Made by a program: the position numbers and the translations under genes | Shown: in pieces, positions 1 through 64,000 of the stretch | Layout: each line of letters starts with the position of its first letter | How positions within the stretch are numbered: position 1 is the first letter of the stretch | The notes under the pieces: model-generated | The model's input: the letters and a program-made list of their open reading frames with translations, nothing else | Databases searched by the model: none | What the model was told of the DNA's origin: nothing | From: Patescibacteria group bacterium | GTDB taxonomy: Bacteria > Patescibacteriota > Minisyncoccia > Phycocordibacterales > UBA918 | Length of the DNA: 64,000 nucleotides | NCBI GenBank assembly: GCA_040386275.1 | Contig: JAZKFU010000003.1 | Span: forward strand, 46,554-110,553 | Direction of reading: 5' to 3'

Positions 1-948
1 TTTACTGTAGAGCTGGGCAATATGAGAACCGGCAGTGACCGCAAGCAACGGTAACGCGAGCGTGAGAATGAGGGCAAAGGCACATAACACAATCAATCCG
101 ACCAAGAAGCCAAGAATACTGACCAGGAGAATCGTAATAAGTAGCGGCGCCATAAACACACAAACAAATCCAATAGCTGTTTTTACAAACACTCCCGTAC
201 GAACTGTACGTGCAAAGGTTTCGATATGACGTCGGAAAATCAAATAGAATGACAGCGTCGCAAATAACGACACCAAAAATGCAACGGCAAGCGAACGAAG
301 TGCCTGGGTGTTATCAGTCTCAACCGTGACATCGTTTTTTACAAGCGCACCCGAAATCGTGGCGCCCGGCGCTCGCACTACTTCACGATCACTGGTGTAC
401 GCAATATCTCCTGTCACGTTGGCCTGTTCACCGAGAGTGAGGGTGTGCACTGACACATCAATACCGCCTTTTACCGGACCATCCACTCGAACACTTTCCG
501 AGCTACCTAATAGCTTTCCATCAATTGCTCCTTCCACAATTAATTCTCCACCGTAAAAAAGGACATCACCTTTGATAGTGGCCTTTGATGAAATATTTAC
601 TTTACCACCCACCACAACCAAGTTACCGTCGATATTTTCCGTAATGGTCACTTGCCCGGCGATAATTCGAACGTCTTCTTTCACGGGAGACTGGATATTT
701 ACCGTACCGGCGAGCACTGCCAAATCTTCAGTTACTTCCCCACCAATAGTGACGTTACCGCCAATGACCGTGGTATCTCCTGTTACTTTACCGGCGAGGG
801 CCACCGTTCCCCCTACTACATAAAAACTCCCCTCAATAGACTGGTTTTCTGCCAAGGTAACTGTTTCTCCCGATCGGACCACTGTATTTGCAAATATCAG
901 CTGTACCGGCAACAGCACCAACAGACAACCCCATATAATATGTTTCAT
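1..948 (-). CDS. Secreted beta-helix repeat protein (bactofilin/DUF4097-like GxVxG repeats) with C-terminal TM helices; 3' end runs off the window
   Basis: Minus-strand ATG at ~948 gives MKHIIWGCLLVLLPVQLIF (signal peptide), then repeated VTGD/VIGGNVTIGGEV motifs and 2-3 hydrophobic C-terminal helices. Not in the ORF track because it is truncated by the window edge. The plus ORFs 35-957 are antisense artefacts. Confidence 0.5.
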   Translation of the reverse strand, partial: MKHIIWGCLLVLLPVQLIFANTVVRSGETVTLAENQSIEGSFYVVGGTVALAGKVTGDTTVIGGNVTIGGEVTEDLAVLAGTVNIQSPVKEDVRIIAGQVTITENIDGNLVVVGGKVNISSKATIKGDVLFYGGELIVEGAIDGKLLGSSESVRVDGPVKGGIDVSVHTLTLGEQANVTGDIAYTSDREVVRAPGATISGALVKNDVTVETDNTQALRSLAVAFLVSLFATLSFYLIFRRHIETFARTVRTGVFVKTAIGFVCVFMAPLLITILLVSILGFLVGLIVLCAFALILTLALPLLAVTAGSHIAQLYSK

Positions 949-1254
949 AGTACCTAGTATTGCTTATTTTTACCTAAAATTCAATCGTCTAGAGCCAGTA
1001 TTGCAGGAACAAGAATACACCGACAACAGCAATTAATGCGAGCACTCCCAATATCAAAAACAACCGCTCCATAGTATTTTCTACGGTGTGTACACTACCG
1101 GCGACTGCAAAAAACTAATTAAAGAGAGCGCAATCACAACTACAATTATAGTTCCCAGAAAAAGCGCCACTCGCGGTCGCGAAAGTTCTTTTTTTCCGGT
1201 GTGCCAATTACGCACAAACAGAAAAGAAAATACAAAGTGCCAAAATGACATAGG

Positions 1255-1581
1255 TTATGATAATTTCTTATACAGTGTACCAGTCAAAGCCAAAATGCTA
1301 ATCCCAAGTATCAACATCAAAAACGGATGTTGATCAAAGAACACAATACTAGACACAATTTTTTCAAACGCTAAAAAGGTTGTAGCCACCCCAAAGGTAG
1401 TCAAAAGCGAAAATAAAATGGGAAATCGCGTCAACACTGACGTACGTAACGGTGCGATGTATCCATCCATGTCTTTGGTAGCTTTAGTAACCACTCCATC
1501 TACAGTCTGTATAGCGCGCCCGGTTAAATCAACACTAGAAGACACCAGGTGAGTTTTGGTTTTAGTAATTGGTTCAAACAT
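1255..1581 (-). CDS. Small membrane protein (2 predicted TM helices), hypothetical
   Basis: 108-aa ORF on the same strand as its neighbours, with hydrophobic helices. Followed by two further short hydrophobic minus ORFs (1081..1251, 56 aa; 989..1072, 27 aa) below the ORF-track size cutoff. Confidence 0.35.
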   Translation of the reverse strand: MFEPITKTKTHLVSSSVDLTGRAIQTVDGVVTKATKDMDGYIAPLRTSVLTRFPILFSLLTTFGVATTFLAFEKIVSSIVFFDQHPFLMLILGISILALTGTLYKKLS

Positions 1582-1584
1582 ACA

Positions 1585-2598
1585 TTATTCTGGATTATAT
1601 GCGCCAAATACTTCTTTACCGCGCTCCCACATTGCTGGTTCATTTTGCAGGAGTAACCAATACCACCATTCACCACCCCAGAGATACTGCGTCGGGTACC
1701 GCGTATCGCGTGCGTACTCTAAAATATCATTGAATTTTTCGACATCCATGCGGGTAAACTGCGTAGCGAGGTCTACTTCAGTCACCGGCGCTACGAGCCA
1801 GGGTTCGGCTGAGAGCTCAATCAAGTAGGTTGGCTTTTCTCCGTACCGCAACGCAATAACTTTTTCCTTAGCGCGGTAAAACCATGGTGGCAAAAATGTT
1901 CTAAATTGACCCAACTCCGGATTCCAAAAATGTACGTACACACTGGTTCCAAACGCATCGCCATGACGATACGCTCCTTCCCATGTACCGAGATTACCGC
2001 TATCAGTGACGAGCACCGGTCTCGTACCATCAAGTGATTTAATTAAGGCGATTTCTTGCTCCAAAAATGCCTCATCCAAAGCGCCACAGTGTTCAAATGC
2101 AAATAGACTAAGGTATGGTTCATTTTCCACTTGCCACATTGTAATAGCAGGACTATCTTTATAGCGATTAATGACCGTTGTCATGTACTCTACAATCTCA
2201 GCCTTTTGAATGTCCCAACTTTGTTCCCGTGCCCAATCAGGCACATGACATTCAGGCCACCGTGGCAAACGTCTGCCTACCGCTAACACGACTGTCGCGC
2301 CAACTTCTTCGGCTTTTATTACCTGGTAATCCAATTCTTCAAAATTATAAATATCTTCACGTGGCTCAATCATCGGCCAGTGTGCCGCGAGACGCAAATG
2401 GCGTATTTGCATTTCATCAAGTAACGCGTCATACGTCTGTTTCCAATCAAGACCCAATTCTCGAGCGTACATAGTATTAAAAGACATACCATAGGTAATA
2501 GTTTCCGGAACCGGTTTGCGCGCCAACACCCACACAATAATACTGAGTACCAGTATCAAAATGATAAGACCAACCACAACCCGTTTAAACCATTTCAT
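1585..2598 (-). CDS. Membrane-anchored glycoside hydrolase, clan GH-A (GH5-like)
   Basis: N-terminal TM anchor. QVENEPY motif (the catalytic acid/base NEP of GH5-type TIM-barrel hydrolases). W/Y-rich. Confidence 0.65.
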   Translation of the reverse strand: MKWFKRVVVGLIILILVLSIIVWVLARKPVPETITYGMSFNTMYARELGLDWKQTYDALLDEMQIRHLRLAAHWPMIEPREDIYNFEELDYQVIKAEEVGATVVLAVGRRLPRWPECHVPDWAREQSWDIQKAEIVEYMTTVINRYKDSPAITMWQVENEPYLSLFAFEHCGALDEAFLEQEIALIKSLDGTRPVLVTDSGNLGTWEGAYRHGDAFGTSVYVHFWNPELGQFRTFLPPWFYRAKEKVIALRYGEKPTYLIELSAEPWLVAPVTEVDLATQFTRMDVEKFNDILEYARDTRYPTQYLWGGEWWYWLLLQNEPAMWERGKEVFGAYNPE

Positions 2599-2649
2599 AA
2601 ATTGATGTTTAAGTATTACTAATATTTAATAAATCATTTAACTCGCAAT

Positions 2650-2768
2650 GACTTTCAGAAACGAGTACAGTGCTAGGCGCGCAAGGACTTTTCTTGTAGA
2701 CGTACTTCTTGTACGGCGGAAAGAAAAGTATCGCAGCGCAACAACGCAATGTGCCGTTTCTGGAAGTC
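2650..2768 (+). repeat. MITE-like intergenic repeat, copy D (short form, ~120 bp) with terminal inverted repeats TTTCAGAAACG...CGTTTCTGGAAG
   Basis: Shares its left end (ctttcagaaacgagtacagtgctagg) and right end (caacaacgcaatgtgccgtttctggaag) with the copies at 5155, 14850 and 18340. Internal hairpin CGTAC-TTCTT-GTACG. Fills the spacer between two minus-strand genes. Confidence 0.7.
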
Positions 2769-2771
2769 ATA

Positions 2772-3704
2772 TCAAGTGAATAAGATGAAATAGCCTGCGG
2801 TAATTACTAAAACATACAGCACCCGCCGCATGACTTCTTTTGGCTTCGCCTCATGAGTGGCGACACTATCGGGCAATAGTGAAGCAAACACAATCGTGAT
2901 TAATAAAATAAATACAAATTTCACTCCATCAAGCGCTTGCACTACCGCCACGTCTCCCAAGTCTGTTGCTTTAAGCAAGAGGAAGGCGGCAACTCCGGCT
3001 AGAATTTTGGCGAGTATCACTAATGCACCGGTCTTTTTAGTAGTTGTACCGGTTTGTTCACGAATTTTTTTGTAGTAGGTAGGGACAAGTAACAGTGAGA
3101 GCGCGAAGAGTACAAAACAGACGCGCGACCAAAAGAAACCATCGTCAAAGTTTGTTTCGAGGAACAAACCCTTCATGGTAATAAAGTGGAGCGCAAAAAA
3201 TAATCCACTGTGAAAAACATGGATGACGTCTTCCATCTTAGGAATGGTTTGTGCTACCAAAAGTGTTCCTAAAGACAGAACTACCACACCCCACATAAAA
3301 TTGGGCGAAAACGCCACATCCAAAAACAAATACACCATTCCGAATGACGAAATGGCCGACACTGCCCCAATCACCGGCATCACGTTTACTGCCTCTGCGT
3401 TACGCAAAGCCGAGTACATCGATACGAGGGCCATAAAAAACGTGTAGGCAGCCAAAAACGACATTGATACCACCTGAATAGTCGGCGACTCAACATTAGA
3501 GAAATGAGGAAACCCGACGGATCGTAACCCGGGAATAAACCCCACCAAATAAATCACCACCCAACCACCAGTTAAAATACACGAATAAAACGCGTAGACG
3601 AAGGGTCGTGGTAGAGCCTTATCGTCAGAAACAATATATTTATCGAGGAATGCCACCAACGCATTAAGGAATTGCCCGAGAGTTGCGAGTAATATCCATG
3701 CCAT
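2772..3704 (-). CDS. Polytopic integral membrane protein (about 9 TM), hypothetical; possible transporter in the glycoside hydrolase locus
   Basis: 310-aa ORF with multiple hydrophobic helices; no recognisable motif. Confidence 0.55.
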   Translation of the reverse strand: MAWILLATLGQFLNALVAFLDKYIVSDDKALPRPFVYAFYSCILTGGWVVIYLVGFIPGLRSVGFPHFSNVESPTIQVVSMSFLAAYTFFMALVSMYSALRNAEAVNVMPVIGAVSAISSFGMVYLFLDVAFSPNFMWGVVVLSLGTLLVAQTIPKMEDVIHVFHSGLFFALHFITMKGLFLETNFDDGFFWSRVCFVLFALSLLLVPTYYKKIREQTGTTTKKTGALVILAKILAGVAAFLLLKATDLGDVAVVQALDGVKFVFILLITIVFASLLPDSVATHEAKPKEVMRRVLYVLVITAGYFILFT

Positions 3705-3711
3705 TATACCT

Positions 3712-4935
3712 CTATTCTACTACAGCATTCGTGATACAAATTTGTTTATACACGTACGCAGAGGAACGAGGGGTTCGCTCTTGCGTAGCGTAATCTACCG
3801 CAATTAATCCAAAGCGCATTCCAAAGCCTAGTGCCCATTCGTAGTTATCAAGCAATGACCAGTACATGTGCCCGCGTACGTCAGCTCCTTTTTCAATGGC
3901 CCGCCAGGTTCCTAACACTTGTCCTTTAATATATTCAGCCCGCATACTATCAGCAGCGTCAGCAACGCCACCTTCTGACACAAACAAAGGTTTGTTGTAG
4001 CGCGCGAGCATCATGAGCGCTGTTTCAATTTTTTCTGGCGCAAAATTCCAATCCATGTCAGTCTTCCGCCAGGTTCTGTCGTCACCAAACTGCGTATAAA
4101 AATAATAATTAAGACCAATCGAATCACAACAGTCTTTCGTGCGATTCATAAATTTGTAGGTCCAATTGTAGTTTGCGATACGGGCTTTGATTTTATTAAC
4201 GAGACTCTTGTTCGCATCAAACACAATTACATGGTGCACAAAACTAACTTCCGTAGTTGGGGAAACTTTTTTAATGGCTTTGTAGGCTGCATTGTGACTT
4301 TTGGCCAAATTTTTCATCACCCGCAAATACAGAAATAACGGATTGATGCCTTTACTCGCTCTTGAATCAAGCATTTTGCCAGAGTTCGTAATAGAAATTA
4401 CATCCGTTACCGCAAAGCGTTTAAATGGAGGCCAACTACCGCGCAACCAGCCGTTACTCGCAAATACATTCGGTTCGTTCATGGTAGAAAAGTGATCACA
4501 AAGGTCACCTAATTGCTCCACTACGTACGCACAATACCGCGCAAAAATTTCGGGTGAATTTTTTTGTTCAAAGCTCCCTTTTTCAGAAAACCATAGTGGT
4601 TGAGTAAAATGCCAAATTGTAACGTAGGGTTTTAGTCCGCGTGCATGTAGGGCCTCGAGCACCTTTCGGTAGTGAACTATTGCCTCTTCATTAAATTTTC
4701 CTGGGGTAGGCTCAATCCGCGCCCACTCGACAGATAATCGGTGTGCGGTGTGGCCAAGCGATTTAGCTAAATCAAAATCAGCTTCGTACCGATTATAGTG
4801 ATCACAAGCGATTCCACATTCAGGCACGCGTCTTGCCCGAGCCGCTTCGGCCCAGTCGGTGTTATCAATACCGCCTTCGACTTGATAACTTGCCGTAGCC
4901 GAACCCCAGTAAAATCCTTCGGGAAATTTTTTCAT
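3712..4935 (-). CDS. Beta-glucosidase, glycoside hydrolase family 1
   Basis: N-terminal FPEGFYWGSATASYQVEGG. TMNEPN (acid/base) and FVSEGG (nucleophile region) motifs. Length 407 aa. Confidence 0.9.
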   Translation of the reverse strand: MKKFPEGFYWGSATASYQVEGGIDNTDWAEAARARRVPECGIACDHYNRYEADFDLAKSLGHTAHRLSVEWARIEPTPGKFNEEAIVHYRKVLEALHARGLKPYVTIWHFTQPLWFSEKGSFEQKNSPEIFARYCAYVVEQLGDLCDHFSTMNEPNVFASNGWLRGSWPPFKRFAVTDVISITNSGKMLDSRASKGINPLFLYLRVMKNLAKSHNAAYKAIKKVSPTTEVSFVHHVIVFDANKSLVNKIKARIANYNWTYKFMNRTKDCCDSIGLNYYFYTQFGDDRTWRKTDMDWNFAPEKIETALMMLARYNKPLFVSEGGVADAADSMRAEYIKGQVLGTWRAIEKGADVRGHMYWSLLDNYEWALGFGMRFGLIAVDYATQERTPRSSAYVYKQICITNAVVE

Positions 4936-4944
4936 AATTAAATG

Positions 4945-5035
4945 TTTCTCTTCTTACAGAAGCTGTACACCTTGTCAGTATTTTTTACAAAAATACTAGG
5001 CAAGGTCTTGCGAAAGTGCCTATGCACTTTCTCAC
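4945..5035 (+). repeat. Hairpin element core, copy A (same family as the tRNA-linked elements)
   Basis: cttcttacagaagctgtACACCTTGtc-agtattttttacaaaaatact-aggCAAGGTcttgcgaaagtgcctatgcactttc aligns with the tRNA-linked elements at 41634-41710 and 58001-58066. Flanked by an ~18-bp direct duplication of the GH1 start region (4917-4934 vs 5049-5067). Confidence 0.65.
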
Positions 5036-5154
5036 CCCAATAGAATTCTTCGGGAAATGTTTTTTTCAACCCGTTAGAAATTTGTTTGTCCATATGAATT
5101 GTAAATAAGTCTAACAGATTAAATCATTTTAAATATTTGTCATTATACCCTAAA

Positions 5155-5380
5155 GACTTTCAGAAACGAGTACAGTTCTAGGTGAGAAGTGACTCAATGT
5201 CACTTCGCAAGACTCATTGAGAGATTTTACAAAAATATCCAATGAGTGGACAGCTTCTGTAAGAAGGGCAAGGAAATTGTACAAAATGCGGTCCAGCGAT
5301 TTTCCTTAGGAGGAAAAATCGGGACATAAATTCAGAATAATCGCTTCGCTCATTTCTTCATTTGCCATTTGTGAAAGTTC
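5155..5380 (+). repeat. MITE-like intergenic repeat, copy B (long form, ~225 bp) containing an inverted copy of the hairpin core
   Basis: About 85-90% identical to 14850-14960 over the first ~110 bp, homologous through ~aattcagaat. Internal segment 5172-5262 is the reverse complement of element A. Hairpin GAAGTGAC-tcaat-GTCACTTC. Confidence 0.75.
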
Positions 5381-6012
5381 TAGACTAGACTAACAATCAT
5401 TAAGGTAGCTGCCACCAAGAATAATGAATACTCTACCACAGACACCCAATTTGGACGTAAATACCAGTAGATAATCCAATCATCCACCCCAAATCTAGTG
5501 ATGTAGTCCTGTAATTCATTTTCGGTCCACGACACCATAAAGCGTAATTTTGTTTCTTCAATCGGTAATTGTTTTAAATACCCACCGTCTGCGAGCATAG
5601 AACGTAAACGATTAGCGCGGCGTCCAAAAAATTTGTAATGACGCGTCGAAAGTGGCCACAGCAATTGAAGCCCCCAGCCAGTACCATATAAATCATTTAA
5701 TAAATGGAGCGTCACGGCGAGCACAATAATCAATCCCCAAAATCCGCCCCACAGAAGTACTGGTGTAAAAATAAGTAACGAAATGATTGGATAATGCAAA
5801 AATGTCCGGTGGTCTCGGGTGTAGCTGGCGTCAGTACTGACTTTCCCTCGTTTTAGTATCTCCGGAATCGCATCAATATCAGGCAACATCGCAAGCGGTA
5901 GCCCGATTAAAAAATACCACCAGAGTGGTTCGATATCATAGACAGCACACGCAATCAACACTGCAAAAATTCCATTCGCAAAATCCGCCAACAACGCCAG
6001 AATTGATTTCAT
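5380..6012 (-). CDS. Membrane-bound metal-dependent hydrolase-like protein (DUF457/YdjM-like)
   Basis: 210-aa polytopic protein with LAMLPDID and HLLNDL histidine/aspartate motifs, reminiscent of the YdjM family; weak call. Confidence 0.45.
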   Translation of the reverse strand: MKSILALLADFANGIFAVLIACAVYDIEPLWWYFLIGLPLAMLPDIDAIPEILKRGKVSTDASYTRDHRTFLHYPIISLLIFTPVLLWGGFWGLIIVLAVTLHLLNDLYGTGWGLQLLWPLSTRHYKFFGRRANRLRSMLADGGYLKQLPIEETKLRFMVSWTENELQDYITRFGVDDWIIYWYLRPNWVSVVEYSLFLVAATLMIVSLV

Positions 6013-6064
6013 ACTAAAAGTATAACAAAAGGCGCGCTTTGTGGGCGCACCTTTCCTTTATAAC

Positions 6065-6484
6065 TTACACCCAGGCAATTTCACCTAAGTCTTTAATCAT
6101 CGATACACTGGAAGAATCTTCTGATGAACGATCAGGTCTGAAACGATGTGCCGGCACCATTCTGCCATTCCGGATCAGTTCGCCTGCGACACCTTTGGTA
6201 TTCTCTACCCAAAAGCTTACCGGTTCAGTTCCTACTCGAACCATCACAAACCTAGTCCGAAGCACTTTCCGATACCGCATCTTATGCAAGCCTGATGCAA
6301 AAAAGAGACGATACCCACCATCATGGCCATGACCGTGCCAACCCATCACTTGGAGACAATGCCAGTCTTGCATAAAGCGCCACAGTATTGGCACCCTTTT
6401 AGACACCGCTGATTTGTCAGCCGAAAAGGTCACTGCCGAAGCAAAAGGTACCTTATCGTTTACCTCTTCCCACCATAGTCCCAT
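6065..6484 (-). CDS. Hypothetical protein; possible degraded metallophosphoesterase fragment (WHGHGHDGG)
   Basis: 139-aa ORF with no clear domain. His-rich GHGH segment only. Could be a gene remnant. Confidence 0.25.
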   Translation of the reverse strand: MGLWWEEVNDKVPFASAVTFSADKSAVSKRVPILWRFMQDWHCLQVMGWHGHGHDGGYRLFFASGLHKMRYRKVLRTRFVMVRVGTEPVSFWVENTKGVAGELIRNGRMVPAHRFRPDRSSEDSSSVSMIKDLGEIAWV

Positions 6485-6531
6485 TTGAATATCCCCTTGA
6501 TGTTTCTAAAGGAATTAAACTACAAAAAACA

Positions 6532-7263
6532 TTAAAAATCAAGGGTGGCCAAGAAATTAACCGGCGCTAAGTTTTTAAGCCAGACGGTATACAATTCTTT
6601 AATCGCCACTACATCCTTCAGATTATAGAGAGCAATATCACGAAATTGTTTTTTAGAAAACAAATTTGCTACTAGCGTTCCTCGTATCCCATCTAGATTC
6701 GGGCTGGTGATTCCATATGAGCGGCACAAGAGGTGCAATGTTGGTCGGTTACGCATCGCACCGTACCAGGTAAGTTCATCGAGCACATCAATATGATACG
6801 GCATTGATTGCTGAGTCAGGTAGCGATATTTCATTAGCTCTTGAGTCGGCTGAATACCATGCGAAAGCGAACGATGGATAATGTACGGCATAGCAAACGC
6901 ACGGCCGTTAAACGTAACAAACGTGTCGTACTCACGCGCCCCTTCCCAAAACTCTTCCAAGAGTGAGGCTTCTGAACGATTTTTTAAAATAAAGTCTCCC
7001 ACCACTTCGTCTGATTCCCCGCCAGTACCGACATAATACACAGCCCCGTGGGCTCGTTCCAAATCGTATACTCCTAAAGCCACAATTCGTCCGGTAAACG
7101 GTGACAAGCCTAGTTCGTTTTGCACAGTAGTGAGTAACCCCTCTCGTTCTTCGTTAGTGCGTACCTTACGGTCAATCCATGCACGCAAACTGTTTTGGGT
7201 AACCGCATCCAGACTATCCCACGATTCGCCCACTGTTTCTATATCCAAGATAAGTGTGCGCAT
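6532..7263 (-). CDS. RNase H-like 3'-5' exonuclease (PolB exonuclease-domain-like, COG3298/YprB family)
   Basis: N-terminal MRTLILDIETVGE, the acidic Exo I motif typical of DnaQ/PolB-exo-like folds. Confidence 0.55.
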   Translation of the reverse strand: MRTLILDIETVGESWDSLDAVTQNSLRAWIDRKVRTNEEREGLLTTVQNELGLSPFTGRIVALGVYDLERAHGAVYYVGTGGESDEVVGDFILKNRSEASLLEEFWEGAREYDTFVTFNGRAFAMPYIIHRSLSHGIQPTQELMKYRYLTQQSMPYHIDVLDELTWYGAMRNRPTLHLLCRSYGITSPNLDGIRGTLVANLFSKKQFRDIALYNLKDVVAIKELYTVWLKNLAPVNFLATLDF

Positions 7264-7273
7264 ACTCCATAGT

Positions 7274-8050
7274 TTAGAGGGCCACTGGTATCGCTACAAA
7301 ACAATTAAGCAACATGTCTCGTTCGGGAGAGAGATAGTACCGATACACACCCCCTACGGTAGCCCCGCCACATTCATCAGTATCAATACTTGAGGTTTTG
7401 CCAAACAACGTTAACCCGTCAATCGTGTAGCCAATCAACGTACTTTCCCCACTACCACTATACGCAGCCACGTCAGAGTTACGAATCGGCATTCCCGTTG
7501 GTGAAACCGCCACAATATCCGACGCAATACAATCAGTCACTCCCAAATCACCTGACCGGAGTGGTAACGTAAAGACAATGGTAGGACTGGTGGTTGTAAT
7601 AGTGCTCGAGGCATCTCCCATGACAGTTTCCATTTTAGAAAACGTACGTTGTCCCGCTGATTCACTGTAGAGTAATCCACCGGTTAATTGCGGCACATTA
7701 ACTGCTCGATAATTTGCACACAACTGCACGGTTGCGACTGTTTCTGGCTCTGTTTCCTCACTAGTGGTAGCAGTCACGTCAGGTTCTGTATTTACTTCCT
7801 CTGGAGTGGGCGCTAGCGCCACATCGGTAAAGGTTGATAGTTTCTTGCGTAACGCTTCTAATCGGCTTTGTTTATCATCAGTCGGAGTGCCGATTTCTGC
7901 TGTCATGGTTGCAGTTTCAGTCCCAAACAACATCTCTCGATAGCTCGTAGTTGAACTACCGTCAGCGGAAAACCAAAGCGTCAGCACAATACCGGCAAGC
8001 AAAAACGCCAGCAATAAAATAAACAAAAAGAAATTCCGCGTCCGTATCAT
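7274..8050 (-). CDS. Hypothetical membrane-anchored secreted protein (T/S-rich)
   Basis: ORF 7274..8098; likely start at MIRTRNFF, followed by a TM anchor. No known domain. Confidence 0.45.
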   Translation of the reverse strand: MIRTRNFFLFILLLAFLLAGIVLTLWFSADGSSTTSYREMLFGTETATMTAEIGTPTDDKQSRLEALRKKLSTFTDVALAPTPEEVNTEPDVTATTSEETEPETVATVQLCANYRAVNVPQLTGGLLYSESAGQRTFSKMETVMGDASSTITTTSPTIVFTLPLRSGDLGVTDCIASDIVAVSPTGMPIRNSDVAAYSGSGESTLIGYTIDGLTLFGKTSSIDTDECGGATVGGVYRYYLSPERDMLLNCFVAIPVAL

Positions 8051-8109
8051 AGTACTATCATAACAAAGATAGCGGGCTTTGCCCGCTATCGTATCCACCT
8101 TTAAGGAAG

Positions 8110-9390
8110 TTACTTAATCTTTATTTTAACCAATTGCTCCACTCGCCTAATATCAGCTAACAATGCGCCTCGATTAGTGTTACTCATATATAAATTAAAG
8201 ACTGATTTACCACCATTTCGAGCAAACATTGCACGGTCACCAATTTTTTTATTGATTTCAATTTTATAAAACGATTCTAATTGTTCAATTTTTTTTATTC
8301 CCGTCATTGAAGTAATGACACCCTCTTTGGGTAAAAACCATTTCATGTACACAGCGGTGCCACTACATTTTTTTGGTATTTTTGGCTTACGAGGAATGCG
8401 AATTAAAATATCATTGAGTGGGTGATCAATATTACAACTAAGAGAATAGAGCTTATCTCGTGCACCGCCCATACGTGGACCAACTTCAATCACTTTAAAT
8501 TCCCCATCGATTTTCATTAATTCAGTGTGCGCTGTAGTACTTCGCAACCCTAAGGCATGAATAGCAGTCTCAGCCACCCGCTCAGCGCGTTCTATTGTAT
8601 CTCGCTTTAATATAGTGGGGGTCATCTGTTGATAGCCATAAAAATCTTGATGTCCAATATCTTTACCGGTTTTTACGCGCACTAATGGCAAATGATATAC
8701 CCCACCTCGTGAATTAACATAACTATCAATGGAATAGATATCCCCCTCCATATATTCTTCAGCAAGAAGTTTAGGCTCTTCTAGACGCTTATCTTTTTCG
8801 TAGGCTTTTCGAATTTTACGAAAACAGGTCGCTAGTGCTTTCTTAAGTTCATCTTCGTGGTAGCAAATTGAAACAAACAAACTACCCGACAAATTTGCCG
8901 GCTTAATTATCATGGGAAAACCAATTTTTTCAATGAGGCGTTTACTTTCTTTTTCAGAAACGTCTTTAATGAGTGTAAAACGAGGAGTCATTTTTGGGTC
9001 GTACACTTTAAAACGCTTACGCATTTCATATTTATCAGTGGACCATGACAAAGAATCACTGGTTGGTGTCCGCAAATACGGCACATGAGGAATAATTTTT
9101 GCAAACCGGGCAATATTTGTTTCAGTACGACAGGTTATTGCGAGCAGTTCATCTTGGTATGGAAAAAGAGCTTCGCTAATTTTACTTGGTTTTGTAAAAT
9201 CTATTTGTAATACAATATCAAAACGATCTGCATTTACCGGTAGCGGTGTTTTATTGTCCCAAATTAACATCAATCTATATGCAGTTTTGGTATCTTCGGC
9301 GTATTTTTTAAGACTGCGTACAGAAGAACCGTGAGCACTCATCACAAAAGCTATGATATTTTTTAAATCAGCTTTTTTCATAGCGGTCAA
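8110..9390 (-). CDS. ATP-grasp family carboxylate-amine/thiol ligase
   Basis: MIIKPANLSGSLFV, EEYMEGDIYSID and VIEVGPRMGG segments match the ATP-grasp central and C-terminal subdomains. AT-rich (~38% GC). Confidence 0.7.
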   Translation of the reverse strand: MTAMKKADLKNIIAFVMSAHGSSVRSLKKYAEDTKTAYRLMLIWDNKTPLPVNADRFDIVLQIDFTKPSKISEALFPYQDELLAITCRTETNIARFAKIIPHVPYLRTPTSDSLSWSTDKYEMRKRFKVYDPKMTPRFTLIKDVSEKESKRLIEKIGFPMIIKPANLSGSLFVSICYHEDELKKALATCFRKIRKAYEKDKRLEEPKLLAEEYMEGDIYSIDSYVNSRGGVYHLPLVRVKTGKDIGHQDFYGYQQMTPTILKRDTIERAERVAETAIHALGLRSTTAHTELMKIDGEFKVIEVGPRMGGARDKLYSLSCNIDHPLNDILIRIPRKPKIPKKCSGTAVYMKWFLPKEGVITSMTGIKKIEQLESFYKIEINKKIGDRAMFARNGGKSVFNLYMSNTNRGALLADIRRVEQLVKIKIK

Positions 9391-9492
9391 TAATTAGGAA
9401 ATGAAGGTTAGAGAGTGGGAAGTTTGCTTTTTTTGCGCTCCCAAATTTGATTTATAATACCACATATGTTATAAAATAGCAACATTTAACCT

Positions 9493-10242
9493 ATGATAAT
9501 CCACCATACTGAAAAACATCGCTGGATTAAAGAAATTGACCCCTCAATATTCCCTGATTTTGGAAAAAATAATTCTAAGAAAATTCAATCCCTCCTCAAA
9601 GACATTTCCACTACGACCATTACCCATTCGTTTGAATTACTGACGACAGAGCATATTTCCTGGTTTGAAAAACTCTATAATGCTAATTTAGCAACGAAGC
9701 ACAACCCTCGTCCGTATGATGTATATGGGACAACCTTAGGGAAAGACATTATTATACATCCCTACCACATTTTAATCCTCTACGAAGCAGGAGTCCCAAT
9801 TGGTGGTACAATTTTCACATTACGAAAAGAACGCCTTTCGATGGTGTATCGTACCTACCCTTCTGACTGGTCTTTGCATTCATTCAAATGTTCACCCGCA
9901 CTCTACGCAGAGTATATTGCCACTGAACATGCCTTAGCGAACAAGCTACCGTTTTTAGTCCACGGTGTGGATTTAAACCCCTATGGAGTCCATTCAAATG
10001 TTGGGGTGGCAATTTTTAAATTATCGACTGGATGTCATCCCGAGATTAAACCTAGCTATTCGATTCACGAAACGGACCTCAACACACTGCCTTATAACTC
10101 TCTTATCCTTGAGGCTCCTGTAGCGGGGAATAAAATTATACAGGGGTATATAATTGGAAATGAAGAAACTGCTCAAAAATACGAACAACTATTTAAATAT
10201 AGTGATCAGCTACAGGTGACACTCTATACTCCCACTCTATGA
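9493..10242 (+). CDS. FemAB/BioF2-like GNAT-fold transferase domain protein, paralog 1
   Basis: Paralogous to 10239..10973 (HSFELLTTEHISWFEKLY vs YTIETLTRDHLAWFEPMY; VGVAIFKLSTGCHPE vs IGLAIFKISLGYKPY). The FK..G signature is reminiscent of FemAB-type peptidyl transferases. Divergent from the ATP-grasp gene, with a TTGATT-17-TATAAT-like promoter. Confidence 0.45.
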   Translation: MIIHHTEKHRWIKEIDPSIFPDFGKNNSKKIQSLLKDISTTTITHSFELLTTEHISWFEKLYNANLATKHNPRPYDVYGTTLGKDIIIHPYHILILYEAGVPIGGTIFTLRKERLSMVYRTYPSDWSLHSFKCSPALYAEYIATEHALANKLPFLVHGVDLNPYGVHSNVGVAIFKLSTGCHPEIKPSYSIHETDLNTLPYNSLILEAPVAGNKIIQGYIIGNEETAQKYEQLFKYSDQLQVTLYTPTL

Positions 10243-10973
10243 TAATTACTATTCCTGATAAAGTAAGTTGGCGAAAAACTATCGGCACCGATAGTTTTTC
10301 TCACTACAACAAAACCAACGCAAAACGTATCCTCAAAACGTTTACTCATCAAATGAGGGACGAGATTGCCTACACGATTGAAACACTTACTAGAGATCAT
10401 CTAGCTTGGTTTGAACCAATGTATGTTGCCAAAATTGCTCAAAAAGATAATCCTCAAATTATTAATCTCTATGAGACTACACTCAATAAAGTGAAGCGAG
10501 ATTTTAAAATTTTAATCATAACTGAAAGTGAGGTTAAATTAGGAGCTATTATTTTTTCAGAGAACGCTACCGAAGTAAATATTAGCTATAAAATTTTTGC
10601 CGACACCTGGAATATGAGCACTCTTCCAGCGGGTCCTTCATTGTATGCAGATTTTTTACTCACAGAACATGCAGCACGGTCACAAAAAATTACCATAAGC
10701 CATGGAAAAGATAGAAATGGTTATGGCATGACTTCAAGTATTGGTTTGGCTATATTTAAAATCTCTCTAGGATACAAACCCTATCTTCCAAAAAAATATG
10801 AGTTTATAAGTATGGATGACACCCAAATTACAAAAGATTCTTTATATTTTACGGTTACTTCTGAAGATTCTTCACTGGTAGGTAATTTATACACAACTAA
10901 AGACACACAGCACCAGTGGGAGCGATTAAACAGTTACAAGGATCAAGTAGTAATTAACTGGATTATCCGCTAA
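10239..10973 (+). CDS. FemAB/BioF2-like GNAT-fold transferase domain protein, paralog 2
   Basis: 4-nt ATGA overlap with the upstream paralog (operon). Same conserved blocks. Confidence 0.45.
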   Translation: MIITIPDKVSWRKTIGTDSFSHYNKTNAKRILKTFTHQMRDEIAYTIETLTRDHLAWFEPMYVAKIAQKDNPQIINLYETTLNKVKRDFKILIITESEVKLGAIIFSENATEVNISYKIFADTWNMSTLPAGPSLYADFLLTEHAARSQKITISHGKDRNGYGMTSSIGLAIFKISLGYKPYLPKKYEFISMDDTQITKDSLYFTVTSEDSSLVGNLYTTKDTQHQWERLNSYKDQVVINWIIR

Positions 10974-10983
10974 GCACATCGCT

Positions 10984-12318
10984 TTACGTTATTCCAATAG
11001 ACTGCAGAAAGTGAACATGTTGTTCATTAGTGGGATCAAATTTCCCCGCATCAATAGTAATGTCGGGTAAGGTATTATTTTTCACCGCCTCCCAATGACG
11101 CATATTTCCTTTCCGATATATTAAATCTTTGGTAAACACTACACCCGGAACCATACCTGAAGTCCCTCGAAATATTCGCACACATCGATTCCACGCCAGT
11201 TCTTTTGCATGTTCAATTGAGGTATTTTCCGTTATGAGAAAATAATCAGTCATCAGTGCATGAGTTTGAGAAAAATTTCGCGGATGAGCACCATCAGATC
11301 CAAGTGCCAAACCAATAGCCAAATATGCCTCTAACCCCGAATATCCTTGCAAAGATTGCGCTTGTTGCTCACGATAGGTTGCTAGTCCTTCTTCACCTTG
11401 CTCATACTGATGTAATCCCACTCCTAATAATTTTAATACGGAACGTTCCCCCCGTATCTTACGAACGACGTGCGTTCCAATTTCATGAGCAATCAGTCCC
11501 CGCACTCGTGCTTCTGTTAACCGTTTACGTTTACTTCGTTTAATTAATTGTTCACTACTTGGTAAATAAATTTTCTGTAAATTATAAGAAACAGAAACAG
11601 TCGAACGAGCACCTTTACTATCGACTACTACACTCCAGCTGTCGTCTATACCATACTCTTTAAATCCTTCCTCAAAAATATTTTTAAGGAGGCCTGCATC
11701 AGTAACCGCAGGTGTTCGAGACACTACAATTCGCGGAGTCACTTCAAGACTTACGAAATGAGGATGTGACTTTTTATAAAATGAAAATAAAGCTTTTAAT
11801 CGTTCTACAGATGGTGTATGTTCGTTATTAAAATTTGGTTTAGCTATCATTCTATTAATTTCTCGCTCAGCTGTCTGCATCACTTTTAAAAAAATGTCGG
11901 CATCAACAGTACCATACAGTTGCTTTGAATACTCGAGAAATAAACGCATGCTCATTTCTGGATTAACATCTCGACCCAGGGCCTGTGTTTGACGAAGTAA
12001 TTTGATTTTAGATAATCGTTCTTCTATAGCTAGATGGTATTGCTCTTTAATTACCTGAGGCAATTCATCATCGTGAGCAAGATCTTTATGGAGCTCATGG
12101 AGCAAACCCTCTGGTTTGTCATAATTATTACGATTATTTTTAGTATACGTAAAAATTGGGTGTGGGATTTCACCTCGCAAAAATATTTCCTTACCTTTTG
12201 TAAGACAATACAAGTCCGGTCGAATACTACTTAACACTGAAACTTTTGCGTGTTGATATTTTTTAAATATTTTTTCGTCAAACGCTTCGTTATCAAAGGT
12301 ATTGCCCGTATCACGCAT
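10984..12318 (-). CDS. Zincin-like metallopeptidase-fold protein (HExxH; DUF1704/QEGLA-family-like)
   Basis: LIAHEIGTHVVR HExxH motif and downstream EQGEEGLATY, resembling the QEGLA motif of DUF1704 proteins that accompany ATP-grasp ligases. Confidence 0.45.
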   Translation of the reverse strand: MRDTGNTFDNEAFDEKIFKKYQHAKVSVLSSIRPDLYCLTKGKEIFLRGEIPHPIFTYTKNNRNNYDKPEGLLHELHKDLAHDDELPQVIKEQYHLAIEERLSKIKLLRQTQALGRDVNPEMSMRLFLEYSKQLYGTVDADIFLKVMQTAEREINRMIAKPNFNNEHTPSVERLKALFSFYKKSHPHFVSLEVTPRIVVSRTPAVTDAGLLKNIFEEGFKEYGIDDSWSVVVDSKGARSTVSVSYNLQKIYLPSSEQLIKRSKRKRLTEARVRGLIAHEIGTHVVRKIRGERSVLKLLGVGLHQYEQGEEGLATYREQQAQSLQGYSGLEAYLAIGLALGSDGAHPRNFSQTHALMTDYFLITENTSIEHAKELAWNRCVRIFRGTSGMVPGVVFTKDLIYRKGNMRHWEAVKNNTLPDITIDAGKFDPTNEQHVHFLQSIGIT

Positions 12319-12323
12319 AGACG

Positions 12324-13046
12324 TTAAATCCCAAACTGTACAGCGGGAGCACTTGAACTAGCTGAACCTGTTGCCTGTCCTTCTACTGGTATCATTTGCA
12401 ATTCTTCTTGGGGGAGATTGAAATTAATTTGTGGATTCACGGCGACGGCAATTTGCGCTTTAAAGTCATCGTATGAGGACACTTCCATCTTGGTCCCATT
12501 AAGGTAAAACGATGGTGTGCCGGTTAACCCTAAATCTCGAGCTTCATACATGTTTGTTTTTATATTGTCCTGGAGCAGGCTTGATTTTTGGTGTTGGGCG
12601 AATTTTTCCAAATCAAGCTCAAGTTCTTCAGCATACTTTTTAAAGAAACCAGTTGGGTTTGTTGATTTAGACCATTCATCTTGACCGGCAAATAGTTTAT
12701 CGGCATATTCGAAGAACTTTCCTTGTTGCCCAGCCGCTTCAGCAGCGCGTGCGGCCGGTTCGGCAAACGGATGGATTTGCACTAACGGATAGTGTTTGTA
12801 TTCAAATTTAACTGAGTCACCAAATTCTGTCATCACTTCATTTACCACCGGTTGGAACGCTCCACAGGCTGGACACTGAAAATCACTGTACTCCACGAGT
12901 GTGACCGTCGCGTTTTCATTACCTTTAATATGGCTTTGCACTGTTACTCCTTCATTGGCTTTTTCTGACACACTTGATGAATACCAGATTGCTCCCCCAA
13001 TCAACACAAACATAATCACCGCAATTACTACCCATGGATTTTTCAT
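12324..13046 (-). CDS. DsbA-like thioredoxin-fold thiol:disulfide oxidoreductase (membrane anchored)
   Basis: FQCPACGAF CxxC motif in a thioredoxin-like context with an N-terminal TM anchor. Start chosen at MKNPWVV. Confidence 0.8.
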   Translation of the reverse strand: MKNPWVVIAVIMFVLIGGAIWYSSSVSEKANEGVTVQSHIKGNENATVTLVEYSDFQCPACGAFQPVVNEVMTEFGDSVKFEYKHYPLVQIHPFAEPAARAAEAAGQQGKFFEYADKLFAGQDEWSKSTNPTGFFKKYAEELELDLEKFAQHQKSSLLQDNIKTNMYEARDLGLTGTPSFYLNGTKMEVSSYDDFKAQIAVAVNPQINFNLPQEELQMIPVEGQATGSASSSAPAVQFGI

Positions 13047-13142
13047 ATCGCATATTGTAACAAATAAATTCAATTGATTGGAAACTTTTCACCTTGTAAA
13101 ATATGGATTTTTATGCTGTAATGTAAATTCATTTTAAAAACT

Positions 13143-13883
13143 GTGGCAAAACGACCCTTCATACGAAAACAAAAAAAGAAAACTCACGGGACTACGTTTT
13201 GGGATAACGAGTATAAAAATGCTGACCACCTCAAACTCTCTACTGATCACAGTGAGGATCTCGAAAAGTTCACCCGATATATCATCCGTCAAAAACGGGG
13301 AGATATATTAGCAGTGGGCGCCTCGGTCCTTGATGTTGGGTGTGGTAATGGACGTAACTTAATTTTCTTAGCACGCGAGTTTGGGATGAAAGGAGTTGGC
13401 TACGACATCAGTGCCCAAGCCATCGAACAAGCCAAGCAGGCCTCAACGCAATTTGATCTCACCTACGAGGCCCGCAGTATTGCTGGCTTACTCACCGTAC
13501 CAGATAACTCGCAGAGTCTGGTGCTCGACATGATGACCTCACACTTTTTAAATAAAAAAGAGCGCGAGTTTTTACGCGATGAAATATTTCGTGTCCTCGT
13601 ACCAGGCGGGTTTATGTTTATGAAAACCTTCCTCGCCGACGAAGACCTCCACACCAGACGACTCCTGCGTGATTTCCCCGGCAAAGAAGCCGGCGCCTAC
13701 GTCCACCCCGTTATCGGAGTAGATGAATATGTCTACTCTGAAGAAGTGTTAACCGATTTCCTCGCCGAAAAGTTTATCGTCCATAAAATCTACAAATCCC
13801 ACCGCCATGTGTTGAAGGGAAAGGCGAGAAAGCGACGGACTGTATCCATATACGTAGAAAAAGACTACCAAACGGACAGGTAA
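13143..13883 (+). CDS. Class I SAM-dependent methyltransferase
   Basis: LDVGCGNGRN glycine-rich motif I, and acidic motif II (GYDIS). Confidence 0.8.
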   Translation: MAKRPFIRKQKKKTHGTTFWDNEYKNADHLKLSTDHSEDLEKFTRYIIRQKRGDILAVGASVLDVGCGNGRNLIFLAREFGMKGVGYDISAQAIEQAKQASTQFDLTYEARSIAGLLTVPDNSQSLVLDMMTSHFLNKKEREFLRDEIFRVLVPGGFMFMKTFLADEDLHTRRLLRDFPGKEAGAYVHPVIGVDEYVYSEEVLTDFLAEKFIVHKIYKSHRHVLKGKARKRRTVSIYVEKDYQTDR

Positions 13884-13926
13884 AAATAGCATATCCCGTT
13901 GTCGTTGTTCATAAAATAAATTTCAA

Positions 13927-13950
13927 CGTACAAAAAAGTACGTCTCAAAT
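13927..13950 (+). terminator. Rho-independent terminator candidate (ACGTAC-aaaaaa-GTACGT + T-run)
   Basis: Perfect 6-bp hairpin followed by ctcaaattatttt, 45 nt after the methyltransferase stop. Confidence 0.45.
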
Positions 13951-14112
13951 TATTTTATTCCATCTCCTAGGGCTATATCTATTTTTCACTGTCCTAACTA
14001 ATTCTCTTAGATTTATCAAACATTCCTTGCGCGCCTAGGACTAAATCTATTTTTGACAATCCTTCCTTTTCAGAGAGAGTTTAGATTTTATTGAGCTGCT
14101 AGATTACATTAT

Positions 14113-14156
14113 AAAAATACCAAGTAGGAGGTTTTGTCTCTTACTTGGTATTTTGT
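14113..14156. terminator. Bidirectional terminator hairpin (TACCAAGTA...TACTTGGTA flanked by A/T runs)
   Basis: aaaataccaagtaggaggttttgtctcttacttggtatttt lies between convergent genes. Confidence 0.5.
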
Positions 14157-14175
14157 GGTGTAATTTTGCGTAATG

Positions 14176-14445
14176 TTACTGAGAAAACATTTCTTCGTCG
14201 GGGGTTGGAAATTCCATACCTACGTCACTGTGACCGGTTACTGAACTTGAGGCGGTGAGAGGGTCAACGGGTGGGTTACTGGTTGGCGGGGTGTAACCTT
14301 CTCGTGGTTCTCCTTCTGCTGGCGCGGTTGGGATTGGAGTTACCGGTGGTTCTACCACTACTTCAGTTTTTGGATTACTAATCAGATACACGTAGTAACC
14401 TAAGGCCACAATAATCAACGATTGAATAATGATAATAAGTTTCAT
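14176..14445 (-). CDS. Small proline-rich secreted/membrane-anchored protein, hypothetical
   Basis: 89 aa; N-terminal TM helix then a P/T-rich segment. Confidence 0.4.
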   Translation of the reverse strand: MKLIIIIQSLIIVALGYYVYLISNPKTEVVVEPPVTPIPTAPAEGEPREGYTPPTSNPPVDPLTASSSVTGHSDVGMEFPTPDEEMFSQ

Positions 14446-14490
14446 ATGCCCTATTATACCCTGCTTCTTAAAGCTAACTGTATTAATTCA

Positions 14491-14730
14491 CTATTTCCCC
14501 GCTTGTTTTTGTTGTCTTTTTATTGTTTGAAGATACAGTTTTTCTACTTTTTCCCGAGCCCACGGTGTTTTGCGTAAAAATACCAGACTAGAATTAAGGC
14601 TCGGCTTATCAATAAAACAATTAATGGCAATCTTCTCCCCCAACTTCGGAAACCCATACTCAGCAATTAAAAATTCCAAAATTGCCTTCAAAGTAACCCC
14701 ATGCAACGGATTTTTCGGCTGTTCATTCAT
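14491..14730 (-). CDS. VF530/DUF2132-family small protein (putative DNA-binding four-helix protein)
   Basis: NPLHGVTLKAILEFLIAEYGF...SLVFLRKTPWAREKVEKLYL resembles the conserved core of VF530 (DUF2132) proteins. Confidence 0.5.
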   Translation of the reverse strand: MNEQPKNPLHGVTLKAILEFLIAEYGFPKLGEKIAINCFIDKPSLNSSLVFLRKTPWAREKVEKLYLQTIKRQQKQAGK

Positions 14731-14849
14731 AAATTTATAGGTGTAAGTATACTACCACTAAATTATTATTTTTTTATTTTTCTAAAATAAGTTATGTTCA
14801 CTCAAACGTTTTCCTAAATTATATGCAATCTTTTAATTTACCGGTAGGG

Positions 14850-15085
14850 TTTCATAAACGAGTACAGTTCTAGGTGAGAAGTGACTCAATGTCACTTCGC
14901 AAGACTCATTGAGGGATTTTGCAAAAATAACCAATGAGTGGACAGCTTCTGTAAGAAGCGAAAGGACAAAGACGGCAGCTGGTCCAGCGATTTTCCCAAG
15001 GGAAGAAAAAATCGGGACAGAAATTCAGAATTGTCGCTACACTCTGTTCTTCATTCCACAACGAAATGTGCCGTTTCTGGAAGCC
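14850..15085 (+). repeat. MITE-like intergenic repeat, copy C (long form) containing an inverted hairpin core
   Basis: Near-identical to copy B over ~110 bp. Right end caacgaaatgtgccgtttctggaag matches copies D/E. ORFs 14909..15142 and 14938..15168 inside it are judged spurious. Confidence 0.75.
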
Positions 15086-15094
15086 GTCTCCCTT

Positions 15095-16360
15095 TTAGAT
15101 ATTTCTGCCCGCGACGGCGCCCGTCGACCACGACAACTGTAAACTATACCCCCCTGACGGTCGATTAATATTTAAAACATCTCCGACCACATACAACCCG
15201 GGTACGAGTTTTGACTCCATGGTTTTAAAATTTATCTCGCGTAAATCTACTCCGCCTGCGGTGGCCACTGCTTTATCTGAACCAAGCAAACCGGTAACGG
15301 TTAAAGGGAGCGCTTTGATGGTGACGCCAATTCGTTTTCGGTTACTGGCCGAGACACTATGAACGGGAGTTTCTCCATCTATATCGAGCGAGTTTAGCAG
15401 TGGTATAACGAGAGCAGTTTTAATCATCTCACTTAAAACATTTTTTAGTTTTTTATTAGGAGTCTCAGTAAATTTACTGAGCAACACTTCCTGCACTACA
15501 CTCGCGTCGATTTCAGGAACCAAATCAATTTTTATTGTCACTTCGCCTTCTACGAGTACGTCTCCGATGAGTTTGCTTTGATTTAAAATAAGCGGGCCTG
15601 ATAGTCCAACATGGGTGAATAATAGTTTACCCGTAGCTTTTTGTCGCTTCACACCATTGCAATATATCGATATCGAAGCATCGGGAATACTCACTCCCCC
15701 TAATGTTTTAGTCCAACTTTCCTTAACGGCGACCGGCACGAGCGTATCGTTACCTTTGTGAATGGTGTGCCCTAGTTTCTGCAACCAAACATACCCATCC
15801 CCCGTTGAACCTGTTTCTGGTCGGGCTGTCCCGCCGGTTGCTACTATTACTGACTGAGCCCGTACCTCACTGTATGGAACTAGTGTAATTACAAATTCAG
15901 TAGTGGATTTTGTAATAGCCACTACTCTTTTACCGGTCTGTACGGTTACCTTTTGGTTTTTTAACTCATTTTCTAATACTAAAAATACTGATTCCGCTTT
16001 TTGGGTGTGCGGAAACAAACGACCTTCATTTTCTTCAATAAACGATAAATCGCGTTCAGCAAAAAAAGTAATCGTGTCGGTCACTCCGTACTGCATAAAG
16101 GTCGAGAACAAAAATTTTCCCGCTTCTTTGTACTGGCTGAGCATCTCTCGCACGACGGGTTTATTATTGGTGACGTTACACCGTCCCCCGCCAGTAATCA
16201 AAAGCTTTTTCCCGAGTCCAGGATTTTTTTCAATAAGTAGTACCCGCTTGCCACGCTTACCCGCTTCAATGGCAGCCATCATCCCTGCCGGTCCGCCACC
16301 AATAACCACGACATCAAAGATATCGATACTGAAGTTTTGTTGAGTACGAGGCTTGGCCAT
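15095..16360 (-). CDS. HI0933/YhiN-family NAD(P)/FAD-binding flavoprotein (aminoacetone oxidase family)
   Basis: DVVVIGGGPAGMMAAIEA Rossmann dinucleotide motif. Length and central GGGRCNVTN match HI0933-like proteins. Confidence 0.85.
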   Translation of the reverse strand: MAKPRTQQNFSIDIFDVVVIGGGPAGMMAAIEAGKRGKRVLLIEKNPGLGKKLLITGGGRCNVTNNKPVVREMLSQYKEAGKFLFSTFMQYGVTDTITFFAERDLSFIEENEGRLFPHTQKAESVFLVLENELKNQKVTVQTGKRVVAITKSTTEFVITLVPYSEVRAQSVIVATGGTARPETGSTGDGYVWLQKLGHTIHKGNDTLVPVAVKESWTKTLGGVSIPDASISIYCNGVKRQKATGKLLFTHVGLSGPLILNQSKLIGDVLVEGEVTIKIDLVPEIDASVVQEVLLSKFTETPNKKLKNVLSEMIKTALVIPLLNSLDIDGETPVHSVSASNRKRIGVTIKALPLTVTGLLGSDKAVATAGGVDLREINFKTMESKLVPGLYVVGDVLNINRPSGGYSLQLSWSTGAVAGRNI

Positions 16361-16362
16361 AC

Positions 16363-18264
16363 TTAATACGACAAACCAGCATACCGCGGGAATAATACTG
16401 GCGTACCATCAGCCGTAATCCCGTTTACGTCAATGGGTAATTGCTCGGCTGTTTTAGGCCACGGTAGGGGCAAGGTGCCCATAAATAGTTTGTCACCAAA
16501 CAACACATCACTCACGCCCGCTCCTTCACTGCCCGGGAGCCACGCTGCCACGAGCGCGTCCCACGAATCTACTTCGTTACTAATTAACAGAGGTCGACCG
16601 GACACAATGATGACCACAACCTGATTACTATTAGCTTGCAAATTTTGAATAGTTTTCAAATCTTCATTAGATAAAATGGGGTACTCTCGATCACCCCAGC
16701 CTTCGGCATACGGCACTTCTCCGACCACTGCAATACCCACGTCGGCTTTTTGGCCAGCAGTTTTGTATTCCCCCATCAAACTGTATTCAAGAATAGTTTG
16801 CGGTGACACAGCGTCCTTAATGCCCTGCAAGATTGAGGTACCCGGGGTAAGGACGTTACCATCGACACCCTGCCACTCTACCGTCCAGGCACCAGATTGC
16901 CTTCCAACATTATCAGCCGCACTGCCGGCTACACGAATATGACGCGTGGTTTTAGATAGGGGTAATACATCGTTAGTGTTTTTTAGTAACACCAGTGATT
17001 GTGCCACCGCGGTTCGAGCGAGCGCTTGATCAGACGCAAGCGATGGCACTACTGCCTCTCTTGAATCAATACCGTCAAACATCCCAAGAGCAAATTTAGC
17101 GCGCATGATTCTCGTGACTGCATCATCAATGCGAGCGGTAGAAATTAGTCCAAACCGATGCGCCCACGTCACATGTTTTATAAACGTTTTGTAATCAAAC
17201 GGCAACATCACCATATCCACTCCTGCATTAATGGCGCGAGTGCTCGCTATAAATTTATTCAACACTCCTTCATAGACACCATACCAGTCAGAAACCACAA
17301 ATCCCATAAATCCAAGCTCTGTTTTCAATTCCCCCGTCAGGATGGATTTATTTCGAATCAGTCGATTATTGCCCCACTCGTTTAAACCAACCATAACCGA
17401 CAACGCACCTGCGTTGATGGCGGATTTAAATGGTGGCAGATATTGTTTTTCTAAATGTTCGATATCGTCATTGGTTTTCCCTTGATCAATAGAAAAATTT
17501 TTGTTGGTTGAGGTCTTCCATTGCATTGCCCCCACGCCTACAAAGTGTTTGAGTGTAGCAAGCACCGGCATCGTTTCGCTGTTGGCTTGCGGATAGGTTT
17601 GTAAGCCTTCGACATAGGCACTCCCTAAGCGTGCTGCTAAGAGTGGGTCATCTGAATACGCTTCGTACACCCGTCCCCAACGAATATCACGCGGCAAATC
17701 TAAATTTGGAGCATAATTCCAATTGGCACCCACCATTTGTAAATCACGAGCGGTCACCTGAGCTATTTGTTTCACTAAGGTGGCGTCTCCAGTTGCTCCT
17801 AAGGCAATTTGATGGGGGAACACTACGGTCCCTGGCAATAATGCGTGCCCGTGCACCGCATCAACTCCGTAGAGAATTGGAATTTTTAAACGATTGGACT
17901 GAGCCTGAGTTTGAAACGATTCAATCATCGTGCGCCAGCCGTCGGCAGTATTTTGTTCCGGCTTGGCTCCCGCACCACTTAATACTGCCCCTAATCCGTA
18001 GGTAGCAATATCAGAAGGATTGGTCAAGCTGTTTTTTTCAACCAGCGCCATCTGGCCAATTTTTTCCTTTAGCGTCATCTGTGCCACTAAATCCTGTATT
18101 CGTGTTTCAACCGGAAGACTAGTATCCAGATATTTTGTACTCAACGGTGGGACATTATTTTCTAACATACTATTTCGAACCACAAATAACCCCATAATCA
18201 CTACCGCCCCTCCAATCAATAACAGTAAGGTACGCCACACCCCGAACGACAATAAGGACTTCAT
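16363..18264 (-). CDS. Glycoside hydrolase family 3 beta-glucosidase (BglX-like), N-terminal TM anchor
   Basis: GFVVSDW nucleophile motif and the GH3 N- and C-terminal domain layout; 633 aa. Confidence 0.9.
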   Translation of the reverse strand: MKSLLSFGVWRTLLLLIGGAVVIMGLFVVRNSMLENNVPPLSTKYLDTSLPVETRIQDLVAQMTLKEKIGQMALVEKNSLTNPSDIATYGLGAVLSGAGAKPEQNTADGWRTMIESFQTQAQSNRLKIPILYGVDAVHGHALLPGTVVFPHQIALGATGDATLVKQIAQVTARDLQMVGANWNYAPNLDLPRDIRWGRVYEAYSDDPLLAARLGSAYVEGLQTYPQANSETMPVLATLKHFVGVGAMQWKTSTNKNFSIDQGKTNDDIEHLEKQYLPPFKSAINAGALSVMVGLNEWGNNRLIRNKSILTGELKTELGFMGFVVSDWYGVYEGVLNKFIASTRAINAGVDMVMLPFDYKTFIKHVTWAHRFGLISTARIDDAVTRIMRAKFALGMFDGIDSREAVVPSLASDQALARTAVAQSLVLLKNTNDVLPLSKTTRHIRVAGSAADNVGRQSGAWTVEWQGVDGNVLTPGTSILQGIKDAVSPQTILEYSLMGEYKTAGQKADVGIAVVGEVPYAEGWGDREYPILSNEDLKTIQNLQANSNQVVVIIVSGRPLLISNEVDSWDALVAAWLPGSEGAGVSDVLFGDKLFMGTLPLPWPKTAEQLPIDVNGITADGTPVLFPRYAGLSY

Positions 18265-18339
18265 AATCCCCAGTATACCATCCCTCGCCCCATCTAAACT
18301 ATTTTATAAATTTATTTATTCTCCCTCAGCAAGGGTAGA

Positions 18340-18488
18340 TTTCAGAAACGTCGTGATTAAAATTTCATATAGGGTCATTAAAATGAGTAGGATTCTAGGC
18401 GCTCAAATGAAATGGTGCGAGCCGTACTTCTTGTACGGTGAGTATCATTTCGTGCAGAGCAACAACGAAGCCTGCCATTTTTATGGCC
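18340..18488 (+). repeat. MITE-like intergenic repeat, copy E (~150 bp)
   Basis: Left end tttcagaaacg, ttctaggcgc, hairpin CCGTAC-TTCTT-GTACGG, right end agcaacaacgaagcctgccattttt. Lies between the GH3 start and the P-type ATPase stop. Confidence 0.65.
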
Positions 18489-18493
18489 CTCAC

Positions 18494-20404
18494 CTATTTA
18501 AGCAACAACCTTAGTCCATTTAGGACAACCAACAAAGTTCCTCCTTCATGACCGATTACCCCCAAAGGCAACGGCAAATAAAAGAAAGTAGTAACGATCA
18601 CCATAATGACGAGAATCCCGAGCGCAAAGATAAGATTCTGCTTAATGATACTGTTGGTTTTTTGCGACAACTTTCTCGCCGCTACTATCTTTTGTAAATC
18701 ATCAGACAAAAGCGCTACATCTGCTGCTTCTAGCGCCACATCACTACCGGCGGTACCCATAGCTATGCCAATTTGGGCAGTCACGAGGGCAGCCGCATCA
18801 TTTACCCCATCTCCTACAAAGGCCACTCTGCCCACTGATTTTAGCTCTTCAACTACTCGAACTTTATCTTCTGGCAGTAATTCAGCGTAGACATCTTTTT
18901 CATCAATCCCCACCGCCCGCGCAATATGATGCGCAGCCCTGATGTTATCTCCCGTTACCATCACAATCCGGGTAATCCCCGAAGCGCGCAGGGCAGCTAC
19001 TGTTTCTTTAGCAGTAGCGCGTACACTATCGGCGATGGCAAAAATTCCTAAAAGCGTATCGCTGGCAACCAGAATAGTTGTATAGCCTTCAGTTTCATAC
19101 GCCTCAATGCGCGCTTCTGTTGCATTATCAATCGATACGTTCATTGAGCGAAGCAGTGCCCTATTTCCTGCGCCATACGTGCGCCCATCAATGGTAGCTA
19201 CGATTCCTTTACCCGGTACCGCTTTTGCATTAGTCACTACTAATTCTGACGTGTTGTGTTCGCGAACATACGTTACTACACTACGCGCCAACGGATGCTC
19301 CGAGTGCACTTCAAGCGCAAGGGCGATACGCATTAGTTCTGCCTCCTCCACAGACACAGCTTCCATCGCCATCACTTGCATCTTTCCTGTTGTCAGGGTA
19401 CCGGTTTTATCAAAGGCGATAGTATCAATATGGGCAAAGGTTTCAAGCGCCGCTCCACCTTTAAATAACATACCTTGGCGCGCTGAAGCAGCTAACGCTG
19501 AAAGGATAGCGGCCGGCACAGAAATCACAATCGCACAGGGACTCGCTACGACTAGTAACGTAGCGGCTTTATACAGTGCGTCCGAAAGCGAGAACCCGAC
19601 CAATAGAAACCCAATCAAACCAAGCGTACTTCCCACGAGCACCACTAACGTGTAGCGTTCTCCAAACCAATCACTAAACCGCTCACTCGGTGACCGTTTG
19701 GCTTGAGCTTCTGTTACTAAGGTAATCATCCGCGCGAGTGTGGAATGACTAGCGGTTTGTGTAACTACTACTTGCAACACACCGTGTCCGTTTACCGTAC
19801 CGGCAAACACGGTGTCTCCAATTATTTTATCAACCGGAACAGATTCCCCTGTGATTGAGGATTGATCAATACTACTTTCTCCGAAGGAAATTTTTCCATC
19901 AATCGGTACCCGTTCTCCTGGCTTGATAACAACTACATCTCCAATAACCAAATTTTCTACCGGCACGACAGTAATTTCTCCTGATAGACTCAGACGGTTC
20001 GCTTCATCAGGACGAATTTTCATCAGGGACACAACCGCCTTTTTGGTGTTCCCGAGCGCATAGGATTCAAGGGTTCCGGCGAGACTAAAGAGGCACAATA
20101 AAATCGCTCCGTCACGAGGAGCACCCACTAGCGCCGCCGCGATTGCAGCCAAGACCATGAGTAAATCAATGTCTAATTTACCCGCAAGCAAACTTTCAAC
20201 AGCTTGCTTTGCTGGCGCAAGTCCCCCGGCGAGGAACGACAACCCAAAACCAATCCACATAAACAGAGACGGAGCTTCAGTGACTTGGACGTAGATTCCA
20301 ACTGCTAACCCGACAAAGGCTACCAGCGTTAAAAACGCATCTTTATATAACTCTTTTTGTTCGTCTGCTAATTCTTGACGTAATGTTTCGGCGGGATTTT
20401 TCAT
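18494..20404 (-). CDS. Heavy-metal translocating P1B-type ATPase
   Basis: DKTGTLT phosphorylation motif, SPC membrane motif, VGDGVNDAAAL hinge. No N-terminal CxxC metal-binding domain. Confidence 0.9.
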   Translation of the reverse strand: MKNPAETLRQELADEQKELYKDAFLTLVAFVGLAVGIYVQVTEAPSLFMWIGFGLSFLAGGLAPAKQAVESLLAGKLDIDLLMVLAAIAAALVGAPRDGAILLCLFSLAGTLESYALGNTKKAVVSLMKIRPDEANRLSLSGEITVVPVENLVIGDVVVIKPGERVPIDGKISFGESSIDQSSITGESVPVDKIIGDTVFAGTVNGHGVLQVVVTQTASHSTLARMITLVTEAQAKRSPSERFSDWFGERYTLVVLVGSTLGLIGFLLVGFSLSDALYKAATLLVVASPCAIVISVPAAILSALAASARQGMLFKGGAALETFAHIDTIAFDKTGTLTTGKMQVMAMEAVSVEEAELMRIALALEVHSEHPLARSVVTYVREHNTSELVVTNAKAVPGKGIVATIDGRTYGAGNRALLRSMNVSIDNATEARIEAYETEGYTTILVASDTLLGIFAIADSVRATAKETVAALRASGITRIVMVTGDNIRAAHHIARAVGIDEKDVYAELLPEDKVRVVEELKSVGRVAFVGDGVNDAAALVTAQIGIAMGTAGSDVALEAADVALLSDDLQKIVAARKLSQKTNSIIKQNLIFALGILVIMVIVTTFFYLPLPLGVIGHEGGTLLVVLNGLRLLLK

Positions 20405-20468
20405 GTAGCCTATCCTACCGTGATTACGCTCATATGAATAGATGTCCTCTGGGCGTTATGATGACCAA

Positions 20469-21077
20469 TTACTTCACAAGGTACCGATACACATTAAAGC
20501 CAACAATTGCCCCAACGACAGGACCTAGGAGATACATGATGGAAATTGCATTAAGCGCAAACGCAACGGCCGGGTTCAAAATGCCCAACGAGCCGGTAGC
20601 GCTGGCTATTAAAATTCCTAGTAGTAATGACCCACCGATAACTACTCCTGAGAGTGCGTTTGAAACTCTGCCATACACCACAGCAGCAATTCCAAACGTA
20701 AAAAAGAAAGCGCCAAGCGCCTCGGCAAAAAAGAAGGGGGCGGCAAATCCCGGTGCTGTAGCAGACGGAATAACCATCCCGAGGGTTCGCACGAGCACGA
20801 TGGCTACCGCGGCGGCAAATACTTGAAAGAATATATACCCCACCGCATCTTTACTCGATATTTTTTTAATAGACCAGACGCCGATTGTCACTGCCGGATT
20901 CAGGTGCGCTCCAGAGATTCCACTAATAGTGTACACAAATAATCCTAACGTCAGACCAGCAATCAACGCGAGCGGGATGGGAGATGGTTCAAGCTTAGAT
21001 ACAGTGGCTAATATTATAAATGAGAGTGCAAACGTTCCAATAAATTCAGCGAGGTATTTATTTTTCATGTGATGCAT
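20469..21077 (-). CDS. MIP-family channel (aquaporin/glycerol facilitator-like)
   Basis: Two NPA boxes (HLNPAVT and ILNPAVAF) in a 6-TM protein. Confidence 0.85.
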   Translation of the reverse strand: MHHMKNKYLAEFIGTFALSFIILATVSKLEPSPIPLALIAGLTLGLFVYTISGISGAHLNPAVTIGVWSIKKISSKDAVGYIFFQVFAAAVAIVLVRTLGMVIPSATAPGFAAPFFFAEALGAFFFTFGIAAVVYGRVSNALSGVVIGGSLLLGILIASATGSLGILNPAVAFALNAISIMYLLGPVVGAIVGFNVYRYLVK

Positions 21078-21177
21078 TAAACCTTAATAACTACCCTCTA
21101 AGTATAAACCCAATGTACCTATTATTTCCATCGGTGTGGTACTAAAAACCCGAATTTTATGACAAAAAATACGTATA

Positions 21178-21600
21178 TTACAGCATTGCGAGAATGTAGT
21201 GGCCAAAAATAAAGAACCCACAGATTAAGGCGGTGGTAGCAGCTATTAACACCGCCGCCGCAGCCACGTCTTTAGTATCCCGAGCATACGGATGGTATTC
21301 CGGTGAAGTTAAATCAATATCAATTTCAATGGCGGTATTAAAAGCTTCCGCACACAATACAAATCCTCCAGCGAGCACCAACACCATCCATTCCACCACT
21401 GTAATTGAAAAGTACATACCCAGAAATATCGCGGCCGCCAAAAATACTAAATGTATCCACGCATTGTGGGTGCTTTTTACAAAAATCCATACTCCCCTCC
21501 CGGCATGCGTAAAACTTTTTGCACGTTTTACTATCGAAAATGAATCATTAAGCGCAGCTGGTTTTTCCATAAGTATTGAAGTTATGACAATATTATACAT
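21178..21600 (-). CDS. dgkA: Diacylglycerol/undecaprenol kinase (DgkA family)
   Basis: Conserved EAFNTAIE motif in a 3-TM ~120-aa core. Confidence 0.7.
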   Translation of the reverse strand: MYNIVITSILMEKPAALNDSFSIVKRAKSFTHAGRGVWIFVKSTHNAWIHLVFLAAAIFLGMYFSITVVEWMVLVLAGGFVLCAEAFNTAIEIDIDLTSPEYHPYARDTKDVAAAAVLIAATTALICGFFIFGHYILAML

Positions 21601-22549
21601 CCATCATTATGTCTCGGGTGAGGGTATTATAGATACCACTCGCAATAAGTTTATTATTAGTTTGATATTCAGCGAGCGCCGCTGTGGTTGCAGGTCCAAA
21701 ATACCCGGTAGCGCCACTAAGCGCGAGCGTGTCACGAGCAGGGCCGGTACTCGAAAATAGTAGGTATAGTTGTAACAACGATACCGAGGCGCCCGTATCG
21801 CCAGTTTTTAAATCTGACATGAGGACACTTGGAATGGTTGCGATGATTTTTTGTAACGCGAGTTGCGCATCTATTGCTGTTCCTAATCCGGATTTTTTAA
21901 GTTCCGTATCAATCGCAGTCGGCAGGTCATACCCTAACCGCGCAGCCTCCATTATTTCTTTAGAAAAAGTGCTGGTGAGAAAGGCGGCGTACTCTCCATC
22001 ATTTCTGAGCTTTTTAAAATGCTGCGGTAAAAATGAAATTTTTTGCTTCAAGGTAAAGTCAGCTCCTAATCGTACATACGGATCGGTAGCTTTATTATCA
22101 TCGTCGCGGACTTCAAAGTGCAAATGGTACACCCCATCTGGAGCATTCCCTGTATCACCCACCGTCCCAATAATATCTCCTACATTTAATCTATCGCCAC
22201 GTCGTATGGGCGCTATTGTATCGAGGTGCATGTAGCGAAAAACTTCACCGCCCGGGTTGGAAGTGTACACAAACTTTCCCGCACTCTCGCCATTTCCTGT
22301 AGCAATCACGGTGGCTTTGGTCGGAGACACAATCGGCGTGCCTTTAGGAGCAAACATATCTTGCCCTTCATGACTTCGCGTCCCGTTACCGCGTGGTTCA
22401 CCAAAATCAGATCGTACTGACGAAGCCGTCACCCCAAACAAAACAGGCACTGAAAATGTTTCCCCGGTAGTCGCTCCATACGCAGTCTTACTCCCGAGCA
22501 ACCCTCCGACTACTAGCGTCAAAGCAAAGGCAAAAATTGAGTATTTCAT
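21593..22549 (-). CDS. M23-family peptidase (LytM-like) with C-terminal peptidoglycan-binding domain
   Basis: HEGQDMFAPKGTPIVSP and GNAPDGVYHLHFEV (the HxH zinc-binding motif). C-terminal YFGPATTAALAEYQ is PG_binding_1-like. Start at MKYSIFAFA. Confidence 0.8.
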   Translation of the reverse strand: MKYSIFAFALTLVVGGLLGSKTAYGATTGETFSVPVLFGVTASSVRSDFGEPRGNGTRSHEGQDMFAPKGTPIVSPTKATVIATGNGESAGKFVYTSNPGGEVFRYMHLDTIAPIRRGDRLNVGDIIGTVGDTGNAPDGVYHLHFEVRDDDNKATDPYVRLGADFTLKQKISFLPQHFKKLRNDGEYAAFLTSTFSKEIMEAARLGYDLPTAIDTELKKSGLGTAIDAQLALQKIIATIPSVLMSDLKTGDTGASVSLLQLYLLFSSTGPARDTLALSGATGYFGPATTAALAEYQTNNKLIASGIYNTLTRDIMMDV

Positions 22550-22615
22550 ACGGTAGTAAGTATACCACTCCCTTCTAACCGCTTTGCAGAACACCACAAC
22601 CCTACAAGAAGGTAC

Positions 22616-23428
22616 TTATTCGTACCAGCCCAATAATTCAACTTCAATGTCTTTGTTCCCCGCCTCAATTAGAGATTTGAATTTTTCTACATCCGCAAAC
22701 CCATCTGGTTGTCTGTAGTGATACGGAATAACTTTAGTAGGAGCAAACGCGAGCACTGCTTGTGATGCTTCTTCTACACCCATGGTGTACGGCAAGTTCA
22801 TCGGTACAAACGCCACATCAATGTCAGTCAACGCCATCATTTCCGGAATTGGTCCGGTATCACCCGCAATATACACCCGAGTATCTTCAACGGAAACCAA
22901 GTACCCATTACCCCGTCCTTTTGCATGTCGACTGTCAGCCGTTTCTGGAACGTTATACATCGGCGTAGCCGTAATAGACAAACCTTGTTCGGTACGCGTA
23001 TCATCATTAGCCATCACTGTTACTCGAGACGCAAGCGACGCCGGAAGCAATTCTTGTACCGCCTGTGGAGCAATGAGAGTAGTTGTGTCTCCCATCACTG
23101 CCTCTAACGTTGAAGTACTCAAATGATCGCCATGAATATCAGTTACCAATACAATATTTGCTGGTGGTTGCCCCGCAAAAGCTTCTGCTCCTCCCACTGG
23201 ATCGACATATACCACTACCTCACCAAACGTCAACACCATCGTTGCGTGCGAAATAGGCGCTACAACTACTGCTTCGGCATTAGTAGTCGCGAGCGAATCA
23301 ACAACCGGAGCCCTCGGGGTTTCTGTAACTGTTTCCGCTTGCTTTTCAGTAAAAATATAATCATTAAGTGCATAAAACCCCGCAATTCCGACCGCTACTA
23401 CGGCCACAAAAATGTATATTAATTTCAT
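22616..23428 (-). CDS. Metallo-beta-lactamase-fold hydrolase, secreted
   Basis: LVTDIHGDH (HxHxDH motif), later D/H ligands. N-terminal signal anchor. Confidence 0.65.
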   Translation of the reverse strand: MKLIYIFVAVVAVGIAGFYALNDYIFTEKQAETVTETPRAPVVDSLATTNAEAVVVAPISHATMVLTFGEVVVYVDPVGGAEAFAGQPPANIVLVTDIHGDHLSTSTLEAVMGDTTTLIAPQAVQELLPASLASRVTVMANDDTRTEQGLSITATPMYNVPETADSRHAKGRGNGYLVSVEDTRVYIAGDTGPIPEMMALTDIDVAFVPMNLPYTMGVEEASQAVLAFAPTKVIPYHYRQPDGFADVEKFKSLIEAGNKDIEVELLGWYE

Positions 23429-23499
23429 AACTCTATTATATCGCATATCTTTGATTGAGTCATAATTTTGACTTACTCTAATTTTCTTTACTCAATTAT

Positions 23500-23534
23500 A
23501 AAAAAGGAGCCGGCCCGTATGCGGGGCAAGCTCC
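23500..23534 (-). terminator. Rho-independent terminator (GGAGC...GCTCC hairpin + T-run on minus strand)
   Basis: GC-rich hairpin ~30 nt downstream of the 23565..23933 stop, followed on the minus strand by TTTTTTAT. Confidence 0.55.
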
Positions 23535-23564
23535 ATTGGCACGAGACACCTCCTAGAGGCCACG

Positions 23565-23933
23565 TTAATCTTTTTCATCACACGAGGCGTCGCTTTGCAG
23601 TGAACCGCCCAATCCTTTGCTAAATAACTTTTGCAGTTTTGGATCTTGAAACTGGGCCACTAGCCCATCAGCCTTCTGGTGCGGAGTGGTTTCAAAAACG
23701 CCATTTCCTTTTGCATGAGCGTTCATGACAGTTACTGTCATACGCGCTTTGCGCACTGGGCGAAATGTTGGAACATGAGACACCTCTTTACCTTGCAAAG
23801 AACTAAGAACTGCTTCTGCCACAGTAGTACATTGGGGTGATTTTTGTTTTTGTACTAATACTTTCTTTCTAACGATGTACCCCAGCACAAATCCCAGCAC
23901 CACCATGCTTACAACCCATTCAACACTCATCAT
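23565..23933 (-). CDS. Hypothetical membrane-anchored protein
   Basis: 122 aa with an N-terminal TM helix. No domain recognised. Confidence 0.4.
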   Translation of the reverse strand: MMSVEWVVSMVVLGFVLGYIVRKKVLVQKQKSPQCTTVAEAVLSSLQGKEVSHVPTFRPVRKARMTVTVMNAHAKGNGVFETTPHQKADGLVAQFQDPKLQKLFSKGLGGSLQSDASCDEKD

Positions 23934-23997
23934 CTCTCCTCCTTTACGTCATATTCCGTCAATTACATTACACCATATTATATCAAAAAAATCAATT

Positions 23998-24927
23998 TTA
24001 CGCAGCACCGTTTAAGGCCGCTTCCAGGGTTGCTATATCAAATTTTTTCATTGGTAAAAAGGCTTGGACCACACGATCAATCTGCTCAGGTGTGCCTGAC
24101 TGCATAATCGTAATCATGGCGGTTGGAGTAATTTGCCAGGAGACGCCGAATTTGTCTTTAAGCCAGCCACATTGCTCGGCTTCTGGTACCGCCGACAATT
24201 TCTCCCAGTAATAATCAATCTCCGCTTGAGTATCACAGTTCACAATAAATGAAACAGCCTCCGAAAATGCGAAGTCATGATCACGAGCACTGTCCATAGC
24301 GGCAAACCATTGCCCTTCTAATTGAAAGTCGCTATACATTACACTCTCCTGCGTATCAGAGTCATTTTCGGAAGGAGACATTACTAACGTAGCGGGAGCA
24401 GCGTTTTTGAATACTGAACAATAGAAATCACGCGCGGCTTTGGCATTACCTAGCGCTTTACCGGTAAACAATATTGAGGGAATAATGTTGGGACGTATTT
24501 CATCAGCTTTTTGTGAGGTATACGATAATTGCCACGAAACACCAAATTTATCTTCAACCCAACCATAGCGTTCACTAAATGGATAGGTATCAAGCTCCAT
24601 CATAATCTTCCCGCCGTCTATCAATTTTTCCCACGCCGAATCAATAAGGGTTCGAGCGTTTTCATAGATTGCTTCGTCAAAAGTAACCATAAACGAAATC
24701 GAAGGATTGATCACAAAATACGGACCCGCACTAATAGACATAAAGGTATAGCCCATGATTTCAAACTTCATAACATCACAGTCTCCTGATGGAGTATTCC
24801 GCATCACGGTGTGACTGATTATTTTTGCATCAGGAAACACGCTGGCATAAAATTCAGCGGCTGGTTTTGCCTCGGTATCAAACCAAAGATGCGGAACAAT
24901 TTTTTGCATACTCTTATTATACAACAA
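23998..24927 (-). CDS. VOC-family protein with tandem PhnB/3-demethylubiquinone-9 3-methyltransferase-like domains
   Basis: KIVPHLWFDTEAKPAAEFYASVF and the repeat IPSILFTGKALGNAKAARDFY are the N-terminal signatures of PF06983-type glyoxalase-fold domains. Confidence 0.7.
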   Translation of the reverse strand: MLYNKSMQKIVPHLWFDTEAKPAAEFYASVFPDAKIISHTVMRNTPSGDCDVMKFEIMGYTFMSISAGPYFVINPSISFMVTFDEAIYENARTLIDSAWEKLIDGGKIMMELDTYPFSERYGWVEDKFGVSWQLSYTSQKADEIRPNIIPSILFTGKALGNAKAARDFYCSVFKNAAPATLVMSPSENDSDTQESVMYSDFQLEGQWFAAMDSARDHDFAFSEAVSFIVNCDTQAEIDYYWEKLSAVPEAEQCGWLKDKFGVSWQITPTAMITIMQSGTPEQIDRVVQAFLPMKKFDIATLEAALNGAA

Positions 24928-24953
24928 TACGACCCTAAACGATTCAACAAAAA

Positions 24954-25559
24954 TTATTGTAGGACAGCACTTCCTATAATGCGACTAGCGAGTTCATCCA
25001 CCGGAAACGCGGCCTGTTCTGACTGACACTCACTTTGGCGCGGTTCATCATAGTTCATACATTGTGGAGTTTTGAGAGTAAACAATACACTTACAACAAA
25101 ATCACCTCGCTTGGTCGCATACTGATACTGAGTATAAGAAGTGCCGGCCGCCCCTTGTTTTGACTCACTGACACAATAGCTTTGATTATTAATTACTCGT
25201 TGGGTGGAACTTGTAACTTCTCCACTATGTGAGGCCATGTCACCTTCAAGACATGATACCGTCCCTTCTGTCACAACTACCTGGGGTGGCCATTCAACGG
25301 CAGACACATAGATTGTAGGGAGTGGATTAGGATAGTTGAATTGAGTCCCCGAAGCAGAAGTAGTGGCGTACACCCAGTTCCAAGTGTCTATACCTTCTGC
25401 AGTAGTGGTTGCAGTTTCAGGTAGCAGAACCGTTTGGGGTGCATCTGATTCCCAATCAAGAATTGTATCTACCAAGCGCGGTAACCAGTAGGACTGAGTG
25501 ATAAGCAAACCAAGACCGATTACAATCAGCACTCCCAACACAATTCGAATTGTTTTCAT
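24954..25559 (-). CDS. Hypothetical secreted protein (N-terminal TM anchor)
   Basis: 201 aa, signal-anchor, several Cys. No domain recognised. Confidence 0.45.
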   Translation of the reverse strand: MKTIRIVLGVLIVIGLGLLITQSYWLPRLVDTILDWESDAPQTVLLPETATTTAEGIDTWNWVYATTSASGTQFNYPNPLPTIYVSAVEWPPQVVVTEGTVSCLEGDMASHSGEVTSSTQRVINNQSYCVSESKQGAAGTSYTQYQYATKRGDFVVSVLFTLKTPQCMNYDEPRQSECQSEQAAFPVDELASRIIGSAVLQ

Positions 25560-25586
25560 ACTTTGAGTATACTCCTCTTTCTCATA

Positions 25587-26123
25587 TTATCTTACCCGTC
25601 TAAGATGTAGATACAATATGATTAAAAACGCAAACGTTACCGCTGACAAAAAAGGAAACGTCACAAAGCCAAATTGATTAATAATCTTAGCGGCACAATC
25701 GGCGCTCCCATCGGCGAGACACGGCATAAAACCGTCCTTTGTTTCCGTTGGTATCATTTGATAGATATAGTGATACACCGCTACCAAAAGTCCGAACATT
25801 GATAAGCCAATACTATATAGTGGGAAAAATACTCGCTCCTGGGCACGCACTGCCATCAATGCCATGAGGGCCTGTGGGTAAAGTGCGATGCGTTGCAGCC
25901 AGCACAACGAACACGGCACAAATCCAAAATACTCAGAATAGACCAGGGAGAGGGCCACACTCCCCACCGTCGTCACCACCATAATCGGCCACACGTAGAT
26001 ATGCACCCAGCCGTTGTATAACGTACTGCGATTCCAGATGTAATCAATTACCAAAACTATCGTCGCTACTAGTAAACCTAACCCGCCAATCGCTACCAAA
26101 AAATTTAATGTGAACAAATCCAT
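25587..26123 (-). CDS. Disulfide bond formation protein B (BdbC/DsbB-like)
   Basis: 4-TM protein with CSLCWLQR CxxC in the first periplasmic loop and a second Cys pair CLADGSADC. Confidence 0.65.
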   Translation of the reverse strand: MDLFTLNFLVAIGGLGLLVATIVLVIDYIWNRSTLYNGWVHIYVWPIMVVTTVGSVALSLVYSEYFGFVPCSLCWLQRIALYPQALMALMAVRAQERVFFPLYSIGLSMFGLLVAVYHYIYQMIPTETKDGFMPCLADGSADCAAKIINQFGFVTFPFLSAVTFAFLIILYLHLRRVR

Positions 26124-26200
26124 ACCGGTTTAAATTATGTAAATATCGTTTGTATTCTTCGAGTCTATACGTACTAGTATATCAAATTGAAACTACCCAT

Positions 26201-26240
26201 AAAAATAAGCCTGCGCACGGGTGCACAGGCTTATATTTTT
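26201..26240. terminator. Bidirectional terminator hairpin (AAGCCTG...CAGGCTT flanked by A- and T-runs)
   Basis: aaaaataagcctgcgcacgggtgcacaggcttatattttt, about 25 nt downstream of the 26252 minus gene. Confidence 0.5.
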
Positions 26241-26251
26241 AGCGATAGGGC

Positions 26252-26530
26252 CTAATCACCCCTACTAGCATCGTACATGTTCTGCTCGGACGTGCGAGCG
26301 TTCTTGACCACCATGGTGTCGCCCGTGCCAGCACGGTGAGAAAGTGGATACACCTGAGGGTGAGTCGCATCCGGCATTGGATCAGACGGTTGCTCAACAG
26401 TGCGCCGAGATTTGAACGTGGCCGGCACATTCAAAGCGTTTTTCTCAGCCCGATCGACAAATTCACTAAAGTGCAGATAGATGATGTACGCCGACTCTGC
26501 CGCAACGATAAACCATAGGAACTTTTCCAT
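26252..26530 (-). CDS. Small hypothetical membrane protein on a GC-rich patch
   Basis: GGAGGA RBS 6 nt before the MEKFLWF start. Local GC ~57% vs ~45% in the flanks. Confidence 0.4.
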   Translation of the reverse strand: MEKFLWFIVAAESAYIIYLHFSEFVDRAEKNALNVPATFKSRRTVEQPSDPMPDATHPQVYPLSHRAGTGDTMVVKNARTSEQNMYDASRGD

Positions 26531-26604
26531 GTGCGTCCTCCTAAAAAACACGGATTTTCTTCTCTAACACTATAAATTAAAAATATTGTATGTCAAGGTA
26601 TCGT

Positions 26605-27042
26605 CTACTTCCGCGTAAGTTTACTCCCTTTGATGATTTTGTTGTCAGTATCAAGCACATAAAGACTATCGGGCTCTGCAGTTAACCGTACATACCGAAT
26701 ATGTTCTCCTTCCGGTTTTTGCCAATTAAGTACATACACACTGGCATCAGTATCGTTCTCAAATCCCCGCTCACTATTCATATCTCCTTCTCGAACTAAA
26801 TCATTAGTTTGTAATCGAAAGCGACGATAGTCCCACTGTTCAAAGATGACATTCACTCTATCCACTCTCGCCTCATAGCGTTCAGTGACCGGCTGATTTA
26901 CTGTATTTTCTTCGTTTGTCTCACGTAACGGTTCTAGCGTTTGCATCTGAACGGGAGGCGTACTTGATTGATTTGTACGCACAACAAACATCACGATACT
27001 CGCGACGAGCACCAAAAGCCCTAACGAGACCGTTGTTCGCAT
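26605..27042 (-). CDS. Hypothetical membrane-anchored protein
   Basis: 145 aa, N-terminal TM. No domain recognised. Confidence 0.45.
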   Translation of the reverse strand: MRTTVSLGLLVLVASIVMFVVRTNQSSTPPVQMQTLEPLRETNEENTVNQPVTERYEARVDRVNVIFEQWDYRRFRLQTNDLVREGDMNSERGFENDTDASVYVLNWQKPEGEHIRYVRLTAEPDSLYVLDTDNKIIKGSKLTRK

Positions 27043-27045
27043 ACC

Positions 27046-27288
27046 TTACTCTAAAGCATCTTCATCATTGTCAAGAGCGAGTGAACCCATTTCCTTTTCA
27101 ATTTCTTTAAATTCGTTTTCAATTTGCGCCAAGCGAGCTTTTGATTCTTTAATAAGCGTCGCGGCCGACCGAACTTTTTCTAACCCTTGCTCGACATCAA
27201 CATTCTCCTGTTCATCAAACCAATTCACAATAGCCGTGAGTTCTGAAAGTGAACGTGTGAGATTAATTTCTTGTTTTTTTGCAACCAT
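27046..27288 (-). CDS. xseB: Exodeoxyribonuclease VII small subunit
   Basis: 80-aa helical protein immediately downstream of xseA, with a typical XseB length and charge pattern. Confidence 0.7.
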   Translation of the reverse strand: MVAKKQEINLTRSLSELTAIVNWFDEQENVDVEQGLEKVRSAATLIKESKARLAQIENEFKEIEKEMGSLALDNDEDALE

Positions 27289-27294
27289 AGTATT

Positions 27295-28686
27295 TTATTG
27301 TACCTTTTTAACCTCGGTAGTAAAGCTTCCGTCATGGACCCGCACTTCTACTGTAGAACCCTCGTGCACATCAGCGGTGGAGCGAATAATTTTACCGCCC
27401 ACATAGGACAAACTGTACCCCAGCCGTAACGTTCGCGCCGGATCAGCAATTTTTATGGCTTGCTCACTTTGGGTCAGTCGCTGCCCGGCGGTAGCAATAA
27501 TGCGTCTCTGCTCGGCTGCTATATACCGCCCGGTACCCAAGAGCTCGCTGTGTGATTCCTTGAGAACCAACCGTAATTTTCTCCGTATCAAACTCTCAGA
27601 TTGCTTCAATCCTCGCTGTACTGATTTCATTTCAGCTTGAAGAATAGTGACTACATTCTGGAAGGAAAGATTGGCTTTAGTAATTATCGTTTCAATGGTG
27701 CGGTACGCGTGTTCAATGGCGCGGGTAGTTCCGGTGAGTTTCAATCGAGCGTTAGATATAATGGCGTCATATTGTCGCAGTAGTCGTGCCTGGCGACTAT
27801 CAATGGTACTACCGACTTCAGACAACCGCTGTTGTAATGAATTCATAATTTTTACTTCAGCCTGTTCAAGCGAACTTTGTAACGTGTCCCAAGTTTCATT
27901 TAATGCTTCCGCCACGGCGGTAGGTGTAGACGCTCCTCGATCGGCTACCAGTTCGGCTAACGTTACGTCCACATCGTGACCAATTCCCGTGAGTACCGGA
28001 CAATGAAAGCTGGCTATCGCTCGGACAACTGATTCCGTATTAAACGGTTGCAATGACTCCCACGATCCACCCCCGCGCATAATCACCAGCACTTCTATAT
28101 CCTGCTTGCGCATGGTTTTTAACGCCGCCAACAATTCATGTATCGCATCTTTCCCTTCAACACGGGAATCAACCATCGTTATCTGAAAACCGTACCGACC
28201 CAAATTTGAATTAAAATCTTGTATCACTACGCCGGACCGCGAAGTAATCACGCCGATACGACGAGGGTAGAGCGCCAGGGGCCGCTTCCGCTCAGTCGCT
28301 AATAACCCATCGGCCTCAAGCTTTATCTTAAGTTCGTCATAGGCTTTTTTTAGCTGTCCTTCGCCTGCATATTCAATGGTATTGACCTTCATCGAAAATG
28401 ATCCGCGGGCGGCATAAATTTCTGGAGTCCCGGTAACAATAATTTTATCCCCCTCTTTAATACGCACACCATTTTGCACGTAGATAGATTTCCAAATAAC
28501 ACACGAGAGTAACGCGTCTTGCGTTGTGTCCTTAATACTAAAGTACACTGCCGTTGGGTAGGTATCTTTAACACTCGTAACTTCCCCCTCAACCCGTCCA
28601 CTATGACGAGCAAGCGTGCTATTAATACCCGACAAAAACTCCGCTACCGATTGAGTTTCAGTTTTAGAATCATAAAACTCTTGCAT
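27295..28686 (-). CDS. xseA: Exodeoxyribonuclease VII large subunit
   Basis: N-terminal OB-fold region (VTSVKDTYPTAVYFSIKD), central catalytic region and C-terminal coiled coil. 463 aa. Confidence 0.9.
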   Translation of the reverse strand: MQEFYDSKTETQSVAEFLSGINSTLARHSGRVEGEVTSVKDTYPTAVYFSIKDTTQDALLSCVIWKSIYVQNGVRIKEGDKIIVTGTPEIYAARGSFSMKVNTIEYAGEGQLKKAYDELKIKLEADGLLATERKRPLALYPRRIGVITSRSGVVIQDFNSNLGRYGFQITMVDSRVEGKDAIHELLAALKTMRKQDIEVLVIMRGGGSWESLQPFNTESVVRAIASFHCPVLTGIGHDVDVTLAELVADRGASTPTAVAEALNETWDTLQSSLEQAEVKIMNSLQQRLSEVGSTIDSRQARLLRQYDAIISNARLKLTGTTRAIEHAYRTIETIITKANLSFQNVVTILQAEMKSVQRGLKQSESLIRRKLRLVLKESHSELLGTGRYIAAEQRRIIATAGQRLTQSEQAIKIADPARTLRLGYSLSYVGGKIIRSTADVHEGSTVEVRVHDGSFTTEVKKVQ

Positions 28687-28764
28687 TACCTTACTGTACC
28701 AAAATTACTGACAATAATAAAACCTGGGCTGTATACCTCAACTAAAGCAAGCTGTTTTTAGCAA

Positions 28765-29286
28765 TTAGTTTGAAATTTCAATGAGACTCGACACTGACTC
28801 ACCCATCGCATCTGTCGCTTTTGCATCACTCGCTTCATTAAATGAGCCGTCATCGTTAGATTCGCGAAATAGAAAGGCCCACACTTGTTCCCCAACCAAC
28901 GTAGCTCGAGAGAGCGGCACGCTTACGTTACTACTACCTCCAGCCGGCAACCATACACTTGAACCGAGCATCGTTGTAGCATTATCATCAACGTTTTCAT
29001 ACACCACTACATATCCTGGTTCAGCTAGATTCACTTGGGAAATAGTGATATTTTTGCCCGCACGTTGCGCGCTTGCATCAATGAAAATTTCACCCACTGA
29101 ACTATTTTCCGATGGCACAAAATCTGTTTCCCCTTCGTTGCCATCCTCGCCGATAATCACTTGAGCATTCTCGTCACCAGGGTTACTACCTACATTTTTA
29201 GAAAAATCCACACTTTGACTCTCAACGTAAAAATATAATCCGCCTAGTAATAAAAAAACAATAATGAAAAAGGTTGATTGTGACAT
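28765..29286 (-). CDS. Secreted acidic protein, paralog of 33959..34489 (uncharacterised family)
   Basis: Shares LGGLYFY, PGYVVVYEN, LGSSVWLPAGG and LSRATLVGEQVWAFLFRESNDDGSF blocks with 33959..34489. Confidence 0.5.
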   Translation of the reverse strand: MSQSTFFIIVFLLLGGLYFYVESQSVDFSKNVGSNPGDENAQVIIGEDGNEGETDFVPSENSSVGEIFIDASAQRAGKNITISQVNLAEPGYVVVYENVDDNATTMLGSSVWLPAGGSSNVSVPLSRATLVGEQVWAFLFRESNDDGSFNEASDAKATDAMGESVSSLIEISN

Positions 29287-29361
29287 ATTGTTTAGTATAG
29301 CAAATACATTTTAAAAAAAATGTAGTGTGCACTCTTTAATGACGAAGCCGTGGTAATACCA

Positions 29362-29700
29362 CTAACTTACGTTTATATTCACTGCCATCACTTCAATTGA
29401 TCCTCCCGGAATTGCAAAATGCGGATGGTTAACAAATAAGCTTGCTGCGGCCTCAAGTGAGTCTGCCTCTACAAAGGAGTACATCATAATGTCATTTCGT
29501 GCGTCTTCAATTCCTGAGGCCGTAATACGTTTTGGTCTCCCTACCCCGGCGGTTTCTTTGATAACGTCAGTATGATGTTGCATCCAGTCATTCCACTGTG
29601 ATTGCATGACCGCTTCTTGAGTTTTACGTTCGGCTTCAGGTAACCCCATCCAGGCATCAAGTCCTTCGTGCGGCATTTGGTACGTGACGATGAATTTCAT
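29362..29700 (-). CDS. Hypothetical small protein (possible alpha/beta-barrel stress-protein fold)
   Basis: 112 aa, no signal peptide. No confident motif. Confidence 0.4.
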   Translation of the reverse strand: MKFIVTYQMPHEGLDAWMGLPEAERKTQEAVMQSQWNDWMQHHTDVIKETAGVGRPKRITASGIEDARNDIMMYSFVEADSLEAAASLFVNHPHFAIPGGSIEVMAVNINVS

Positions 29701-29805
29701 ATACAGTAATTATAACCCACCGGTGATTGTTAATACAGCCTCCGACCTGTCCCTGATTTCATTTCAGAAAACAAAAGGCCTCATCTATTATGGTAAAATT
29801 TCTTC

Positions 29806-30171
29806 ATGAACGCCGATACAAAAAAGATTCCCCGGATATATACCATGAGCTTTGCGAGCGTCTATGTTTTGTATATCAAAAAAGTCGAACGGAAAGGTCG
29901 GAGTAAAGACGAAGTTGATACCGTTATCAAATGGCTCACCGGTTACACCCAAGCAAAATTAAACAGCCAAATTAAAAAGCAAACCAATTTTGAAGACTTT
30001 TTTAATCAAGCGCCAAAACTAAACCCATCTCGGCAATTAATTACCGGGGTTATTTGTGGTGTACGCATTGAAGACATTACCGACCCTCTTATGCGCGAAA
30101 TTCGCTACCTCGATAAACTCGTAGACGAGTTAGCGAAAGGCAAAGACTTGGCTAAAATTTTACGGAAATAA
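29806..30171 (+). CDS. DUF2200-family protein
   Basis: [37 protein letters not shown] closely resembles the DUF2200 conserved core. Confidence 0.5.
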
Positions 30172-30172
30172 A

Positions 30173-30979
30173 TTAGAACAACGCCACTAGTCGTTCAAAA
30201 AACCACACAATTGCAATTACCGAAATAATAATTGCGACTATCTTTACCGCCCGTGGATACCAGGTTTTTTGTTTACAATACAGCAATACTGGCAGTGCGA
30301 TTACAATAATCAGCAACTGTCCCAGTTCTATCCCAATATTGAATGACAACAATGAGGAGAGAAAGGTTTCTTTAGGTACTGAAATTTCGGTGAGTAACCC
30401 AGCAAACCCTAAACCGTGAAATAAACCGAAGAAAAAGACCAAGGCTGTCTTGGCCCACTGATGCGCCATAACTCGCAAATGTCCAAAAAATGTCGTTACT
30501 ATTGCCACTACTGCAATAGATAAGGCTATCACCGGCTCAACAATAGCAGATGACAAAACCAGAGTTCCCGTTCCTGCCAAAATTAACGTGAGTGAATGCG
30601 CAATAGTAAACGTAGTGACCAATCTAAATATTTCACCCACCGATACAAACATCAGCAGTAACGAGAGCACAAACAAAATATGGTCGGGACCAGCGAGAAT
30701 ATGCTCAATCCCTAACGAGACAAAATCTTTAGCATTATGAAAAAATCCCGCATCATTATTTTGCGTTAAGAGCGTAATATCATCAGCAGATGATACTCTA
30801 ATTTTTTCCGCCACTTCCGGACTTTGTGTTTCGGCAAATTCATTAATTTCCTCACTGGTAGCATCGGGATTTTCTTTTAGGAAATTAATAACCTCTTGAG
30901 GCAATAGTTCATGGGCTTTAACCTGTATCGTAACGGTAAACAGGAACATCAAGATAGTTACAGCCAGTACGTATTTCAT
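30173..30979 (-). CDS. HupE/UreJ-family membrane protein (putative Ni/Co transporter)
   Basis: GPDHILFVLSLLL histidine motif at the start of a 6-TM core, preceded by a signal peptide. Confidence 0.6.
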   Translation of the reverse strand: MKYVLAVTILMFLFTVTIQVKAHELLPQEVINFLKENPDATSEEINEFAETQSPEVAEKIRVSSADDITLLTQNNDAGFFHNAKDFVSLGIEHILAGPDHILFVLSLLLMFVSVGEIFRLVTTFTIAHSLTLILAGTGTLVLSSAIVEPVIALSIAVVAIVTTFFGHLRVMAHQWAKTALVFFFGLFHGLGFAGLLTEISVPKETFLSSLLSFNIGIELGQLLIIVIALPVLLYCKQKTWYPRAVKIVAIIISVIAIVWFFERLVALF

Positions 30980-30989
30980 ATACTCTATT

Positions 30990-32255
30990 TTAATTAGTAA
31001 AAACGGTCGAGTTTAAAAGCGCCCCGTACGTCGAAAGATTTTTTGCTGTAGCAGCATACGACTCAGCCTGTTTTGTATTATTGTTAGCAGCATATATGGT
31101 ACTCGCGAGCATTACAATATCCGGGTCATATTCACCGATCCTCATAGCCTCGGTAATTTTTTCCTCAGCTTCAGTTAGTTTATTATTTTTATATAATGCA
31201 AACGCATACGTGTAGGCAGCAAATAGTGACGGACGCGCATCATACGCCCGGCTAGCCCGTGTGAGTGCCTCCCCTCCATCCCCGTGTCTGGCCAAAAAGT
31301 AGGCGTATTCCAAATCAACATTTACGCCTTTTGAATCTCTATAAGCAAGGTCAGCCAGGGTATAGTATTGCTCCGCTTTCCCAACCTCTTTTTCAAGAGT
31401 GTAATAGTCACCCAAGGTCGTGGCGTACTGAGCTATAGGTAACACTTCAAATGCTTTAGTAAAATAAAGTAAAGCTTCATTTTTATCTCCTGCATCATAC
31501 GCAACTCGTCCTAACCCCTCCAGCGCCGGAGCGTAGTTAGGATAGAGCGCTAGAGCCTGCTCAAATTGTTTTTTCGATTCATCTGTAGCGGTGCCAAATA
31601 AAAGTTTACCCCATTCAACGTGCGCCCAAGCAATGTTTTCAGTGTAGACACTTCCGGCTGAAATAGCTGCTTCAAGAGCTTCACGTGCTCCTTCCTTATC
31701 TCCATATAATTCTCGCACGTACGCTATCCGTGTATAGGAACTGAAATTCGGTTTTAGCGAAACCATTTTTTGCAGTGATTGTTGAGCTGCTTCATACTGA
31801 CCCAATTCAATCTCTGCATCGGTTTTAATCCCATAATACGTTGCAGCCGTATCATCAAGGGCAAGCGCCTCGTTTATCAGTTCTAAGCCTTCGTTAAATT
31901 CATGACGACCATTAGCTAGCTCCGCACGTTTAGCCAGCACTCGGGCATCGGTTGGACGAGCAGATTGGGCCGTAGTCAAAACGGTATCAATTTTTTCATA
32001 CAATCGAGCATCTCCCGTCTCCCGAATAGTTTGCAGGTACAATTCAGATAATGATAACGCTATATTTACATTAGTGGGATCAGCTGCTAATTGTGCTTCT
32101 ACTGTAGCGACGCGTGCACTTGTAGCAGTAGGTATTTCAGCTACAACCTCACTTTTGGCGTCGTTAATTTGTGACCAAATATAAAGTCCGCTACTCACCA
32201 TAGCTATGCTAGCGACGAGGGCAAAAAGTGTATTACTGGTGAGTGTCTTAGACAT
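30990..32255 (-). CDS. TPR-repeat protein, membrane anchored
   Basis: Multiple 34-residue A/L/Y-rich repeats (ALALYPNYAPALEGLGRVAYDAGD). Confidence 0.7.
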   Translation of the reverse strand: MSKTLTSNTLFALVASIAMVSSGLYIWSQINDAKSEVVAEIPTATSARVATVEAQLAADPTNVNIALSLSELYLQTIRETGDARLYEKIDTVLTTAQSARPTDARVLAKRAELANGRHEFNEGLELINEALALDDTAATYYGIKTDAEIELGQYEAAQQSLQKMVSLKPNFSSYTRIAYVRELYGDKEGAREALEAAISAGSVYTENIAWAHVEWGKLLFGTATDESKKQFEQALALYPNYAPALEGLGRVAYDAGDKNEALLYFTKAFEVLPIAQYATTLGDYYTLEKEVGKAEQYYTLADLAYRDSKGVNVDLEYAYFLARHGDGGEALTRASRAYDARPSLFAAYTYAFALYKNNKLTEAEEKITEAMRIGEYDPDIVMLASTIYAANNNTKQAESYAATAKNLSTYGALLNSTVFTN

Positions 32256-32327
32256 ATGTGAATAGAGTAATTGTACGGAATACTATCCGAAACACGAGCG
32301 TCAATGCGCCCGTGTTCCAAATACTAT

Positions 32328-33815
32328 TTACTGTTGATGCGGCACTGATTCAAAACCACTCCATGGCAGCGCGAGGTACGGGAAAGTAGTTCTAAATTCA
32401 GCATCGTTTTTATCTACCCCATCACCCAACTGTGCGGCGAGTGGGTCTGCGTTAAATTCTGGATGAAAGAGTGGGTAGGCGGCTCCGGCCACTGCTTTAA
32501 TCGAGATATCAGTCACATCGTCAGCGAGTCGACGGCCGTTTGGATACCCTTGATTATCGCCAGCAACTACTCCGAGACTATTTGGAGTCACGGTTGGAGC
32601 TACAGCGAGGTTCAATCGAAGTTGTTCAGACGGAGTTACGGTAGCTGTCTTAGTTAACCCGGGGATACCGGTAAGGAAGATGGCAATTAAGTCATCACGT
32701 TGCTTGTCTGTTCCAAACGCTCCTTGAGGTGGAACTTGGATGTTATACAACGCCTTAAGGAGATTACCGAGTTCTGGATTGGCTACGTATTGAGCAAATT
32801 GTGCATCGTCACTTGGCTTTGATGCGTTCCATACATCTTTATCACCGAGCGGGATAACCACTTCGTTCACGAGCGGTGCACCCAACCGTGAGACTTGCAC
32901 CCAGTCACCTTTATCTTTATTGTGTTTTGGATCCTTATCTTTTGCATTGCGCAATACATTCATTGCTTGTCGTGAAGAGGTAGTCCAGACACCAACTACA
33001 GCATTATCTGCTTCTACTTGAGTTGGCACTTTTCCGTCCTTAGATAGTTCTGTGATGGGTACTTGAATAGCAATTGATTGCACATTGTATCCTTTGAGAC
33101 CATCTACACCTCCACCATCATTACCCGGCAACTTTCGAATCGTTAGAAGATCAAACAATCCTCCTAAATCAACAAAGAATGGATCATCACTTTGTCCGGC
33201 AAATACCTTCCCACCACTTGATAGTGGCGTTATAGCCATGTCTTGTAGTTTCTTGTAGTCAGGAGTTGATTTTGGACCAACGTTTGAGGGTGGTACTGGC
33301 ACATTATCTCCAATCACAATACTTTTACTTTTACCTTTATCGTCATACGCCACCTTGGTCACGGTGTATTTCTGACGGACATTAAAGTCTGGATCATTTA
33401 AGGCAGTGATTGCTCCTGTGTTATAGAGGAAGGTGTTTTTGTTATTTATTGTAGTTGTAAATCGAAATTGGTAGGCAATGTCTTCTTTTGCATCACCATC
33501 GTTATCGATTTTAATTTCGTACAGTACATTATCATCAAACGAGTAAAAGTTTGGTCCTCCACCCGGTTCTTGAAATGGTAGGTAGTTAGCGATAATGGTT
33601 GCAGTTTTTGCATTATCGGGACTCACAAACGCAAAGAGGTCAGTAGCGTCAGCTTTCGGGTCGCCACTAATCATCGGTGCTTCGCGGTGACTCGAAGCGC
33701 TGGTGAATTGACTTACTCCCAGCAACCCCGCTACGGTTCCCGCAATTAATACGAGCGTCACTCCTTTTGTACCTATTCTTTTAACATCACTTTGATAATT
33801 ATTTATATGATACAT
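32328..33815 (-). CDS. DUF4331-family secreted protein
   Basis: SSHREAPMISGDPKADATDLFAF, the N-terminal SHREAP signature of DUF4331. Signal anchor. 495 aa. Confidence 0.65.
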   Translation of the reverse strand: MYHINNYQSDVKRIGTKGVTLVLIAGTVAGLLGVSQFTSASSHREAPMISGDPKADATDLFAFVSPDNAKTATIIANYLPFQEPGGGPNFYSFDDNVLYEIKIDNDGDAKEDIAYQFRFTTTINNKNTFLYNTGAITALNDPDFNVRQKYTVTKVAYDDKGKSKSIVIGDNVPVPPSNVGPKSTPDYKKLQDMAITPLSSGGKVFAGQSDDPFFVDLGGLFDLLTIRKLPGNDGGGVDGLKGYNVQSIAIQVPITELSKDGKVPTQVEADNAVVGVWTTSSRQAMNVLRNAKDKDPKHNKDKGDWVQVSRLGAPLVNEVVIPLGDKDVWNASKPSDDAQFAQYVANPELGNLLKALYNIQVPPQGAFGTDKQRDDLIAIFLTGIPGLTKTATVTPSEQLRLNLAVAPTVTPNSLGVVAGDNQGYPNGRRLADDVTDISIKAVAGAAYPLFHPEFNADPLAAQLGDGVDKNDAEFRTTFPYLALPWSGFESVPHQQ

Positions 33816-33958
33816 AATTGTTACGATTATTATTACTTAATAACGTTAACTAATTATACTATACTTAACTAAGTTAAGTATATTGCCAAGGGGATATTTC
33901 CGTATCATAAAAAGCACCCTCGAGTATACGGGTGCTTATGCACTTATTAGCATGTACC

Positions 33959-34489
33959 CTACAATGTAATTCCCGCGCTCTCTTCGGCGGCAGCGTTTAT
34001 GGTAAACCACCCAGCAATGGGTTCCCCGTTACTGCCCTCAATCGGAGTATCTATTGACGGGTCAAACGTGTCATCACCATTAGATTCACTATGTAGCATC
34101 GCCCAAAGTTTCTCACCGTCGCTTGCGTCTCGACTCAATGCAACAAAAACGTCGTCATTTTCTCCCGCCGCCAACAGTGAACTTGTGCCGAGGATATCTC
34201 CCGGTTTCCCATTACCATCAGCGTGGATTACTACATACCCCGGCATTTTCAAATCTACCTTGTTTACTTGAACACGTGCCCCCGGACGTTGCTCCATAGC
34301 AAACACGGCGTTATCTTCCATTTGCAAACCACTCGTGGTGTCTCCACTAGTCGCAGTGGTTGAACTTTCTCCACCAAAAATATCAGGCATCTCTACCCCA
34401 CTCGTAAGTGGGTTTTCACGATTACTCATAAAATAATACAATCCACCGATAACAATTAGGGCAATAAGGATAAATACGATATATCTCAT
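33959..34489 (-). CDS. Secreted acidic protein, paralog of 28765..29286
   Basis: See 28765..29286. Sits at the head of the DUF4331-TPR-HupE gene string. Confidence 0.5.
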   Translation of the reverse strand: MRYIVFILIALIVIGGLYYFMSNRENPLTSGVEMPDIFGGESSTTATSGDTTSGLQMEDNAVFAMEQRPGARVQVNKVDLKMPGYVVIHADGNGKPGDILGTSSLLAAGENDDVFVALSRDASDGEKLWAMLHSESNGDDTFDPSIDTPIEGSNGEPIAGWFTINAAAEESAGITL

Positions 34490-34598
34490 ACAATAATTAT
34501 AACAAATCAGAGTAACAAAATCACAATCGAGCTTCGCGCTACACTACAAACAAAAAGACCCACCACCACAAGCAGGTCTTTCTGCTGTGCACAGTAGG

Positions 34599-34883
34599 TC
34601 AGTGCCGTAAGTGAACATAGGGTGAAAGTGCGTCGAGGAATCGTTGCCGATCTTCCTTTTTGCCACCGGTTGCAATAGCTACAATTCGATAATTCAATGC
34701 ACCATCAGAAATGACACGCAAGGTTGTTCCGACCGTTTCGCGCCATACACTCACGATAAACGTGGAGTCTGGAAACAAAAGCTGGTTCTTAGTTTCGTCA
34801 CCCAGCCACCAGGTAGATTGCCCAATTGTTCGCTCTTTCATGTGTGGTGGTGAATAAAGAATCATTACTAATCGCATGTGCAC
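34599..34883 (-). CDS. Hypothetical protein
   Basis: 94-aa ORF; the alternative plus ORF 34644..34853 is also possible. No domain recognised. Confidence 0.3.
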   Translation of the reverse strand: MHMRLVMILYSPPHMKERTIGQSTWWLGDETKNQLLFPDSTFIVSVWRETVGTTLRVISDGALNYRIVAIATGGKKEDRQRFLDALSPYVHLRH

Positions 34884-35036
34884 CTCCCCTGTATCCGTTT
34901 TAAATAATACTCTTCAGACTTGAAAACTTCAAACATTACCTTAATAAAGAAGCGTCAAAATCCAGACCCAGTGCAGTTGACATTTATAAATATTAATACA
35001 TAATATTAAAAGAAGCACATTGTTAGGAGGACCACC

Positions 35037-36329
35037 ATGACCCGCAACGCTCGTCCTACCCCCGGCCAAATACTCAGCCGACGCACCATTTCTGAAGTGC
35101 GTCGCTACAAGGTCTGGGACTGCTCGAGCTGTGGCGTCACTGGCCTCAACTCAAAAAAATGTAAACAGTGCCCTCAGTGTGGGAACTCAAAAGACGCCAG
35201 CGACAACGAGGAGCGTTCTGTTACCGAAGTTGACGCGAACTACAAACATGAAGGGGCCGACATCACCTGTGAATTCTGCCAGACGGAAAATGAAAAGCGT
35301 TTCAGCTGCAAGCAGTGTGGCGCAGCGCTTAATTCAAAATTCGCCAAACAGGTACAGGGGTTTACTCACGCCCAGGCACTCATCATACCCACGCGCGAGG
35401 TACAGATTGACGATACCGGCTTTCTGCCTGATGCCGTTGAAACACCCTGGAACGATGGCTCTGCGCCGGTTGTTCTTAAAGAGCCGGCACCGGAAGTCCA
35501 CGCGCTTGAGCCGTCACCTCCTGAAGTAAAACCAAAGCGCTCTACTGCCGCTCCCCAAAAAGTCTGGGTAACAGAAACCAAAGAGGTGATAAGCGAGAAA
35601 CGTCCAACGTTTTGGATTGCTATCGCAGTGGCAGTGGTTGTAGTGTTGTTCATCTTTGGCATGTTTGTGTACAACCAATTGCACACGTTCACGCCAACAA
35701 CCGCTCGTGTAGCTTCTGTTTCCTGGACCTACTCTCAACCGCTTGAAGACTACGCGGCCCGGAATCATTCATTTGAAACCGAGCACGCCTTCTGGCGACC
35801 GCCCAATGATGCGTATGACATCAGGGACGATATGGTGATTATGCGTTCCGAGCCGATTCTCGAACAAGTGTGGGTTTCAAAGTCCTGCACGCGTACAGAA
35901 AACAGTTCCTACGATGACACCGATGGTACCTGGGTACAAAAGTCTGAACTCGTCACCTACGACTGTTCGGAATACGAAACCAAACAAGTGGGCACCACTC
36001 CAATTATGGGCACCCGTTGGACTTGGAAAGAGATGGAGTGGGCACCCACAACACCTCTAACCGCCCGCGGGGATAGTCACACCGTGACCTACCCGCAGTT
36101 TGTTCCAACCAACACCCTGAGGCGGGGCGGAACCGCTACCACCACCTTTAGCGTCCTGTTCACGTATACGGACGATGATGGTGAGATTCAGTCTGCCAAG
36201 CGTGACTACTCTCGACCCATCTGGGAACAGACAAAAGTCGGCATGACCTTTGATGGACTGGTAGACGGTTTCGACCGTCTCAAAGCTATCAAAGGTCTCG
36301 ACCCTGAGTACACAGAACTGATGAAGTAA
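35037..36329 (+). CDS. Double zinc-ribbon membrane protein with extracytoplasmic C-terminal domain
   Basis: AGGAGG RBS. Two CxxC...CxxC ribbons in the first 100 aa, one TM helix (FWIAIAVAVVVVLFIFGMFVY), then a 210-aa W-rich domain. GC ~54%. Confidence 0.6.
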   Translation: MTRNARPTPGQILSRRTISEVRRYKVWDCSSCGVTGLNSKKCKQCPQCGNSKDASDNEERSVTEVDANYKHEGADITCEFCQTENEKRFSCKQCGAALNSKFAKQVQGFTHAQALIIPTREVQIDDTGFLPDAVETPWNDGSAPVVLKEPAPEVHALEPSPPEVKPKRSTAAPQKVWVTETKEVISEKRPTFWIAIAVAVVVVLFIFGMFVYNQLHTFTPTTARVASVSWTYSQPLEDYAARNHSFETEHAFWRPPNDAYDIRDDMVIMRSEPILEQVWVSKSCTRTENSSYDDTDGTWVQKSELVTYDCSEYETKQVGTTPIMGTRWTWKEMEWAPTTPLTARGDSHTVTYPQFVPTNTLRRGGTATTTFSVLFTYTDDDGEIQSAKRDYSRPIWEQTKVGMTFDGLVDGFDRLKAIKGLDPEYTELMK

Positions 36330-36395
36330 CTTTCATCACTTACCCACGGCCGGTGCGTACCCACGCTCCGGCCTTTTTTAATATTGTCTCAACCT

Positions 36396-36995
36396 TTACC
36401 GAGCCTCCCCTTCAAAATTTGGTTCAACAATTGCCCACATCATCGTGTCGGTATCGAGTTTTAGATACGCACTTGTTCCCACTGAAGGAGGAGTTGTCAT
36501 TGGTTCGCCTTCTCTCCGCTTGGCATAATTAACCACCACTACATTTTTATGTCGCGGGTTTGGACTGTTTTCAATTGTTTGTGGCGCAATTCTGTCACCC
36601 AACAAAAAACCATCAGAACCCGTGTACCCGCTTTCAGTCTTAAGTGCAGCTACTGCATAATAAAATACGCCACTGCCTCCCGTTTCTTGCGTGAGTAAAA
36701 ACACCACATCCTCCTTGCCGTCATTATTTACATCACTTCGATATTCATTACCAAAATAACGCGTAGTAATCATTAAAGCAGAATCAGGCGCTGCGGAGTT
36801 TTCTGCCATACCGTTAGTAAGCTTGATACTCTTTCCATCAATGGTGTACGCAATATTTTTATAATCAATTTCAATTGGGATTGGCTGCTCCTTTTCACTA
36901 GTAGTTGTTAGTTCTGCAGGAGGAGAAGGTTTGAGAAAATAAAGGATGATAATAATTCCTACTATTACTACAATCCCTGAGATGATTTTTTTCAT
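36396..36995 (-). CDS. Hypothetical membrane-anchored secreted protein
   Basis: 199 aa with an N-terminal TM. No domain recognised. Confidence 0.45.
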   Translation of the reverse strand: MKKIISGIVVIVGIIIILYFLKPSPPAELTTTSEKEQPIPIEIDYKNIAYTIDGKSIKLTNGMAENSAAPDSALMITTRYFGNEYRSDVNNDGKEDVVFLLTQETGGSGVFYYAVAALKTESGYTGSDGFLLGDRIAPQTIENSPNPRHKNVVVVNYAKRREGEPMTTPPSVGTSAYLKLDTDTMMWAIVEPNFEGEAR

Positions 36996-37085
36996 TACTA
37001 TAAGCCTACCATAATATAAAGACTCCCTCTCCAGTATCGGTTACAAACGACGACTTTAATTTAAAAATAAAATATTGACCTGTCA

Positions 37086-37355
37086 ATGAAAGACCGGGCT
37101 GTATTACGCGTAATAAAAAGTGGACGTCCGCATTATAGAAACTTGAGATTATTTAAACTAATCAACTATACTATGACTAACACTAACCGTGGATCTGCAA
37201 CAATGGATGAACAAAAACAACGTCAACAAACAGCTCAATCTGGACAAAGCTCGGGAAAAGAAAATAACCCTGGAAACTTTGCTAATGACCCCAAGCGGGC
37301 GTCTGAAGCGGGTAGAGAAGGTGGAAAAAACAGCAAAGATGGCGGTCGAAGTTAA
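37086..37355 (+). CDS. KGG-repeat general stress protein (YciG-like); true start may be internal (37173 or 37203)
   Basis: GNFANDPKRASEAGREGGKNSKDGG matches the KGG stress-protein repeat. Confidence 0.5.
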   Translation: MKDRAVLRVIKSGRPHYRNLRLFKLINYTMTNTNRGSATMDEQKQRQQTAQSGQSSGKENNPGNFANDPKRASEAGREGGKNSKDGGRS

Positions 37356-37463
37356 TACTTAAATTAGCATGGTGACACAAACAAGAGAAAAACCTCCGGC
37401 CGGAGGTTTTTCTAATTTTTCCTATACGCGCGTCTAGGTCTCTCCCTGATGGAACACTATCTT

Positions 37464-38243
37464 TTAAATAGCAGCTCCATCAAGACCACGATCGCTTATA
37501 TACTTTTCAAATACTTCAGGGTGTTTACCCTCAATGCAGTCTGTAACAAATAAATCTGAAGCTTCACTACTTTCAAACGTCATATACGCGAGCGCTCCTT
37601 CACATACAATTTGAGGATTGAGTTTTCCTGCCATTTGCGCTGGCTTGTTTGGGGTAAATTCAAACGAATTAATCCAGGCCTCATGTTCAGTATAGGTGCG
37701 GGCAGTTTCATCCATAAACGATACCTGAGCGACATAGATTAGATTAGCCTGCGCAATTACATATACCTGCGTTGGATACAGTCCATCAATCCGGTACGTC
37801 ACGGCATTAGCTCCCCCCACTACTGCTTCAACGGGTTGACCCATTGCTAAAGGAATATTAGAAACATTAGGCACAGCCTCAACCCATTGGGCTGGTTGTA
37901 GTTTTTGGTCGTTAGCATAAATAGAAAGCATCCATGATGGTGAACCTTCTCCCCCCACACGACTCTGTTCATCTTGGTAATCTGAGGTTGGCAGTAATCG
38001 TAGTGTCCGAACGGGCATTGGCTCGCTAACAGTATCCGGCATTTCAAGCACGGTATAGCCATCATCCCCTACTGGATAGTCAAAGGTTAACCCCTCCTCT
38101 GGTAACGTATAGGTTTCAGTCTGTACGTCTGCAGTGGTTTGGATTTCATCTCCTTGCTTTTCATTATAAATAAAAGTATTAAACGCAAAAAACAAAACCC
38201 CCAACCCTACTATTGTAGTCACAATGATCAAAATGTATTTCAT
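37464..38243 (-). CDS. Hypothetical secreted protein (N-terminal TM)
   Basis: 259 aa. No domain recognised. Confidence 0.45.
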   Translation of the reverse strand: MKYILIIVTTIVGLGVLFFAFNTFIYNEKQGDEIQTTADVQTETYTLPEEGLTFDYPVGDDGYTVLEMPDTVSEPMPVRTLRLLPTSDYQDEQSRVGGEGSPSWMLSIYANDQKLQPAQWVEAVPNVSNIPLAMGQPVEAVVGGANAVTYRIDGLYPTQVYVIAQANLIYVAQVSFMDETARTYTEHEAWINSFEFTPNKPAQMAGKLNPQIVCEGALAYMTFESSEASDLFVTDCIEGKHPEVFEKYISDRGLDGAAI

Positions 38244-38332
38244 AAATATAAGTGTATGCCGATAAGACGATACACTTAGAGAACTCTTACACCAGCAAAA
38301 GTAATTTAGAAAAACCCAGTCGCAGTGACACG

Positions 38333-39535
38333 TTACTCCATCACTATCCGCACCAAAGACACCTGGGCTCCCTCCACCGCTACATAGACTGCTCCATCGG
38401 TGGGACCAACCGCTACATCCCGCACCCGCCAGCCTTCTTCTTTTAAGAGTGGTGCTTCTTCTATTAAACCTAAGTTAGTAACGGTAAAGCGAGCGAGGTA
38501 GCGACCGGCGAGACCACCGACTAATAAACTACCGCGCCAGGCTGGAAACATGTCACCGGTATAAAAAGTCATCCCCGCCGGCGGAAATCCGCTGGTACCA
38601 CATGACCACACAAACACTGGCGGCACGGTGTCAGGACGCTCTGCCGGCAACACCCCAAACGGTCGTCTCGTTACATAACTACACGCTTCGTGCGCTTCGG
38701 GCCATCCGTAGTTACCACCGGCTTTTATTATGTTAATCTCATCTCCTTGAAACTCGCCATGTTCACTGGACCATAGTTCATCAGTGTCCGGACGAAGCGC
38801 TAACCCTTGCGGGTTGCGGTGACCATACGAGTAAATCTCATTCAATATCGATTGATTAGTTACAAACGGATTATCAACGGGAATACTCCCATCCCGGTTC
38901 AACCGAATAATAGAACCATACGGATTTTGGGTATTTTGTGCCGTATGATCTTCAAAATTTTTATCTCCTCTGTCTCCTAACGTGAAATAAATGAACTGAT
39001 CTTTAACCACCAGCCGTGACCCAAAATGAGTCCCGCCGCTTTGATACGGTGCCGTATACAAGTCAGTCACATTATTCAGACTCTTTGTGGCGCTATCAAG
39101 TTGTGCACTTGCTACACGTGTAGCTTTACCACCCTCGCCCGCAACAGCATAGGTAAGGAAAATCACCTGGTCTTGCGCAAACTCAGGCGACACCGCCACA
39201 TCAAGCAATCCTCCCTGACCCTGAGTAGTAACCGCTGGTATATTTTCAATAGTGGAAATTTCTTTTGACGCAGTATCAATTAGATAGAGTTTCCCTAATC
39301 TTTCCGTAGCCAGCAACTGTGTTGTACCCGGAATAAACTCAAGCCCCCACAACTGCCCCACCCCTTCCGCCACCGCCTCAACCACTACCGACCCCACGTT
39401 CTCCATCTCCTGCCGCACCGGCAAAGCCACCTCCGGCACAGACGTGCGATTAGAGTAAGCAATATAACCCAATACACCCACCCCGATACTAACGAGCAGT
39501 AAAACCAAACCAAGAATTTTTAATCCCAATTTCAT
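38333..39535 (-). CDS. PQQ-dependent sugar dehydrogenase-like beta-propeller (soluble glucose/sorbosone dehydrogenase family)
   Basis: LWGLEFIPGTTQLLATERLGKLYLID and EHGEFQGDEINIIKAGGNYGWP motifs. Signal anchor. Confidence 0.7.
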   Translation of the reverse strand: MKLGLKILGLVLLLVSIGVGVLGYIAYSNRTSVPEVALPVRQEMENVGSVVVEAVAEGVGQLWGLEFIPGTTQLLATERLGKLYLIDTASKEISTIENIPAVTTQGQGGLLDVAVSPEFAQDQVIFLTYAVAGEGGKATRVASAQLDSATKSLNNVTDLYTAPYQSGGTHFGSRLVVKDQFIYFTLGDRGDKNFEDHTAQNTQNPYGSIIRLNRDGSIPVDNPFVTNQSILNEIYSYGHRNPQGLALRPDTDELWSSEHGEFQGDEINIIKAGGNYGWPEAHEACSYVTRRPFGVLPAERPDTVPPVFVWSCGTSGFPPAGMTFYTGDMFPAWRGSLLVGGLAGRYLARFTVTNLGLIEEAPLLKEEGWRVRDVAVGPTDGAVYVAVEGAQVSLVRIVME

Positions 39536-39636
39536 ACCTCCATTTTACATTAATTGAACAATGTTGAAATCTTTATAATTTTTAATATTTCTCTTTAACC
39601 TTGAGTATTCTAGAATAACTATAATATAATCATTCT

Positions 39637-40623
39637 ATGAGCTTAGATATTTCTCTAAAACATGTTCTAGGCATTTACCGCTCACCAAACCTTATTGTGT
39701 ATAGAAGTTTTTCTAACAAAGACACTATCACTATCATCGGTCGAGTCGTTGAAAGTATTGAAAAATCAACACCATCTTCACTTATAGGAAACGCTCTTTC
39801 ATTGCTACGTAATTACCTAGCCAAGCCGTACAATAATATTGAGGTGACTATCATTTCAGATAGTAGCATCACTAAATCCATCACCAATGTTAATGGTATT
39901 TTTGAAGTAGTAGTCCCATTTGCAGAGAATATACGCGTGAAGCTCGGGGAGAAAATTCTATCAGTGGAAATTGCGGCCTCGTCTAATAATGCCGCGTATG
40001 GAATAATCTCTGATATTGATGACACTATTCTTATTTCAAATTCGGCTCGAACATTGAAACTTCTCTATCTCCTCTTTACAAAAAATGCACACTCTCGGAA
40101 ACCCTTCCCCGGAGTGGCCGAATTCTATCAAGCCTTAGTAGAAAATAATAATCCGATTTTTTACGTATCATCAAGTGCCTGGAATATCTATAACCTTCTC
40201 ATTGAGTTCATGGAAATCAACCATATACCGAAAGGTCCGTTACTTCTAAAAGAAGTCGGTGGAGTTCGTTCCATATTCAAGACGGCGGGAAAACACGGAC
40301 ATAAAAGTGAACGCATCAAAATGATTCTTGAGAAGTATCCTCATCTACCGTTCATCCTTATTGGTGACAGTGGCCAGCGTGATGCCGAAATATACAGCCT
40401 CATCGCCAAAGAATACCCTGATAGAATAAAGGTAATTTATATCCGTGATGTAACCTTGCGTGAAAATGAAATTGTAAAAAAAGCTATTAATACCTTAGAA
40501 AATAAAGTCGAGTTGGTACTTGTAAAAACTTCAAAAGAAGCAGCCGACCACGCTCTGCAAAAAGGATATATTACAAAACGAGAGAAAGAGAATATTAAAG
40601 AGGGTGTTGTGATGGAACAGTAG
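39637..40623 (+). CDS. APP1-family phosphatidate phosphatase-like protein (DUF2183, HAD-like)
   Basis: GIISDIDDTILISN (the SDIDDT catalytic motif of App1-like phosphatases). Confidence 0.55.
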   Translation: MSLDISLKHVLGIYRSPNLIVYRSFSNKDTITIIGRVVESIEKSTPSSLIGNALSLLRNYLAKPYNNIEVTIISDSSITKSITNVNGIFEVVVPFAENIRVKLGEKILSVEIAASSNNAAYGIISDIDDTILISNSARTLKLLYLLFTKNAHSRKPFPGVAEFYQALVENNNPIFYVSSSAWNIYNLLIEFMEINHIPKGPLLLKEVGGVRSIFKTAGKHGHKSERIKMILEKYPHLPFILIGDSGQRDAEIYSLIAKEYPDRIKVIYIRDVTLRENEIVKKAINTLENKVELVLVKTSKEAADHALQKGYITKREKENIKEGVVMEQ

Positions 40624-41524
40624 TTCGAGGAATAATCATGCACAATGACTGGGGAATTATCTTGTAACGTAATGGAGTCTGTAGCTTTATAACTTCCCCA
40701 TCGAGTGAAACCCATACCTTGGACTTATTAGCATGTATTTCAATCTCATCAATCGCAGTTGTCGTAAACCCTAATTGGTTCTTTACATCCATAAACAAAG
40801 AACGGAAAGCTAAAAGAAATATCCTCCATCTGCCCATCTCCTTCGCTATTGAAAGTTGAAGCTTGCCTGAAGTAAAATCCTGCCTGCTTGATAATACATC
40901 CAGTCCACCAAAATCAAATATATTGTTTCCTACAAATATGAGCGGTGTTCGCACCTTCATTTCTGAATCATTTTTTTTAATCACAAATGAATACGACGAA
41001 TATTCTTTCATACATTCATACATCGACATACCAAAAGCGGGCCATTTTTTCCATGATTTTTTCTGATAGGCTGTCCTTCGTTTTATAATTTGCGTATAAA
41101 ATCCAATACAAGAGAAGTTTACAAACGTTCGGCCGTTCACCTCAGCCGTATCAATATTGATAGTTTCACCCGTCATGACAGTGTCAAAGGCTTGAGGAAT
41201 ATTAGTACCGATACCAATATGTTTTGCAAAATGATTGAAGGTTCCTGCTGGAATGACCGCCATACGAATGGATGACCCGGTGAGGTAATTTGCAACCAAG
41301 TTAACCGTCCCATCACCCCCTACAGCAATAATGGTTCCTGGAGATAGTGACTCCACTTTTTTATCAAACATTTCTTTTTCCAGAATATCTTCAACAGATA
41401 CAGTAGTCACTTCAAAACCATATTCTGTAAGCGAGACTATCCCCTCCTCAATTTCTTTTTGTATTTTCTGCTCACCCAAAGCAAGACCAGATTTTGAGTT
41501 CCTAATAAGAAGGATAGGTTCCAT
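40595..41524 (-). CDS. DAGK_cat-domain lipid kinase (YegS/BmrU family)
   Basis: IIAVGGDGTVNLVAN glycine-rich ATP-binding motif. Its 3' end overlaps the convergent APP1-like gene by 29 nt. Confidence 0.8.
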   Translation of the reverse strand: MEPILLIRNSKSGLALGEQKIQKEIEEGIVSLTEYGFEVTTVSVEDILEKEMFDKKVESLSPGTIIAVGGDGTVNLVANYLTGSSIRMAVIPAGTFNHFAKHIGIGTNIPQAFDTVMTGETINIDTAEVNGRTFVNFSCIGFYTQIIKRRTAYQKKSWKKWPAFGMSMYECMKEYSSYSFVIKKNDSEMKVRTPLIFVGNNIFDFGGLDVLSSRQDFTSGKLQLSIAKEMGRWRIFLLAFRSLFMDVKNQLGFTTTAIDEIEIHANKSKVWVSLDGEVIKLQTPLRYKIIPQSLCMIIPRTTVPSQHPL

Positions 41525-41610
41525 ATAAATTTATTGTAACATTTTGGCGTACCACATTGGCCTTATGGGACGATGTTAGAACTTTTTTAATTGAAAACAA
41601 CTAGTATATA

Positions 41611-41769
41611 GAGCTGCCGATCAGGGACTCGAAGCTATACAGCTTCAGTACACCTTGTCGCTCATTTGTTTCCTATCGTAACAAAAGAGCTGGCAAGGTC
41701 TTCGAGTCCCTAATCGGACTAGCAATGGCAAAGGCCACAAATGTATTCACATTTGTGGCCTGCCTTTGC
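41611..41769. repeat. tRNA-Gln-linked hairpin element (copy F) plus spacer hairpin
   Basis: 41613-41633 (gctgccgatcagggactcgaa) duplicates the tRNA-Gln 3' end at 41770-41790. Core 41634-41710 has the ACACCTTGTC/GGCAAGGTC stem and ends in ttcgagtccctaatcgg, an inverted copy of the tRNA 3' end. Perfect hairpin GGCCACAAAT-n-ATTTGTGGCC at 41732-41760. Confidence 0.7.
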
Positions 41770-41839
41770 TGCCGATCAGGGACTCGAACCCCAATGACTT
41801 CCTCCAGAGGGAAGCATCCTACCATTAGATGAATCGGCA
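41769..41839 (-). tRNA. tRNA-Gln (anticodon CTG)
   Basis: Minus-strand cloverleaf: acceptor TGCCGAT/ATCGGCA (U1-A72 as in bacterial tRNA-Gln), D-loop with GG, anticodon stem CTTCC/GGAAG with loop CTCTGGA, T-arm TGGGG-TTCGAGT-CCCTG. Ends are +/-2 nt. Confidence 0.7.
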
Positions 41840-41850
41840 AAATTTTGTAA

Positions 41851-41880
41851 GTACGAGGTTAAACCTCGTACTTTTTCTTT
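41851..41880 (+). terminator. Hairpin + T-run (GTACGAGG-ttaaa-CCTCGTAC-TTTTTCTTTT); terminator-like on plus strand or a processing hairpin upstream of tRNA-Gln
   Basis: Perfect 8-bp stem then a T-run. No obvious plus-strand gene upstream. Confidence 0.3.
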
Positions 41881-42000
41881 TAATTTGGTTTGAAAGCGGT
41901 GGCTCTATAGTGCCAGAAATTGGGGAAGTTTCAAGGTAAGGATGTTTGGTTGGTACAAGATGGAGGGGTAACAAGTTCGAGGTCTCGCCTCGAACTTGGA

Positions 42001-42633
42001 TTAAGTGTGGTGTAATAATTTCCAGCCGGTTTTGTGGTGTTTTTGTTGGTTCTCAGTGGGTTTTGTGTAGCGGACGTGGGTTACGCTGCTGTTGCGCATT
42101 TTTAGGATTTTGAAGAAGAGAATGAAGGCGCGCCAGAGATTTAGTTTTTCGGGGTGAACCATGTGTTCGGTGAAGAAATTAATGAAGACTGAGTGTGAGA
42201 CTATTACCACCTCACTATCGTCGGGCATTTTTTCTAGATGACGACGAGCATGCCCGAGACGATGGACAAAACTGGCGTAGGTTTCGCCGTCATGCATTGA
42301 GCTTTTTTTGTAGCCTAAAAACCACGCTATCATATATGATAGCGCCTTGAATCCAGTCAGTCGCTCCCCTACTAATGATTTTGGTTGGTGGAGTTCTTCA
42401 AACGGTGGGTAGGTTTCCGGAGTAAGTCCGGTAAGCTCTGCGATATACGACGCACTTTGAATAGCGCGCACGTTGGTGCTTACAATAATGTGAGTGGGTT
42501 TTTTGGCAGCGACTTTGATGGCGGCGGTTTTGGCTTGGGCTGTCCCCACTTCATTTAATTTTGTTTCCGGGTGCTGATGTCTGTTAGCAACATTGCCATC
42601 AGTGCGTCCGTGCCGTACGAGATAAACTTCCAT
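42001..42633 (-). CDS. Histidine phosphatase family protein (phosphoglycerate mutase-like)
   Basis: VYLVRHGRTDGN RHG catalytic motif at the N terminus. Confidence 0.8.
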   Translation of the reverse strand: MEVYLVRHGRTDGNVANRHQHPETKLNEVGTAQAKTAAIKVAAKKPTHIIVSTNVRAIQSASYIAELTGLTPETYPPFEELHQPKSLVGERLTGFKALSYMIAWFLGYKKSSMHDGETYASFVHRLGHARRHLEKMPDDSEVVIVSHSVFINFFTEHMVHPEKLNLWRAFILFFKILKMRNSSVTHVRYTKPTENQQKHHKTGWKLLHHT

Positions 42634-42635
42634 AC

Positions 42636-43676
42636 CTACACAGACGCGGCAGTTGCTTCAACTATCATTACTTCTAGTGGTAACTGCGGGAGAGGGCTTT
42701 TGGTAGTTTGATCACAGACTGTAAGGAGCTTGAGGAGCATATGTGAATTTAATGGAGTTGTAGCAGACGCTGCGATAGTGGTTAAAGTAGTACGAATGGA
42801 TTCGCTAAATGACGCGATGATGACGTCTTTTTGTTCGGGACGATTACGCAGTAACATTACAGCCCGCACGTGCTCGAGTACCACGCGCACCAGTAGCTTC
42901 ATCTCTACATGACTCGTGACTGCAGCCTCAACCGCCGCTAAAGCGGCGTCAGTTTTTTTCTCGTGCAATGCCGTGAGCAACGCCTCGATAATCGCGAGTT
43001 TCGGCGCACCGATAATGGCTGCTACTTCATCACTACTACCAATCGTGTCGCCTGACGCCATGATGACTTTTTGGGTAATACCTAAGGCATCACGAAACGA
43101 TCCGTCAGCGGCTACGGCAATTAAATCAGCGGCATCGGGACTAAGGATAAATCCTTCACGTGAAGCAACGTCTGTGACGGTAGCTGAAAGAATAGTACGG
43201 GTGGGAGCGCGGAGTTTAAAGACCTGCAATCGTGACAAAATAGTGTCTGGCAACTTTTCTTCCTCGGTCGTGGCGAGCATAAAGACTACATGCGCGGGTG
43301 GCTCTTCGAGGGTCTTTAATAACGCGTTAAACGCCTCTTTGGTGAGCATGTGGACCTCGTCGATGATGTATACCTTGTACTTTGATTCAAAGGGTACCGT
43401 ATGCACGGCTTCGCGTAGTTCACGAATGTCATCAATCCCCCGGTTACTAGCGGCGTCAATTTCGTAGAGGTCAACGGCACTTGTGCCTATCTCGCGCGCA
43501 AAGATGCGTGCAAGCGTCGTTTTACCGGTTCCGCGGGAGCCAGAAAATAAGACGGCGTGCGGAATAGATTTTTTGGCAATGGCACCTTTAAGGACGGTCA
43601 CGATGTGTTCCTGGTCACGGACTTCATCAAAGGTGTTGGGGCGATATTTACGATAGAGGGCTGCGTGTTCTGGCAT
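42636..43676 (-). CDS. dnaX: DNA polymerase III subunit gamma/tau, short form
   Basis: Walker A GSRGTGKTT and DEVHML Walker B / sensor motifs of clamp-loader AAA+ subunits. 346 aa with no tau extension. Confidence 0.8.
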   Translation of the reverse strand: MPEHAALYRKYRPNTFDEVRDQEHIVTVLKGAIAKKSIPHAVLFSGSRGTGKTTLARIFAREIGTSAVDLYEIDAASNRGIDDIRELREAVHTVPFESKYKVYIIDEVHMLTKEAFNALLKTLEEPPAHVVFMLATTEEEKLPDTILSRLQVFKLRAPTRTILSATVTDVASREGFILSPDAADLIAVAADGSFRDALGITQKVIMASGDTIGSSDEVAAIIGAPKLAIIEALLTALHEKKTDAALAAVEAAVTSHVEMKLLVRVVLEHVRAVMLLRNRPEQKDVIIASFSESIRTTLTTIAASATTPLNSHMLLKLLTVCDQTTKSPLPQLPLEVMIVEATAASV

Positions 43677-43693
43677 TCTTTGATTATAGCAGA

Positions 43694-44560
43694 TTAGTTT
43701 TCAGTTGCAGAATTGTGGACACTATCGCGTAATATTTGCATGTCAGCTTTGAGATTAGTACTACCTAAAATGATATATCCCAGGGTGAGGGTGCGACCAT
43801 CAATTTCTTCGTTAAATACAGCGACGGCGGTGCGGCCAGCGGCAGTGGTGTATCCATGTTTACCCCCTTTATACCCCTCTAACCCCACAAACGGATTGTT
43901 ATTCATCCAACCAGTCTGCGTTCCGATATATTGGGGCAGTAAGGTAATATCAAACACATGAGGTTGGTTGCGGTAGACAGAAGCAACGAGCACCTGCAAA
44001 TCATTAACGGTAGAAACGGTATCATCGCTAAATCCTGACGGGTCGGTAAAGAGTGTGTCGGTTGCGCCCACTGACTGACTGAGCGTATTCATTTTTTCCA
44101 GTATTACACCCTTTGAGGCCCGCCCTAACGTTGCAGCGGCATCATTGGAGGACTCAAGCAGTAACGGGAACAAAAGTTCCTGGTAAGAATATTCATCCCC
44201 ATGAGTTAGTTTCCCTGCTCCCCCTTCGGCTTCTAAATCGGCAAAGTGAATAGTAGTCGTAGCATTAAGCGGACCGTGAGATACCAACGCCGCTCCCGCA
44301 AATAATTTAGCCACGGAAGCTATCGGCACGATAGTGTCTTTGCCACCTGCCACAAGCATCGCACCACTAGATACATCAAACACACCAAAGGTAGTGGTGG
44401 TCAGTTCGGGAGTTACTACAATAACGGGCAAGGGGGTGGTCGCTGATATGGCCAATTGTTTACTGACCCCATCGTGGTGCAAAGAAAAAACCCCAATCAA
44501 AAACACCATGATGGAAACAAAGACAGCCACATGCGTATAAAACCAAAAGCGACGAATCAT
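43694..44560 (-). CDS. Serine-type D-Ala-D-Ala carboxypeptidase (peptidase S11, PBP5/6-like)
   Basis: SVAKLF (SxxK), LLESSNDAA (SxN) and a KGG(K) triad. N-terminal TM. Confidence 0.7.
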   Translation of the reverse strand: MIRRFWFYTHVAVFVSIMVFLIGVFSLHHDGVSKQLAISATTPLPVIVVTPELTTTTFGVFDVSSGAMLVAGGKDTIVPIASVAKLFAGAALVSHGPLNATTTIHFADLEAEGGAGKLTHGDEYSYQELLFPLLLESSNDAAATLGRASKGVILEKMNTLSQSVGATDTLFTDPSGFSDDTVSTVNDLQVLVASVYRNQPHVFDITLLPQYIGTQTGWMNNNPFVGLEGYKGGKHGYTTAAGRTAVAVFNEEIDGRTLTLGYIILGSTNLKADMQILRDSVHNSATEN

Positions 44561-44602
44561 TACGTTCTATGATACCACTCGCACGGAATGTATGAAGAAC
44601 GG

Positions 44603-44642
44603 TAATAAACAAATACACAGGCACCATGTGTGCCTGTGTATT
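44603..44642. other. Strong intergenic hairpin (16-bp perfect stem ACAAATACACAGGCAC/GTGCCTGTGTATTTGT)
   Basis: Perfect inverted repeat between 43694..44560 and 44662..45120. No clear U-tract. Confidence 0.5.
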
Positions 44643-44661
44643 TGTTGTATGGTTACTATAA

Positions 44662-45120
44662 TTATTCAGCTTTCTTCGCTGGAGCTTTCTTTGCAGCAGT
44701 TTTCTTAGCGGGAGCAGCTTTTTTAGCTGGAGCTGCTTTCTTTACCGCTTTGGCTACCGCTTTTTTCTTTGGGGCCGCTTCTTTTTCAATTTTATTCCAA
44801 TAGTCTTTCATTTCTTTTTTGAATCCAGAAATGTCGACTTTAGAGGCTTGTTTCATGTCGGTGTATACACCGGCTACGGTATCAATTACTTGTTCGTATT
44901 CTTCTTTAGACATTTGTTTGGCTTGCTCAAGCTTTTCGAGAACTTCAGCTTTGGCTTTAAGCGCCCAACTCTTTACCACCTGTCGATTTTTACTAGCGCC
45001 TTTACTTCCGTACAAAAAGTACGTTCCGGCTGCTGCGACGGCAGCTGCAGTTAAGCCAACTCCCAAACCAATTTTTTGTCCGTCAGTTAACACTTCTCCG
45101 TTTGATTTTTTTGTTGCCAT
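44662..45120 (-). CDS. Membrane-anchored protein with histone H1-like Lys/Ala/Pro-rich C-terminal tail
   Basis: N-terminal TM (IGLGVGLTAAAVAAAG), central helical region, C-terminal (A)KKAAPAKK repeats. Confidence 0.55.
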   Translation of the reverse strand: MATKKSNGEVLTDGQKIGLGVGLTAAAVAAAGTYFLYGSKGASKNRQVVKSWALKAKAEVLEKLEQAKQMSKEEYEQVIDTVAGVYTDMKQASKVDISGFKKEMKDYWNKIEKEAAPKKKAVAKAVKKAAPAKKAAPAKKTAAKKAPAKKAE

Positions 45121-45130
45121 ATAAACAATA

Positions 45131-45448
45131 TTATTCTTTATCAGTTATAACAAGTTCTTTTTTAACGCGTGAGGAACGACTTTTGCGACCACCGCCTGAA
45201 AAGCGCGTCGCAAAACGAATGAGATGCGAGAGTATGCCTCCATTTGCAACAAAGGCACGCGCAGCGCTAATATCTTCCGCAATCAAATCACTACCCGCCT
45301 CAATTTTGGATAAAATTGCGCGAATAGAAGAAATAATTTTTATGACTCCATACATTGCAATGAATACCATAATTGAAAAAATTATAGTCGCAATGCTTGC
45401 AATCAAGAAGAAAATATTCGCATGCAAAATCTCTGACATCATTATCAT
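45131..45448 (-). CDS. Small hypothetical membrane protein
   Basis: 105 aa, one TM. The overlapping plus ORF 45102..45740 is judged spurious. Confidence 0.35.
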   Translation of the reverse strand: MIMMSEILHANIFFLIASIATIIFSIMVFIAMYGVIKIISSIRAILSKIEAGSDLIAEDISAARAFVANGGILSHLIRFATRFSGGGRKSRSSRVKKELVITDKE

Positions 45449-45507
45449 TATACTATACCGACAGATATTACTTAAATTATTTCGGGGACAAAATATTTTT
45501 TACACTA

Positions 45508-46605
45508 CTACAGAGAGTGTTGGGCGAGAAATTTTGCTACGACCGCCTCGACTTCGCTTGGGGTATCTTGCGCCATTAATTCTTGTCGCAGCGGGACGGC
45601 ACCCGGAAATCCGTTTACGTACGCTTTGTAGTGTTTTTTCATCACGGAGAAATTTTTGTGGGGTAATAATTCACAAAAGAGATAACTATGCTCCACCATC
45701 ACCCGCAACCGTTCCGGGATTGAAACGTACTCAACGGTAGTATCAGACGTATCGTTAGCTGAAATATCTTCCAAGGGCACCCCATGGGTAGGCAACACTT
45801 TAAACCGTAAGGGCAAGCCTTTGGTCGGGTGGAAAAACCACGGGTTACCAAATAACGCCCGCCCCACCATCGCTCCATCAGCGCCTGAGTAATTAATTTT
45901 AGCCAAAGCATCAGCTTGTGATAAAACGTCTCCATTGCCAATAATTTTAGTTTCGGGCGCGAGCTCGTTTCGTAATTCAACGACGCGCTTCACCCGTTCC
46001 CACCGTGCGGGCACCTTACTCATATCTTTGCGCGTACGGGCGTGCACAGACAATGCAGCAACATGTTCGTTAAGTAACACCGGAATCCAATCTTCTATTT
46101 GATCTTGGTTGTACCCCAGTCGCGTTTTTACCGATACCGGAATTCCTCCGTCGTCACTTTTAGCCCCACGTTTGGCGGCCCGAATAATTTCCACTGCTAA
46201 TTCGGGGGTTTTTATCATCGCCGCTCCACACCCTTGATCGATTATCGCTCCAGCCGGACACCCCATATTTATATCCACGCCATCAAACCCTAATTCAAGA
46301 CACAGCGCAGCTGCATACTCCATATGCTCTGGGTTACGGGTAAAAAGCTGGGCGACTAACGGGCGCTCTATTTCGCTATAGAGCAGGTCCATCATGAGTT
46401 TCTTTTTTCCTTCCGGGGTAGCCCGGACCAATCCGTCAGCGGCGACAAATTCCGTCCACATCACATCAGGACCACCCACAGTGCCGTCGGCTCTAGTATG
46501 CCGGGAATAGGTGGCTATCATTTTTCTGAAGGCAGCATCAGTCACATCCGCCATCGGCGCTACAGCGAGAATGGGAGTATGTATGCTCTGCCAAAAATTA
46601 CTCAT
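45508..46605 (-). CDS. dus: tRNA-dihydrouridine synthase
   Basis: LAVAPMADVTDAAFR and GFDGVDINMGCPA FMN-binding TIM-barrel motifs. Start set at MSNFWQS; the longer ORF to 46713 has a non-conserved leader. Confidence 0.85.
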   Translation of the reverse strand: MSNFWQSIHTPILAVAPMADVTDAAFRKMIATYSRHTRADGTVGGPDVMWTEFVAADGLVRATPEGKKKLMMDLLYSEIERPLVAQLFTRNPEHMEYAAALCLELGFDGVDINMGCPAGAIIDQGCGAAMIKTPELAVEIIRAAKRGAKSDDGGIPVSVKTRLGYNQDQIEDWIPVLLNEHVAALSVHARTRKDMSKVPARWERVKRVVELRNELAPETKIIGNGDVLSQADALAKINYSGADGAMVGRALFGNPWFFHPTKGLPLRFKVLPTHGVPLEDISANDTSDTTVEYVSIPERLRVMVEHSYLFCELLPHKNFSVMKKHYKAYVNGFPGAVPLRQELMAQDTPSEVEAVVAKFLAQHSL

Positions 46606-46950
46606 AGTGTTTGCGAAAGCTTTGCTTGCAGTGTACTGTACAAGAAGAAACGATAAACGCAAGGGACAAAGGGATGAGTAAACTAGAAGTAGCCAAGGCA
46701 ACCGTACTGGCAACTGCCTCAGGATTCAGTACCTACTTTACCCTCAAAGGATTTGCCGATCTCCTGCAAATCTACGTATTTCAAATTCTTGGTCTCTATT
46801 TTTTAATCAAGTTTTTGTTGGTCGCATCTCATGGCATATTTTGCCTTCTCGGTGAAAAAGGTGGCGAGGAATTTCAAGAATATGCCTGTCGGATTCTTAA
46901 AATCAAATAAACTCCTTTGAGCTCGCCATAGCAGACTATGGCGGGCTTTT

Positions 46951-47916
46951 TTATACGGGCAACTCTTCTTCAGCCGGACGTGGCGGGAGTGCTGGTGTAG
47001 CGGCGGGAACAATTTGTTTTTTGGTACTGTCTTCAGTTACTGGTTGTGTTGTCGTAGCAGTGGTAGTGCCGACTCCACCCACCTCTTCATTTACAAACAC
47101 TTTGTTACCAAAGCGCAAATCAATGTACTGAAAATTACCAGGTCTAATATCGCTAAACTCTTTTGATGCTAAAATGGTACGCAGGTTATCAAAAACTTTT
47201 TGCGCATCATCCTTTAAGGTGGCTTTAAATTCTCCTCCGCCACCCACGATATAAAATACATCCCCCGCTGTATCGGTTTCAATTTGTGTGATAGCAAAGG
47301 GCAGATTTGATTCTACCAAACTTACAAACGTCTCCATCGTGGTGAGTTCTGTTGGCTCGGCCATCGAAGCGCCCACTTTCATATCTCGGCCTAGGGTTCG
47401 GTATCGTAAAAATGCTCCCCCGGATAATTTTGGAGCAGCTCCAAACGCATAGCCCGTGATATCAACAAAGACACAGTCACTACTGGTTCTATCCGCACAC
47501 CACAGCGCGTACGGTTGGTACTCGTCAAAACTTATAGTGAGTAACCGACCACCGTCACGTTCAACAATGGGATTTTTCATCCGGGGAATTTCAGAAATTG
47601 CTTTTACAATCTCTGTTTGCGGGTACCACCAGGCAAATTTCCGCGGAATAATGCCGAGGTACGTCCCTTCTAACTTTTCGCGCGCCAATTTTTCTACCAC
47701 CGTATGAGGAATAGTTTCTCCCCCCGCTACCGCAACCTCAGTAATCGTTAAAAACGAAACCCGGGTGCCGTACCATACGACACTAACTAAAAACCCCAAT
47801 ATGATAAATAGCAATAGCCCAAACGCCAGCTGCTTGAGCAGCATAATTTTACTTGGATCAACTACTCTTCGTTTGACCTTACCTTTTTTGTGAACGGCAC
47901 TCGTCTTTTTGAACAT
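46951..47916 (-). CDS. ftsQ: Cell division protein FtsQ/DivIB-like (POTRA-containing, bitopic)
   Basis: Basic cytoplasmic N terminus, one TM, then LTITEVAVAG (POTRA start) and a beta-rich periplasmic domain. P-rich C terminus. Confidence 0.5.
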   Translation of the reverse strand: MFKKTSAVHKKGKVKRRVVDPSKIMLLKQLAFGLLLFIILGFLVSVVWYGTRVSFLTITEVAVAGGETIPHTVVEKLAREKLEGTYLGIIPRKFAWWYPQTEIVKAISEIPRMKNPIVERDGGRLLTISFDEYQPYALWCADRTSSDCVFVDITGYAFGAAPKLSGGAFLRYRTLGRDMKVGASMAEPTELTTMETFVSLVESNLPFAITQIETDTAGDVFYIVGGGGEFKATLKDDAQKVFDNLRTILASKEFSDIRPGNFQYIDLRFGNKVFVNEEVGGVGTTTATTTQPVTEDSTKKQIVPAATPALPPRPAEEELPV

Positions 47917-47974
47917 TGCCTCTATGCTATCACATCTCTCTGCGTGCGCAGTAACTTAAAGGTCTTACTTTCGA

Positions 47975-48232
47975 TTAAAATTGAGGTACGTAATCCGCGA
48001 TCGCAATCACAAAAAACAAGAAAGAGAGGACATACATGGATCCTTTGATAAACGTTGAGCGTCTGACCGTTGGTCTAAACGCTTCAATGGTAAAGAACAC
48101 TGACCCAGCCAATTGAATAAGTAAATTAAGGCCTGAGTCTTGCGCTATAACTGACCAGTTAACCAAGTTCCAACTAATTAAGAGAATCATCACCCCAATA
48201 ATCCCCCACCACTGGAATGCAAATAAAGACAT
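47975..48232 (-). CDS. Small membrane protein, hypothetical
   Basis: Start at MSLFAFQ gives an ATGA overlap with the serS stop. Two TM helices. Confidence 0.4.
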   Translation of the reverse strand: MSLFAFQWWGIIGVMILLISWNLVNWSVIAQDSGLNLLIQLAGSVFFTIEAFRPTVRRSTFIKGSMYVLSFLFFVIAIADYVPQF

Positions 48233-48233
48233 A

Positions 48234-49511
48234 CTAGCCAATTTTATTACTGCCAAAATATTTTTGTAAGACTTCAGGGATGGCAATAGAGCCGTCCGCT
48301 TGCTGGAAGTTTTCTACCAACGACACCAAAATCCGTGGCGTTGGGATAGCGGTACAGTTTAATGAGTGAGCGTAACGCATCACACCACCTTCATCTTTAT
48401 AGCGAATGTTAAAGCGACGGGTTTGGAAATCGTGGAAGTACGACGCCGAACTAATTTCGCGGTAGGTTTTTTCACCCGGCACCCAGAGTTCAATATCGTA
48501 TTTTTTCACCTGACCTTGCCCAATATCACCACCACAATTTAATACGGTGTGGTATGGAATGCCGAGAGATTCAATAAATTCTTCAGTATTGCGGTTTATC
48601 TCTTCGTGTAATCGGACACTCTCTTCGTGAGAGGCTTCACATAACACCACTTGTTCCACCTTAAAAAATTCATGCACCCGGATGAGGCCACGAGTATCTT
48701 TTCCATGACTACCGGCTTCACGTCGATAACACGGCGAAAACGCGAGGTGTTTAATCGGAAACATTGATTTATCCAGTACCTCATCAGCGTAAAAGCCCAT
48801 GGTTGAGACCTCACTGGTACCAATCAAGTAATCATCATCCTGAGTTTTGTATACGTCCTCTGCATCATTAGGGAGATGCCCCGTACCATAGAGGTTACTT
48901 TTACGTACTATAGTTGGCCCGAGCAATTGATCAAACCCTTTCGCACAGAAAAAATCATTTGCGTAGTTCCAAATTGCCCAGGACAACCGCGCGCCGGCAC
49001 CCGTCAGGAAATAGCCACGGAACCCATGCACTTTTACTCCCCGTTCAAAATCTACCATCTTTAAATTAGTCATCAATTCCACATGGTCTTTCATTGGAAA
49101 TGGCAAAGGGGCCGGAGTATCGGTTGAACCATTTGGGTTCCAAACTTTTACTTCCACGTTATCGGCGTCACTATCACCATCGGGTACCGACATATCCGGA
49201 ATGTTGGGTACTTGGAGCATGAGCGCTTTCCACTCATCCATAATTGGCTTGAGTTTTTCCTCATCAGCTTGAATCGACATCTTGAGGTTTTGCATCTCTT
49301 CGATTAATTGCGTGCGTACTTCAGGAGATGCTACTGCCACTTGACCAGACACCTGATTTTGAATGGCTTTTTTATTTTCAAGTTCAGTCATCACTGACTT
49401 ACGCGCTTCATCGAGGGACACCAACCGATCGAGATCAACTTTGATTTTCTTCTTGACCGCTGCCATCTTTACCAAGTCCACGTTCTCCCGAATAAATTTG
49501 ATGTCTAACAT
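48234..49511 (-). CDS. serS: Seryl-tRNA synthetase
   Basis: N-terminal coiled-coil arm (MLDIKFIRENVDLV), class II motifs 2 and 3 (FRGYFLTGAG, GSASYFHDFQTRR). 425 aa. Confidence 0.95.
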   Translation of the reverse strand: MLDIKFIRENVDLVKMAAVKKKIKVDLDRLVSLDEARKSVMTELENKKAIQNQVSGQVAVASPEVRTQLIEEMQNLKMSIQADEEKLKPIMDEWKALMLQVPNIPDMSVPDGDSDADNVEVKVWNPNGSTDTPAPLPFPMKDHVELMTNLKMVDFERGVKVHGFRGYFLTGAGARLSWAIWNYANDFFCAKGFDQLLGPTIVRKSNLYGTGHLPNDAEDVYKTQDDDYLIGTSEVSTMGFYADEVLDKSMFPIKHLAFSPCYRREAGSHGKDTRGLIRVHEFFKVEQVVLCEASHEESVRLHEEINRNTEEFIESLGIPYHTVLNCGGDIGQGQVKKYDIELWVPGEKTYREISSASYFHDFQTRRFNIRYKDEGGVMRYAHSLNCTAIPTPRILVSLVENFQQADGSIAIPEVLQKYFGSNKIG

Positions 49512-49562
49512 AATTCCCTTAGAATACTAGAAATTCACAGTAATTCAAATTTAAAGTGTTGC

Positions 49563-49592
49563 AAAAAAACAGCGTCTGCTAGACAGACGCTG
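49563..49592 (-). terminator. Rho-independent terminator (CAGCGTCTG-ctaga-CAGACGCTG + 7 U on minus strand)
   Basis: Perfect 9-bp stem preceded on the plus strand by aaaaaaa. Sits just upstream of the serS start. Confidence 0.6.
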
Positions 49593-49837
49593 AATGAGAA
49601 GCTGAGGGTGTATAGATGTGTTGTGTCGGCTGAGCCCCACATCACACCCCCAGCGCAGCTTTTAGACGGAAAAGCCGCAAACAAAACCCAACTTCGAGCC
49701 AAGGACACACTTGGCTTATATCTCCATATACATGAGTCACGGGAGGGAGAATGTCTATGCTCCCAGCGCTCACAAAGAGGTCAAGCAACCTCTTTGATTT
49801 AAAATATAATACTACCTTAATACAATTTTGTCAATTA

Positions 49838-49866
49838 TAAAAACGGCGGGCTGTTAAAGGCCCGCC
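49838..49866 (-). terminator. Rho-independent terminator for the beta-barrel gene (GGCGGGC...GCCCGCC + U-run)
   Basis: Hairpin 11 nt past the stop at 49877, followed on the minus strand by GTTTTTAT. Confidence 0.6.
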
Positions 49867-49876
49867 GCGATACATC

Positions 49877-50575
49877 TTAAAAATTGTAGCTCAGCGTCAA
49901 GCCGAACGTCGTCTGCTTAATTTTTGCCTCAAGCGTTTGGTTACCCATCTGCCCCAGACCAAACGGCTTGTTGGCATCAAACTGCATCTGAGTGGCCTTA
50001 AGTCCAATCGAGAAACGGTCTGAGACTGCGTACTGCACACCGATGGTGTACAAAGCACCCAATGCACCGCCTTCCTTGAAATCAGCCCACGAGCCAAAGG
50101 GTGTATCAAGCGAAAGCCCCATCGACAGATTGGTCGCCACCACTCCGGCGCCGACGTACAGATACACGCGCTCTTGTTTGCCCAGCACGAGTCCCAATTC
50201 ACCACCAGCCGATACCCGCAGGTCCGACGCAATGGTGAACGCCGCAGTCGATTTGTGGTCGTGCCAGTACTTGGCCCCACCGATGCTCCCATCATGAAGC
50301 GAAGCGTTCACTCCGAGACGAAGCTTGCTCTGCCCGAGCGGGAACCGATAGCCAAGCTCATAGGTAGTCACGTTTCCCGTCAGCGGAACATCGAGAATTT
50401 CCCCGAGGGAAATTATCGGTCCATAGTGCGAGAGCGTGAACTCACCATCGCTTTTGCTGGTACCCAGTGAAGCATAGACCCCCGTATAGGGACGCTTCGC
50501 TTCAGCGTTGGAATCGGTTGCGCCCGTCATCAGGGAAACAATCGCCACAGCCAGCATCATCACAACTTTTTTCAT
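49877..50575 (-). CDS. Outer-membrane beta-barrel protein (OmpA-like TM / OmpW / PF13505-like porin family)
   Basis: Signal peptide MKKVVMMLAVAIVSLMTGATDSNA. 8-10 amphipathic beta-strands (TTYELGYRF, LRLGVNASL, VYLYVGAGVVA, LYTIGVQYAVS, FSIGLKATQMQF). C-terminal LSYNF aromatic signature. GC ~56%. Confidence 0.7.
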   Translation of the reverse strand: MKKVVMMLAVAIVSLMTGATDSNAEAKRPYTGVYASLGTSKSDGEFTLSHYGPIISLGEILDVPLTGNVTTYELGYRFPLGQSKLRLGVNASLHDGSIGGAKYWHDHKSTAAFTIASDLRVSAGGELGLVLGKQERVYLYVGAGVVATNLSMGLSLDTPFGSWADFKEGGALGALYTIGVQYAVSDRFSIGLKATQMQFDANKPFGLGQMGNQTLEAKIKQTTFGLTLSYNF

Positions 50576-50691
50576 AGTCCTGCCCTCTTTTTATGCTCAT
50601 TGTGAGCGTTCTACCAACTTATATAATAGCATAAATAATCAAAAAGTCAATGTTTGCACCGTCTCCTACTCATGGTGTGGTAGAATTTTGT

Positions 50692-51558
50692 ATGAGTTCG
50701 TTTACTATACGAAAGCTACTCTCTGAAGAATTTCCGCCGTTATTGGCAGAAATTCCCCAGCCACCAAAGGACTTATGGCTCGCGGGGTCCCTCCCTCCCC
50801 CGACGATTACCTTATTGTGTGTCGTTGGTTCTCGTAAATACACTACCTATGGTAAACAAGTGATTGATCACCTTATTGGCGGGTTGGCGGATTATCCAAT
50901 TGGTATTGTGTCGGGTTTGGCGCTTGGGGTTGATGGCCTGGCTCACGAAGCGGCCTTACGACATGGACTGTACACTATGGCGGTACCTGGTAGCGGTTTG
51001 GATGAATCCGTACTCTACCCCGCCAGTCACCGAAATCTCGCGCGCACCATCGTTGATAGCGGTGGTGGCTTACTCTCGGAACTGGCGCCAGAAACTCGTT
51101 CGGCACTCTGGACGTTTCCGCAACGGAATCGCATTATGGCCGGAATGTGTCCGGCCACGTTATTAATTGAAGCGGGTGAAAAATCAGGTACCTTGATTAC
51201 CGCCCGAATGTGCGTGGACTATAATCGCGAACTCTTGGTGGTGCCCGGGAATATATTTTCTCCAACCGCGCGCGGTACCCATCAATTTTTAAAACTCGGC
51301 GCCACCCCCGTGACTGACGCGACCGATATTTTGCAAGCGCTTGGGATAGATATCGAAACTGCAGCGGCTCCCAAAACACTTCCGTTACTTTCTCCCCTTG
51401 AGGCCAAGGTGATTTCATTACTTCATGAACCAACAGACCGCGACACGTTAATTCGACAACTTAATCTCCCAATTAGTGAAGCCGGCGTCATACTGATGCA
51501 AATGGAAATGCTCGGCTTAATTACTCTTGAATCTAATATCTACACCACCTTAGTCTAA
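50692..51558 (+). CDS. dprA: DNA processing protein DprA (Smf)
   Basis: GSRKYTTYGKQV...GIVSGLALGVDGLAHEAAL Rossmann-like DprA core, plus a C-terminal winged-helix-like tail. Confidence 0.8.
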   Translation: MSSFTIRKLLSEEFPPLLAEIPQPPKDLWLAGSLPPPTITLLCVVGSRKYTTYGKQVIDHLIGGLADYPIGIVSGLALGVDGLAHEAALRHGLYTMAVPGSGLDESVLYPASHRNLARTIVDSGGGLLSELAPETRSALWTFPQRNRIMAGMCPATLLIEAGEKSGTLITARMCVDYNRELLVVPGNIFSPTARGTHQFLKLGATPVTDATDILQALGIDIETAAAPKTLPLLSPLEAKVISLLHEPTDRDTLIRQLNLPISEAGVILMQMEMLGLITLESNIYTTLV

Positions 51559-51615
51559 AGCTATTAATTGACAGAATGAAGGAAAGCTAGTATTTGTTAC
51601 AGAACTAACCTATAT

Positions 51616-53991
51616 ATGAGTATTACCACTAAAGCCAAAACCACCCTGGTGATTGTTGAGTCACCGGCCAAAGCCAAAACTATTGAAAAGTATCTGGGGA
51701 CTGGTTTTAAAGTGATGTCTTCAATTGGACACGTGCGGGATATCCCTAAAAGTAATAAAGACGCCGTTGATATTGAAGGCGGGTTTATTCCTCACTATAT
51801 TATTTCCCCTGGCAAAGAAAAAGTCATCGCCGGACTACGGGCAGCAGCTAAAAGTGCAGACACCGTATTACTGGCGTCCGACCCCGACCGTGAAGGTGAA
51901 GCGATTGCCTGGCACGTAGCTGAACTCATTAAAGACGTAAACAAAAAACTCAAACGAGTGGTTTTTAATGAAATTACTGAAGACGCCGTGAAAGCCGCTA
52001 TTTTGAAACCCCGCGATATTGATATTGATTTAAAAGAAGCTCAGGAGGCACGACGTATCCTCGATCGGTTGGTGGGCTACGATTTGTCGGGACTGATTTG
52101 GAAAAAAGTTCGGTACGGACTTTCTGCCGGACGGGTACAATCTCCAGCGTTGCGCATTGTGATGGAACGCGAGCGCGAAATCCGGGCCTTTATTCCGGAG
52201 GACTATTTTGTGCTCACGGCCCATACTACTGCCAAGAAATTAACCATTCCGTTTTTATGCACCGTTGAACCAAAGGAAGAGGTTGAAGCCAACCGCATCA
52301 AAAAAGTTGGTGAAAAAAGTGACTGGGCGGTGACCAATATTAAAGAAACTGATACCAAGCGCGTACCAAAGCCGCCATTTACCACCTCGACCTTGCAACA
52401 GGTAGCTTCGACGCGACTGGGGTTTTCGCCCTCACGCACCATGGGCGCAGCACAAAAATTATATGAAGCGGGACATATTACCTACATGCGTACCGACAGT
52501 ACGAATTTAAGTGAAGTAGCGTTGGCAAGCATGCACCAATTAATTGAAAAAGACTACGGTAAAAATTATCTCACGCCCCGCCGGTACAAAACCAATAGCA
52601 AGTCTGCTCAAGAGGCACACGAGGCAGTGAGACCGACTAATTTTAGAAAAATGAATGTTGGTGCTACGGCCGATCAAAAAGCGCTCTACGACTTGATATG
52701 GCGTCGTACCGTAGCTTCACAAATGGCAGACGCCGCCATGTTGCGCACAAAAGTCCTTGCCAATATAACCAACGCCAAAGAAACCATTCCTGATTTTGCC
52801 GTTAACGGTTCTCGCATTACGTTTGATGGCTGGCTTAAGGTAGACACCCGCGCGCGTGGTGAGGATACTGAAGTGCCAAAATTAATAGTTGGTGATGCCT
52901 TGGCGGTACAAGAAATTGCCATTGAAGCTAAACAGACCCAACCGCCAAGTCGTTACAGTGAAGCGGGTTTAATTAAAGAACTTGAAAAGCGCGGTATTGG
53001 TCGCCCATCAACCTACGCGAGCATCATGAAAACAATTACCGACCGCGGGTATGTATTAAAAGAAGGCCGAACTTTAATTCCGACCGACACCGGGGACGTT
53101 GTGTCGAGTTTCCTCGAGCAATATTTTGCTGACTATATTTCTGATACGTTCACCAGTGAAATGGAGGACCAGCTCGACGGCATCGCCGAAGGTACCCGCA
53201 CCTACAAAAAGACGCTAAAAGACTTTTATGGCCCGTTTCAAAAAGATGTGGCGAGTAAGGAAAACATTCCCAAGCTCACCAACCTTGGAGCCGGACCTGC
53301 GCAATTCCCCTGCCCTTTGTGTGGAAGCAAGATGGTTATCAAACTGGGTAAAGCCGGCACCTTCTTATCGTGTGATCGTTTCCCTGATTGTAACGGAGCT
53401 CGGATGATTGACGGCAGTGAATTAAAACCCGACGCACCAGTGGGAACTCATCCTGAAACTGGCGAAGATATATTTGTCATGAATGGTAAATTTGGACCGT
53501 ACGTACAGCTCGGCCCTAATCCCGAAAAAGTAAAAGGTAAAAAGATGCCGAGTCCCAAGCGCGCTAGCTTACCGGCGGGCATGAAGCCTGAAGACGTTAC
53601 ACTTGCTGATGCGGTGAAGTTCTTGCGTCTACCCCGCGAGTTAGGAGCCCACCCCAAAACAGGTGAACCGATTATTGCTAATACCGGGCAGTACGGCCCG
53701 TACCTGGCGCACGCCGGAGATTTTCGGTCACTCAAAGGTGCTGACGACCCATACGAAATTACCTACGAGCGAGCCTTAGAAATTTATGCTCAGGCCAAAA
53801 CCGCCCGCAAGGGAGAAAAGCTTCTCAAAGAACTCGGACTCAATCCCCTCACTAAAAAAATGGTTAACGTCTTTGAATCAAAATCAGGCAGATACCTCCG
53901 AAAAGGATTTAAACGCATTAGCATTCCTGAAGATATTAAAACTGAAGATTTGACGATTGAAGTTGCAATAGATTTACTAAAAGGCGGATAG
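51616..53991 (+). CDS. topA: DNA topoisomerase I with C-terminal zinc-ribbon domains
   Basis: Toprim (LVIVESPAKAKTIEKYLG), DPDREGE, active-site region with Tyr, Cys4 ribbon CPLCGSKMV...CDRFPDC. 791 aa. Confidence 0.95.
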   Translation: MSITTKAKTTLVIVESPAKAKTIEKYLGTGFKVMSSIGHVRDIPKSNKDAVDIEGGFIPHYIISPGKEKVIAGLRAAAKSADTVLLASDPDREGEAIAWHVAELIKDVNKKLKRVVFNEITEDAVKAAILKPRDIDIDLKEAQEARRILDRLVGYDLSGLIWKKVRYGLSAGRVQSPALRIVMEREREIRAFIPEDYFVLTAHTTAKKLTIPFLCTVEPKEEVEANRIKKVGEKSDWAVTNIKETDTKRVPKPPFTTSTLQQVASTRLGFSPSRTMGAAQKLYEAGHITYMRTDSTNLSEVALASMHQLIEKDYGKNYLTPRRYKTNSKSAQEAHEAVRPTNFRKMNVGATADQKALYDLIWRRTVASQMADAAMLRTKVLANITNAKETIPDFAVNGSRITFDGWLKVDTRARGEDTEVPKLIVGDALAVQEIAIEAKQTQPPSRYSEAGLIKELEKRGIGRPSTYASIMKTITDRGYVLKEGRTLIPTDTGDVVSSFLEQYFADYISDTFTSEMEDQLDGIAEGTRTYKKTLKDFYGPFQKDVASKENIPKLTNLGAGPAQFPCPLCGSKMVIKLGKAGTFLSCDRFPDCNGARMIDGSELKPDAPVGTHPETGEDIFVMNGKFGPYVQLGPNPEKVKGKKMPSPKRASLPAGMKPEDVTLADAVKFLRLPRELGAHPKTGEPIIANTGQYGPYLAHAGDFRSLKGADDPYEITYERALEIYAQAKTARKGEKLLKELGLNPLTKKMVNVFESKSGRYLRKGFKRISIPEDIKTEDLTIEVAIDLLKGG

Positions 53992-54186
53992 CTTGAACGC
54001 GCACAAACGGTACACTTCTTTGTTGTGCTACGGTAAGTAAACATTCACCGTACAGAAGTACGGCTCATGATTACTTCCTTGCACGCCGCGAATTGTACTC
54101 ATTTGAGCGTGTTCAAATACAGAAAATGAATTACCGTCAACGATTTTATTTTCCTTGCTAATCATCCTTAAACTCCATACAATGGA

Positions 54187-55731
54187 ATGATGAAAACAGC
54201 TGAAGATATCATTGGTCAAATCCATTCTAATCTCGTAAGCGACAAAGAGCTGATTGTAAAAGCGTATGATTTTGCTACCAGTGCTCATACTGGTCACAAG
54301 CGATATTCCGGAGAACCGTACATGGAGCATGTCTCTCATGTGGCGTTTAAACTGGCCCAAATGGGGATGGGACCGCGCACGGTAGCGGCCGGGTTACTGC
54401 ATGACACTATTGAAGACACCCCGGTAACCATTACTGATATTAAACGAGAGTTTGGGGATGAGATTTTGTTTTTGGTAGAAGGGGTGACTAAGTTGAGTTC
54501 TGTTCGCTACTACGGAACTGACCGCCACAATGAATCCCTCCGGAAACTATTCGTCGCCACGAGCCAAGACATTAGGGTACTCATCATTAAATTAAATGAC
54601 CGCCTGCACAATATGGAAACACTGAACCATGTTCCACCAGAAAAACAATTACGCATTGCCCGCGAGACCTTAGAAATTTATGTCCCGATTGCACACCGTT
54701 TAGGAATGGGTAAAATTCGTAAGGAACTGGAAGATTTGGCATTTCCCTATGTGTACCCTGAGGAGTTTAAAAAAGTTATCACTTTAATGGAAAAACGGAG
54801 TGGCAAATTTAACGAACTTCTGGAACGTGAACGAAAGGTCTTGCAGAAACGGTTAGCCGACGCAAAGCTTTTAGATTTTCATACTTCATACCGCGTTAAA
54901 GGTTTATTCAGTTTGTACCATAAACTAAAACGAAAAGATTGGGACGTGGCTTCAGTCTATGACTTGCTCGCGATGCGAGTGGTCGTCAGTAACATGGAAG
55001 ATTGTTACCGCACCCTGGGTATCATTCATGAACTCTGGCGCCCATTACCAGGTCGGGTAAAAGATTATATTGCCTTCCCAAAACCCAACGGCTACAAATC
55101 CATTCACACTACTGTGACCACCCAAAACGGGATTATTTTAGAGATTCAAATTCGCACCAAAGACATGCATCAAGAATCCGAATTTGGTGTTGCCTCCCAC
55201 TTGATGTATAAGCCCCCGGTAATATCGGAAGGTACCGCGAGTAAATTTTCAAATCTTATCCCGTCGCTTTTCCGACCTTTTTCTAAGCGCGTAGTGGTTG
55301 ATGAAAAAATTAAAGAAAATAGCGCTGTCGCCCATAAGGACAAAATTCCTAATTGGATTAGTCAAATTAGTTCCATGTACACCAAAGACCAAAGTTCAGG
55401 AACTGAATTTATGAATGATATGCGAGAAGACTTTTTCTCGAATCGAATCTTTGTGTTTACCCCCAATGGAGACGTGGTAGATTTGCCGGTTGGCGCTACT
55501 CCGGTTGATTTAGCATTTGCCATTCACTCGGAAATTGGCAATCACATGGCGGGAGCAAAAGTGAATAAAAAGTTAGTGCAGTTTGATACGGTACTTCGTA
55601 ACGGAGACATTGTAGAAATCGAAACCAAAAAATCAGCCAAACCGACCAAAAAATGGCTCGATTTTGCTAAAACCTCAGTAGCTAAACGACACATTAGAGC
55701 CACCCTTGAAGCAGAAAACCCTACTACCTAA
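54187..55731 (+). CDS. RelA/SpoT-family (p)ppGpp synthetase/hydrolase (HD + synthetase + TGS), short form
   Basis: HD hydrolase motifs (HD...LHD), synthetase motif (RVKDYIAFPKPNGYKSIHT), TGS (IFVFTPNGDVVDLPVGATPVDLAF). 514 aa with no ACT domain. Confidence 0.9.
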   Translation: MMKTAEDIIGQIHSNLVSDKELIVKAYDFATSAHTGHKRYSGEPYMEHVSHVAFKLAQMGMGPRTVAAGLLHDTIEDTPVTITDIKREFGDEILFLVEGVTKLSSVRYYGTDRHNESLRKLFVATSQDIRVLIIKLNDRLHNMETLNHVPPEKQLRIARETLEIYVPIAHRLGMGKIRKELEDLAFPYVYPEEFKKVITLMEKRSGKFNELLERERKVLQKRLADAKLLDFHTSYRVKGLFSLYHKLKRKDWDVASVYDLLAMRVVVSNMEDCYRTLGIIHELWRPLPGRVKDYIAFPKPNGYKSIHTTVTTQNGIILEIQIRTKDMHQESEFGVASHLMYKPPVISEGTASKFSNLIPSLFRPFSKRVVVDEKIKENSAVAHKDKIPNWISQISSMYTKDQSSGTEFMNDMREDFFSNRIFVFTPNGDVVDLPVGATPVDLAFAIHSEIGNHMAGAKVNKKLVQFDTVLRNGDIVEIETKKSAKPTKKWLDFAKTSVAKRHIRATLEAENPTT

Positions 55732-55770
55732 TATAAAAAAGGCCCGAGAAATCCCGGACCTTTGTTGAGC

Positions 55771-56133
55771 TTACCGCTCGGAATGAACTTTTACATCAGA
55801 GTGTACCACTCCGGTCGTAGCAGACTTGATAGCACGTGCTATCAACGAAGCCTGCATCGTCACGACCTTGGGCTCACTTGATTCAATCTCGGGAGGCGCT
55901 TGCACCTCATGTTTACGTTGATAAATCCACCGACTCGTCACACGGTCAATCAGGGCATTGCTGTTTGGGTCAGCAACATACTGATTGGTACATCCCCCTT
56001 TACACGGCATCATAATCGCGAGCAATTCTTCTCGCGAATATTTCGTACTGTCCCCTGGCAACATGTAGAAGACTGGGTCTTCCTCTTCTTGGTTGTCGGT
56101 GGTTACGGCTTGTTTTTTTGCTTCGTAAGCCAT
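55771..56133 (-). CDS. Hypothetical protein
   Basis: 120 aa. No domain recognised. Confidence 0.4.
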   Translation of the reverse strand: MAYEAKKQAVTTDNQEEEDPVFYMLPGDSTKYSREELLAIMMPCKGGCTNQYVADPNSNALIDRVTSRWIYQRKHEVQAPPEIESSEPKVVTMQASLIARAIKSATTGVVHSDVKVHSER

Positions 56134-56266
56134 TATTTCCTCGTTCTTCTTTGGTTAAAGTTTCTGTTTTTCCGATAGTCTAATACACACCGGAAAGGTT
56201 TTTATATCAAACATACGCCCACCTGGCAAGGTTGGCGTATGTCATCGACTCGTTAGAAATCTCACC

Positions 56267-57808
56267 TTAAATAGAAAAGTCCCGAATAGAATACAGATCA
56301 CTCTCGTCTTTTACCGGAATTGCTGGCGATTGTGATACTACTTCTGCCGGTACAACTGCAGGTGGAATTGGCTCACTAGGTTGCGGAACAGGAGCTGCTG
56401 CCGGAGTAAATGATACTGGCTCAGGATTCGACGGCACTGGATTAGGCATGGCCGGAGCCATAACCGGTGCATTACCCATCAAGGACGCTAGTTGGTCTCT
56501 TAGTGAATTACTTGAAGCAACGGGAGTCGGCGCAGGAATGTGATTATGAGCAACATTCTCCGTGGCTGGGTTAGGTACAGCTGGTGCGATGACCTCTGAT
56601 TGTGGTGACGGTGACCACGTTTCAGATGGTGATTCTACTGCAGTGGTATCGATAACCAGTTCAGAAGTTACGACAGTGAGAGAATGGTCTGGGACAGGAA
56701 GGGTTGGTTCAGGAGTTTCAACTATTTCTGGTACCGAAAGGGGTATAAATGATGAAGCAGGTTCGGACATACCAGATGGCACTTCATTTACCCTCGGCTC
56801 CATCCACTCTGACTTTGGCATATTTGTCGGAGTATAGATAGATTTTTCTGGCACTAATTCTAAACCAGTTCGTTCAGTTAACGTTGCCAAGGCTTCAGCC
56901 TGTGAATCTGCGGGCGTGACCATGACTGCACCGACGCCGGCGACAACGGCCGCACCACTGACAGTAGCTCCTGAAGCAACTTTTTTAGCTTCACGTCGCA
57001 TCCCTTCCAGTATTTCTTCTAGGTCCTCTTGAGTAAAGTAATCAATGGACAACCGTCCGCCAAATTCAGTTTTAGTGATACTAACGCGAGTACCGAGAGT
57101 TTCCGTAAATTTCTTTTCCATCTCGAGCAAATCCGCGTCGTAATCATTCTTCTTCCGCATTTTTTCAGTCGCAATCCCCCGACTAATCCGCTCGACATCT
57201 CGTACCGATAGTTTTTTAAGTAGAGTCTCTCGAAACACTGTATCTTGTTCTTCGGGCCGGTCATTAAGCATCAACAATGCTCGACAATGCCCCTCAGAAA
57301 TATCACCCATCCGCAAAGCGGTCAGCATGTAATCAGGTAGTGCGAGCAACCGGATGGAGTTAGAAACGTACTCGCGACTGCGACCCATTTTTTTCGCTAC
57401 TTGAGAATGTGAGAGCCCGAACACATCCGCGAGCTGACGAAACGCAATGGCTCTATCAACCGCATTAAGATCTTCTCGTTGCAGGTTTTCGATAATCGCG
57501 AGTTCAAGCTTTTCCTGTTCACTTTGTTCCCCTTCACGAATAATCACCGGCACTTGGGCTACTCCGGCCATCTTACTCGCCCGCAGACGTCGCTCTCCGG
57601 CAATCAATTCATACTCACTGCGAAACGAACCATCTTCATTTTGAATTTCTTTTCGTGTGACGGTAAGTGGCTGCAGAATTCCGTACATCCGTACCGATTC
57701 AGCCAGCTCTTTTAATTTATCTTCATCAAATTCCCGCCGTGGTTGAAACGGATTGGGAACAATTTTTTCTACCTCAACCCAGAAAATTGAATCGCCTTGA
57801 AATGCCAT
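56267..57808 (-). CDS. parB: ParB/Spo0J-family partition protein with ~230-aa Pro/Ser/Val-rich low-complexity C-terminal extension
   Basis: ParB-N domain with GERRLRAS box and an HTH region, then a long disordered tail. No adjacent parA. Confidence 0.8.
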   Translation of the reverse strand: MAFQGDSIFWVEVEKIVPNPFQPRREFDEDKLKELAESVRMYGILQPLTVTRKEIQNEDGSFRSEYELIAGERRLRASKMAGVAQVPVIIREGEQSEQEKLELAIIENLQREDLNAVDRAIAFRQLADVFGLSHSQVAKKMGRSREYVSNSIRLLALPDYMLTALRMGDISEGHCRALLMLNDRPEEQDTVFRETLLKKLSVRDVERISRGIATEKMRKKNDYDADLLEMEKKFTETLGTRVSITKTEFGGRLSIDYFTQEDLEEILEGMRREAKKVASGATVSGAAVVAGVGAVMVTPADSQAEALATLTERTGLELVPEKSIYTPTNMPKSEWMEPRVNEVPSGMSEPASSFIPLSVPEIVETPEPTLPVPDHSLTVVTSELVIDTTAVESPSETWSPSPQSEVIAPAVPNPATENVAHNHIPAPTPVASSNSLRDQLASLMGNAPVMAPAMPNPVPSNPEPVSFTPAAAPVPQPSEPIPPAVVPAEVVSQSPAIPVKDESDLYSIRDFSI

Positions 57809-57940
57809 AAATAATAGATATACAGAAAATTACCTGAGCGTATCACCTCCCAAAAACCCTAACGGGTGCTCAACAGCTATTGTATCATACTACCCATTTT
57901 GGGGTGTTTATAAGTTTTTGTAACCCTTTAAATCTTTAAG

Positions 57941-58068
57941 CAAAACAAAATACCCAAGCAAAGCTTAGGTATTTTATTTGTGCTGGAGGAGGGACTTGAA
58001 ACTTACAGTTTCAGTACAGGTTGTCGCTATTTTTTCAAAATAGCTGGCAACCTTTTCAAGTCCCTGGG
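57941..58068. repeat. tRNA-Leu-linked element (copy G): 60-bp direct repeat (spacer hairpin + tRNA 3' end) flanking a 66-bp hairpin core
   Basis: 57941-58000 is identical to 58069-58128, which runs into tRNA-Leu. Core 58001-58066 is acttacag-tttcagtACAGGTTGtc-GCTATTTT-ttc-AAAATAGC-tgg-CAACCTtt-TTCAAGTCCC. Terminator-like palindrome AAAATACCCAAGC-AAA-GCTTAGGTATTTT in each repeat. Confidence 0.8.
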
Positions 58069-58108
58069 CAAAACAAAATACCCAAGCAAAGCTTAGGTAT
58101 TTTATTTG

Positions 58109-58189
58109 TGCTGGAGGAGGGACTTGAACCCTCAAGCCTTGCGGCATGCGATTTTGAGTCGCACGTGTATACCATTCCACCACTCCAGC
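58109..58189 (-). tRNA. tRNA-Leu (anticodon CAA), class II with long variable arm
   Basis: Acceptor GCTGGAG/CTCCAGC + A73, anticodon stem TGCGA/TCGCA with loop CTCAAAA, variable arm GCC-GCAA-GGC, T-arm GAGGG-TTCAAGT-CCCTC. 81 nt. Confidence 0.85.
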
Positions 58190-58326
58190 GGTGTGGAAAG
58201 AGTGTAGCAAACTATTGTCATTTCGACTAGACAGTCAATATAGATTTACAGGGACAGGAGTTCTACCCAAGACTAGTGGTCATTTCTTGTATTTTTTGTA
58301 ATTTTCAGGTACCCTACACCCATCGC

Positions 58327-58989
58327 CAAATGGCCGAGTTCAAGACTTTGGTCTGGACCGACACCCCCTTTCGTCTCAACAGCGGTGTCTACAGCAACGT
58401 CTATTTCTTCGGACGTGAAGACCTGACTGACAATCCAATGTACTCCAAGTTGTTCGGGAAGTTTCTCGGCCGACAGGTCTGCGAATATTTCAACGGCGTT
58501 AGCGAAACGCGTCGACCAATTGTCATCGGAGTGCCAACAGCTGGTAACGGTTTCGCAGCAAGTGTGACCCACTATGACGCAATGCCTCAGCTAAAGGTGA
58601 CCCCGCCTGGCTTCCGTGTCATGCGCGAGAAGCTCAAGGAAACCCACGGCTCCACCAGCCAAAAGGGCTACTGGGTCAATGGCCGATCGAAACCGGAGAC
58701 TGAATGCTACGCCACCATCGAGAATGTCGTCACAAGTGGCGAATCGCACTTCAAAGCAATAGATCGTCTGAACAGTGATGGCTACCCCACGAAAGAAATG
58801 CCTCATTTTGTCGTTATGGATCGTCAACAGGGTGGCGTCAAAAAGATGCAGGCTGCGGGCTACAACATGATCCCAATCTTCTTGCTTCTCGACACAATTT
58901 GGGCATTTAAAACCCTTGGTGTCGAAGGTTGGACCGATGAACGAGTTGCAACCGTCGAAAACGAAATTCGCACGAAGCAAGTTGCATAA
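58327..58989 (+). CDS. Orotate phosphoribosyltransferase-like type I PRTase
   Basis: FRLNSGVYSNVYFFG (cf. PyrE FTLKSGRKSPYFFN), PRPP loop TIENVVTSGES, FVVMDRQQGG. GC ~52%, richer than its neighbours. ORF 58276; start set at MAEFKTL. Confidence 0.6.
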   Translation, partial: QMAEFKTLVWTDTPFRLNSGVYSNVYFFGREDLTDNPMYSKLFGKFLGRQVCEYFNGVSETRRPIVIGVPTAGNGFAASVTHYDAMPQLKVTPPGFRVMREKLKETHGSTSQKGYWVNGRSKPETECYATIENVVTSGESHFKAIDRLNSDGYPTKEMPHFVVMDRQQGGVKKMQAAGYNMIPIFLLLDTIWAFKTLGVEGWTDERVATVENEIRTKQVA

Positions 58990-59065
58990 AAAAGTTTTAA
59001 CGTCGCGCTTTCCTTACGGATTGCGCGGCGTTTTCTTTTACCCATTCATTTGCTACACTCCCCCT

Positions 59066-59977
59066 ATGACTCACTCTCAAAAACCAAAAGCCATAGCCAT
59101 TGTTGGTCCGACGGCATCGGGCAAAACAGCCCTTTCGATTGCCTTAGCTAAAGAATTTAACGGTGAGATTATTTCAGCTGATTCCCGGCAAGTGTACCGC
59201 GGACTTGATATTGGCTCGGCTAAAGTAACTCAAAACGAGATGGACGGAGTGCCCCATCACCTCATCGATATAGTAGCGCCAACTACGGTTTATACTGGTG
59301 CCGATTTTAAAAACGATGGTGAACAGACACTTAATGACATCAAGGAACGTGGCCATCTCCCGATTGTAGCGGGTGGTACATTCTTTTATTTAGAATTACT
59401 TAAAGGCACCATGCAAAGTGCCCCTGTTCCTCCCAACCACACACTTCGAGCAATGCTAGAAGAAAAATCTAACGAAGAATTATTTAGTGAACTACAAACA
59501 AAAGACCCGCGACGGGCTGAAACTATTGACCCTGACAATCCGCGGAGACTTATCCGTGCTCTAGAAGTAATTGATGCAATTGGTGTCGTACCTGAAGTAC
59601 AGACCCTCGAACTTCCCTACAATTGGCTCACAATTGGTATTGATGTTCCAACAGAAATTTTAAACGAACGTATCCATCAGAGAATTATTGACCGGTTGAA
59701 AATAGGTATGATTGAGGAAGTGGAATCGCTCCATAAAAACGGACTATCCTGGGAGCGACTCGAAGCAATTGGTTTAGAGTATCGCTATCTGGCGTACTAT
59801 TTGCAAAACAAACTCTCTAAAGAAGATATGGTCGAACAGCTAACCAATAAATCCCGACAATTCGCCAAACGCCAACGCGTCTGGCTCAAACGCGACCAAA
59901 CCATCCACTGGCTCCCTTTTCCCGCTGATACTAATGATGCAACCGCGCTCGTTAAAGGATTTCTAGCTAAGGATTGA
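59066..59977 (+). CDS. miaA: tRNA dimethylallyltransferase
   Basis: P-loop AIVGPTASGKTALS, ISADSRQVYRGLDIGSAK, DIV motifs. ORF from 58916; start set at MTHSQKP. Confidence 0.85.
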   Translation: MTHSQKPKAIAIVGPTASGKTALSIALAKEFNGEIISADSRQVYRGLDIGSAKVTQNEMDGVPHHLIDIVAPTTVYTGADFKNDGEQTLNDIKERGHLPIVAGGTFFYLELLKGTMQSAPVPPNHTLRAMLEEKSNEELFSELQTKDPRRAETIDPDNPRRLIRALEVIDAIGVVPEVQTLELPYNWLTIGIDVPTEILNERIHQRIIDRLKIGMIEEVESLHKNGLSWERLEAIGLEYRYLAYYLQNKLSKEDMVEQLTNKSRQFAKRQRVWLKRDQTIHWLPFPADTNDATALVKGFLAKD

Positions 59978-60050
59978 GTCACATTATTATCATCAAACAT
60001 AGATTGATTTTAAACCAATTTTCCACTACTATAGAGCAACAGCAAAAAAC

Positions 60051-60121
60051 GGGCCTATAGTTCAGTGGTAGAATACCGGTTTCCAAAACCGTTGACCGAG
60101 GTTCAAGTCCTCGTGGGCCCG
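60051..60121 (+). tRNA. tRNA-Trp (anticodon CCA)
   Basis: Acceptor GGGCCTA/TGGGCCC + G73, D-arm GTTC-AGTGGTA-GAAT, anticodon loop TTCCAAA, T-arm CGAGG-TTCAAGT-CCTCG. Confidence 0.85.
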
Positions 60122-60182
60122 CTGAATAAACGAAGTGAGAGCAGAGGGACCACGATAGCAGCTTTTGAAAAAAGCGTTGCGC

Positions 60183-60278
60183 GGACTTGAAGAGGTTGCC
60201 AGCTATCTTTTTGACGAAGGAGAAAAGTAGTGACAACCTGTACAGAATTCGTAGAATTCAAGTCCTCGTGGGCCCGCC
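60183..60278. repeat. tRNA-Trp-linked hairpin element (copy H)
   Basis: Starts with GGACTTGAA (inverted T-loop). Core AGGTTG-cca-GCTATCTTTT...AAAAGTAGT-ga-CAACCT-gtacag. Ends with ttcaagtcctcgtgggcccgcc, a direct copy of the tRNA-Trp 3' 21 nt. Confidence 0.75.
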
Positions 60279-60288
60279 ACCGAAAACT

Positions 60289-60327
60289 AAAATACCACCA
60301 GCAAAAAAGCTGGTGGTATTTTAGTTT
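60289..60327 (+). terminator. Rho-independent terminator (AAAATACCACCAGC-aaaaaa-GCTGGTGGTATTTT + T-run)
   Basis: Perfect 14-bp palindrome directly after element H, analogous to the hairpins after the Leu and Gln elements. Confidence 0.6.
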
Positions 60328-60494
60328 AGCAAGTGCCCAATGGCACTTGCGGCGGTGGCGGGAGACGGAAGCATGTTGCGTTAGCAACAGCTGAGTCGGG
60401 GTCGCGGAAATTTCTGAAAGAAATATATTTATCTGCCTATACCTCAGTATACATACATTAAAAGTAGCTTAGAAGTCAAACTCACCAAATCATT

Positions 60495-61211
60495 TTACGA
60501 TTTAGTATCAAACAATAACTCTTGAGCCTCCAATAAACAGTTTACATCACCACTAAATAAAAGTTCATCTCCAACAAAAATGTAGTGCATAAATCCTTGT
60601 GAACCGTCAGAAAAAAGAACATTTGCTCGACGTACAGTTATATAGTCTATGTCAGTCATTGTCGTAAAATCTGCCTGTTGAATTATCGTTCCTTTACTAC
60701 TTTCCTTAGGAAAAATAATTGGGGCAACATCTGCTACAAGGCTTTTTTCCCATTCTTTTAAATATTTCATTTGATCTGCATACAAATCACCTTGATAGTT
60801 AAATTGCAATTTAAAACGAAGGGACATAACTACATTTGAGTTTTGTGATGCAGTAGCACACTTGTATAACTTCCAATCATTTACATCAATTAGACTACTG
60901 ATGTTGCTATTTATTTTCCCATTTAAAACTGTCGCAAAAGTTTCAATCGATATATTCCCTTCATTACCCGCAAATGCAGACCAAGTATTTTCTGTTTTAG
61001 TTGCACTTAGAAATTCAGTAAAGTTATTTTTCAAGTCCTGGTTAAATTCATTACTATTGTCATCAATGACCGTTTCGAATGCCACATAGTCGTTTTCAGA
61101 ATCAAGTTGAGTTACGGGAGTTGTAGATCTTTTTTGCATAATCGTTACCACTATTAAAATCAGTAGTACGGTTATTGTGAGGAAAAAAAACAATATAATT
61201 TTTTTATTCAT
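60495..61211 (-). CDS. Hypothetical membrane-anchored protein, AT-rich (~33% GC)
   Basis: ORF 60495..61232 with start at MNKKIILFFF and an N-terminal TM. No domain recognised. Composition differs sharply from its neighbours. Confidence 0.45.
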   Translation of the reverse strand: MNKKIILFFFLTITVLLILIVVTIMQKRSTTPVTQLDSENDYVAFETVIDDNSNEFNQDLKNNFTEFLSATKTENTWSAFAGNEGNISIETFATVLNGKINSNISSLIDVNDWKLYKCATASQNSNVVMSLRFKLQFNYQGDLYADQMKYLKEWEKSLVADVAPIIFPKESSKGTIIQQADFTTMTDIDYITVRRANVLFSDGSQGFMHYIFVGDELLFSGDVNCLLEAQELLFDTKS

Positions 61212-61222
61212 AGTGGATATAA

Positions 61223-62284
61223 TTATCTGCAAAAAGTTGATGCTCGCAATACTCTGTATCGGCTATCACTGTAATAACCACTGCCATTACTAATAATAAT
61301 TCCTCTGTTTGTTCCTGCAGCATGGATAACTTGTGAACAACCATTATTCATACAAATTACCACATGACCTGCGCCATTAGTTCTATGAATCAATGCATCG
61401 CCAGTTTGAAGACTGCTAGGGCTACCGATGGGAGCGGAGTAGCGTATCATATCTCCCGTATAAGTACCGATTCGACGACATCCTGCTGCAGCATATGCAT
61501 CGTTAACAAGCTCAGAACAGTCTGTATAGCCCGGACTACCAGTACAAGAATTTCGAAGAGGCTGACTATATTGGCATCGTCGTTGTCGTTGTGCTTCCGC
61601 AAACCGTACAATAGCACTATTGCCTCCAGTACCAATTGGAGCTACATAATCTCCTCCACCGCCGCCCGCACCACCACCACCTAACTCAGACCCAGGTACA
61701 GCTACCGCGGTTGGATCTGGCTCTTCTGCCTCAAGGTATTCTACTTCATCTTGCTCGACCTCATTAAATACAGTTTCAACTTGGTTCTGGCAAGTTACCT
61801 CACTCCAAAACAAATACCCAGAAGCGGTTCCGCCCGCGACAATTTGCCCAGGATTACCATCTGTTCCAACTAACGCCCGCATGATGGTGTCTACAATAAG
61901 CCAGGCAGCTAAAATAATCATAAAGCCAACAATGGCGTTTATAAATGAGGACTTGGCTTCATCGAGCGCATGATGATTCCCCCCTGACGTTACCAACTTC
62001 ACTCCCGCAATAGCGAGCAAAAGTGCGAAGATAACAAATAGTATCCCAATGAGCCAGGTAATTAATCCATTGGCCATCGACACAACATTACAAGCGCTAC
62101 AATCTAAACCAGTACAACCCGACAACTGCGCTAAACCAAGGTCACCTGCAAACGCAGACGGCACAAAAAACCCAAACAGAAAGACTAGTAAGAATATTAT
62201 GGGAACTATTTTCATATTATAGTTTGGCAGTATCGGGACAGAAACTAAACCGGTAATCAAACCCAGAAGCAACTTCATCAACAT
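61223..62284 (-). CDS. VirB2/TrbC-pilin-like double-TM module fused to a CHAP/NlpC-P60-type peptidoglycan amidase/peptidase domain
   Basis: Signal peptide (MKIVPIIFLLVFLFGFFVPSAFA), Cys-rich loop CTGLDCSAC, two hydrophobic helices around KLVTSGGN...EAKSS, Gly-rich linker. C-terminal DCSELVNDAY (Cys) and GHVVIC (His) resemble a CHAP catalytic pair. Start may be the internal Met. Confidence 0.55.
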   Translation of the reverse strand: MLMKLLLGLITGLVSVPILPNYNMKIVPIIFLLVFLFGFFVPSAFAGDLGLAQLSGCTGLDCSACNVVSMANGLITWLIGILFVIFALLLAIAGVKLVTSGGNHHALDEAKSSFINAIVGFMIILAAWLIVDTIMRALVGTDGNPGQIVAGGTASGYLFWSEVTCQNQVETVFNEVEQDEVEYLEAEEPDPTAVAVPGSELGGGGAGGGGGDYVAPIGTGGNSAIVRFAEAQRQRRCQYSQPLRNSCTGSPGYTDCSELVNDAYAAAGCRRIGTYTGDMIRYSAPIGSPSSLQTGDALIHRTNGAGHVVICMNNGCSQVIHAAGTNRGIIISNGSGYYSDSRYRVLRASTFCR

Positions 62285-62714
62285 ATCCCGGAACCGTAAC
62301 TACATATGATAGTTGGCACATTTCCTCTTCATCTATTTTTAATAAATCTTTTAAATAGACTTCGGCTGCTAGCCTACTTTGAGCAAATGGTTTTTGAAGA
62401 AGCGCTATATTAAAGGTGCCAGTATTTTTATCAAACATGACAACGTAGTTAGGTAGTTTGCTCGGAGTTTCTGCAGAAGGGAAAGTATTGCCCAAGGAAT
62501 ACAAACCAGGGTTTTGAACATCCGGCGCTACGGATTCATCTTTCAAAAAATTATTGGTTACTACATTACCTTCGGTAGACGGAAAGGTGACTTGCGAATC
62601 AGTGTATTCAACAGTAGTTACTGGTGTTGAATTATTTTTTGTATATATAATTCCCCCAATCACTATTACAAGCACAATGATTACCGCCAATATGATATAT
62701 ACGTTTTTATTCAT
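62217..62714 (-). CDS. Hypothetical membrane-anchored protein
   Basis: 165 aa with an N-terminal TM, lying between the two pilin-like paralogs. Confidence 0.4.
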   Translation of the reverse strand: MNKNVYIILAVIIVLVIVIGGIIYTKNNSTPVTTVEYTDSQVTFPSTEGNVVTNNFLKDESVAPDVQNPGLYSLGNTFPSAETPSKLPNYVVMFDKNTGTFNIALLQKPFAQSRLAAEVYLKDLLKIDEEEMCQLSYVVTVPGYVDEVASGFDYRFSFCPDTAKL

Positions 62715-62725
62715 GTTGTTTTATG

Positions 62726-63862
62726 TTAGCCACCATAACGCGTAATACATTGCATCGCTCGTGAATTGCAATTGGCACATGTCCAATCATTATACCCATT
62801 ACGCCTTACTATATTAACTGCTACCCTGGTATTACAACTGGCATTCTGACAACTTGTAGCATGGTCACTACAGGAACCCCCAACGTTATATAAATTCCAG
62901 GTCGTTCGCACAATTTGAAATAGCCCACAAGCACTAGAATTAGAACCAGGATGAGTAACATTATATGGTGGAGTTGCGGGGTTACCCGAGCTCTCGGTCA
63001 TAGCAATACACGACATTACATTTGCCTGTGTAATAGTCATGCCAGCCGCGCGTAACGCAGGGACGCTACAGTAGGTATTAGTACATTGCGGTAAACTACC
63101 CCCTGTCCCACCACCACTGACTTGTCGCGGAGCACACAGTACAGCACTTCCGGCAGCGTTAAGGGTTGGCGTACCAGGCGCAGCGCGACACTGTGCTTCT
63201 TGAGCCGAACAATCATACTCATTTACTCCCGGCGGTCCTGGCAGAAGTCTACAGGCGGCATTATAAGAACCAGCTGGAGCTGAAGAACCTCCTGCAGTAC
63301 TCCCCGCCGGCACCCAACCCTGCACACCACCCAGCCCTTCCTCAAGCGAAAGGTACTCAATAGCATCTTGTGTAACGGTAATCGAGCGAGCCAGTGGCTG
63401 ATCAACACAGCTTATTTGATTCCAGACACCAAAACTATATGTCCCATCTTGAAGCAACAAAGCGCGCAACCCATAGTCGAGCACCAACCACGCCGCTAAC
63501 ACAATTAAGTATCCAATCAACAAATTAGTCATGGAACTTTTCGCTTCTTCTTTCGCACTAGAATTACCCGCTGACGTTACTAATCGTGCCCCCGCCACAA
63601 CGATCAAAATCGCCGCAATCACCCCGAGTATCATCACGAGCCACCCCACAACATTGTTAACCAATACCACCACATGACATGCCTGACACGGCGGTTCACC
63701 TGCTCCGCCACACGCTGGCACCAAACCAGCCGCCCCGACCGACACCGGAACAATAAATATACAAACCATTACCACAAGGGCTACCAGGAGTTTCTGCATT
63801 ACCAATAAGCTTACCACACAACCCCTTTCTAAATACCCGAAACTGTGATAATTTGTACCCAC
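62726..63862 (-). CDS. VirB2/TrbC-pilin-like double-TM module fused to a lytic transglycosylase (SLT) domain
   Basis: N-terminal module paralogous to 61223..62284 (RLVTSAGN...EAKSS...VLAAWLVLD). C-terminal IAMTESSGNP and GLFQI, the ES / GLxQ signatures of family-1 lytic transglycosylases. Cys-rich. Confidence 0.6.
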   Translation of the reverse strand: MGTNYHSFGYLERGCVVSLLVMQKLLVALVVMVCIFIVPVSVGAAGLVPACGGAGEPPCQACHVVVLVNNVVGWLVMILGVIAAILIVVAGARLVTSAGNSSAKEEAKSSMTNLLIGYLIVLAAWLVLDYGLRALLLQDGTYSFGVWNQISCVDQPLARSITVTQDAIEYLSLEEGLGGVQGWVPAGSTAGGSSAPAGSYNAACRLLPGPPGVNEYDCSAQEAQCRAAPGTPTLNAAGSAVLCAPRQVSGGGTGGSLPQCTNTYCSVPALRAAGMTITQANVMSCIAMTESSGNPATPPYNVTHPGSNSSACGLFQIVRTTWNLYNVGGSCSDHATSCQNASCNTRVAVNIVRRNGYNDWTCANCNSRAMQCITRYGG

Positions 63863-63893
63863 GCGATTTTGACCAAAATCGCTCTAAATAACC

Positions 63894-63976
63894 GCGTCGG
63901 TACTCAAGCGGTCAACGAGGGGAGACTGTAAATCTCCTGGCATCTGCCTACGAAGGTTCGAATCCCTCCCGGCGCA
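63894..63976 (+). tRNA. tRNA-Tyr (anticodon GTA), class II
   Basis: Acceptor GCGTCGG/CCGGCGC + A73, D-loop AAGCGGTCAAC, anticodon stem GGAGA/TCTCC with loop CTGTAAA (as in E. coli tRNA-Tyr), variable arm GGCATCTGCC, T-arm GAAGG-TTCGAAT-CCCTC (one mismatch). Confidence 0.75.
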
Positions 63977-64000
63977 CGCGTATAAAAAACAGCTCAGGCA

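What the first reader, a model, noticed from the sequence alone, without database searches (positions are those of the whole stretch)
41611..41839. tRNA-Gln locus: the same element type, bounded by inverted copies of the tRNA-Gln 3' end
Seen directly: gctgccgatcagggactcgaa (41613-41633) is a direct repeat of the tRNA-Gln 3' region (41770-41790, antisense of the T-loop, T-stem, acceptor 3' strand and discriminator). The core 41634-41710 (tatacag-cttcagtACACCTTGtcgCTCATTTGTT-tcctatcgt-AACAAAAGAGctggCAAGGTcttcgagtccc) ends in ttcgagtccctaatcgg, a 17/18-nt inverted copy of the same tRNA 3' end. An 18-bp stem can therefore enclose the core. A perfect 10-bp hairpin (GGCCACAAAT...ATTTGTGGCC, 41732-41760) separates the element from the tRNA, like the spacer hairpin at tRNA-Leu. 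Element and tRNA identity differ from the Leu and Trp loci, but the architecture and the core stem (ACCTTG/CAAGGT here vs AGGTTG/CAACCT) are conserved. This argues for a recurring mechanism rather than a chance duplication.
Basis: seen in the sequence. Interest (0 to 1): 0.75.

Follow-up and report, generated by a model that had tools for sequence, protein, structure and literature searches.

The report
Hairpin insertion element at tRNA T-loops
Downstream of tRNA-Gln lies one copy of an apparently undescribed family of small, protein-less, hairpin-shaped DNA insertions found almost only in Patescibacteria (CPR), which sit exactly at the T-loop position of tRNA genes and are flanked by an inverted and a direct copy of that tRNA's own 3' end.

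Summary
tRNA-Gln(CTG) (41768-41839, minus strand) is followed by a 13-bp hairpin, an 18-nt inverted copy of the tRNA 3' end (17/18), a 66-nt core, and an exact 21-nt direct copy running from T54 to C74. The same layout follows tRNA-Leu and tRNA-Trp.

A genome scan found the core in 81 Patescibacteria loci. In more than 40 of them it lies 55-100 nt after a tRNA of at least 13 amino-acid specificities, and the direct repeat starts at T54.

The core folds as a three-way junction with strong covariation: 93% paired, 16 pairs changed on both sides, and none of 500 shuffles reached the observed covariation score. It matches no Rfam family, phage or plasmid, and no recombinase lies nearby.

A syntenic relative has the identical tRNA-Gln 3' end and no element. 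Arrays, nested copies and decayed copies also occur.

Best reading (confidence 0.5): a non-autonomous, trans-mobilised unit inserted at G53|T54 that restores the tRNA 3' end, probably through a folded single-strand site. The enzyme, and how each copy acquires its tRNA-specific arms, are unknown. A functional-RNA role is not excluded.

The parts
41768..41839 (-). tRNA-Gln(CTG), intact; CCA is not encoded (only C74)
   Evidence: ARAGORN; Rfam RF00005 41769-41839, 50.3 bits
41768..41788 (-). Proximal copy 'A': T54 to G73 plus C74 of the tRNA (TTCGAGTCCCTGATCGGCAGC). It is part of the functional tRNA.
   Evidence: Direct repeat family D1, 100% identical
41718..41767 (-). Trailer with a perfect 13-bp hairpin (arms 41732-41744 / 41749-41761, loop 4 nt). 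It is the centre of the long palindrome A-trailer-hairpin-trailer'-A'. There is no T-run, so it was not called as a terminator.
   Evidence: Inverted repeat I3; MFE fold pairs 41701-41788 almost continuously; terminator scan negative here
41700..41717 (-). Inverted copy 'A''(minus strand CCGATTAGGGACTCGAAG): complement of T54 to about G69 of the tRNA, 17/18 matched
   Evidence: Inverted repeats I1 and I2
41634..41699 (-). Conserved core (type 1), minus strand: A-CCTTG | CCA | GC - variable hairpin - GC | GA | CAAGG-T | GTACTGAA | GCT-GTA(T)-AGC. P1 stem is 41694-41699 with 41652-41657. Internal loop is CCA (41691-41693) / GA (41658-41659). Junction strand GTACTGAA is 41644-41651. Mini hairpin is 41634-41643.
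   Evidence: Alignment with the Leu and Trp copies; CM R1 88.4 bits, E 8e-20; covariation counts
41613..41633 (-). Distal copy 'A': exact 21-nt repeat of the tRNA from T54 to C74. Read as the displaced or duplicated tRNA 3' end.
   Evidence: the same position rule holds in more than 40 other loci
41560..41592 (-). Decayed further copy of a tRNA-Gln 3' end (minus strand ..GTTCTAACATCGTCCCATAAGGCCA). The same decayed piece occupies the tRNA position next to the orthologous element in relative L065.
   Evidence: Read directly; the homology is my inference, not statistically tested
57985..58072 (-). Sister copy at tRNA-Leu(CAA) (58108-58189). Its direct repeat is 61 nt and includes the terminator (57941-58001 / 58068-58128).
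   Evidence: 95.4 bits
60174..60277 (+). Sister copy at tRNA-Trp (60051-60122), with a 21-nt direct repeat at 60102-60122 / 60257-60277
   Evidence: 84.4 bits

Best explanation
The locus is an intact tRNA-Gln gene carrying one copy of a small (about 155 bp), non-coding, non-autonomous insertion unit. The unit belongs to a family that is specific to Patescibacteria and targets the T-loop-encoding part of tRNA genes.

The unit is [A = tRNA 3' end from T54 | trailer with hairpin | A' = inverted copy of A | about 66-nt conserved core]. It sits between G53 and T54, so the unit's own A completes the tRNA. The 3' end that was there before is pushed downstream and is seen as the 21-nt direct repeat.

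On one strand the unit folds into two hairpins. One is the long A:A' hairpin. The other is a Y-shaped core: a main hairpin with an invariant CCA/GA internal loop, the junction strand GTACTGAA, and a 3-6 bp mini hairpin with a GTA loop that abuts the junction with T54.

I infer that this folded single strand is the recombination site of an enzyme supplied in trans. The logic resembles integron attC sites, the CTX-phi attP hairpin, or IS200/IS605 ends. I also infer that insertion regenerates a working tRNA, as tRNA-targeting integrative elements do.

Shown: the anatomy, the family, the T54 boundary, covariation, presence/absence among relatives, arrays and nesting. Inferred: mobility as DNA, the single-strand mechanism, and which copy of A is the incoming one. 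Unknown: the enzyme, and how the tRNA-specific A/A' arms are made for each new target.
For: Family and specificity. The core pattern was found in 85 genome stretches, 81 of them Patescibacteria. In 40+ loci the core lies 55-100 nt 3' of a same-strand tRNA (Cys, Leu, Ile, Gln, Met, Ser, Asp, Ala, Arg, Trp, Val, His, Thr). The direct repeat starts at T54/G53 (position -21/-22 from the tRNA end) and usually runs 21-28 nt, that is, just through the tRNA 3' end.

Insertion rather than ancestral feature. The syntenic relative L088 (HolB 68% identical) has the identical tRNA-Gln(CTG) 3' end followed by CCA and an ordinary trailer, with no A', core or repeat. Six more distant syntenic tRNA-Gln loci are also empty. 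Only 54 of 130 tRNAs in the fetched loci carry a downstream repeat.

Serial and nested insertion. Tandem units occur in L016, L022, L050, L057, L058 and at the window's tRNA-Leu. Arrays of different core types occur in L078 and L018. Type-1 cores are nested inside other element types at T-loop-like TTCGAGAAC / TACGAAC motifs (13 loci; L077). One copy sits at a 5S rRNA fragment (L060). A decayed older copy lies distal to the intact one at tRNA-Leu.

Folded-strand constraint. 93% of cells are paired, 16 pairs show double-sided changes, and the covariation score is 0.336 against 0.114 in shuffles (0/500) and <=0.087 when slid. The mini hairpin is fully paired in 76 of 85 copies, with at least 10 different complementary triplets and a GTA loop in 79 of 85. 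RNAalifold independently gives a three-way junction.

Unit definition. Where the two A copies differ, A' matches the upstream one more often: 10 to 6 by count, 9 to 6 once the window tRNA-Gln row, which is mis-registered by the extra nucleotide in its mini hairpin, is left out. In L078 and L058, A and A' of an internal unit are nearly perfectly complementary although they differ from the tRNA.

Spread. Nearly identical cores occur next to different tRNAs in one MAG (L003/L062 98%; L033/L037 89%). Overall, core identity does not follow genome or tRNA (0.76 / 0.77 / 0.75). The L080 and L083 elements are 99% identical with no other alignable sequence in 8 kb.
Against: No recombinase, transposase, HUH nuclease, reverse transcriptase or Cas/Tas gene was found among the 51 window ORFs that were scanned (the larger non-overlapping ones; several smaller ORFs were not scanned). 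No protein recurs in the 8-kb flanks of 85 loci.

The core is absent from IMG/VR, INPHARED phages and PLSDB plasmids, so there is no candidate vehicle.

Every copy has arms matching its own tRNA, while cores are shared between tRNAs. A simple 'cassette with a fixed att site' does not explain this; some target-copying step is needed and is not identified.

The strand-specific wobble test was uninformative: G.T versus A.C was 4:5 and 8:7. RNA versus single-stranded DNA cannot be decided.

No excision product, circle or within-population empty site was observed. The only reads-derived contigs break at the locus.

Conservation of unpaired junction nucleotides would equally fit a functional RNA.
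Confidence: 0.5

Rival explanations
1. It is a host-functional structured RNA module in the tRNA 3' trailer. Candidates are a novel small ribozyme or protein-binding three-way junction that is transcribed with or after the tRNA. The distal copy A would be an RNA part, for example a releasable tRNA 3' fragment (T54 to 3' end) used to replace T-loop-cleaved tRNA ends. Alternatively, A'-core-A could be a tRNA-acceptor/T-stem mimic or decoy. The DNA duplications would then be maintained by selection, not by mobility.
For: Unpaired nucleotides are invariant (CCA/GA loop, GUACUGAA, GUA triloop) while stems covary. Sense-strand loops are GNA/GNRA-like, with UGA...GAAA tandem-GA tips. The distal A is often 100% conserved exactly to the tRNA 3' end and is followed by a terminator-like hairpin. 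The junction with T54 lies immediately after a covarying mini hairpin, as at ribozyme cleavage sites. Related cores occur without a tRNA just upstream of a gene start (4952-5007, 17 nt before the GH1 ATG). Full-length A' copies interrupted by a small hairpin give an acceptor-stem / arm / T-stem-like layout.
Against: No Rfam family, including all known self-cleaving ribozymes, matches at E<=10. The proximal trailer often contains a good intrinsic terminator before A', so co-transcription with the tRNA is doubtful. No promoter-like site was found at the Gln locus. Many distal A copies are decayed (repeats of 7-17 nt). Occupancy is sporadic, and the orthologous tRNA-Gln in relatives lacks the element. 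G.U versus A.C counts show no RNA-strand signal.
Confidence: 0.22
2. It is a passive by-product of replication: a tandem-inversion-duplication type rearrangement. The nascent strand snaps back at the terminator hairpin, copies the tRNA 3' end in reverse, and switches again at a second hairpin (the core) using T-loop microhomology (TCGAA / TTCGA). The result is direct-inverted-direct copies. The core spreads only because it is a strong hairpin flanked by T-loop sequence.
For: The direct-inverted-direct order, with junctions at two hairpins (terminator and core), is the signature of such events. The palindrome A-trailer-hairpin-trailer'-A' includes trailer sequence, not only the tRNA. The arms are always target-derived. 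No enzyme was found.
Against: It does not explain sequence-level conservation of unpaired core nucleotides across genomes whose proteins are 45-70% identical. It does not explain the exact T54 boundary in 40+ loci, the several distinct core families sharing the same junction strand and mini hairpin, or the high occupancy (3 of 4 tRNAs in this window; the fourth is at the window edge).
Confidence: 0.12
3. It is the scar of classical tyrosine-integrase integration of a prophage or genomic island at the tRNA T-loop. The tRNA-side copy would be attL and the distal copy attR, with almost all of the element later deleted.
For: A direct repeat running from the T-loop to the tRNA 3' end is the textbook signature of tRNA-integrating elements (established knowledge: T-loop sublocation class of integrases). 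T-loop breakpoints also appear in a truncated tRNA-Gln 5' fragment in L065.
Against: The unit size is uniform (about 110-160 bp) in dozens of independent loci, with no gene remnants. There is no integrase in the window or the flanks. There is no hit in viral or plasmid collections. Hairpin covariation is not expected for double-stranded attP arms. The target-specific inverted copy is not a feature of att sites.
Confidence: 0.08
4. It is a degenerate second tRNA-Gln gene or a chance duplication.
For: The repeats are pieces of tRNA-Gln.
Against: No cloverleaf or tRNA-model hit was found. The same non-tRNA core occurs at 13+ other tRNA types in 81 loci. An exact 21-mer repeat plus a 17/18 inverted copy is far beyond chance.
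Confidence: 0.01

Closest known systems
Integron gene cassettes / attC sites (and the CTX-phi attP(+) hairpin used by XerCD)
   Same: The unit is small and can be non-coding. It ends in an imperfect palindrome whose outer arm (A') is complementary to the first nucleotides of the unit itself and of whatever follows. The boundary is at G|TT. Structure is conserved rather than stem sequence, with conserved unpaired bases and a variable terminal hairpin. Units occur in tandem arrays and are inserted at one defined host site.
   Different: The core sites are not RYYYAAC/GTTRRRY. The paired arm is 9-20 bp and copies the individual tRNA. No IntI, attI or Pc was found. The target is inside a tRNA gene, and the unit supplies the tRNA 3' end. 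A 17-nt asymmetric branch (mini hairpin) lies at the junction. Single-strand recombination is inferred, not shown.
tRNA-gene-targeting integrative elements (prophages, genomic islands, ICEs; T-loop sublocation class)
   Same: The direct repeat runs from the T-loop to the tRNA 3' end. The tRNA stays intact after insertion, and the displaced 3' end is left downstream.
   Different: This element is 155 bp instead of kilobases, has no integrase or any gene, carries an inverted copy of the target, has hairpin covariation, and targets many different tRNAs with one core family.
IS200/IS605-family ends and their miniature derivatives (PATEs); REP/BIME with RAYT
   Same: Non-coding hairpin elements recognised as folded single strands. 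The cleavage position is defined next to a hairpin by short base-paired 'guide' segments; here nnn/n'n'n' abuts the junction and A' is complementary to the target. The core follows a T(T/C)GAA pentamer. A transposase acting in trans is possible.
   Different: Those elements make no target duplication, do not copy the target in inverted form, and have similar hairpins at both ends. No Y1/HUH gene was seen here.
Double-hairpin / repetitive hairpin elements of organelle genomes, Rickettsia palindromic elements, Correia/MITE-type repeats
   Same: Short mobile-looking hairpin repeats in reduced genomes, without an identified enzyme.
   Different: None of these is known (to my knowledge) to target the tRNA T-loop or to be flanked by inverted plus direct copies of the target.
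Parvovirus-type Y/T-shaped terminal hairpins (rolling-hairpin replication)
   Same: The topology is a stem A':A closed by two small internal hairpins. Hairpin-primed copying would naturally generate the inverted copy of the adjacent sequence.
   Different: This is a purely formal analogy. There is no Rep gene, no linear replicon, and the context is bacterial and chromosomal.

Membership tests
tRNA gene / tRNA pseudogene | Cloverleaf detectable by tRNA models in 41611-41767 | tested here: not met
   ARAGORN finds only 41768-41839. Rfam tRNA hits only there, even at E<=10.
Any described RNA family (Rfam 15, including hammerhead, twister, pistol, hatchet, HDV-like, group I, YrlA) | Covariance-model match | tested here: not met
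   No hit at gathering score or at E<=10 apart from tRNA and spurious miRNA-type hairpin matches.
Integron cassette / attC | Core sites R'' RYYYAAC and R' GTTRRRY | tested here: not met
   The arms are ..GGGACTCGAA(G) and (C)TTCGAGTCCC. The fourth base of G|TTCGAG is C, not a purine, and the inverse arm does not end in C.
Integron cassette / attC | Imperfect palindrome with conserved unpaired bases and a variable terminal structure, conserved in structure rather than sequence | tested here: met
Integron cassette / attC | Integron integrase (IntI) with attI and Pc at the array | tested here: not met
   No tyrosine recombinase among the 51 window ORFs scanned and no recurrent protein in 85 flanks. 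The rest of the genome was not available.
tRNA-targeting integrative element (tyrosine integrase type) | Direct repeat equal to the tRNA segment from the crossover to the 3' end | tested here: met
   21-nt repeat T54-C74; the same rule holds in 40 loci.
tRNA-targeting integrative element (tyrosine integrase type) | Integrase gene and cargo between the repeats | tested here: not met
   Only 134 bp of non-coding DNA lies between the repeats.
IS200/IS605 / PATE | No target duplication; insertion 3' of a fixed tetra- or pentanucleotide; TnpA (Y1) and/or TnpB in the genome | tested here: inconclusive
   A 21-nt repeat of the target is present, which argues against membership. The core does follow T(T/C)GAA in all copies. 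No Y1_Tnp or TnpB was found among the window ORFs scanned. The whole genome was not tested.
MITE | Constant terminal inverted repeats plus a short target-site duplication | tested here: not met
   The inverted arms change with the adjacent tRNA. No short duplication flanks A'-core-A.
Intrinsic terminator (for the 41732-41761 hairpin) | GC-rich hairpin followed by a T-run | tested here: not met
   Not called by the scan; the minus-strand tail is TTTGCCATT. Many sister loci do have a true terminator at this position.
TIGR-Tas / box C/D-like dual-guide arrays | Tandem 36-nt or stem-loop units with box C/D motifs next to a Nop-domain Tas gene | tested here: not met
   There is no array, no Tas/Nop-domain ORF among those scanned in the window, and the two arms are complementary to each other rather than to offset target strands.

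The most novel reading that the evidence does not exclude
A new class of protein-less mobile hairpin element that programmes itself on its target. A conserved Y-shaped core is inserted at the T-loop position of any tRNA gene (and at T-loop-like motifs elsewhere). During insertion the adjacent target sequence is copied into both arms of the element's stem (inverted plus direct), while an intact tRNA is regenerated. Alternatively, the same structure may be an RNA device (a new small ribozyme or three-way junction) that stores and releases spare tRNA 3' fragments starting at T54. Either would be a mechanism without precedent in bacteria, and it is specific to the ultra-small CPR lineages.
Probability: 0.2. 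Interest if true: 0.9.

Novelty: new variant of a known kind. Interest (0 to 1): 0.72.

Why it matters
tRNA genes are the classic landing pads of mobile DNA, but the known users are kilobase elements that carry an integrase. Here a unit of about 60-160 nt with no gene occupies the same position at many different tRNAs in Patescibacteria. These organisms have genomes of about 1 Mb and few recognised mobile elements.

The unit carries tRNA-specific arms that must be made anew for each target. Working out the enzyme and the copying step could reveal one of three things: a new single-strand or hairpin recombination chemistry with built-in target copying, which is of interest for programmable insertion; a new RNA motif or ribozyme linked to tRNA 3' ends; or a replication-error pathway that shapes reduced genomes.

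Practically, the repeats explain assembly breaks and partial 'tRNA fragments' in CPR MAGs, and they provide a lineage marker.

Tried and rejected
**Type V-K CAST homing or Tn7-like ends.** I considered this because of TGTAC-like motifs and tRNA proximity. No cas12k/tns genes were found, and the element is 155 bp.

**Hammerhead or other known ribozymes, k-turn or box C/D.** I compared junction lengths and sequences by eye, and Rfam at E<=10 gave nothing.

**Group I intron relation.** Patescibacteria tRNAs do carry group I introns, but at position 35/36 (PMC13011429). One such intron was seen in L078. It is unrelated to these cores.

**TIGR-Tas dual guides.** PMC12045711 describes a different architecture.

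**A' as a copy of the tRNA 5' strands rather than a reverse complement of the 3' end.** At the G.U pair 50:64 of tRNA-Gln, A' carries the base expected for a reverse complement.

**RNA-versus-DNA strand test by wobble asymmetry.** Uninformative: 4:5 and 8:7. The antisense strand folds slightly more stably, but the loops look sense-specific.

**Encoded CCA after the distal versus the proximal copy, to tell which copy is native.** 6 versus 3, not significant.

**Associated protein.** Clustering all ORFs in 85 loci gave only housekeeping clusters. NCBIfam on window ORFs without a Pfam hit found nothing relevant.

**Viral, phage and plasmid searches.** Three pattern scans and two BLAST searches gave only 5 chance matches.

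**Exact-protein look-ups for strain variants.** These returned only two short contigs of the same sample, both breaking at the locus.

**The 4 Acidimicrobiia pattern hits.** I judge these unrelated: they are GC-rich, coding-like, have a 64-nt spacing, and lack T-loop flanks.

**Literature.** Four full-text searches found no description of these elements.
Full report
**What is at the coordinates.** ARAGORN and Rfam place an intact tRNA-Gln(CTG) at 41768/9-41839 on the minus strand. Reading that strand, the following features come in order:
- The tRNA ends ...GGGG-TTCGAGT-CCCTG-ATCGGCA-G-C.
- A 50-nt trailer follows, whose centre is a perfect 13-bp hairpin (arms 41732-41744 / 41749-41761).
- Next is CCGATTAGGGACTCGAAG (41717-41700), an 18-nt inverted copy of T54-G69 with one mismatch.
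- Next is a 66-nt core (41699-41634).
- Last is TTCGAGTCCCTGATCGGCAGC (41633-41613), an exact 21-nt copy of the tRNA from T54 to C74.

Otherwise the description is correct. The whole 196-nt stretch folds far better than shuffles (RNA z = -10.6). So does the A'-core-A part alone (DNA z = -7.7). There is no second cloverleaf.

**The same thing three times in the window.** tRNA-Leu(CAA) and tRNA-Trp are followed by the same arrangement. Here 'A' denotes the tRNA segment from T54 to the 3' end, and A' denotes its inverted copy. In tRNA orientation the consensus is:

tRNA[..A] - trailer/hairpin - A' - rA-SS-TTG|CCA|GC - variable hairpin - GC|GA|CAA-SS-T - GTACnGAA - nnn-GTA-n'n'n' - A

The Gln copy has CC/GG where Leu and Trp have GG/CC. 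This is a compensatory double change. A covariance model built later scores the three copies at 95, 88 and 84 bits.

**A large family, restricted to Patescibacteria.** One exact-pattern scan of 185,579 species genomes returned 85 stretches. Of these, 81 come from Kaiserbacteria, Paceibacteria, Nomurabacteria, Parcubacteria and related MAGs. The other four are GC-rich, coding-like matches in Acidimicrobiia with no T-loop flanks, and I regard them as unrelated.

In 40+ loci the core lies 55-100 nt after a same-strand tRNA of at least 13 different amino-acid specificities. It is followed 8-9 nt later by a direct copy of that tRNA beginning at T54 (or G53), usually 21-28 nt long. In other words, the copy runs just through the tRNA 3' end; position 74 is C in all these genes. 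In 59 of 85 copies, at least 8 of the first 12 nt of A are complementary to the sequence just upstream of the core.

Nothing like it is present in Rfam, IMG/VR, INPHARED phages or PLSDB plasmids. Four full-text literature searches found nothing either.

**Structure.** On 59 aligned copies, 93% of cells in the proposed helices are paired and 16 of 29 pairs show changes on both sides. The covariation score is 0.336, against 0.114 in shuffles (0/500) and <=0.087 when partners are slid.

The 3-bp mini hairpin is the most striking helix. It is fully paired in 76 of 85 copies, uses at least 10 different complementary triplets, and has a GTA loop in 79 of 85. RNAalifold independently predicts a three-way junction in which GAAnnn pairs with n'n'n'TTC, so T54-C56 can pair either with the junction strand or with A'.

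The unpaired CCA/GA internal loop and the strand (T)GTACTGAA are invariant or nearly so. Loops on the tRNA-sense strand are GNA/GNRA-like, and long variable hairpins end in a UGA...GAAA tandem-GA motif. However, counts of G.T versus A.C mismatches are balanced. I therefore cannot say whether the folded molecule is RNA or single-stranded DNA.

**Other core types and contexts.** tRNAs in the fetched loci that lack the type-1 core but have A'/A copies carry other cores in the same place:
- **Type 2:** GCCCGATTGAG-hp-CCAATTGGGGTACTGAAnnnGTAnnn.
- **Type 3:** GACCTTTTGAG..CCAAAAGGTGTACYGAAnnnGTAnnn.
- **Type 4:** a different two-hairpin module, AGACGGAG..GGGGTCGCGAACACTTAGTAGA-hp-TACTTAGTGAYTCGTGAC, joined to the tRNA copy at C56.

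Type-1 cores also occur nested inside type-4 elements at their TCGCGAAC/TTCGAGAAC motif (13 loci) and inside the loop of a type-2 element (L077). One occurs next to a partial 5S rRNA copy (L060). One occurs in the window at 4952-5007 without any tRNA (33.6 bits). In those cases the upstream partner is a simple covarying hairpin ending in TTCGCAA instead of the tRNA-derived palindrome.

The target therefore looks like a T-loop-like T(T/A)CRA motif. A hairpin whose 3' strand ends in TCG(A/C)AA always precedes the core.

**Evidence that it is an insertion.** Using HolB as an anchor, a metagenome scan recovered syntenic loci. The closest is L088 (68% protein identity). It has a tRNA-Gln(CTG) with the identical 3' end followed by CCA, an ordinary trailer and a terminator, and no A', core or repeat. 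Six more distant syntenic tRNA-Gln genes are also empty.

A nearer relative, L065 (75-80% nucleotide identity in genes), has the same element at 92.5% identity, but detached from a tRNA. It also has a second element next to its tRNA-Gln, and a tRNA-Gln 5' fragment that stops inside the T-loop. Occupancy is sporadic: 54 of 130 tRNAs in the (biased) locus set.

Units occur in tandem (L016, L022, L050, L057, L058; the window's tRNA-Leu has a 61-nt repeat that includes the terminator). They also occur in mixed arrays: L078 has type 1 then type 3, and L018 has type 1 then type 4, the latter absent from the otherwise 94-100% identical L034. At tRNA-Leu a further, strongly decayed A'/core remnant lies distal to the intact unit.

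**What the unit is.** Where the two A copies differ, A' more often matches the upstream copy: 10 to 6 by count, or 9 to 6 once the window tRNA-Gln row is left out, because it is mis-registered by the extra nucleotide in its mini hairpin. In internal units of arrays, A and A' are almost perfectly complementary to each other even though they differ from the tRNA (L078: 16/16; L058: 19/21).

The palindrome also includes trailer sequence around the hairpin. The repeating unit is therefore [A - trailer/hairpin - A' - core]. The last A is the displaced end.

This is formally the layout of an integron cassette inserted at attI. The boundary is at G|TT, a terminal imperfect palindrome has an outer arm complementary to the cassette's own start, and structure rather than sequence is conserved. 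It also follows the logic of tRNA-integrating islands, in which the incoming DNA restores the tRNA 3' end.

The defining features of those families are not met, however. There are no RYYYAAC/GTTRRRY core sites. No integrase or any recombinase was found among the 51 window ORFs scanned, which otherwise look like ordinary chromosomal genes: HolB, DAGK, ParB, MiaA, TopA, DprA, RelA, SerRS and others. There is no recurrent neighbour gene in 85 loci.

**The unresolved step.** Cores are shared between different tRNAs of one genome (L003/L062 98% identical; L033/L037 89%). Overall, core similarity follows neither genome nor tRNA. Yet each copy has arms that match its own tRNA.

Either the arms are copied from the target at insertion, for example by hairpin-primed or template-switch synthesis as in rolling-hairpin replication or tandem-inversion duplications. 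Or cores are exchanged between pre-existing units by recombination. I could not distinguish these.

A purely passive template-switch origin does not explain the invariant unpaired nucleotides or the exact T54 boundary. A purely RNA-functional reading is weakened by sporadic occupancy, decayed copies and terminators upstream of A'. It remains viable, though, because conserved junction nucleotides next to a precise boundary are also what a small ribozyme would look like.

**Verdict.**
- **Best explanation (0.5):** a non-autonomous, trans-mobilised hairpin insertion unit specific for the tRNA T-loop position, working like a folded-single-strand integrative cassette.
- **Rivals:** functional trailer RNA or ribozyme (0.22); passive replication by-product (0.12); integrase scar (0.08); pseudo-tRNA or chance (0.01).
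- **Novelty:** to my knowledge, and within the searched literature and databases, the family is undescribed. I rate it a new variant of known kinds (tRNA-targeting integrative elements; miniature hairpin repeats). There is a real possibility (about 0.2) that the mechanism is categorically new.

Noticed in passing
window 4952-5040 (-): A type-1-like core without any tRNA (CM 33.6 bits, E 4e-6). It is preceded by the hairpin GGGGTGAGAAAGTGC-ATAG-GCACTTTCGCAA and ends 17 nt before the ATG of the GH1 glycosidase gene (3712-4935).
   Followed up: partly
window 5160-5365 (+) and 14855-15060 (+): Two repeats of about 210 nt, 85% identical. They have the same module order (GGTGAGAA-hairpin-TTCGCAAGA, main hairpin, GGACAG, cttcTGTAAgaag mini hairpin) plus a further hairpin. 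Homologous pieces occur in L039, L069 and L080. They are probably another member of the superfamily or a structured RNA.
   Followed up: partly
window 13884-15094: A 1.2-kb stretch without any ORF >=100 aa and without an Rfam hit. It contains one of the 210-nt repeats.
   Followed up: no
window 41560-41592; L065 2873-2905: A decayed copy of a tRNA-Gln 3' end (minus strand GTTCTAACATCGTCCCATAAGGCCA) lies downstream of the distal repeat. In L065 the same decayed piece occupies the place of the tRNA next to the orthologous element. This suggests an older array or a permuted unit.
   Followed up: partly
window 57900-57940: After the 61-nt repeat at tRNA-Leu there is a third, strongly decayed A'/core remnant (TTTAAATCTTTAAG versus TTCAAGTCCCTGGG). 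All differences are G/C to A/T.
   Followed up: partly
window 41849-41873 (+): A terminator-like hairpin (11 pairs by the scan; 12-nt perfect arms by the repeat finder) followed by a T-run, immediately 5' of tRNA-Gln on the opposite strand. Short-read contigs of the same organism (L001, L087) break here.
   Followed up: no
window 41607-41619 / 41897-41909: A 13-nt imperfect inverted repeat (85%) spanning the tRNA plus the element (TATAGAGCTGCCG / CGGTGGCTCTATA). It may be chance.
   Followed up: no
L078 4658-4883 (-): A group I intron (Rfam 56.9 bits) inside a tRNA gene that ARAGORN misses. This is consistent with the reported abundance of tRNA group I introns in Patescibacteria (PMC13011429). 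That tRNA is also followed by a nested type-4/type-1 element.
   Followed up: partly
L065 3775-3875 (-): A 5' fragment of a tRNA-Gln-like gene that stops inside the T-loop (..GGTTCGAG|gcataat), directly upstream of the intact tRNA-Gln. This is a T-loop breakpoint on the 5' side.
   Followed up: no
L060 about 5100-5450: A type-1 core with its upstream hairpin sits inside a partial 5' copy of 5S rRNA, just upstream of the intact 5S gene. Targets are therefore not limited to tRNA.
   Followed up: no
many loci, e.g. L009, L021, L025, L058, L084: Small covarying hairpins interrupt the inverted copy A' between its acceptor part and its T-stem part. They have conserved loops: nnnGTC-TGGGAG-GACnnn, GCAGCTTTT..AAAGCGT, and AGCAAACTGCTTTGCT.
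   Followed up: partly
window 61223-63862 (-): Two adjacent genes with T4SS-pilin-like N-termini fused to cell-wall hydrolase domains (NlpC/P60; lysozyme-like SLT_3).
   Followed up: no

Follow-up and report, generated by a model that had tools for sequence, protein, structure and literature searches.

A predicted outer-membrane-type beta-barrel at a conserved locus of Candidatus Kaiserbacteria, and an adjacent species-specific hairpin-rich insertion

Can a transmembrane beta-barrel of the outer-membrane type be a native component of bacteria that are regarded as having a single membrane? This question is raised by a gene within a 64-kb stretch of DNA (64,000 nt, hereafter the window) from a Patescibacteria MAG whose relatives are Candidatus Kaiserbacteria, a placement that agrees with the CPR/Patescibacteria setting recognized in a preliminary description made from the sequence. 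Published work describes Patescibacteria as devoid of an outer membrane, of PilQ and of TonB-dependent systems (PMC6744442), and neither family surveys nor microscopy have reported an outer membrane for CPR (PMC6744442; PMC8871954). The explanation preferred here is that the gene encodes a genuine, functional, Sec-exported eight-stranded transmembrane beta-barrel of the OmpX/NspA/OmpW/OmpA-N type (PF13505), native to a clade of Ca. Kaiserbacteria, and that a separate insertion beside it represents an orphan small RNA or a remnant. A probability of about 0.72 is given to this explanation as a whole, the nature of the protein included.

The barrel gene (49877..50575, minus strand) codes for a protein of 232 amino acids with predicted Sec export, which begins with MKKVVMMLAVAIVSLMTGATDSNAEA and ends in ...GLTLSYNF. 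Pfam matches it to the OMP_b-brl family PF13505 (E=7.3e-11, 43 bits against a gathering threshold of 28.7 bits, profile positions 4-175 of 175), a profile also matched by 16 of 21 members of the barrel family. This is the sole Pfam match, all 232 residues belonging to the barrel, and the predicted fold is the closed antiparallel eight-stranded barrel that characterizes PF13505, with long strands of ~20 residues. The earlier proposal of an outer-membrane-type barrel with a signal peptide and an ...LSYNF end is thereby borne out. The signal peptide, assigned by inspection of the sequence, occupies residues 1-26 (coding part 50498..50575, minus strand) and comprises MKK, a 13-residue hydrophobic core and SNA before the cleavage point, followed by EA; the AxA-E at its end is kept throughout the family, and residues 2-17 form an N-terminal helix of low confidence in the structure model. 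The terminal-aromatic motif is also well kept, the last residue being F in 19/21 members, Y in 1/21 and L in 1/21. Pfam profiles for OmpW (PF03922), Opacity (PF02462) and Ail-Lom gave no match to the window protein, with PF02462 producing one weak match among the 21 members, while the family profile reached OmpW in the PDB at E 0.075-0.098. The peptidoglycan-binding domain OmpA_C (PF00691) is absent by Pfam, which sets the protein apart from full-length OmpA. No PHROG match was obtained, and NCBIfam gave nothing usable.

The gene is preceded by a promoter (50623..50650, minus strand) composed of TTGACT, a 16-nt spacer and TATTAT, with a TG before the -10 hexamer (extended -10) and 10/12 matches, which is kept in loci L001, L005, L008, L012 and L019. 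A Shine-Dalgarno region, AGAGGGCAG (50580..50588, minus strand), is located 4 nt 5' of the ATG with its GAGGG core 6 nt away, and GAGG or GGAGG is kept upstream of the orthologues. A terminator of the gene's own had been proposed at 49838-49866, and an intrinsic terminator is found there on the minus strand (49833..49868), with a stem at 49868..49843 of 9 pairs, 8 of them G-C, followed by a T-rich tail, TTTTATAATT. Relatives have retained this terminator, and in L007/L008 a G-C pair is replaced by A-T, a compensatory change. As read from these sequence signals, the strong promoter, the strong Shine-Dalgarno region and the conserved terminator make the barrel gene an insulated monocistronic unit.

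The composition of the gene had led the preliminary description to consider a foreign or artefactual origin. The raised GC is confirmed at values slightly lower than estimated, as the gene measures 54.4% against 44.8% for serS (previously ~56% and ~45%) and 44.2% for the window, while its GC3 of 62.7% is the highest among the window's 64 ORFs; spurious ORFs overlapping it, as had been pointed out, are present at 49897..50295 (minus strand), 49992..50297 and 50174..50470 (both plus strand). These values, together with the gene's own promoter and terminator, would favour a recently acquired islet, in which this species received the gene from a diderm donor, and the difference in composition is also the single argument for an assembly chimera or misbinned contig, with CPR DNA fused to a piece of diderm origin. 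Nonetheless, GC3 lies above that of the neighbours in 9/9 lineages examined, through an excess of C relative to T as well as of G relative to A, which indicates a property of the gene and not a foreign signature.

The slot topA-dprA-barrel-serS-FtsQ-like-Dus is occupied by barrel homologues in the ten other loci checked, at identities down to 26%, and serS is 73-95% identical across the genomes that carry the barrel in this slot. These loci comprise close homologues (L001, L005, L007, L008, L013 and L015/L016) and distant ones (L009, L012, L017 and L019). Barrel identity is 56-67% where that of serS is 86-95%, and falls to 26-30% where serS has 73-82% and topA 72-83%. The dS of the barrel gene (0.65-0.96) is equal to that of its neighbours (0.68-1.41), dS having reached saturation in the comparisons of the window lineage with the others. 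No close homologue occurs outside the family, where the nearest matches, named 'outer membrane immunogenic protein', reach E~1e-6 at best. Synteny thus refutes recent horizontal acquisition, which is left with very little probability. As for chimerism or misbinning, its probability is negligible: L006, L015, L016, L013 and L014, five assemblies that represent the species and its 98% strain, have identical junctions around the barrel gene, the dprA-barrel-element-serS stretch recurs, either exactly or at 97-98% identity, in an NCBI contig of 39 kb, in a MAG contig and in Logan assemblies from different runs, and the flanking housekeeping genes are continuous in every relative. On the evidence of the compared sequences, the barrel gene belongs natively to a single clade of Ca. 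Kaiserbacteria, as a single-copy positional orthologue between dprA and serS, and has been inherited within its lineage, neither recently imported nor mis-assembled. An ancient acquisition at the base of this Kaiserbacteria clade may have taken place.

The family to which the protein belongs is small, with 22 representatives among 1.84 billion (E<=1e-3), two of whose members carry the JGI label 'opacity protein-like surface antigen', and a scan of metagenome contigs with the barrel protein alignment (A1) found nothing. The barrel gene has a dN/dS of 0.13-0.23, compared with 0.016-0.033 for serS, and its non-synonymous evolution is five to nine times faster than that of serS. Despite this fast evolution, the protein has retained its length and fold as well as its signal peptide and the aromatic motif at its C-terminus. 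Fast non-synonymous change with a kept architecture is typical of proteins that are exposed at the surface and take part in host or phage contact. The argument for surface exposure leans mainly on the overall evolutionary rate, since the entropies of the predicted outward halves and loops (2.18 and 2.75) are only slightly higher than those of the inward halves (1.92 and 2.25) and were not used as evidence.

Which membrane the barrel would occupy is a more difficult matter. The preliminary description had proposed a search for the nearest homologues and for outer-membrane machinery; the former share the slot in Kaiserbacteria relatives, and the latter search, which covered the 64-kb window, found no outer-membrane biogenesis genes (Bam, Lpt, Lol, Tol) among the ~55 ORFs scanned. 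Taken with the reported lack of an outer membrane in CPR, this leaves a canonical barrel that has no known insertase here, and no report of an OMP, BamA or an outer membrane in Parcubacteria or Kaiserbacteria was found in the literature. Following Sec export, the barrel would insert into a lipid bilayer at the surface of the cell, where its long variable strand tips and loops might be displayed as an adhesin or recognition module, by analogy with Opa, Ail, OmpX and NspA. The bilayer favoured as its location is the symbiont's own envelope rather than the outer membrane of a diderm host.

Two other locations have been weighed against this one. The barrel could be an effector, which the epibiont exports and which serves as an anchor or conduit in the outer membrane of its diderm host, having inserted there unaided or by means of the host BAM. 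This would account for an aromatic C-terminal motif that is conserved although CPR have no known insertase and would suit the very fast evolution, which is expected of proteins at a host interface; T4SS-pilin genes are also present within the window, and Patescibacteria with gammaproteobacterial hosts have been described (10.1101/2024.03.08.584096). It is nonetheless unlikely, considering that there is no known route of delivery into a host periplasm, that no host has been identified for this clade and that the neighbourhood of the barrel gene is purely housekeeping. Alternatively, the clade itself might possess an outer lipid membrane together with an insertase of the Omp85 type, the clade being diderm or the gene a relic of a diderm ancestor, with the barrel as a resident OMP. 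Expression signals as strong as those of a major OMP, and a signal peptide, barrel and aromatic motif kept over deep divergence, would be consistent with such a membrane, but a single narrow clade accounts for the whole family, so that retention of a relic would need many losses elsewhere in CPR; given also that Bam, Lpt, Lol and Tol genes are missing from the 64 kb and that CPR are reported without an outer membrane (PMC6744442; PMC8871954), this is judged quite improbable. In a phylum regarded as monoderm and devoid of BamA, a clade would then have kept a canonical BAM-type barrel under purifying selection over deep divergence, in genomes with serS identity down to 73%, which would imply either insertion of the symbiont's barrel into a host outer membrane through the host BAM or an unrecognised outer lipid layer with its insertase, a proposition that is unlikely. 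The symbiont's own envelope remains the favoured location.

A second feature of the locus is found between the barrel gene and serS. In relatives, only ~93-124 nt separate the barrel stop codon from the serS ATG, while in this species ~270 nt (49570..49838) have been inserted between the stem of the barrel terminator and the ancestral T-tract and serS promoter; the insertion is absent from sister species. Homology to the ancestral spacer is seen in its right flank (z 10.6) and not in its left part (z 2.1), whose similarity is not significant enough for it to be taken as a duplicate serS promoter. At the 5' end of the insertion lies a near-consensus sigma-70 promoter (49806..49834, minus strand; TTGACA, 17 nt, TATTAT; 11/12), one of three sites scoring at least 11/12 in the 64 kb, the other two being directly 5' of ORFs on the right strand. 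It is followed by a candidate structured RNA of ~237 nt (49563..49799, minus strand), with five consecutive hairpins and then an intrinsic terminator. The latter corresponds to the second strong minus-strand terminator described earlier at 49563-49592, and consists of a stem of 10 pairs (49592..49570) and U7 (T7 in the DNA) at 49569..49563. The minus-strand fold has -96.8 kcal/mol. Folding is far more stable than that of shuffles on both strands, with similar z values of -5.0 (minus) and -5.8 (plus), and the intergenic stretch ranks ~7th of 797 windows of 240 nt after GC correction. The stretch 49596-49800 is accordingly hairpin-rich, as had been noted, with a GC of 50% that is just moderately above the window mean.

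This element is found in the species and its 98% strain only, and is 97-98% conserved in the latter, promoter hexamers included. Its copies are all near-identical and show no covariation. The ORF reported at 49608..49802 on the plus strand does exist, with 64 amino acids and a GTG start, while its GAGGG abuts the GTG with zero spacing; all small ORFs of the element are frameshifted in the 98% strain, and this one is not a gene. The alternative suggestion of a small RNA holds as a structured non-coding candidate, read from the minus and not the plus strand according to its promoter and terminator. A promoter and a Rho-independent terminator of its own enclose a stable non-coding fold, the arrangement of an independent sRNA gene, and the transcript is a candidate. 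Two substitutions in the element terminator keep G-U pairs on the minus strand only, an outcome with a chance of one in four.

No Rfam family was matched by the stretch, a permissive scan of 49450-49950 giving noise only, with no match to the T-box (RF00230) at E<=10; L009 5680-6010 likewise gave noise. Rfam at the gathering threshold found four tRNAs only in the whole window, and a tRNA/tmRNA scan none in the barrel-serS region. As a separate observation, a covarying three-way-junction element follows three tRNA genes. No further copies of the inserted element occur in the window or the loci, and a 22-mer scan of metagenome contigs was empty; five 17-mer matches in viral contigs, none extending past 21 nt, are attributed to chance. 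Complementarities between the element and the 5' coding part of serS (10 nt at 90%) were also discarded, ~15 being expected by chance by our own rough estimate.

Three readings of the element have been compared. Its position directly 5' of the co-oriented gene for an aminoacyl-tRNA synthetase, with promoter, structured leader and terminator all present, recalls a cis-acting, T-box-like leader or attenuator of serS (49563-49838), in which regulated read-through would follow a strong promoter and terminator. This is decidedly improbable, in view of the absent T-box or other Rfam match even at E<=10, of a predicted fold with no convincing antiterminator alternative and of sister species that manage without the element. 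Moreover, a candidate proximal serS promoter (49521..49548, minus strand; TTGAAT, 16 nt, TATTCT) lies downstream of the terminator and ends 9 nt before the serS ATG (49511). Its sequence is conserved between the window and relatives, and its assignment is one that we infer, its score of 8/12 keeping it out of the promoter-scan list. Since serS keeps this ancestral promoter downstream of the insertion, the insertion is not needed for its expression. A non-functional remnant, that is, hairpin-rich junk in an insertion-prone spacer, has a considerable chance of being correct, if somewhat below even: the same spacer holds an unrelated hairpin-rich insert of 310 nt in L009/L010 and an extra ORF of 145 amino acids in L017, hairpin-rich intergenic DNA is common in this genome, and the element has no homologue in the window, loci, metagenome or viral scans. 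Against this stand the 11/12 promoter correctly placed before the element, the strong terminator after it and its conservation in the 98% strain. The stretch 49563-49838 is thus not a protein gene; an orphan small RNA or the inert remnant of an insertion is its likeliest identity.

Whether a single membrane is uniform in Patescibacteria bears on the gain and loss of outer membranes across bacteria, as well as on the means by which these very small epibionts hold on to their hosts and draw nutrients from them. The barrel gene provides a concrete, clonable test object for this question, being conserved, strongly signalled and fast-evolving in a lineage with no known insertase. A barrel that proves to be an ordinary surface anchor, set in the membrane of the cell itself, would be a modest result; one that enters a host membrane or reveals an outer layer would be important.

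Among known systems, the closest are the small eight-stranded barrels of PF13505 and the MBB clan, namely NspA (1p4t), OmpW (2f1t), the N-domains of OmpA and OprF, PagL and OmpX/Ail, as well as 'porin III' of the Legionella Dot/Icm system (9nh2_A). The window barrel is just 11-15% identical to the solved structures and differs from these proteins in its ~20-residue strands, in having no OmpA_C domain and in forming an isolated family of 22 representatives in Patescibacteria, where no outer membrane or BAM is known. Opacity and Omp25-Omp31 adhesin barrels, the 'outer membrane immunogenic protein' group, share with it the fast divergence, the JGI names and the nearest out-of-family matches, although the relation is E~1e-6 at best and PF02462 is matched weakly in 1/21 members. 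TtoA (3dzm), another eight-stranded barrel, comes from Thermus thermophilus, a diderm bacterium of the Terrabacteria. Thermus possesses both an outer membrane and BamA, neither of which is known for the barrel-bearing Kaiserbacteria lineage. The unit at 49563-49834, with its ~237 nt of stable hairpins, resembles stand-alone sRNA genes that have a sigma-70 promoter and a Rho-independent terminator, and it shares with T-box leaders of aminoacyl-tRNA synthetase genes a position 5' of such a gene, serS; it differs from both in being a putative transcript of one species only, outside any Rfam family.

The ORF at 49877..50575 (minus strand), between dprA and serS, encodes a protein of 232 aa, the barrel, with a typical Sec signal at its N terminus (MKK, a hydrophobic core of 13 residues and SNA/EA) and the C-terminal end ...GLTLSYNF. 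The Pfam profile PF13505 (OMP_b-brl) matched it with 43 bits (cut-off 28.7) and was covered as a whole, bearing out the beta-barrel protein with a signal peptide and a final ...LSYNF that a preliminary description had read from the sequence alone; the overlapping out-of-frame ORFs mentioned there are also present. AlphaFold2, given 12 family sequences, returned a model with a mean pLDDT of 80.6 and a pTM of 0.72, in which eight long predicted strands follow an N-terminal helix of low confidence, the signal peptide. The last strand carries a hydrophobic-x-aromatic-x-F pattern, known as the beta-signal that BamA reads, and the final residue in the family (n = 21) is F in 19, Y in one and L in one, even at ~21-30% overall identity. 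No OmpA_C domain was found with Pfam, and the OmpW and Opacity profiles, NCBIfam and PHROG gave no match. On every testable point of sequence and predicted fold the barrel agrees with the PF13505 outer membrane (OM) barrels, and it differs from full-length OmpA, OmpW and Opacity. Among the small 8-stranded OM barrels, a well-known kind, it represents a new and isolated subfamily.

The family is small. Searching 5.8 billion clusters by word index recovered only 11 homologues, and a full HMMER profile search with the barrel family against 1.84 billion representatives only 22 proteins at E<=1e-3, with lengths of 87-256 aa except for one chance-level match of 1804 aa. The closest relatives after the own species are MAGs of 'Candidatus Kaiserbacteria'. 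We examined the genomic context of homologues at every divergence level, at 98% identity (relatives' loci L013 and L014), 56-68% (L001, L005, L007, L008) and 26-30% (L009/L010, L012, L017, L019), and all occupy the slot (RelA/SpoT)-topA-dprA-[barrel]-serS-FtsQ-like-...-Dus-...-Peptidase_S11, making them positional orthologues. Amino-acid identity to the window is 94% for serS, 91% for topA and 67.5% for the barrel in L001, and 73, 76 and 28%, respectively, in L019. Next to serS, the gene at 46951-47916 (minus strand) encodes a 321-aa protein with orthologues in the relatives, which has no Pfam or NCBIfam match and which by eye starts like FtsQ/POTRA and has a transmembrane segment at its N terminus; only the barrel evolves faster in this block, and identity is 38-50% where serS has 73-82%.

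The preliminary description had considered a chimeric or misbinned contig and horizontal acquisition as sources of the gene. A contig 100% identical to the window across 16.7 kb was found, identical junctions occur for the own species in three contigs (one of 39 kb from NCBI, one from a MAG and one from a Logan assembly of another run), and the 98% strain was found in two further assemblies; such agreement between independent assemblies excludes an assembly chimera. By the Nei-Gojobori method, barrel dS in the less saturated pairs was 0.65-0.96 against 0.68-1.41 for the neighbours, indicating that gene and surroundings are equally old. Its dN/dS of 0.13-0.23 compares with 0.016-0.033 for serS and 0.03-0.10 for topA, dprA and the FtsQ-like gene, a clear signature in the codon data of purifying selection 5-9 times more permissive than on serS. 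A recent import is thus contradicted by the shared slot, the neighbour-like dS and a GC content at third codon positions (GC3) raised family-wide. Acquisition long ago, in the founder of the clade, is conceivable and would suit the narrow distribution of the family, but its donor is not identifiable: a check of the nearest homologues led to the family in Kaiserbacteria relatives, and outside it to best matches of only E~1e-6. Gene order and substitution rates show the barrel to be native, vertically inherited within one Kaiserbacteria clade.

With a GC content of 54.4%, slightly below the ~56% first estimated, and a window mean of 44.2%, the barrel is GC-rich as described, and its GC3 of 62.7% is the highest of 64 ORFs. 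In nine of nine lineages (window, L001, L005, L007, L008, L009, L012, L017, L019) its GC3 exceeds that of its neighbours by +0.02 to +0.20, dS between the window lineage and the others being saturated in this comparison, and in most lineages the rise at synonymous sites concerns C over T as well as G over A. Since all nine share it, the GC excess, as judged from composition, is not a foreign signature; expression-linked codon use and biased gene conversion are possible causes. A weak hint of a link to expression comes from the only other sites in 64 kb, besides one in the barrel-serS spacer, that match the promoter consensus at 11/12 or better, as they lie directly upstream of two of the other highest-GC3 ORFs: 34977-35004 (plus strand) before 35037-36329, and 26569-26596 (minus strand) before 26252-26551, both ORFs unannotated. 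These ORFs have GC3 values of 0.57 and 0.60; their products are a protein of 430 aa, with a single transmembrane segment and N-terminal repeats rich in CxxC, which gave no match in a Pfam scan, and a 99-aa protein. The opposite compositional outlier is a low-GC block at 8110-12318 (GC 35-40%, GC3 0.26-0.37) containing an ATP-grasp ligase, two ORFs without Pfam matches and a MATCAP-like peptidase.

Upstream of the barrel lies a promoter, TTGACT-16-TATTAT with an extended -10 TG, and a Shine-Dalgarno core, GAGGG, stands 6 nt ahead of the ATG, both being kept in most orthologues. Relatives also keep the terminator, in which L007/L008 show a compensatory change from G-C to A-T. These signals suggest an insulated monocistronic unit, divergent from dprA and probably well expressed. 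For serS, a conserved candidate promoter shared with relatives (TTGAAT-16-TATYCT, 49521-49548, minus strand) ends only 9 nt ahead of the ATG, which suggests that serS mRNA in this clade is leaderless or nearly so.

In sister species, the 93-124 nt from the barrel stop to the serS ATG hold the barrel terminator, a T-tract and this TTGAAT-16-TATYCT promoter. In the window, ~270 nt (49570-49838) are inserted between the barrel terminator stem and the ancestral spacer, the right flank aligning to the latter with a z of 10.6 and the left part remaining unaligned (z 2.1). On its minus strand the insert has a promoter, TTGACA-17-TATTAT (11/12, a level reached by three sites in the 64 kb). Transcription is predicted to start near 49799 and would run through five hairpins in a row to a 10-bp terminator with U7. 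Both minus-strand terminators of the preliminary description were located at the positions given there, and the stretch between them, described there as hairpin-rich, is far more stably folded than shuffled sequences (z -5.0 minus, -5.8 plus; rank ~7th of 797 GC-corrected windows of 240 nt); that account of the islet is accurate overall, with small numerical corrections. An Rfam scan, proposed there for 49596-49800, was run and matched no family to the insert, T-box included, and no other copies occur in the window, related loci, or metagenome or viral collections. The 98% strain has the insert at 97-98% identity with a 1-nt deletion that shifts a 64-aa plus-strand ORF and 48- and 57-aa minus-strand ORFs, so that a protein gene is rejected; the 64-aa ORF, previously assigned a GAGGG ribosome-binding site, is present, its GAGG abutting a GTG start. 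Two terminator-stem substitutions retain G-U pairs in the minus-strand RNA only (chance ~1/4), weakly favoring such an RNA. The spacer is evidently insertion-prone, judging from an unrelated hairpin-rich 310-nt insert in L009 (5690-6001) and L010 (4268-4579), with a z of -6.7, perfect 11- and 18-bp hairpins and no Rfam match, and from an extra 145-aa ORF in L017 (5864-6301) with no Pfam or PHROG match. The insert in the window is about equally likely to be a transcribed orphan sRNA or an inert remnant, and a role as serS attenuator is unlikely.

A sliding-fold scan found the DNA beside three of four tRNA genes to be even more structured than this serS-proximal stretch. A conserved three-way-junction element of 84-97 nt, unrelated to the serS-proximal one, occurs downstream of tRNA-Leu(caa), tRNA-Gln(ctg) and tRNA-Trp(cca), at 57981-58064 (minus), 41614-41710 (minus) and 60181-60276 (plus), with compensatory changes at 8 of 28 base pairs among only three sequences. 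At its end each copy repeats 20 nt of its own tRNA exactly, from the T-loop to the discriminator, and the covarying 5' strand pairs with this repeat. At tRNA-Leu, the 40-nt terminator hairpin and the 20-nt tRNA 3' end are duplicated exactly on both sides of the element (hairpins at 58069-58108 and 57941-57980, minus). A further copy lies downstream of tRNA-Leu in L019 (788-884, minus; covariance model 60.5 bits), whose serS is 73% identical. A divergent copy at 4934-5019 (minus; flanks to ~5075; 38 bits, E 2e-8) borders directly on the ATG of a GH1 glycosidase gene (3712-4935, minus). On the upstream side of this copy the GH1 N-terminal coding sequence is repeated (KKTFPEEFYWG vs MKKFPEGFYWG), an arrangement suggesting that the element inserted at the 5' end of the gene and duplicated its target. 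With no Rfam family and no copies in the viral collection, it may represent a small insertion element that duplicates its target, or else an RNA of a new type linked to tRNAs.

The unusual feature of the barrel is that a phylum regarded as monoderm carries it as a conserved orthologue. Published surveys describe CPR bacteria (Patescibacteria) as having no outer membrane, PilQ or TonB systems (PMC6744442; PMC8871954; PMC12102498, preprint), and literature searches returned no report of such a conserved OM-type barrel in Patescibacteria. The window's gene content fits a CPR genome (housekeeping genes, DsbA/DsbB, glycosidases, T4SS-pilin fusions), with no Bam, Lpt, Lol, Tol-Pal or LPS synthesis genes among the ~55 ORFs scanned. 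Two T4SS_pilin fusions to cell-wall hydrolase domains, NlpC/P60 and SLT_3 lysozyme-like (61223-62284 and 62726-63862, minus), fit the monoderm-type T4SS described for Patescibacteria (PMC12102498, preprint). Two DUF7282 proteins cluster at 28765-34489 (minus) with a DUF4331 protein (519 bits), a TPR protein and a membrane protein of the HupE/UreJ_2 type, perhaps forming a module for metal handling or for the surface.

The gene itself combines a predicted PF13505 barrel fold with an apparent Sec-type signal, a conserved aromatic C-terminus, purifying selection at a high rate and strong putative expression signals. It is a real, clean oddity that poses a testable question, and so far nothing shows unconventional envelope biology. 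Candidate bilayers are the symbiont's own envelope, an unseen outer layer with an insertase, and the outer membrane of a diderm host, one report describing Patescibacteria with gammaproteobacterial hosts (10.1101/2024.03.08.584096). Once exported, the barrel would embed in a bilayer at the surface of the cell, where its variable strand tips and loops would be exposed and serve in recognition or adhesion, as in Opa, Ail, OmpX and NspA.

Follow-up and report, generated by a model that had tools for sequence, protein, structure and literature searches.

Several described systems share traits with the element that we report here. The MITEs and the REP/BIME/REPIN-type repeats (Correia, RUP, ERIC and Rickettsia palindromic elements) are likewise small, non-coding, multi-copy, mostly intergenic and hairpin-forming, are patchy between strains and sometimes nested, and are presumably mobilised in trans. 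Tyrosine-integrase elements of the T-loop class, and their integrase-less derivatives, also have a direct repeat running from T-loop to tRNA 3′ end, an intact tRNA and an exact empty site. With the IS200/IS605 palindrome-associated elements and the RAYT-mobilised REPs it has in common hairpins by the ends, a fold specific to one strand and an insertion point 3′ of a short motif; and with the eukaryotic SINE-type retroposons, which move by target-primed reverse transcription, a non-autonomous nature, one precise and one variable junction, duplications of variable length and tRNA-related sequence. Class C group II introns resemble it in their choice of structured sites beside terminators, downstream of genes. 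CPR genomes, at about 1 Mb, are usually regarded as poor in mobile DNA. Contrary to this view, six copies of one element family lie within the 64 kb of CPR DNA that we analysed (the whole 64,000-nucleotide stretch, hereafter the window).

We propose that the feature at tRNA-Leu(CAA) belongs to a family of mobile elements that are small (about 65-130 nt) and non-coding, are defined by their structure and are specific to the Patescibacteria (CPR), and put the probability of this reading at roughly 65%. A survey that covers the MITEs of 183,232 prokaryotic genomes (PMC11602168) contains nothing on such CPR elements; our full-text literature search likewise returned nothing on CPR elements of this kind, and a hairpin element family at tRNAs is apparently undescribed.

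On the minus strand the Leu locus consists, in order, of tRNA-Leu(CAA), a trailer hairpin, AGGGACTTGAA, the core hairpin, TGTAC, the tail hairpin and a second copy of tRNA nt 54-73 with a copy of the trailer hairpin (Table 1). The 60-bp direct duplication reported in the initial annotation is real, its 60 nt lying inside an exact 61-nt repeat which flanks the core just 3′ of the tRNA. Between the two copies the core folds as had been claimed: against shuffled sequence, an 88-nt stretch gives -30.7 kcal/mol as RNA (z = -5.1) and -20.8 kcal/mol as DNA (z = -6.6), and the covariance model of the family (below) matches 57994-58056 with 81.4 bits. The core was also said to end in the inverse of a T-loop segment, and GGGACTTGAA (58055-58064, minus strand) is indeed the exact inverse of TTCAAGTCCC; what had gone unnoticed is that this segment belongs to an inverted copy, 9-21 nt long, of the whole tRNA 3′ end. 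The Leu duplication takes in the trailer hairpin as well as the tRNA 3′ end. Distal to the repeat there is only a 14-nt extension with six mismatches, all of them transitions; we considered a decayed second element here and rejected it, as 523 of 2000 shuffles score equally, and comparison with a related locus (L205, below) identifies this stretch as native flank, not an element remnant. Two ORFs of no assigned family, one beside the Leu and one beside the Trp locus, are unrelated to each other.

The same architecture had been noted at tRNA-Gln and tRNA-Trp, each with its cognate 3′ end, and we located the direct repeats at both. All three assessable tRNAs of the window (Leu, Gln and Trp) are occupied; the fourth, tRNA-Tyr, sits at the window edge. 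The covariance model finds six copies in the window, namely those at Leu, Gln and Trp together with A, B (5199-5271) and C (14891-14963), and the three pairs of compensatory stem swaps listed in the initial annotation (ACCTTG/CAAGGT, AGGTTG/CAACCT and CTCATTG/CAATGAG) are all present. That the repeats are assembly artefacts can be set aside: the entire tRNA-Gln locus is reproduced with 100% identity in an independent Logan assembly, and the architecture is repeated in more than 40 unrelated MAGs.

Table 1. Positions, in the window, of the tRNA-Leu(CAA) locus and of the other copies of the element.
Feature	Position	Strand	Remarks
tRNA-Leu(CAA), intact	58108-58189	-	ARAGORN; Rfam tRNA, 59.5 bits
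Promoter-like site (predicted) for tRNA-Leu	58238-58211	-	promoter scan
61-nt repeat, proximal copy	58068-58128	-	tRNA nt 54-73 (58109-58128) and 41 nt of trailer with hairpin
Trailer hairpin AAAATACCTAAGC-TTT-GCTTGGGTATTTT, proximal repeat copy	58075-58103	-	
A′, inverted copy AGGGACTTGAA of own tRNA T-loop and T-stem (nt 54-64)	58055-58065	-	adjoins core
Leu core hairpin	58018-58054	-	P2 AAGGTTG/CAACCT, CC/GA internal loop, P3 AGCTATTTT/AAAATAGC, GAA loop cap
TGTAC linker, conserved	58014-58018	-	
Leu tail hairpin TGAAACT-GTA-AGTTTCA	57997-58013	-	7 bp, GTA loop; 3′ strand merges into T-loop copy
61-nt repeat, distal copy	57940-58000	-	tRNA nt 54-73 copy 57981-58000; hairpin 57947-57975
tRNA-Gln locus, architecture as at Leu	41613-41839	-	tRNA 41768-41839; spacer hairpin 41727-41767; A′ 41701-41723
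tRNA-Gln element	core 41627-41702; tail 41630-41647; distal 21-nt copy 41613-41633	-	
tRNA-Gln direct repeat	41768-41788 / 41613-41633		
tRNA-Trp locus, architecture as at Leu	60051-60277	+	tRNA 60051-60122; A′a 60146-60155; hairpin 60156-60182; A′b 60183-60191
tRNA-Trp element	core 60190-60263; tail 60244-60259; distal 21-nt copy 60257-60277	+	
tRNA-Trp direct repeat	60102-60122 / 60257-60277		
tRNA-Trp native terminator	60283-60327		beyond the element
Copy A, within 5′ end of GH1 glycosidase gene	4903-5069	-	gene-start duplicate 5034-5069; hp1 5010-5033; core 4945-5009; true GH1 gene start 4903-4935
Copy B, variant core CTCATTG/CAATGAG	5184-5271	+	nested in larger repeat
Copy C	14876-14963	+	95% identical to B over 117 nt

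What unites the copies is a fold. A unit can contain as many as three hairpins. The first, hp1, is optional, lies at the 5′ side and has a YGGGR loop; the second, the core, consists of P2, a CC/GA internal loop and P3; the third, a short tail hairpin with a GTA loop, follows TGTAC. The unpaired CC/GA loop and TGTAC are nearly invariant, and the hairpins of the family are capped by G-N-A loops. In the alignment of 101 copies from which the covariance model was built, 94.2% of cells hold standard pairs, against 34-53% with the partners slid; 13 of the 20 pairs (five of six in the tail stem) show compensatory changes, and none of 500 shuffles matches the observed values. P2 switches between GG and CC on both sides together in 97 of the 101 copies, and the 5′ side of P2 formed no part of the search pattern (below). 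The expectation of a fold conserved with covariation across copies is thus borne out. No described RNA family accounts for it. Across the window and 19 loci, tRNA alone passed Rfam's gathering threshold, and a permissive scan of 57850-58250 gave matches at chance level only, and so the known families (ribozymes, riboswitches, omega/HEARO RNAs, group II domains) are rejected; by eye, neither kink-turn motifs nor ribozyme cores with a three-way junction, the hammerhead included, agree with the junction sequences. Nor does the P2 stem covary with the target motif as a guide would, GG-type and CC-type P2 sharing the same GG(T) junction.

A scan of representative genomes of 185,579 species for the pattern TTGCCAGCT-N10-40-GACAASSTGTAC matched more than 118 places, which is a lower bound. 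Among the matches listed, 96 of 124 also carry the tail hairpin, and the tail-bearing ones all come from Kaiserbacteria, Paceibacteria/Parcubacteria, Nomurabacteria, Saccharibacteria, "Patescibacteria group" or unnamed MAGs; the listed matches in named non-CPR organisms, which lie in coding DNA and have no tail, are due to chance. The same holds for five pattern matches in IMG/VR, all in GC-rich coding DNA without the tail hairpin; no true viral copy was found there and a viral origin is rejected. In 664 kb of CPR loci the covariance model identifies 152 copies.

The association with tRNA 3′ ends that the initial annotation had suggested holds for about a third of the copies: 51 of 141 sequence-profile matches have a tRNA on their own strand no more than 300 nt upstream, some 20 different isoacceptors serving as hosts, and the tRNA-linked copies are always on the tRNA strand. 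The rest lie at the 5′ ends of protein genes, at tRNA 5′ ends (5 of the 141 are immediately upstream of a tRNA), in 5S rRNA and in other copies. The matches on neither side of a tRNA are intergenic and occur in either orientation, 21 being antisense to the ORFs on both sides and 21 sense; in-frame insertion within long ORFs, in the style of the Rickettsia palindromic elements, was rejected, the overlapping ORFs being short and spurious. Of 92 tRNAs in the sampled loci 47 are occupied, in a sample biased by the choice of loci for holding a copy; in unbiased loci, fetched through MiaA, the element is present at one of about ten assessable tRNA-Trp genes.

Mobility is indicated by empty sites. 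Locus L205 comes from a MAG whose DNA matches that of the window at 95-96% over about 6 kb; between flanks that are 95-100% identical, miaA, tRNA-Trp and the native terminator are present there and the element is missing. Compared with L205, the window has exactly a 134-nt insert and one extra 21-nt copy of TTCAAGTCCTCGTGGGCCCGC. No core match was found in the 13.5 kb of L205 that cover both the Trp and the Leu tRNA loci. The tRNA-Trp is also empty in two more distant relatives (L120 and L121) and occupied in L129 and L208. Similarly, locus L004 is syntenic with the window over 2.3-5.7 kb and has copy A, without the 312-nt segment (5064-5375) which holds copy B. An empty site can also arise by precise deletion between the direct repeats. 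For tRNA-Gln we found no empty site among the relatives recovered, which are not syntenic there.

In L205 the tRNA-Leu(CAA) is unoccupied and is a different allele, matching at 61 of 84 positions despite the ~95% identity of the two genomes. Homology between the window and L205 ends a few bases past the promoter-like site and resumes no more than about 2 nt from the end of the distal repeat; the break spans both tRNA-Leu and the element, and therefore the entire transcription unit has been exchanged. Loci L206 and L208 carry the L205-type Leu allele with an element of another subfamily, which has a split inverted copy, hp1 and a direct copy. As tRNA-Leu thus differs in the closest relative by replacement of a unit and not by simple insertion, the passing-on of tRNA-plus-element cassettes, by recombination or by horizontal transfer, may contribute to the spread as much as transposition does.

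As insertions, the elements have target duplications at their borders, with one precise junction and one variable one. At tRNA 3′ ends a 9-21-nt inverted copy of nt 54-73 of the host tRNA lies directly 5′ of the core and ends exactly at the complement of T54; it is often split near the boundary of acceptor and T-stem by hp1 (at seven loci). This copy is cognate at 35 of 35 tRNA loci, with a mean exact run of 10.3 nt against 5.9 nt for non-cognate tRNAs, and follows the T-loop of its own tRNA also at loci whose distal copy is different (L037 and L109, where tRNA-Met has A54; L022). The start of the distal direct copy varies between tRNA positions 53 and 57, since the final bases of the tail hairpin, in many cases GTTC, are part of the element and run on into the T-loop. 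Direct repeats at tRNA loci are 9-91 nt long, the long ones being tandem units (L053, L114, L040, L034). The duplicated tRNA ends have no added CCA and run into the trailer, and therefore were not copied from mature tRNA.

In copies with hp1 the target is joined as ...GG(T)|(T)GAGAAA at most of 50 5′ junctions. Such GG(T) sites are found in the tRNA T-loop (G53/T54-C56), at tRNA position 7/8 (L092, L095, L112), in 5S rRNA, in single-stranded parts of other copies (with nesting in loops or junctions in L002, L089, L096, L107 and L118) and at Gly codons near gene starts; the targets in protein genes are codon 12 of the GH1 gene (copy A of the window, L004 and L081), the GCFWG motif of MsrA (L029, L007) and the GKG of a P-loop kinase (L015, L054). 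Another small RNA-like motif is a target at GGGGT|C|GAGAG. Most copies have target duplications of about 10-130 nt (the shortest is 9 nt), which leave one copy of the gene complete; such restoration is seen at GH1, MsrA, the P-loop kinase, tRNA 5′ ends and 5S rRNA. The 5S rRNA insertions themselves have no duplication: in L057 an intact 5S gene precedes a further copy, and this copy carries two simple insertions. At protein genes the duplicated segment begins shortly before the start codon and extends as far as the insertion point, and the complete gene follows the element; in six of six cases checked, the upstream duplicate of the gene start opens a short ORF through the element with its stop at -4 to +27 nt from the real start, and this read-through ORF probably preserves expression by termination and re-initiation. 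Within a genome the direct repeats are 93-100% identical, compared with a difference of about 35% between orthologous loci (L015 and L054); possible causes are gene conversion, selection and recurrent insertion at one hot spot.

The best reading of these observations is that the element is a non-autonomous mobile element, and we assume that it is mobilised in trans. Searches for an enzyme support non-autonomy: Pfam/NCBIfam scans of 16 window ORFs, and of the ten most recurrent neighbour protein clusters from 98 loci, gave housekeeping genes only, with no transposase, TnpA, TnpB, RAYT or Y1 HUH protein among these 26 proteins and no reverse transcriptase or recombinase in the scanned ORFs. Beside the inserts (68-134 nt) there was no integrase or larger parent element, nor any recurrent neighbour family in the 98 loci. 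An autonomous version is rejected, the 3′ arm of hp1 with its AAGASS motif being always followed by a core variant and never by an ORF. The suggestion of miniature elements which insert into the T-loop, regenerate the 3′ end and are mobilised in trans was too narrow in its targets, and for the most part agrees with the clean empty site at tRNA-Trp, the covariation and the lack of an enzyme gene in or by the copies.

As a mechanism, an enzyme whose gene lies elsewhere in the genome would copy the element from a single-stranded form, either ssDNA or RNA, into a target nicked after GG. DNA synthesis might then re-copy the adjacent target, giving the direct repeat, and fold back on the target, giving the inverted repeat; selection in small genomes would let only those insertions survive that rebuild the gene. 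We infer that insertion probably proceeds by template switching on a single strand. Two observations count against this model: fold-back with template switching does not readily explain the splitting of the inverted copy by hp1 at the acceptor/T-stem boundary, and the mechanism does not account for repeats that are 93-100% identical next to orthologues that diverge by ~35%. We suggest only tentatively that the insertion chemistry is new. It is possible, if doubtful, that the family represents a new class of prokaryotic mobile element, with a three-hairpin fold, no terminal repeats, GG(T) sites, a single-stranded (possibly RNA) intermediate, template switching that re-synthesises the gene end, and tRNA-plus-element units exchanged as cassettes.

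Of the alternatives, the one that survives best is a structured RNA which serves the host as a 3′ trailer or 5′ leader module, its repeats kept by selection and its alternative pairings controlling tRNA maturation or gene expression. The strong covariation of a strand-specific fold is consistent with it, as are the constant orientation of the tRNA-linked copies, the placing of the short-ORF stops just around the real start codons (6/6) and the identity of the repeats; moreover, in the minimum-free-energy fold of the whole Leu transcript the 5′ acceptor strand of the tRNA pairs with the distal 3′ copy, and the apparently orthologous GH1 copies of three genomes (the window, L004 and L081) differ by compensatory substitutions that keep the fold. 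These GH1 changes and the high repeat identity could reflect selection on a host function, or gene conversion. However, a ~95% identical genome and two further relatives lack the element at tRNA-Trp, the occupation of tRNAs is uneven, copies away from tRNAs are antisense to both neighbours as often as sense, copies are nested in one another and in 5S rRNA, and the distal copies have decayed in many cases. A conserved 3′ trailer RNA of tRNA operons, which the initial annotation had offered as its second option, finds no support as a general explanation, being absent at the same tRNA in the closest relatives and confronted with non-tRNA copies in both orientations. We thus consider a host RNA unlikely as the nature of the family, although a function at the RNA level is conceivable.

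We regard as improbable an element of the IS200/IS605 type or REP type (PATE/REPIN-like), moved as ssDNA by a Y1 HUH transposase (TnpA or RAYT) that is encoded elsewhere. Several traits would suit such an element: the non-tRNA type has a hairpin at either end and no terminal inverted repeats, the fold is strand-specific and contains G-N-A triloops, a short motif directly precedes the insertion point on its 5′ side, and copies nest in single-stranded parts of other copies. But that family inserts without target duplication, whereas most copies here have 10-130 nt, and the scanned window and neighbour proteins include no TnpA or TnpB. The cTTACAG that had been likened to an IS200/IS605-type end proves to be the reverse complement of the loop of the tail hairpin, which is variable (CTGTAAG here, CGTAG or TGTAT elsewhere), so that its TTAC is not a conserved target.

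A direct repeat from T-loop to 3′ end is said, after work by Williams (NAR, 2002), to be characteristic of the sites used by tyrosine integrases of the T-loop class. Integrative elements that depend on an integrase might leave scars or miniature derivatives (CIME-like) by recombination in the T-loop, with the repeats as attL and attR; these would explain a repeat that spans the T-loop to just past the tRNA 3′ end, and the exact empty site. Against this, the insert is merely 134 nt with no integrase nearby, the core is also present away from tRNAs, where it is joined at GG(T), the T-loop junction varies (53-57) as does the repeat length (9-91 nt), and the inverted target copy and the hairpin covariation are foreign to att sites; such scars are very unlikely. 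A guide-RNA gene (an omega-RNA or crRNA-like scaffold with a 20-nt guide matching the tRNA 3′ end, homing a transposon to tRNA genes) is hardly credible: the structured scaffold does lead directly into 20-21 nt that match the neighbouring tRNA exactly, much like a homing spacer in a type V-K CRISPR-associated transposon, but no nuclease or transposase gene was found nearby (the neighbours being housekeeping genes), non-tRNA copies have no such segment beside the tail, the segment ranges over 9-91 nt and the empty site shows a target duplication.

If the reading as a new class of mobile element is right, the family colonises essential tRNA, rRNA and protein genes of minimal CPR genomes without killing the host; entry into essential single-copy genes, with rebuilding by duplication, would be an unusual strategy that may point to a new enzymatic mechanism. 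Should the fold act as RNA, it would be a widespread, previously undescribed structured RNA. The family also confounds the annotation of tRNAs and gene starts, through pseudo 3′ halves and duplicated start codons, and it disrupts assembly from short reads, as in Logan contig L001 of the window's own organism, which stops within the Leu repeat; equally, it supplies strain-level markers.

Considering the known systems again, class C group II introns differ from the CPR element in being far larger and in having ribozyme domains, of which an Rfam search of the CPR element gives no match. The variable-length duplications, with one precise and one variable junction, are those of retroposons that use target-primed reverse transcription; unlike SINEs, however, the CPR element is bacterial, has no A-rich tail and no known partner reverse transcriptase, and its tRNA sequence is derived from the target. 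From the IS200/IS605 and RAYT systems it is set apart by long duplications, by the GG(T) motif and by the lack of any TnpA or RAYT found. In contrast to T-loop integrase elements, it is ~130 nt long, with no integrase, a variable junction and an inverted target repeat, and its core is found also at protein-gene starts, tRNA 5′ ends and 5S rRNA. Like classical MITEs, the copies are small, non-coding and multi-copy, with presence/absence polymorphism; yet the non-tRNA copies have no terminal inverted repeats of their own and the inverted segment at tRNAs is target-derived and tRNA-specific, and in place of a fixed duplication of 2-10 bp there are 9-130 nt, or none in the 5S rRNA insertions. The CPR element behaves like the MITE/REP-type repeats and has the T-loop-to-3′-end repeat of integrase islands, but lacks what defines each: it has neither terminal inverted repeats that belong to it nor a short duplication of constant length, no Rfam model matches it, and no integrase or TnpA/RAYT was found. 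Where MITE/REP-type repeats have fixed terminal inverted repeats or a short duplication of fixed length, the CPR insertions carry long, variable, gene-restoring duplications, with an inverted target copy at tRNAs, and their identity resides in a covarying three-hairpin fold that is shared across several CPR classes.

At every gene-start insertion of the three-hairpin element that we tabulate, in the window and in five loci of other genomes, the duplicated start codon opens an upstream ORF of 42-83 codons, which crosses the element and terminates at -4 to +27 nt relative to the true start codon; at L015, one of these five, the upstream-ORF stop and the gene start overlap as ATGA. Between the window and L004 (another of the five), the GH1 duplicate also shows an indel of an ACA codon that is swapped from one copy to the other.

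Coordinates of features in the window and in loci of other genomes
Feature	Window	Other loci
Gene-start insertions with upstream ORF	4936-5069	L004 317-449; L081 5838-6094; L029; L015; L054
Larger framework repeat	2647-2773; 5152-5375; 14844-15090	L004 2600-2930
Second tRNA-downstream motif	60352-60405	L120 2690-2830; L121 1900-2200; L045; L049; L077; L101; L116
LAGLIDADG_3 homing-endonuclease gene		L206 1970-2641; L208 2663-3238
Small element upstream of tRNA-Leu		L205 5641-5769; L206 2820-3204; L208 3588-4000
5S rRNA tandem		L057 ~3270-4060
Genes adjoining tRNA-Trp	61223-63862	

Copies B and C, with variant cores, are housed in a larger repeat, a framework closed by GACTTTCAGAAACG...CGTTTCTGGAAGTC; the middle part differs in the first of its three window occurrences, and the L004 framework holds two element copies in opposite orientation. 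A 5S rRNA tandem at L057 consists of an intact gene with its terminator and then a second copy, broken by two elements (one inverted), with no local duplication at either insertion.

Downstream of tRNAs there is a second recurrent structured motif (...GGCGGGAGACGG..GAGTCGGGGTCGAGA.ACTTAGTA..hairpin..ACTTAGT.A.TCGTGACC), truncated in the window, which has no match in Rfam and at its start forms base pairs with the 3′ end and trailer of the tRNA. The three-hairpin element also inserts into this motif, at GGGGT|C|GAGAG. The genes adjoining the tRNA-Trp locus, encoding T4SS-pilin, NlpC/P60 and conjugal-transfer pilin-like domains, are conserved in L205, the relative with an unoccupied tRNA-Leu.

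Past the exact tRNA-Leu repeat, 14 further nt align (57927-57940 versus 58055-58068) with 6 mismatches, all transitions. Comparison with L205 identifies the distal stretch as native flank, and thus its likeness to the inverted segment of the T-loop may either be fortuitous or hint at how targets are chosen.

In L206 and L208, relatives whose tRNA-Leu is occupied and whose ParB is 67-69% identical, the tRNA-Leu locus is followed directly, on its 3′ side, by a free-standing gene for a LAGLIDADG_3 homing endonuclease. This gene, absent from the window and L205, is possibly linked to tRNA-Leu cassette exchange. A different small element (..AATAAGTAAAC-TNCT-TTACTTATT.. plus GCTGTGAGTTTACGA.CCA.C) is found upstream of tRNA-Leu in L205, L206 and L208, in one to three units, each preceded by a duplicate of the first ~11 nt of the tRNA (GCCGCGGTGGC). 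These units are a 5′-end counterpart of our finding at tRNA 3′ ends.
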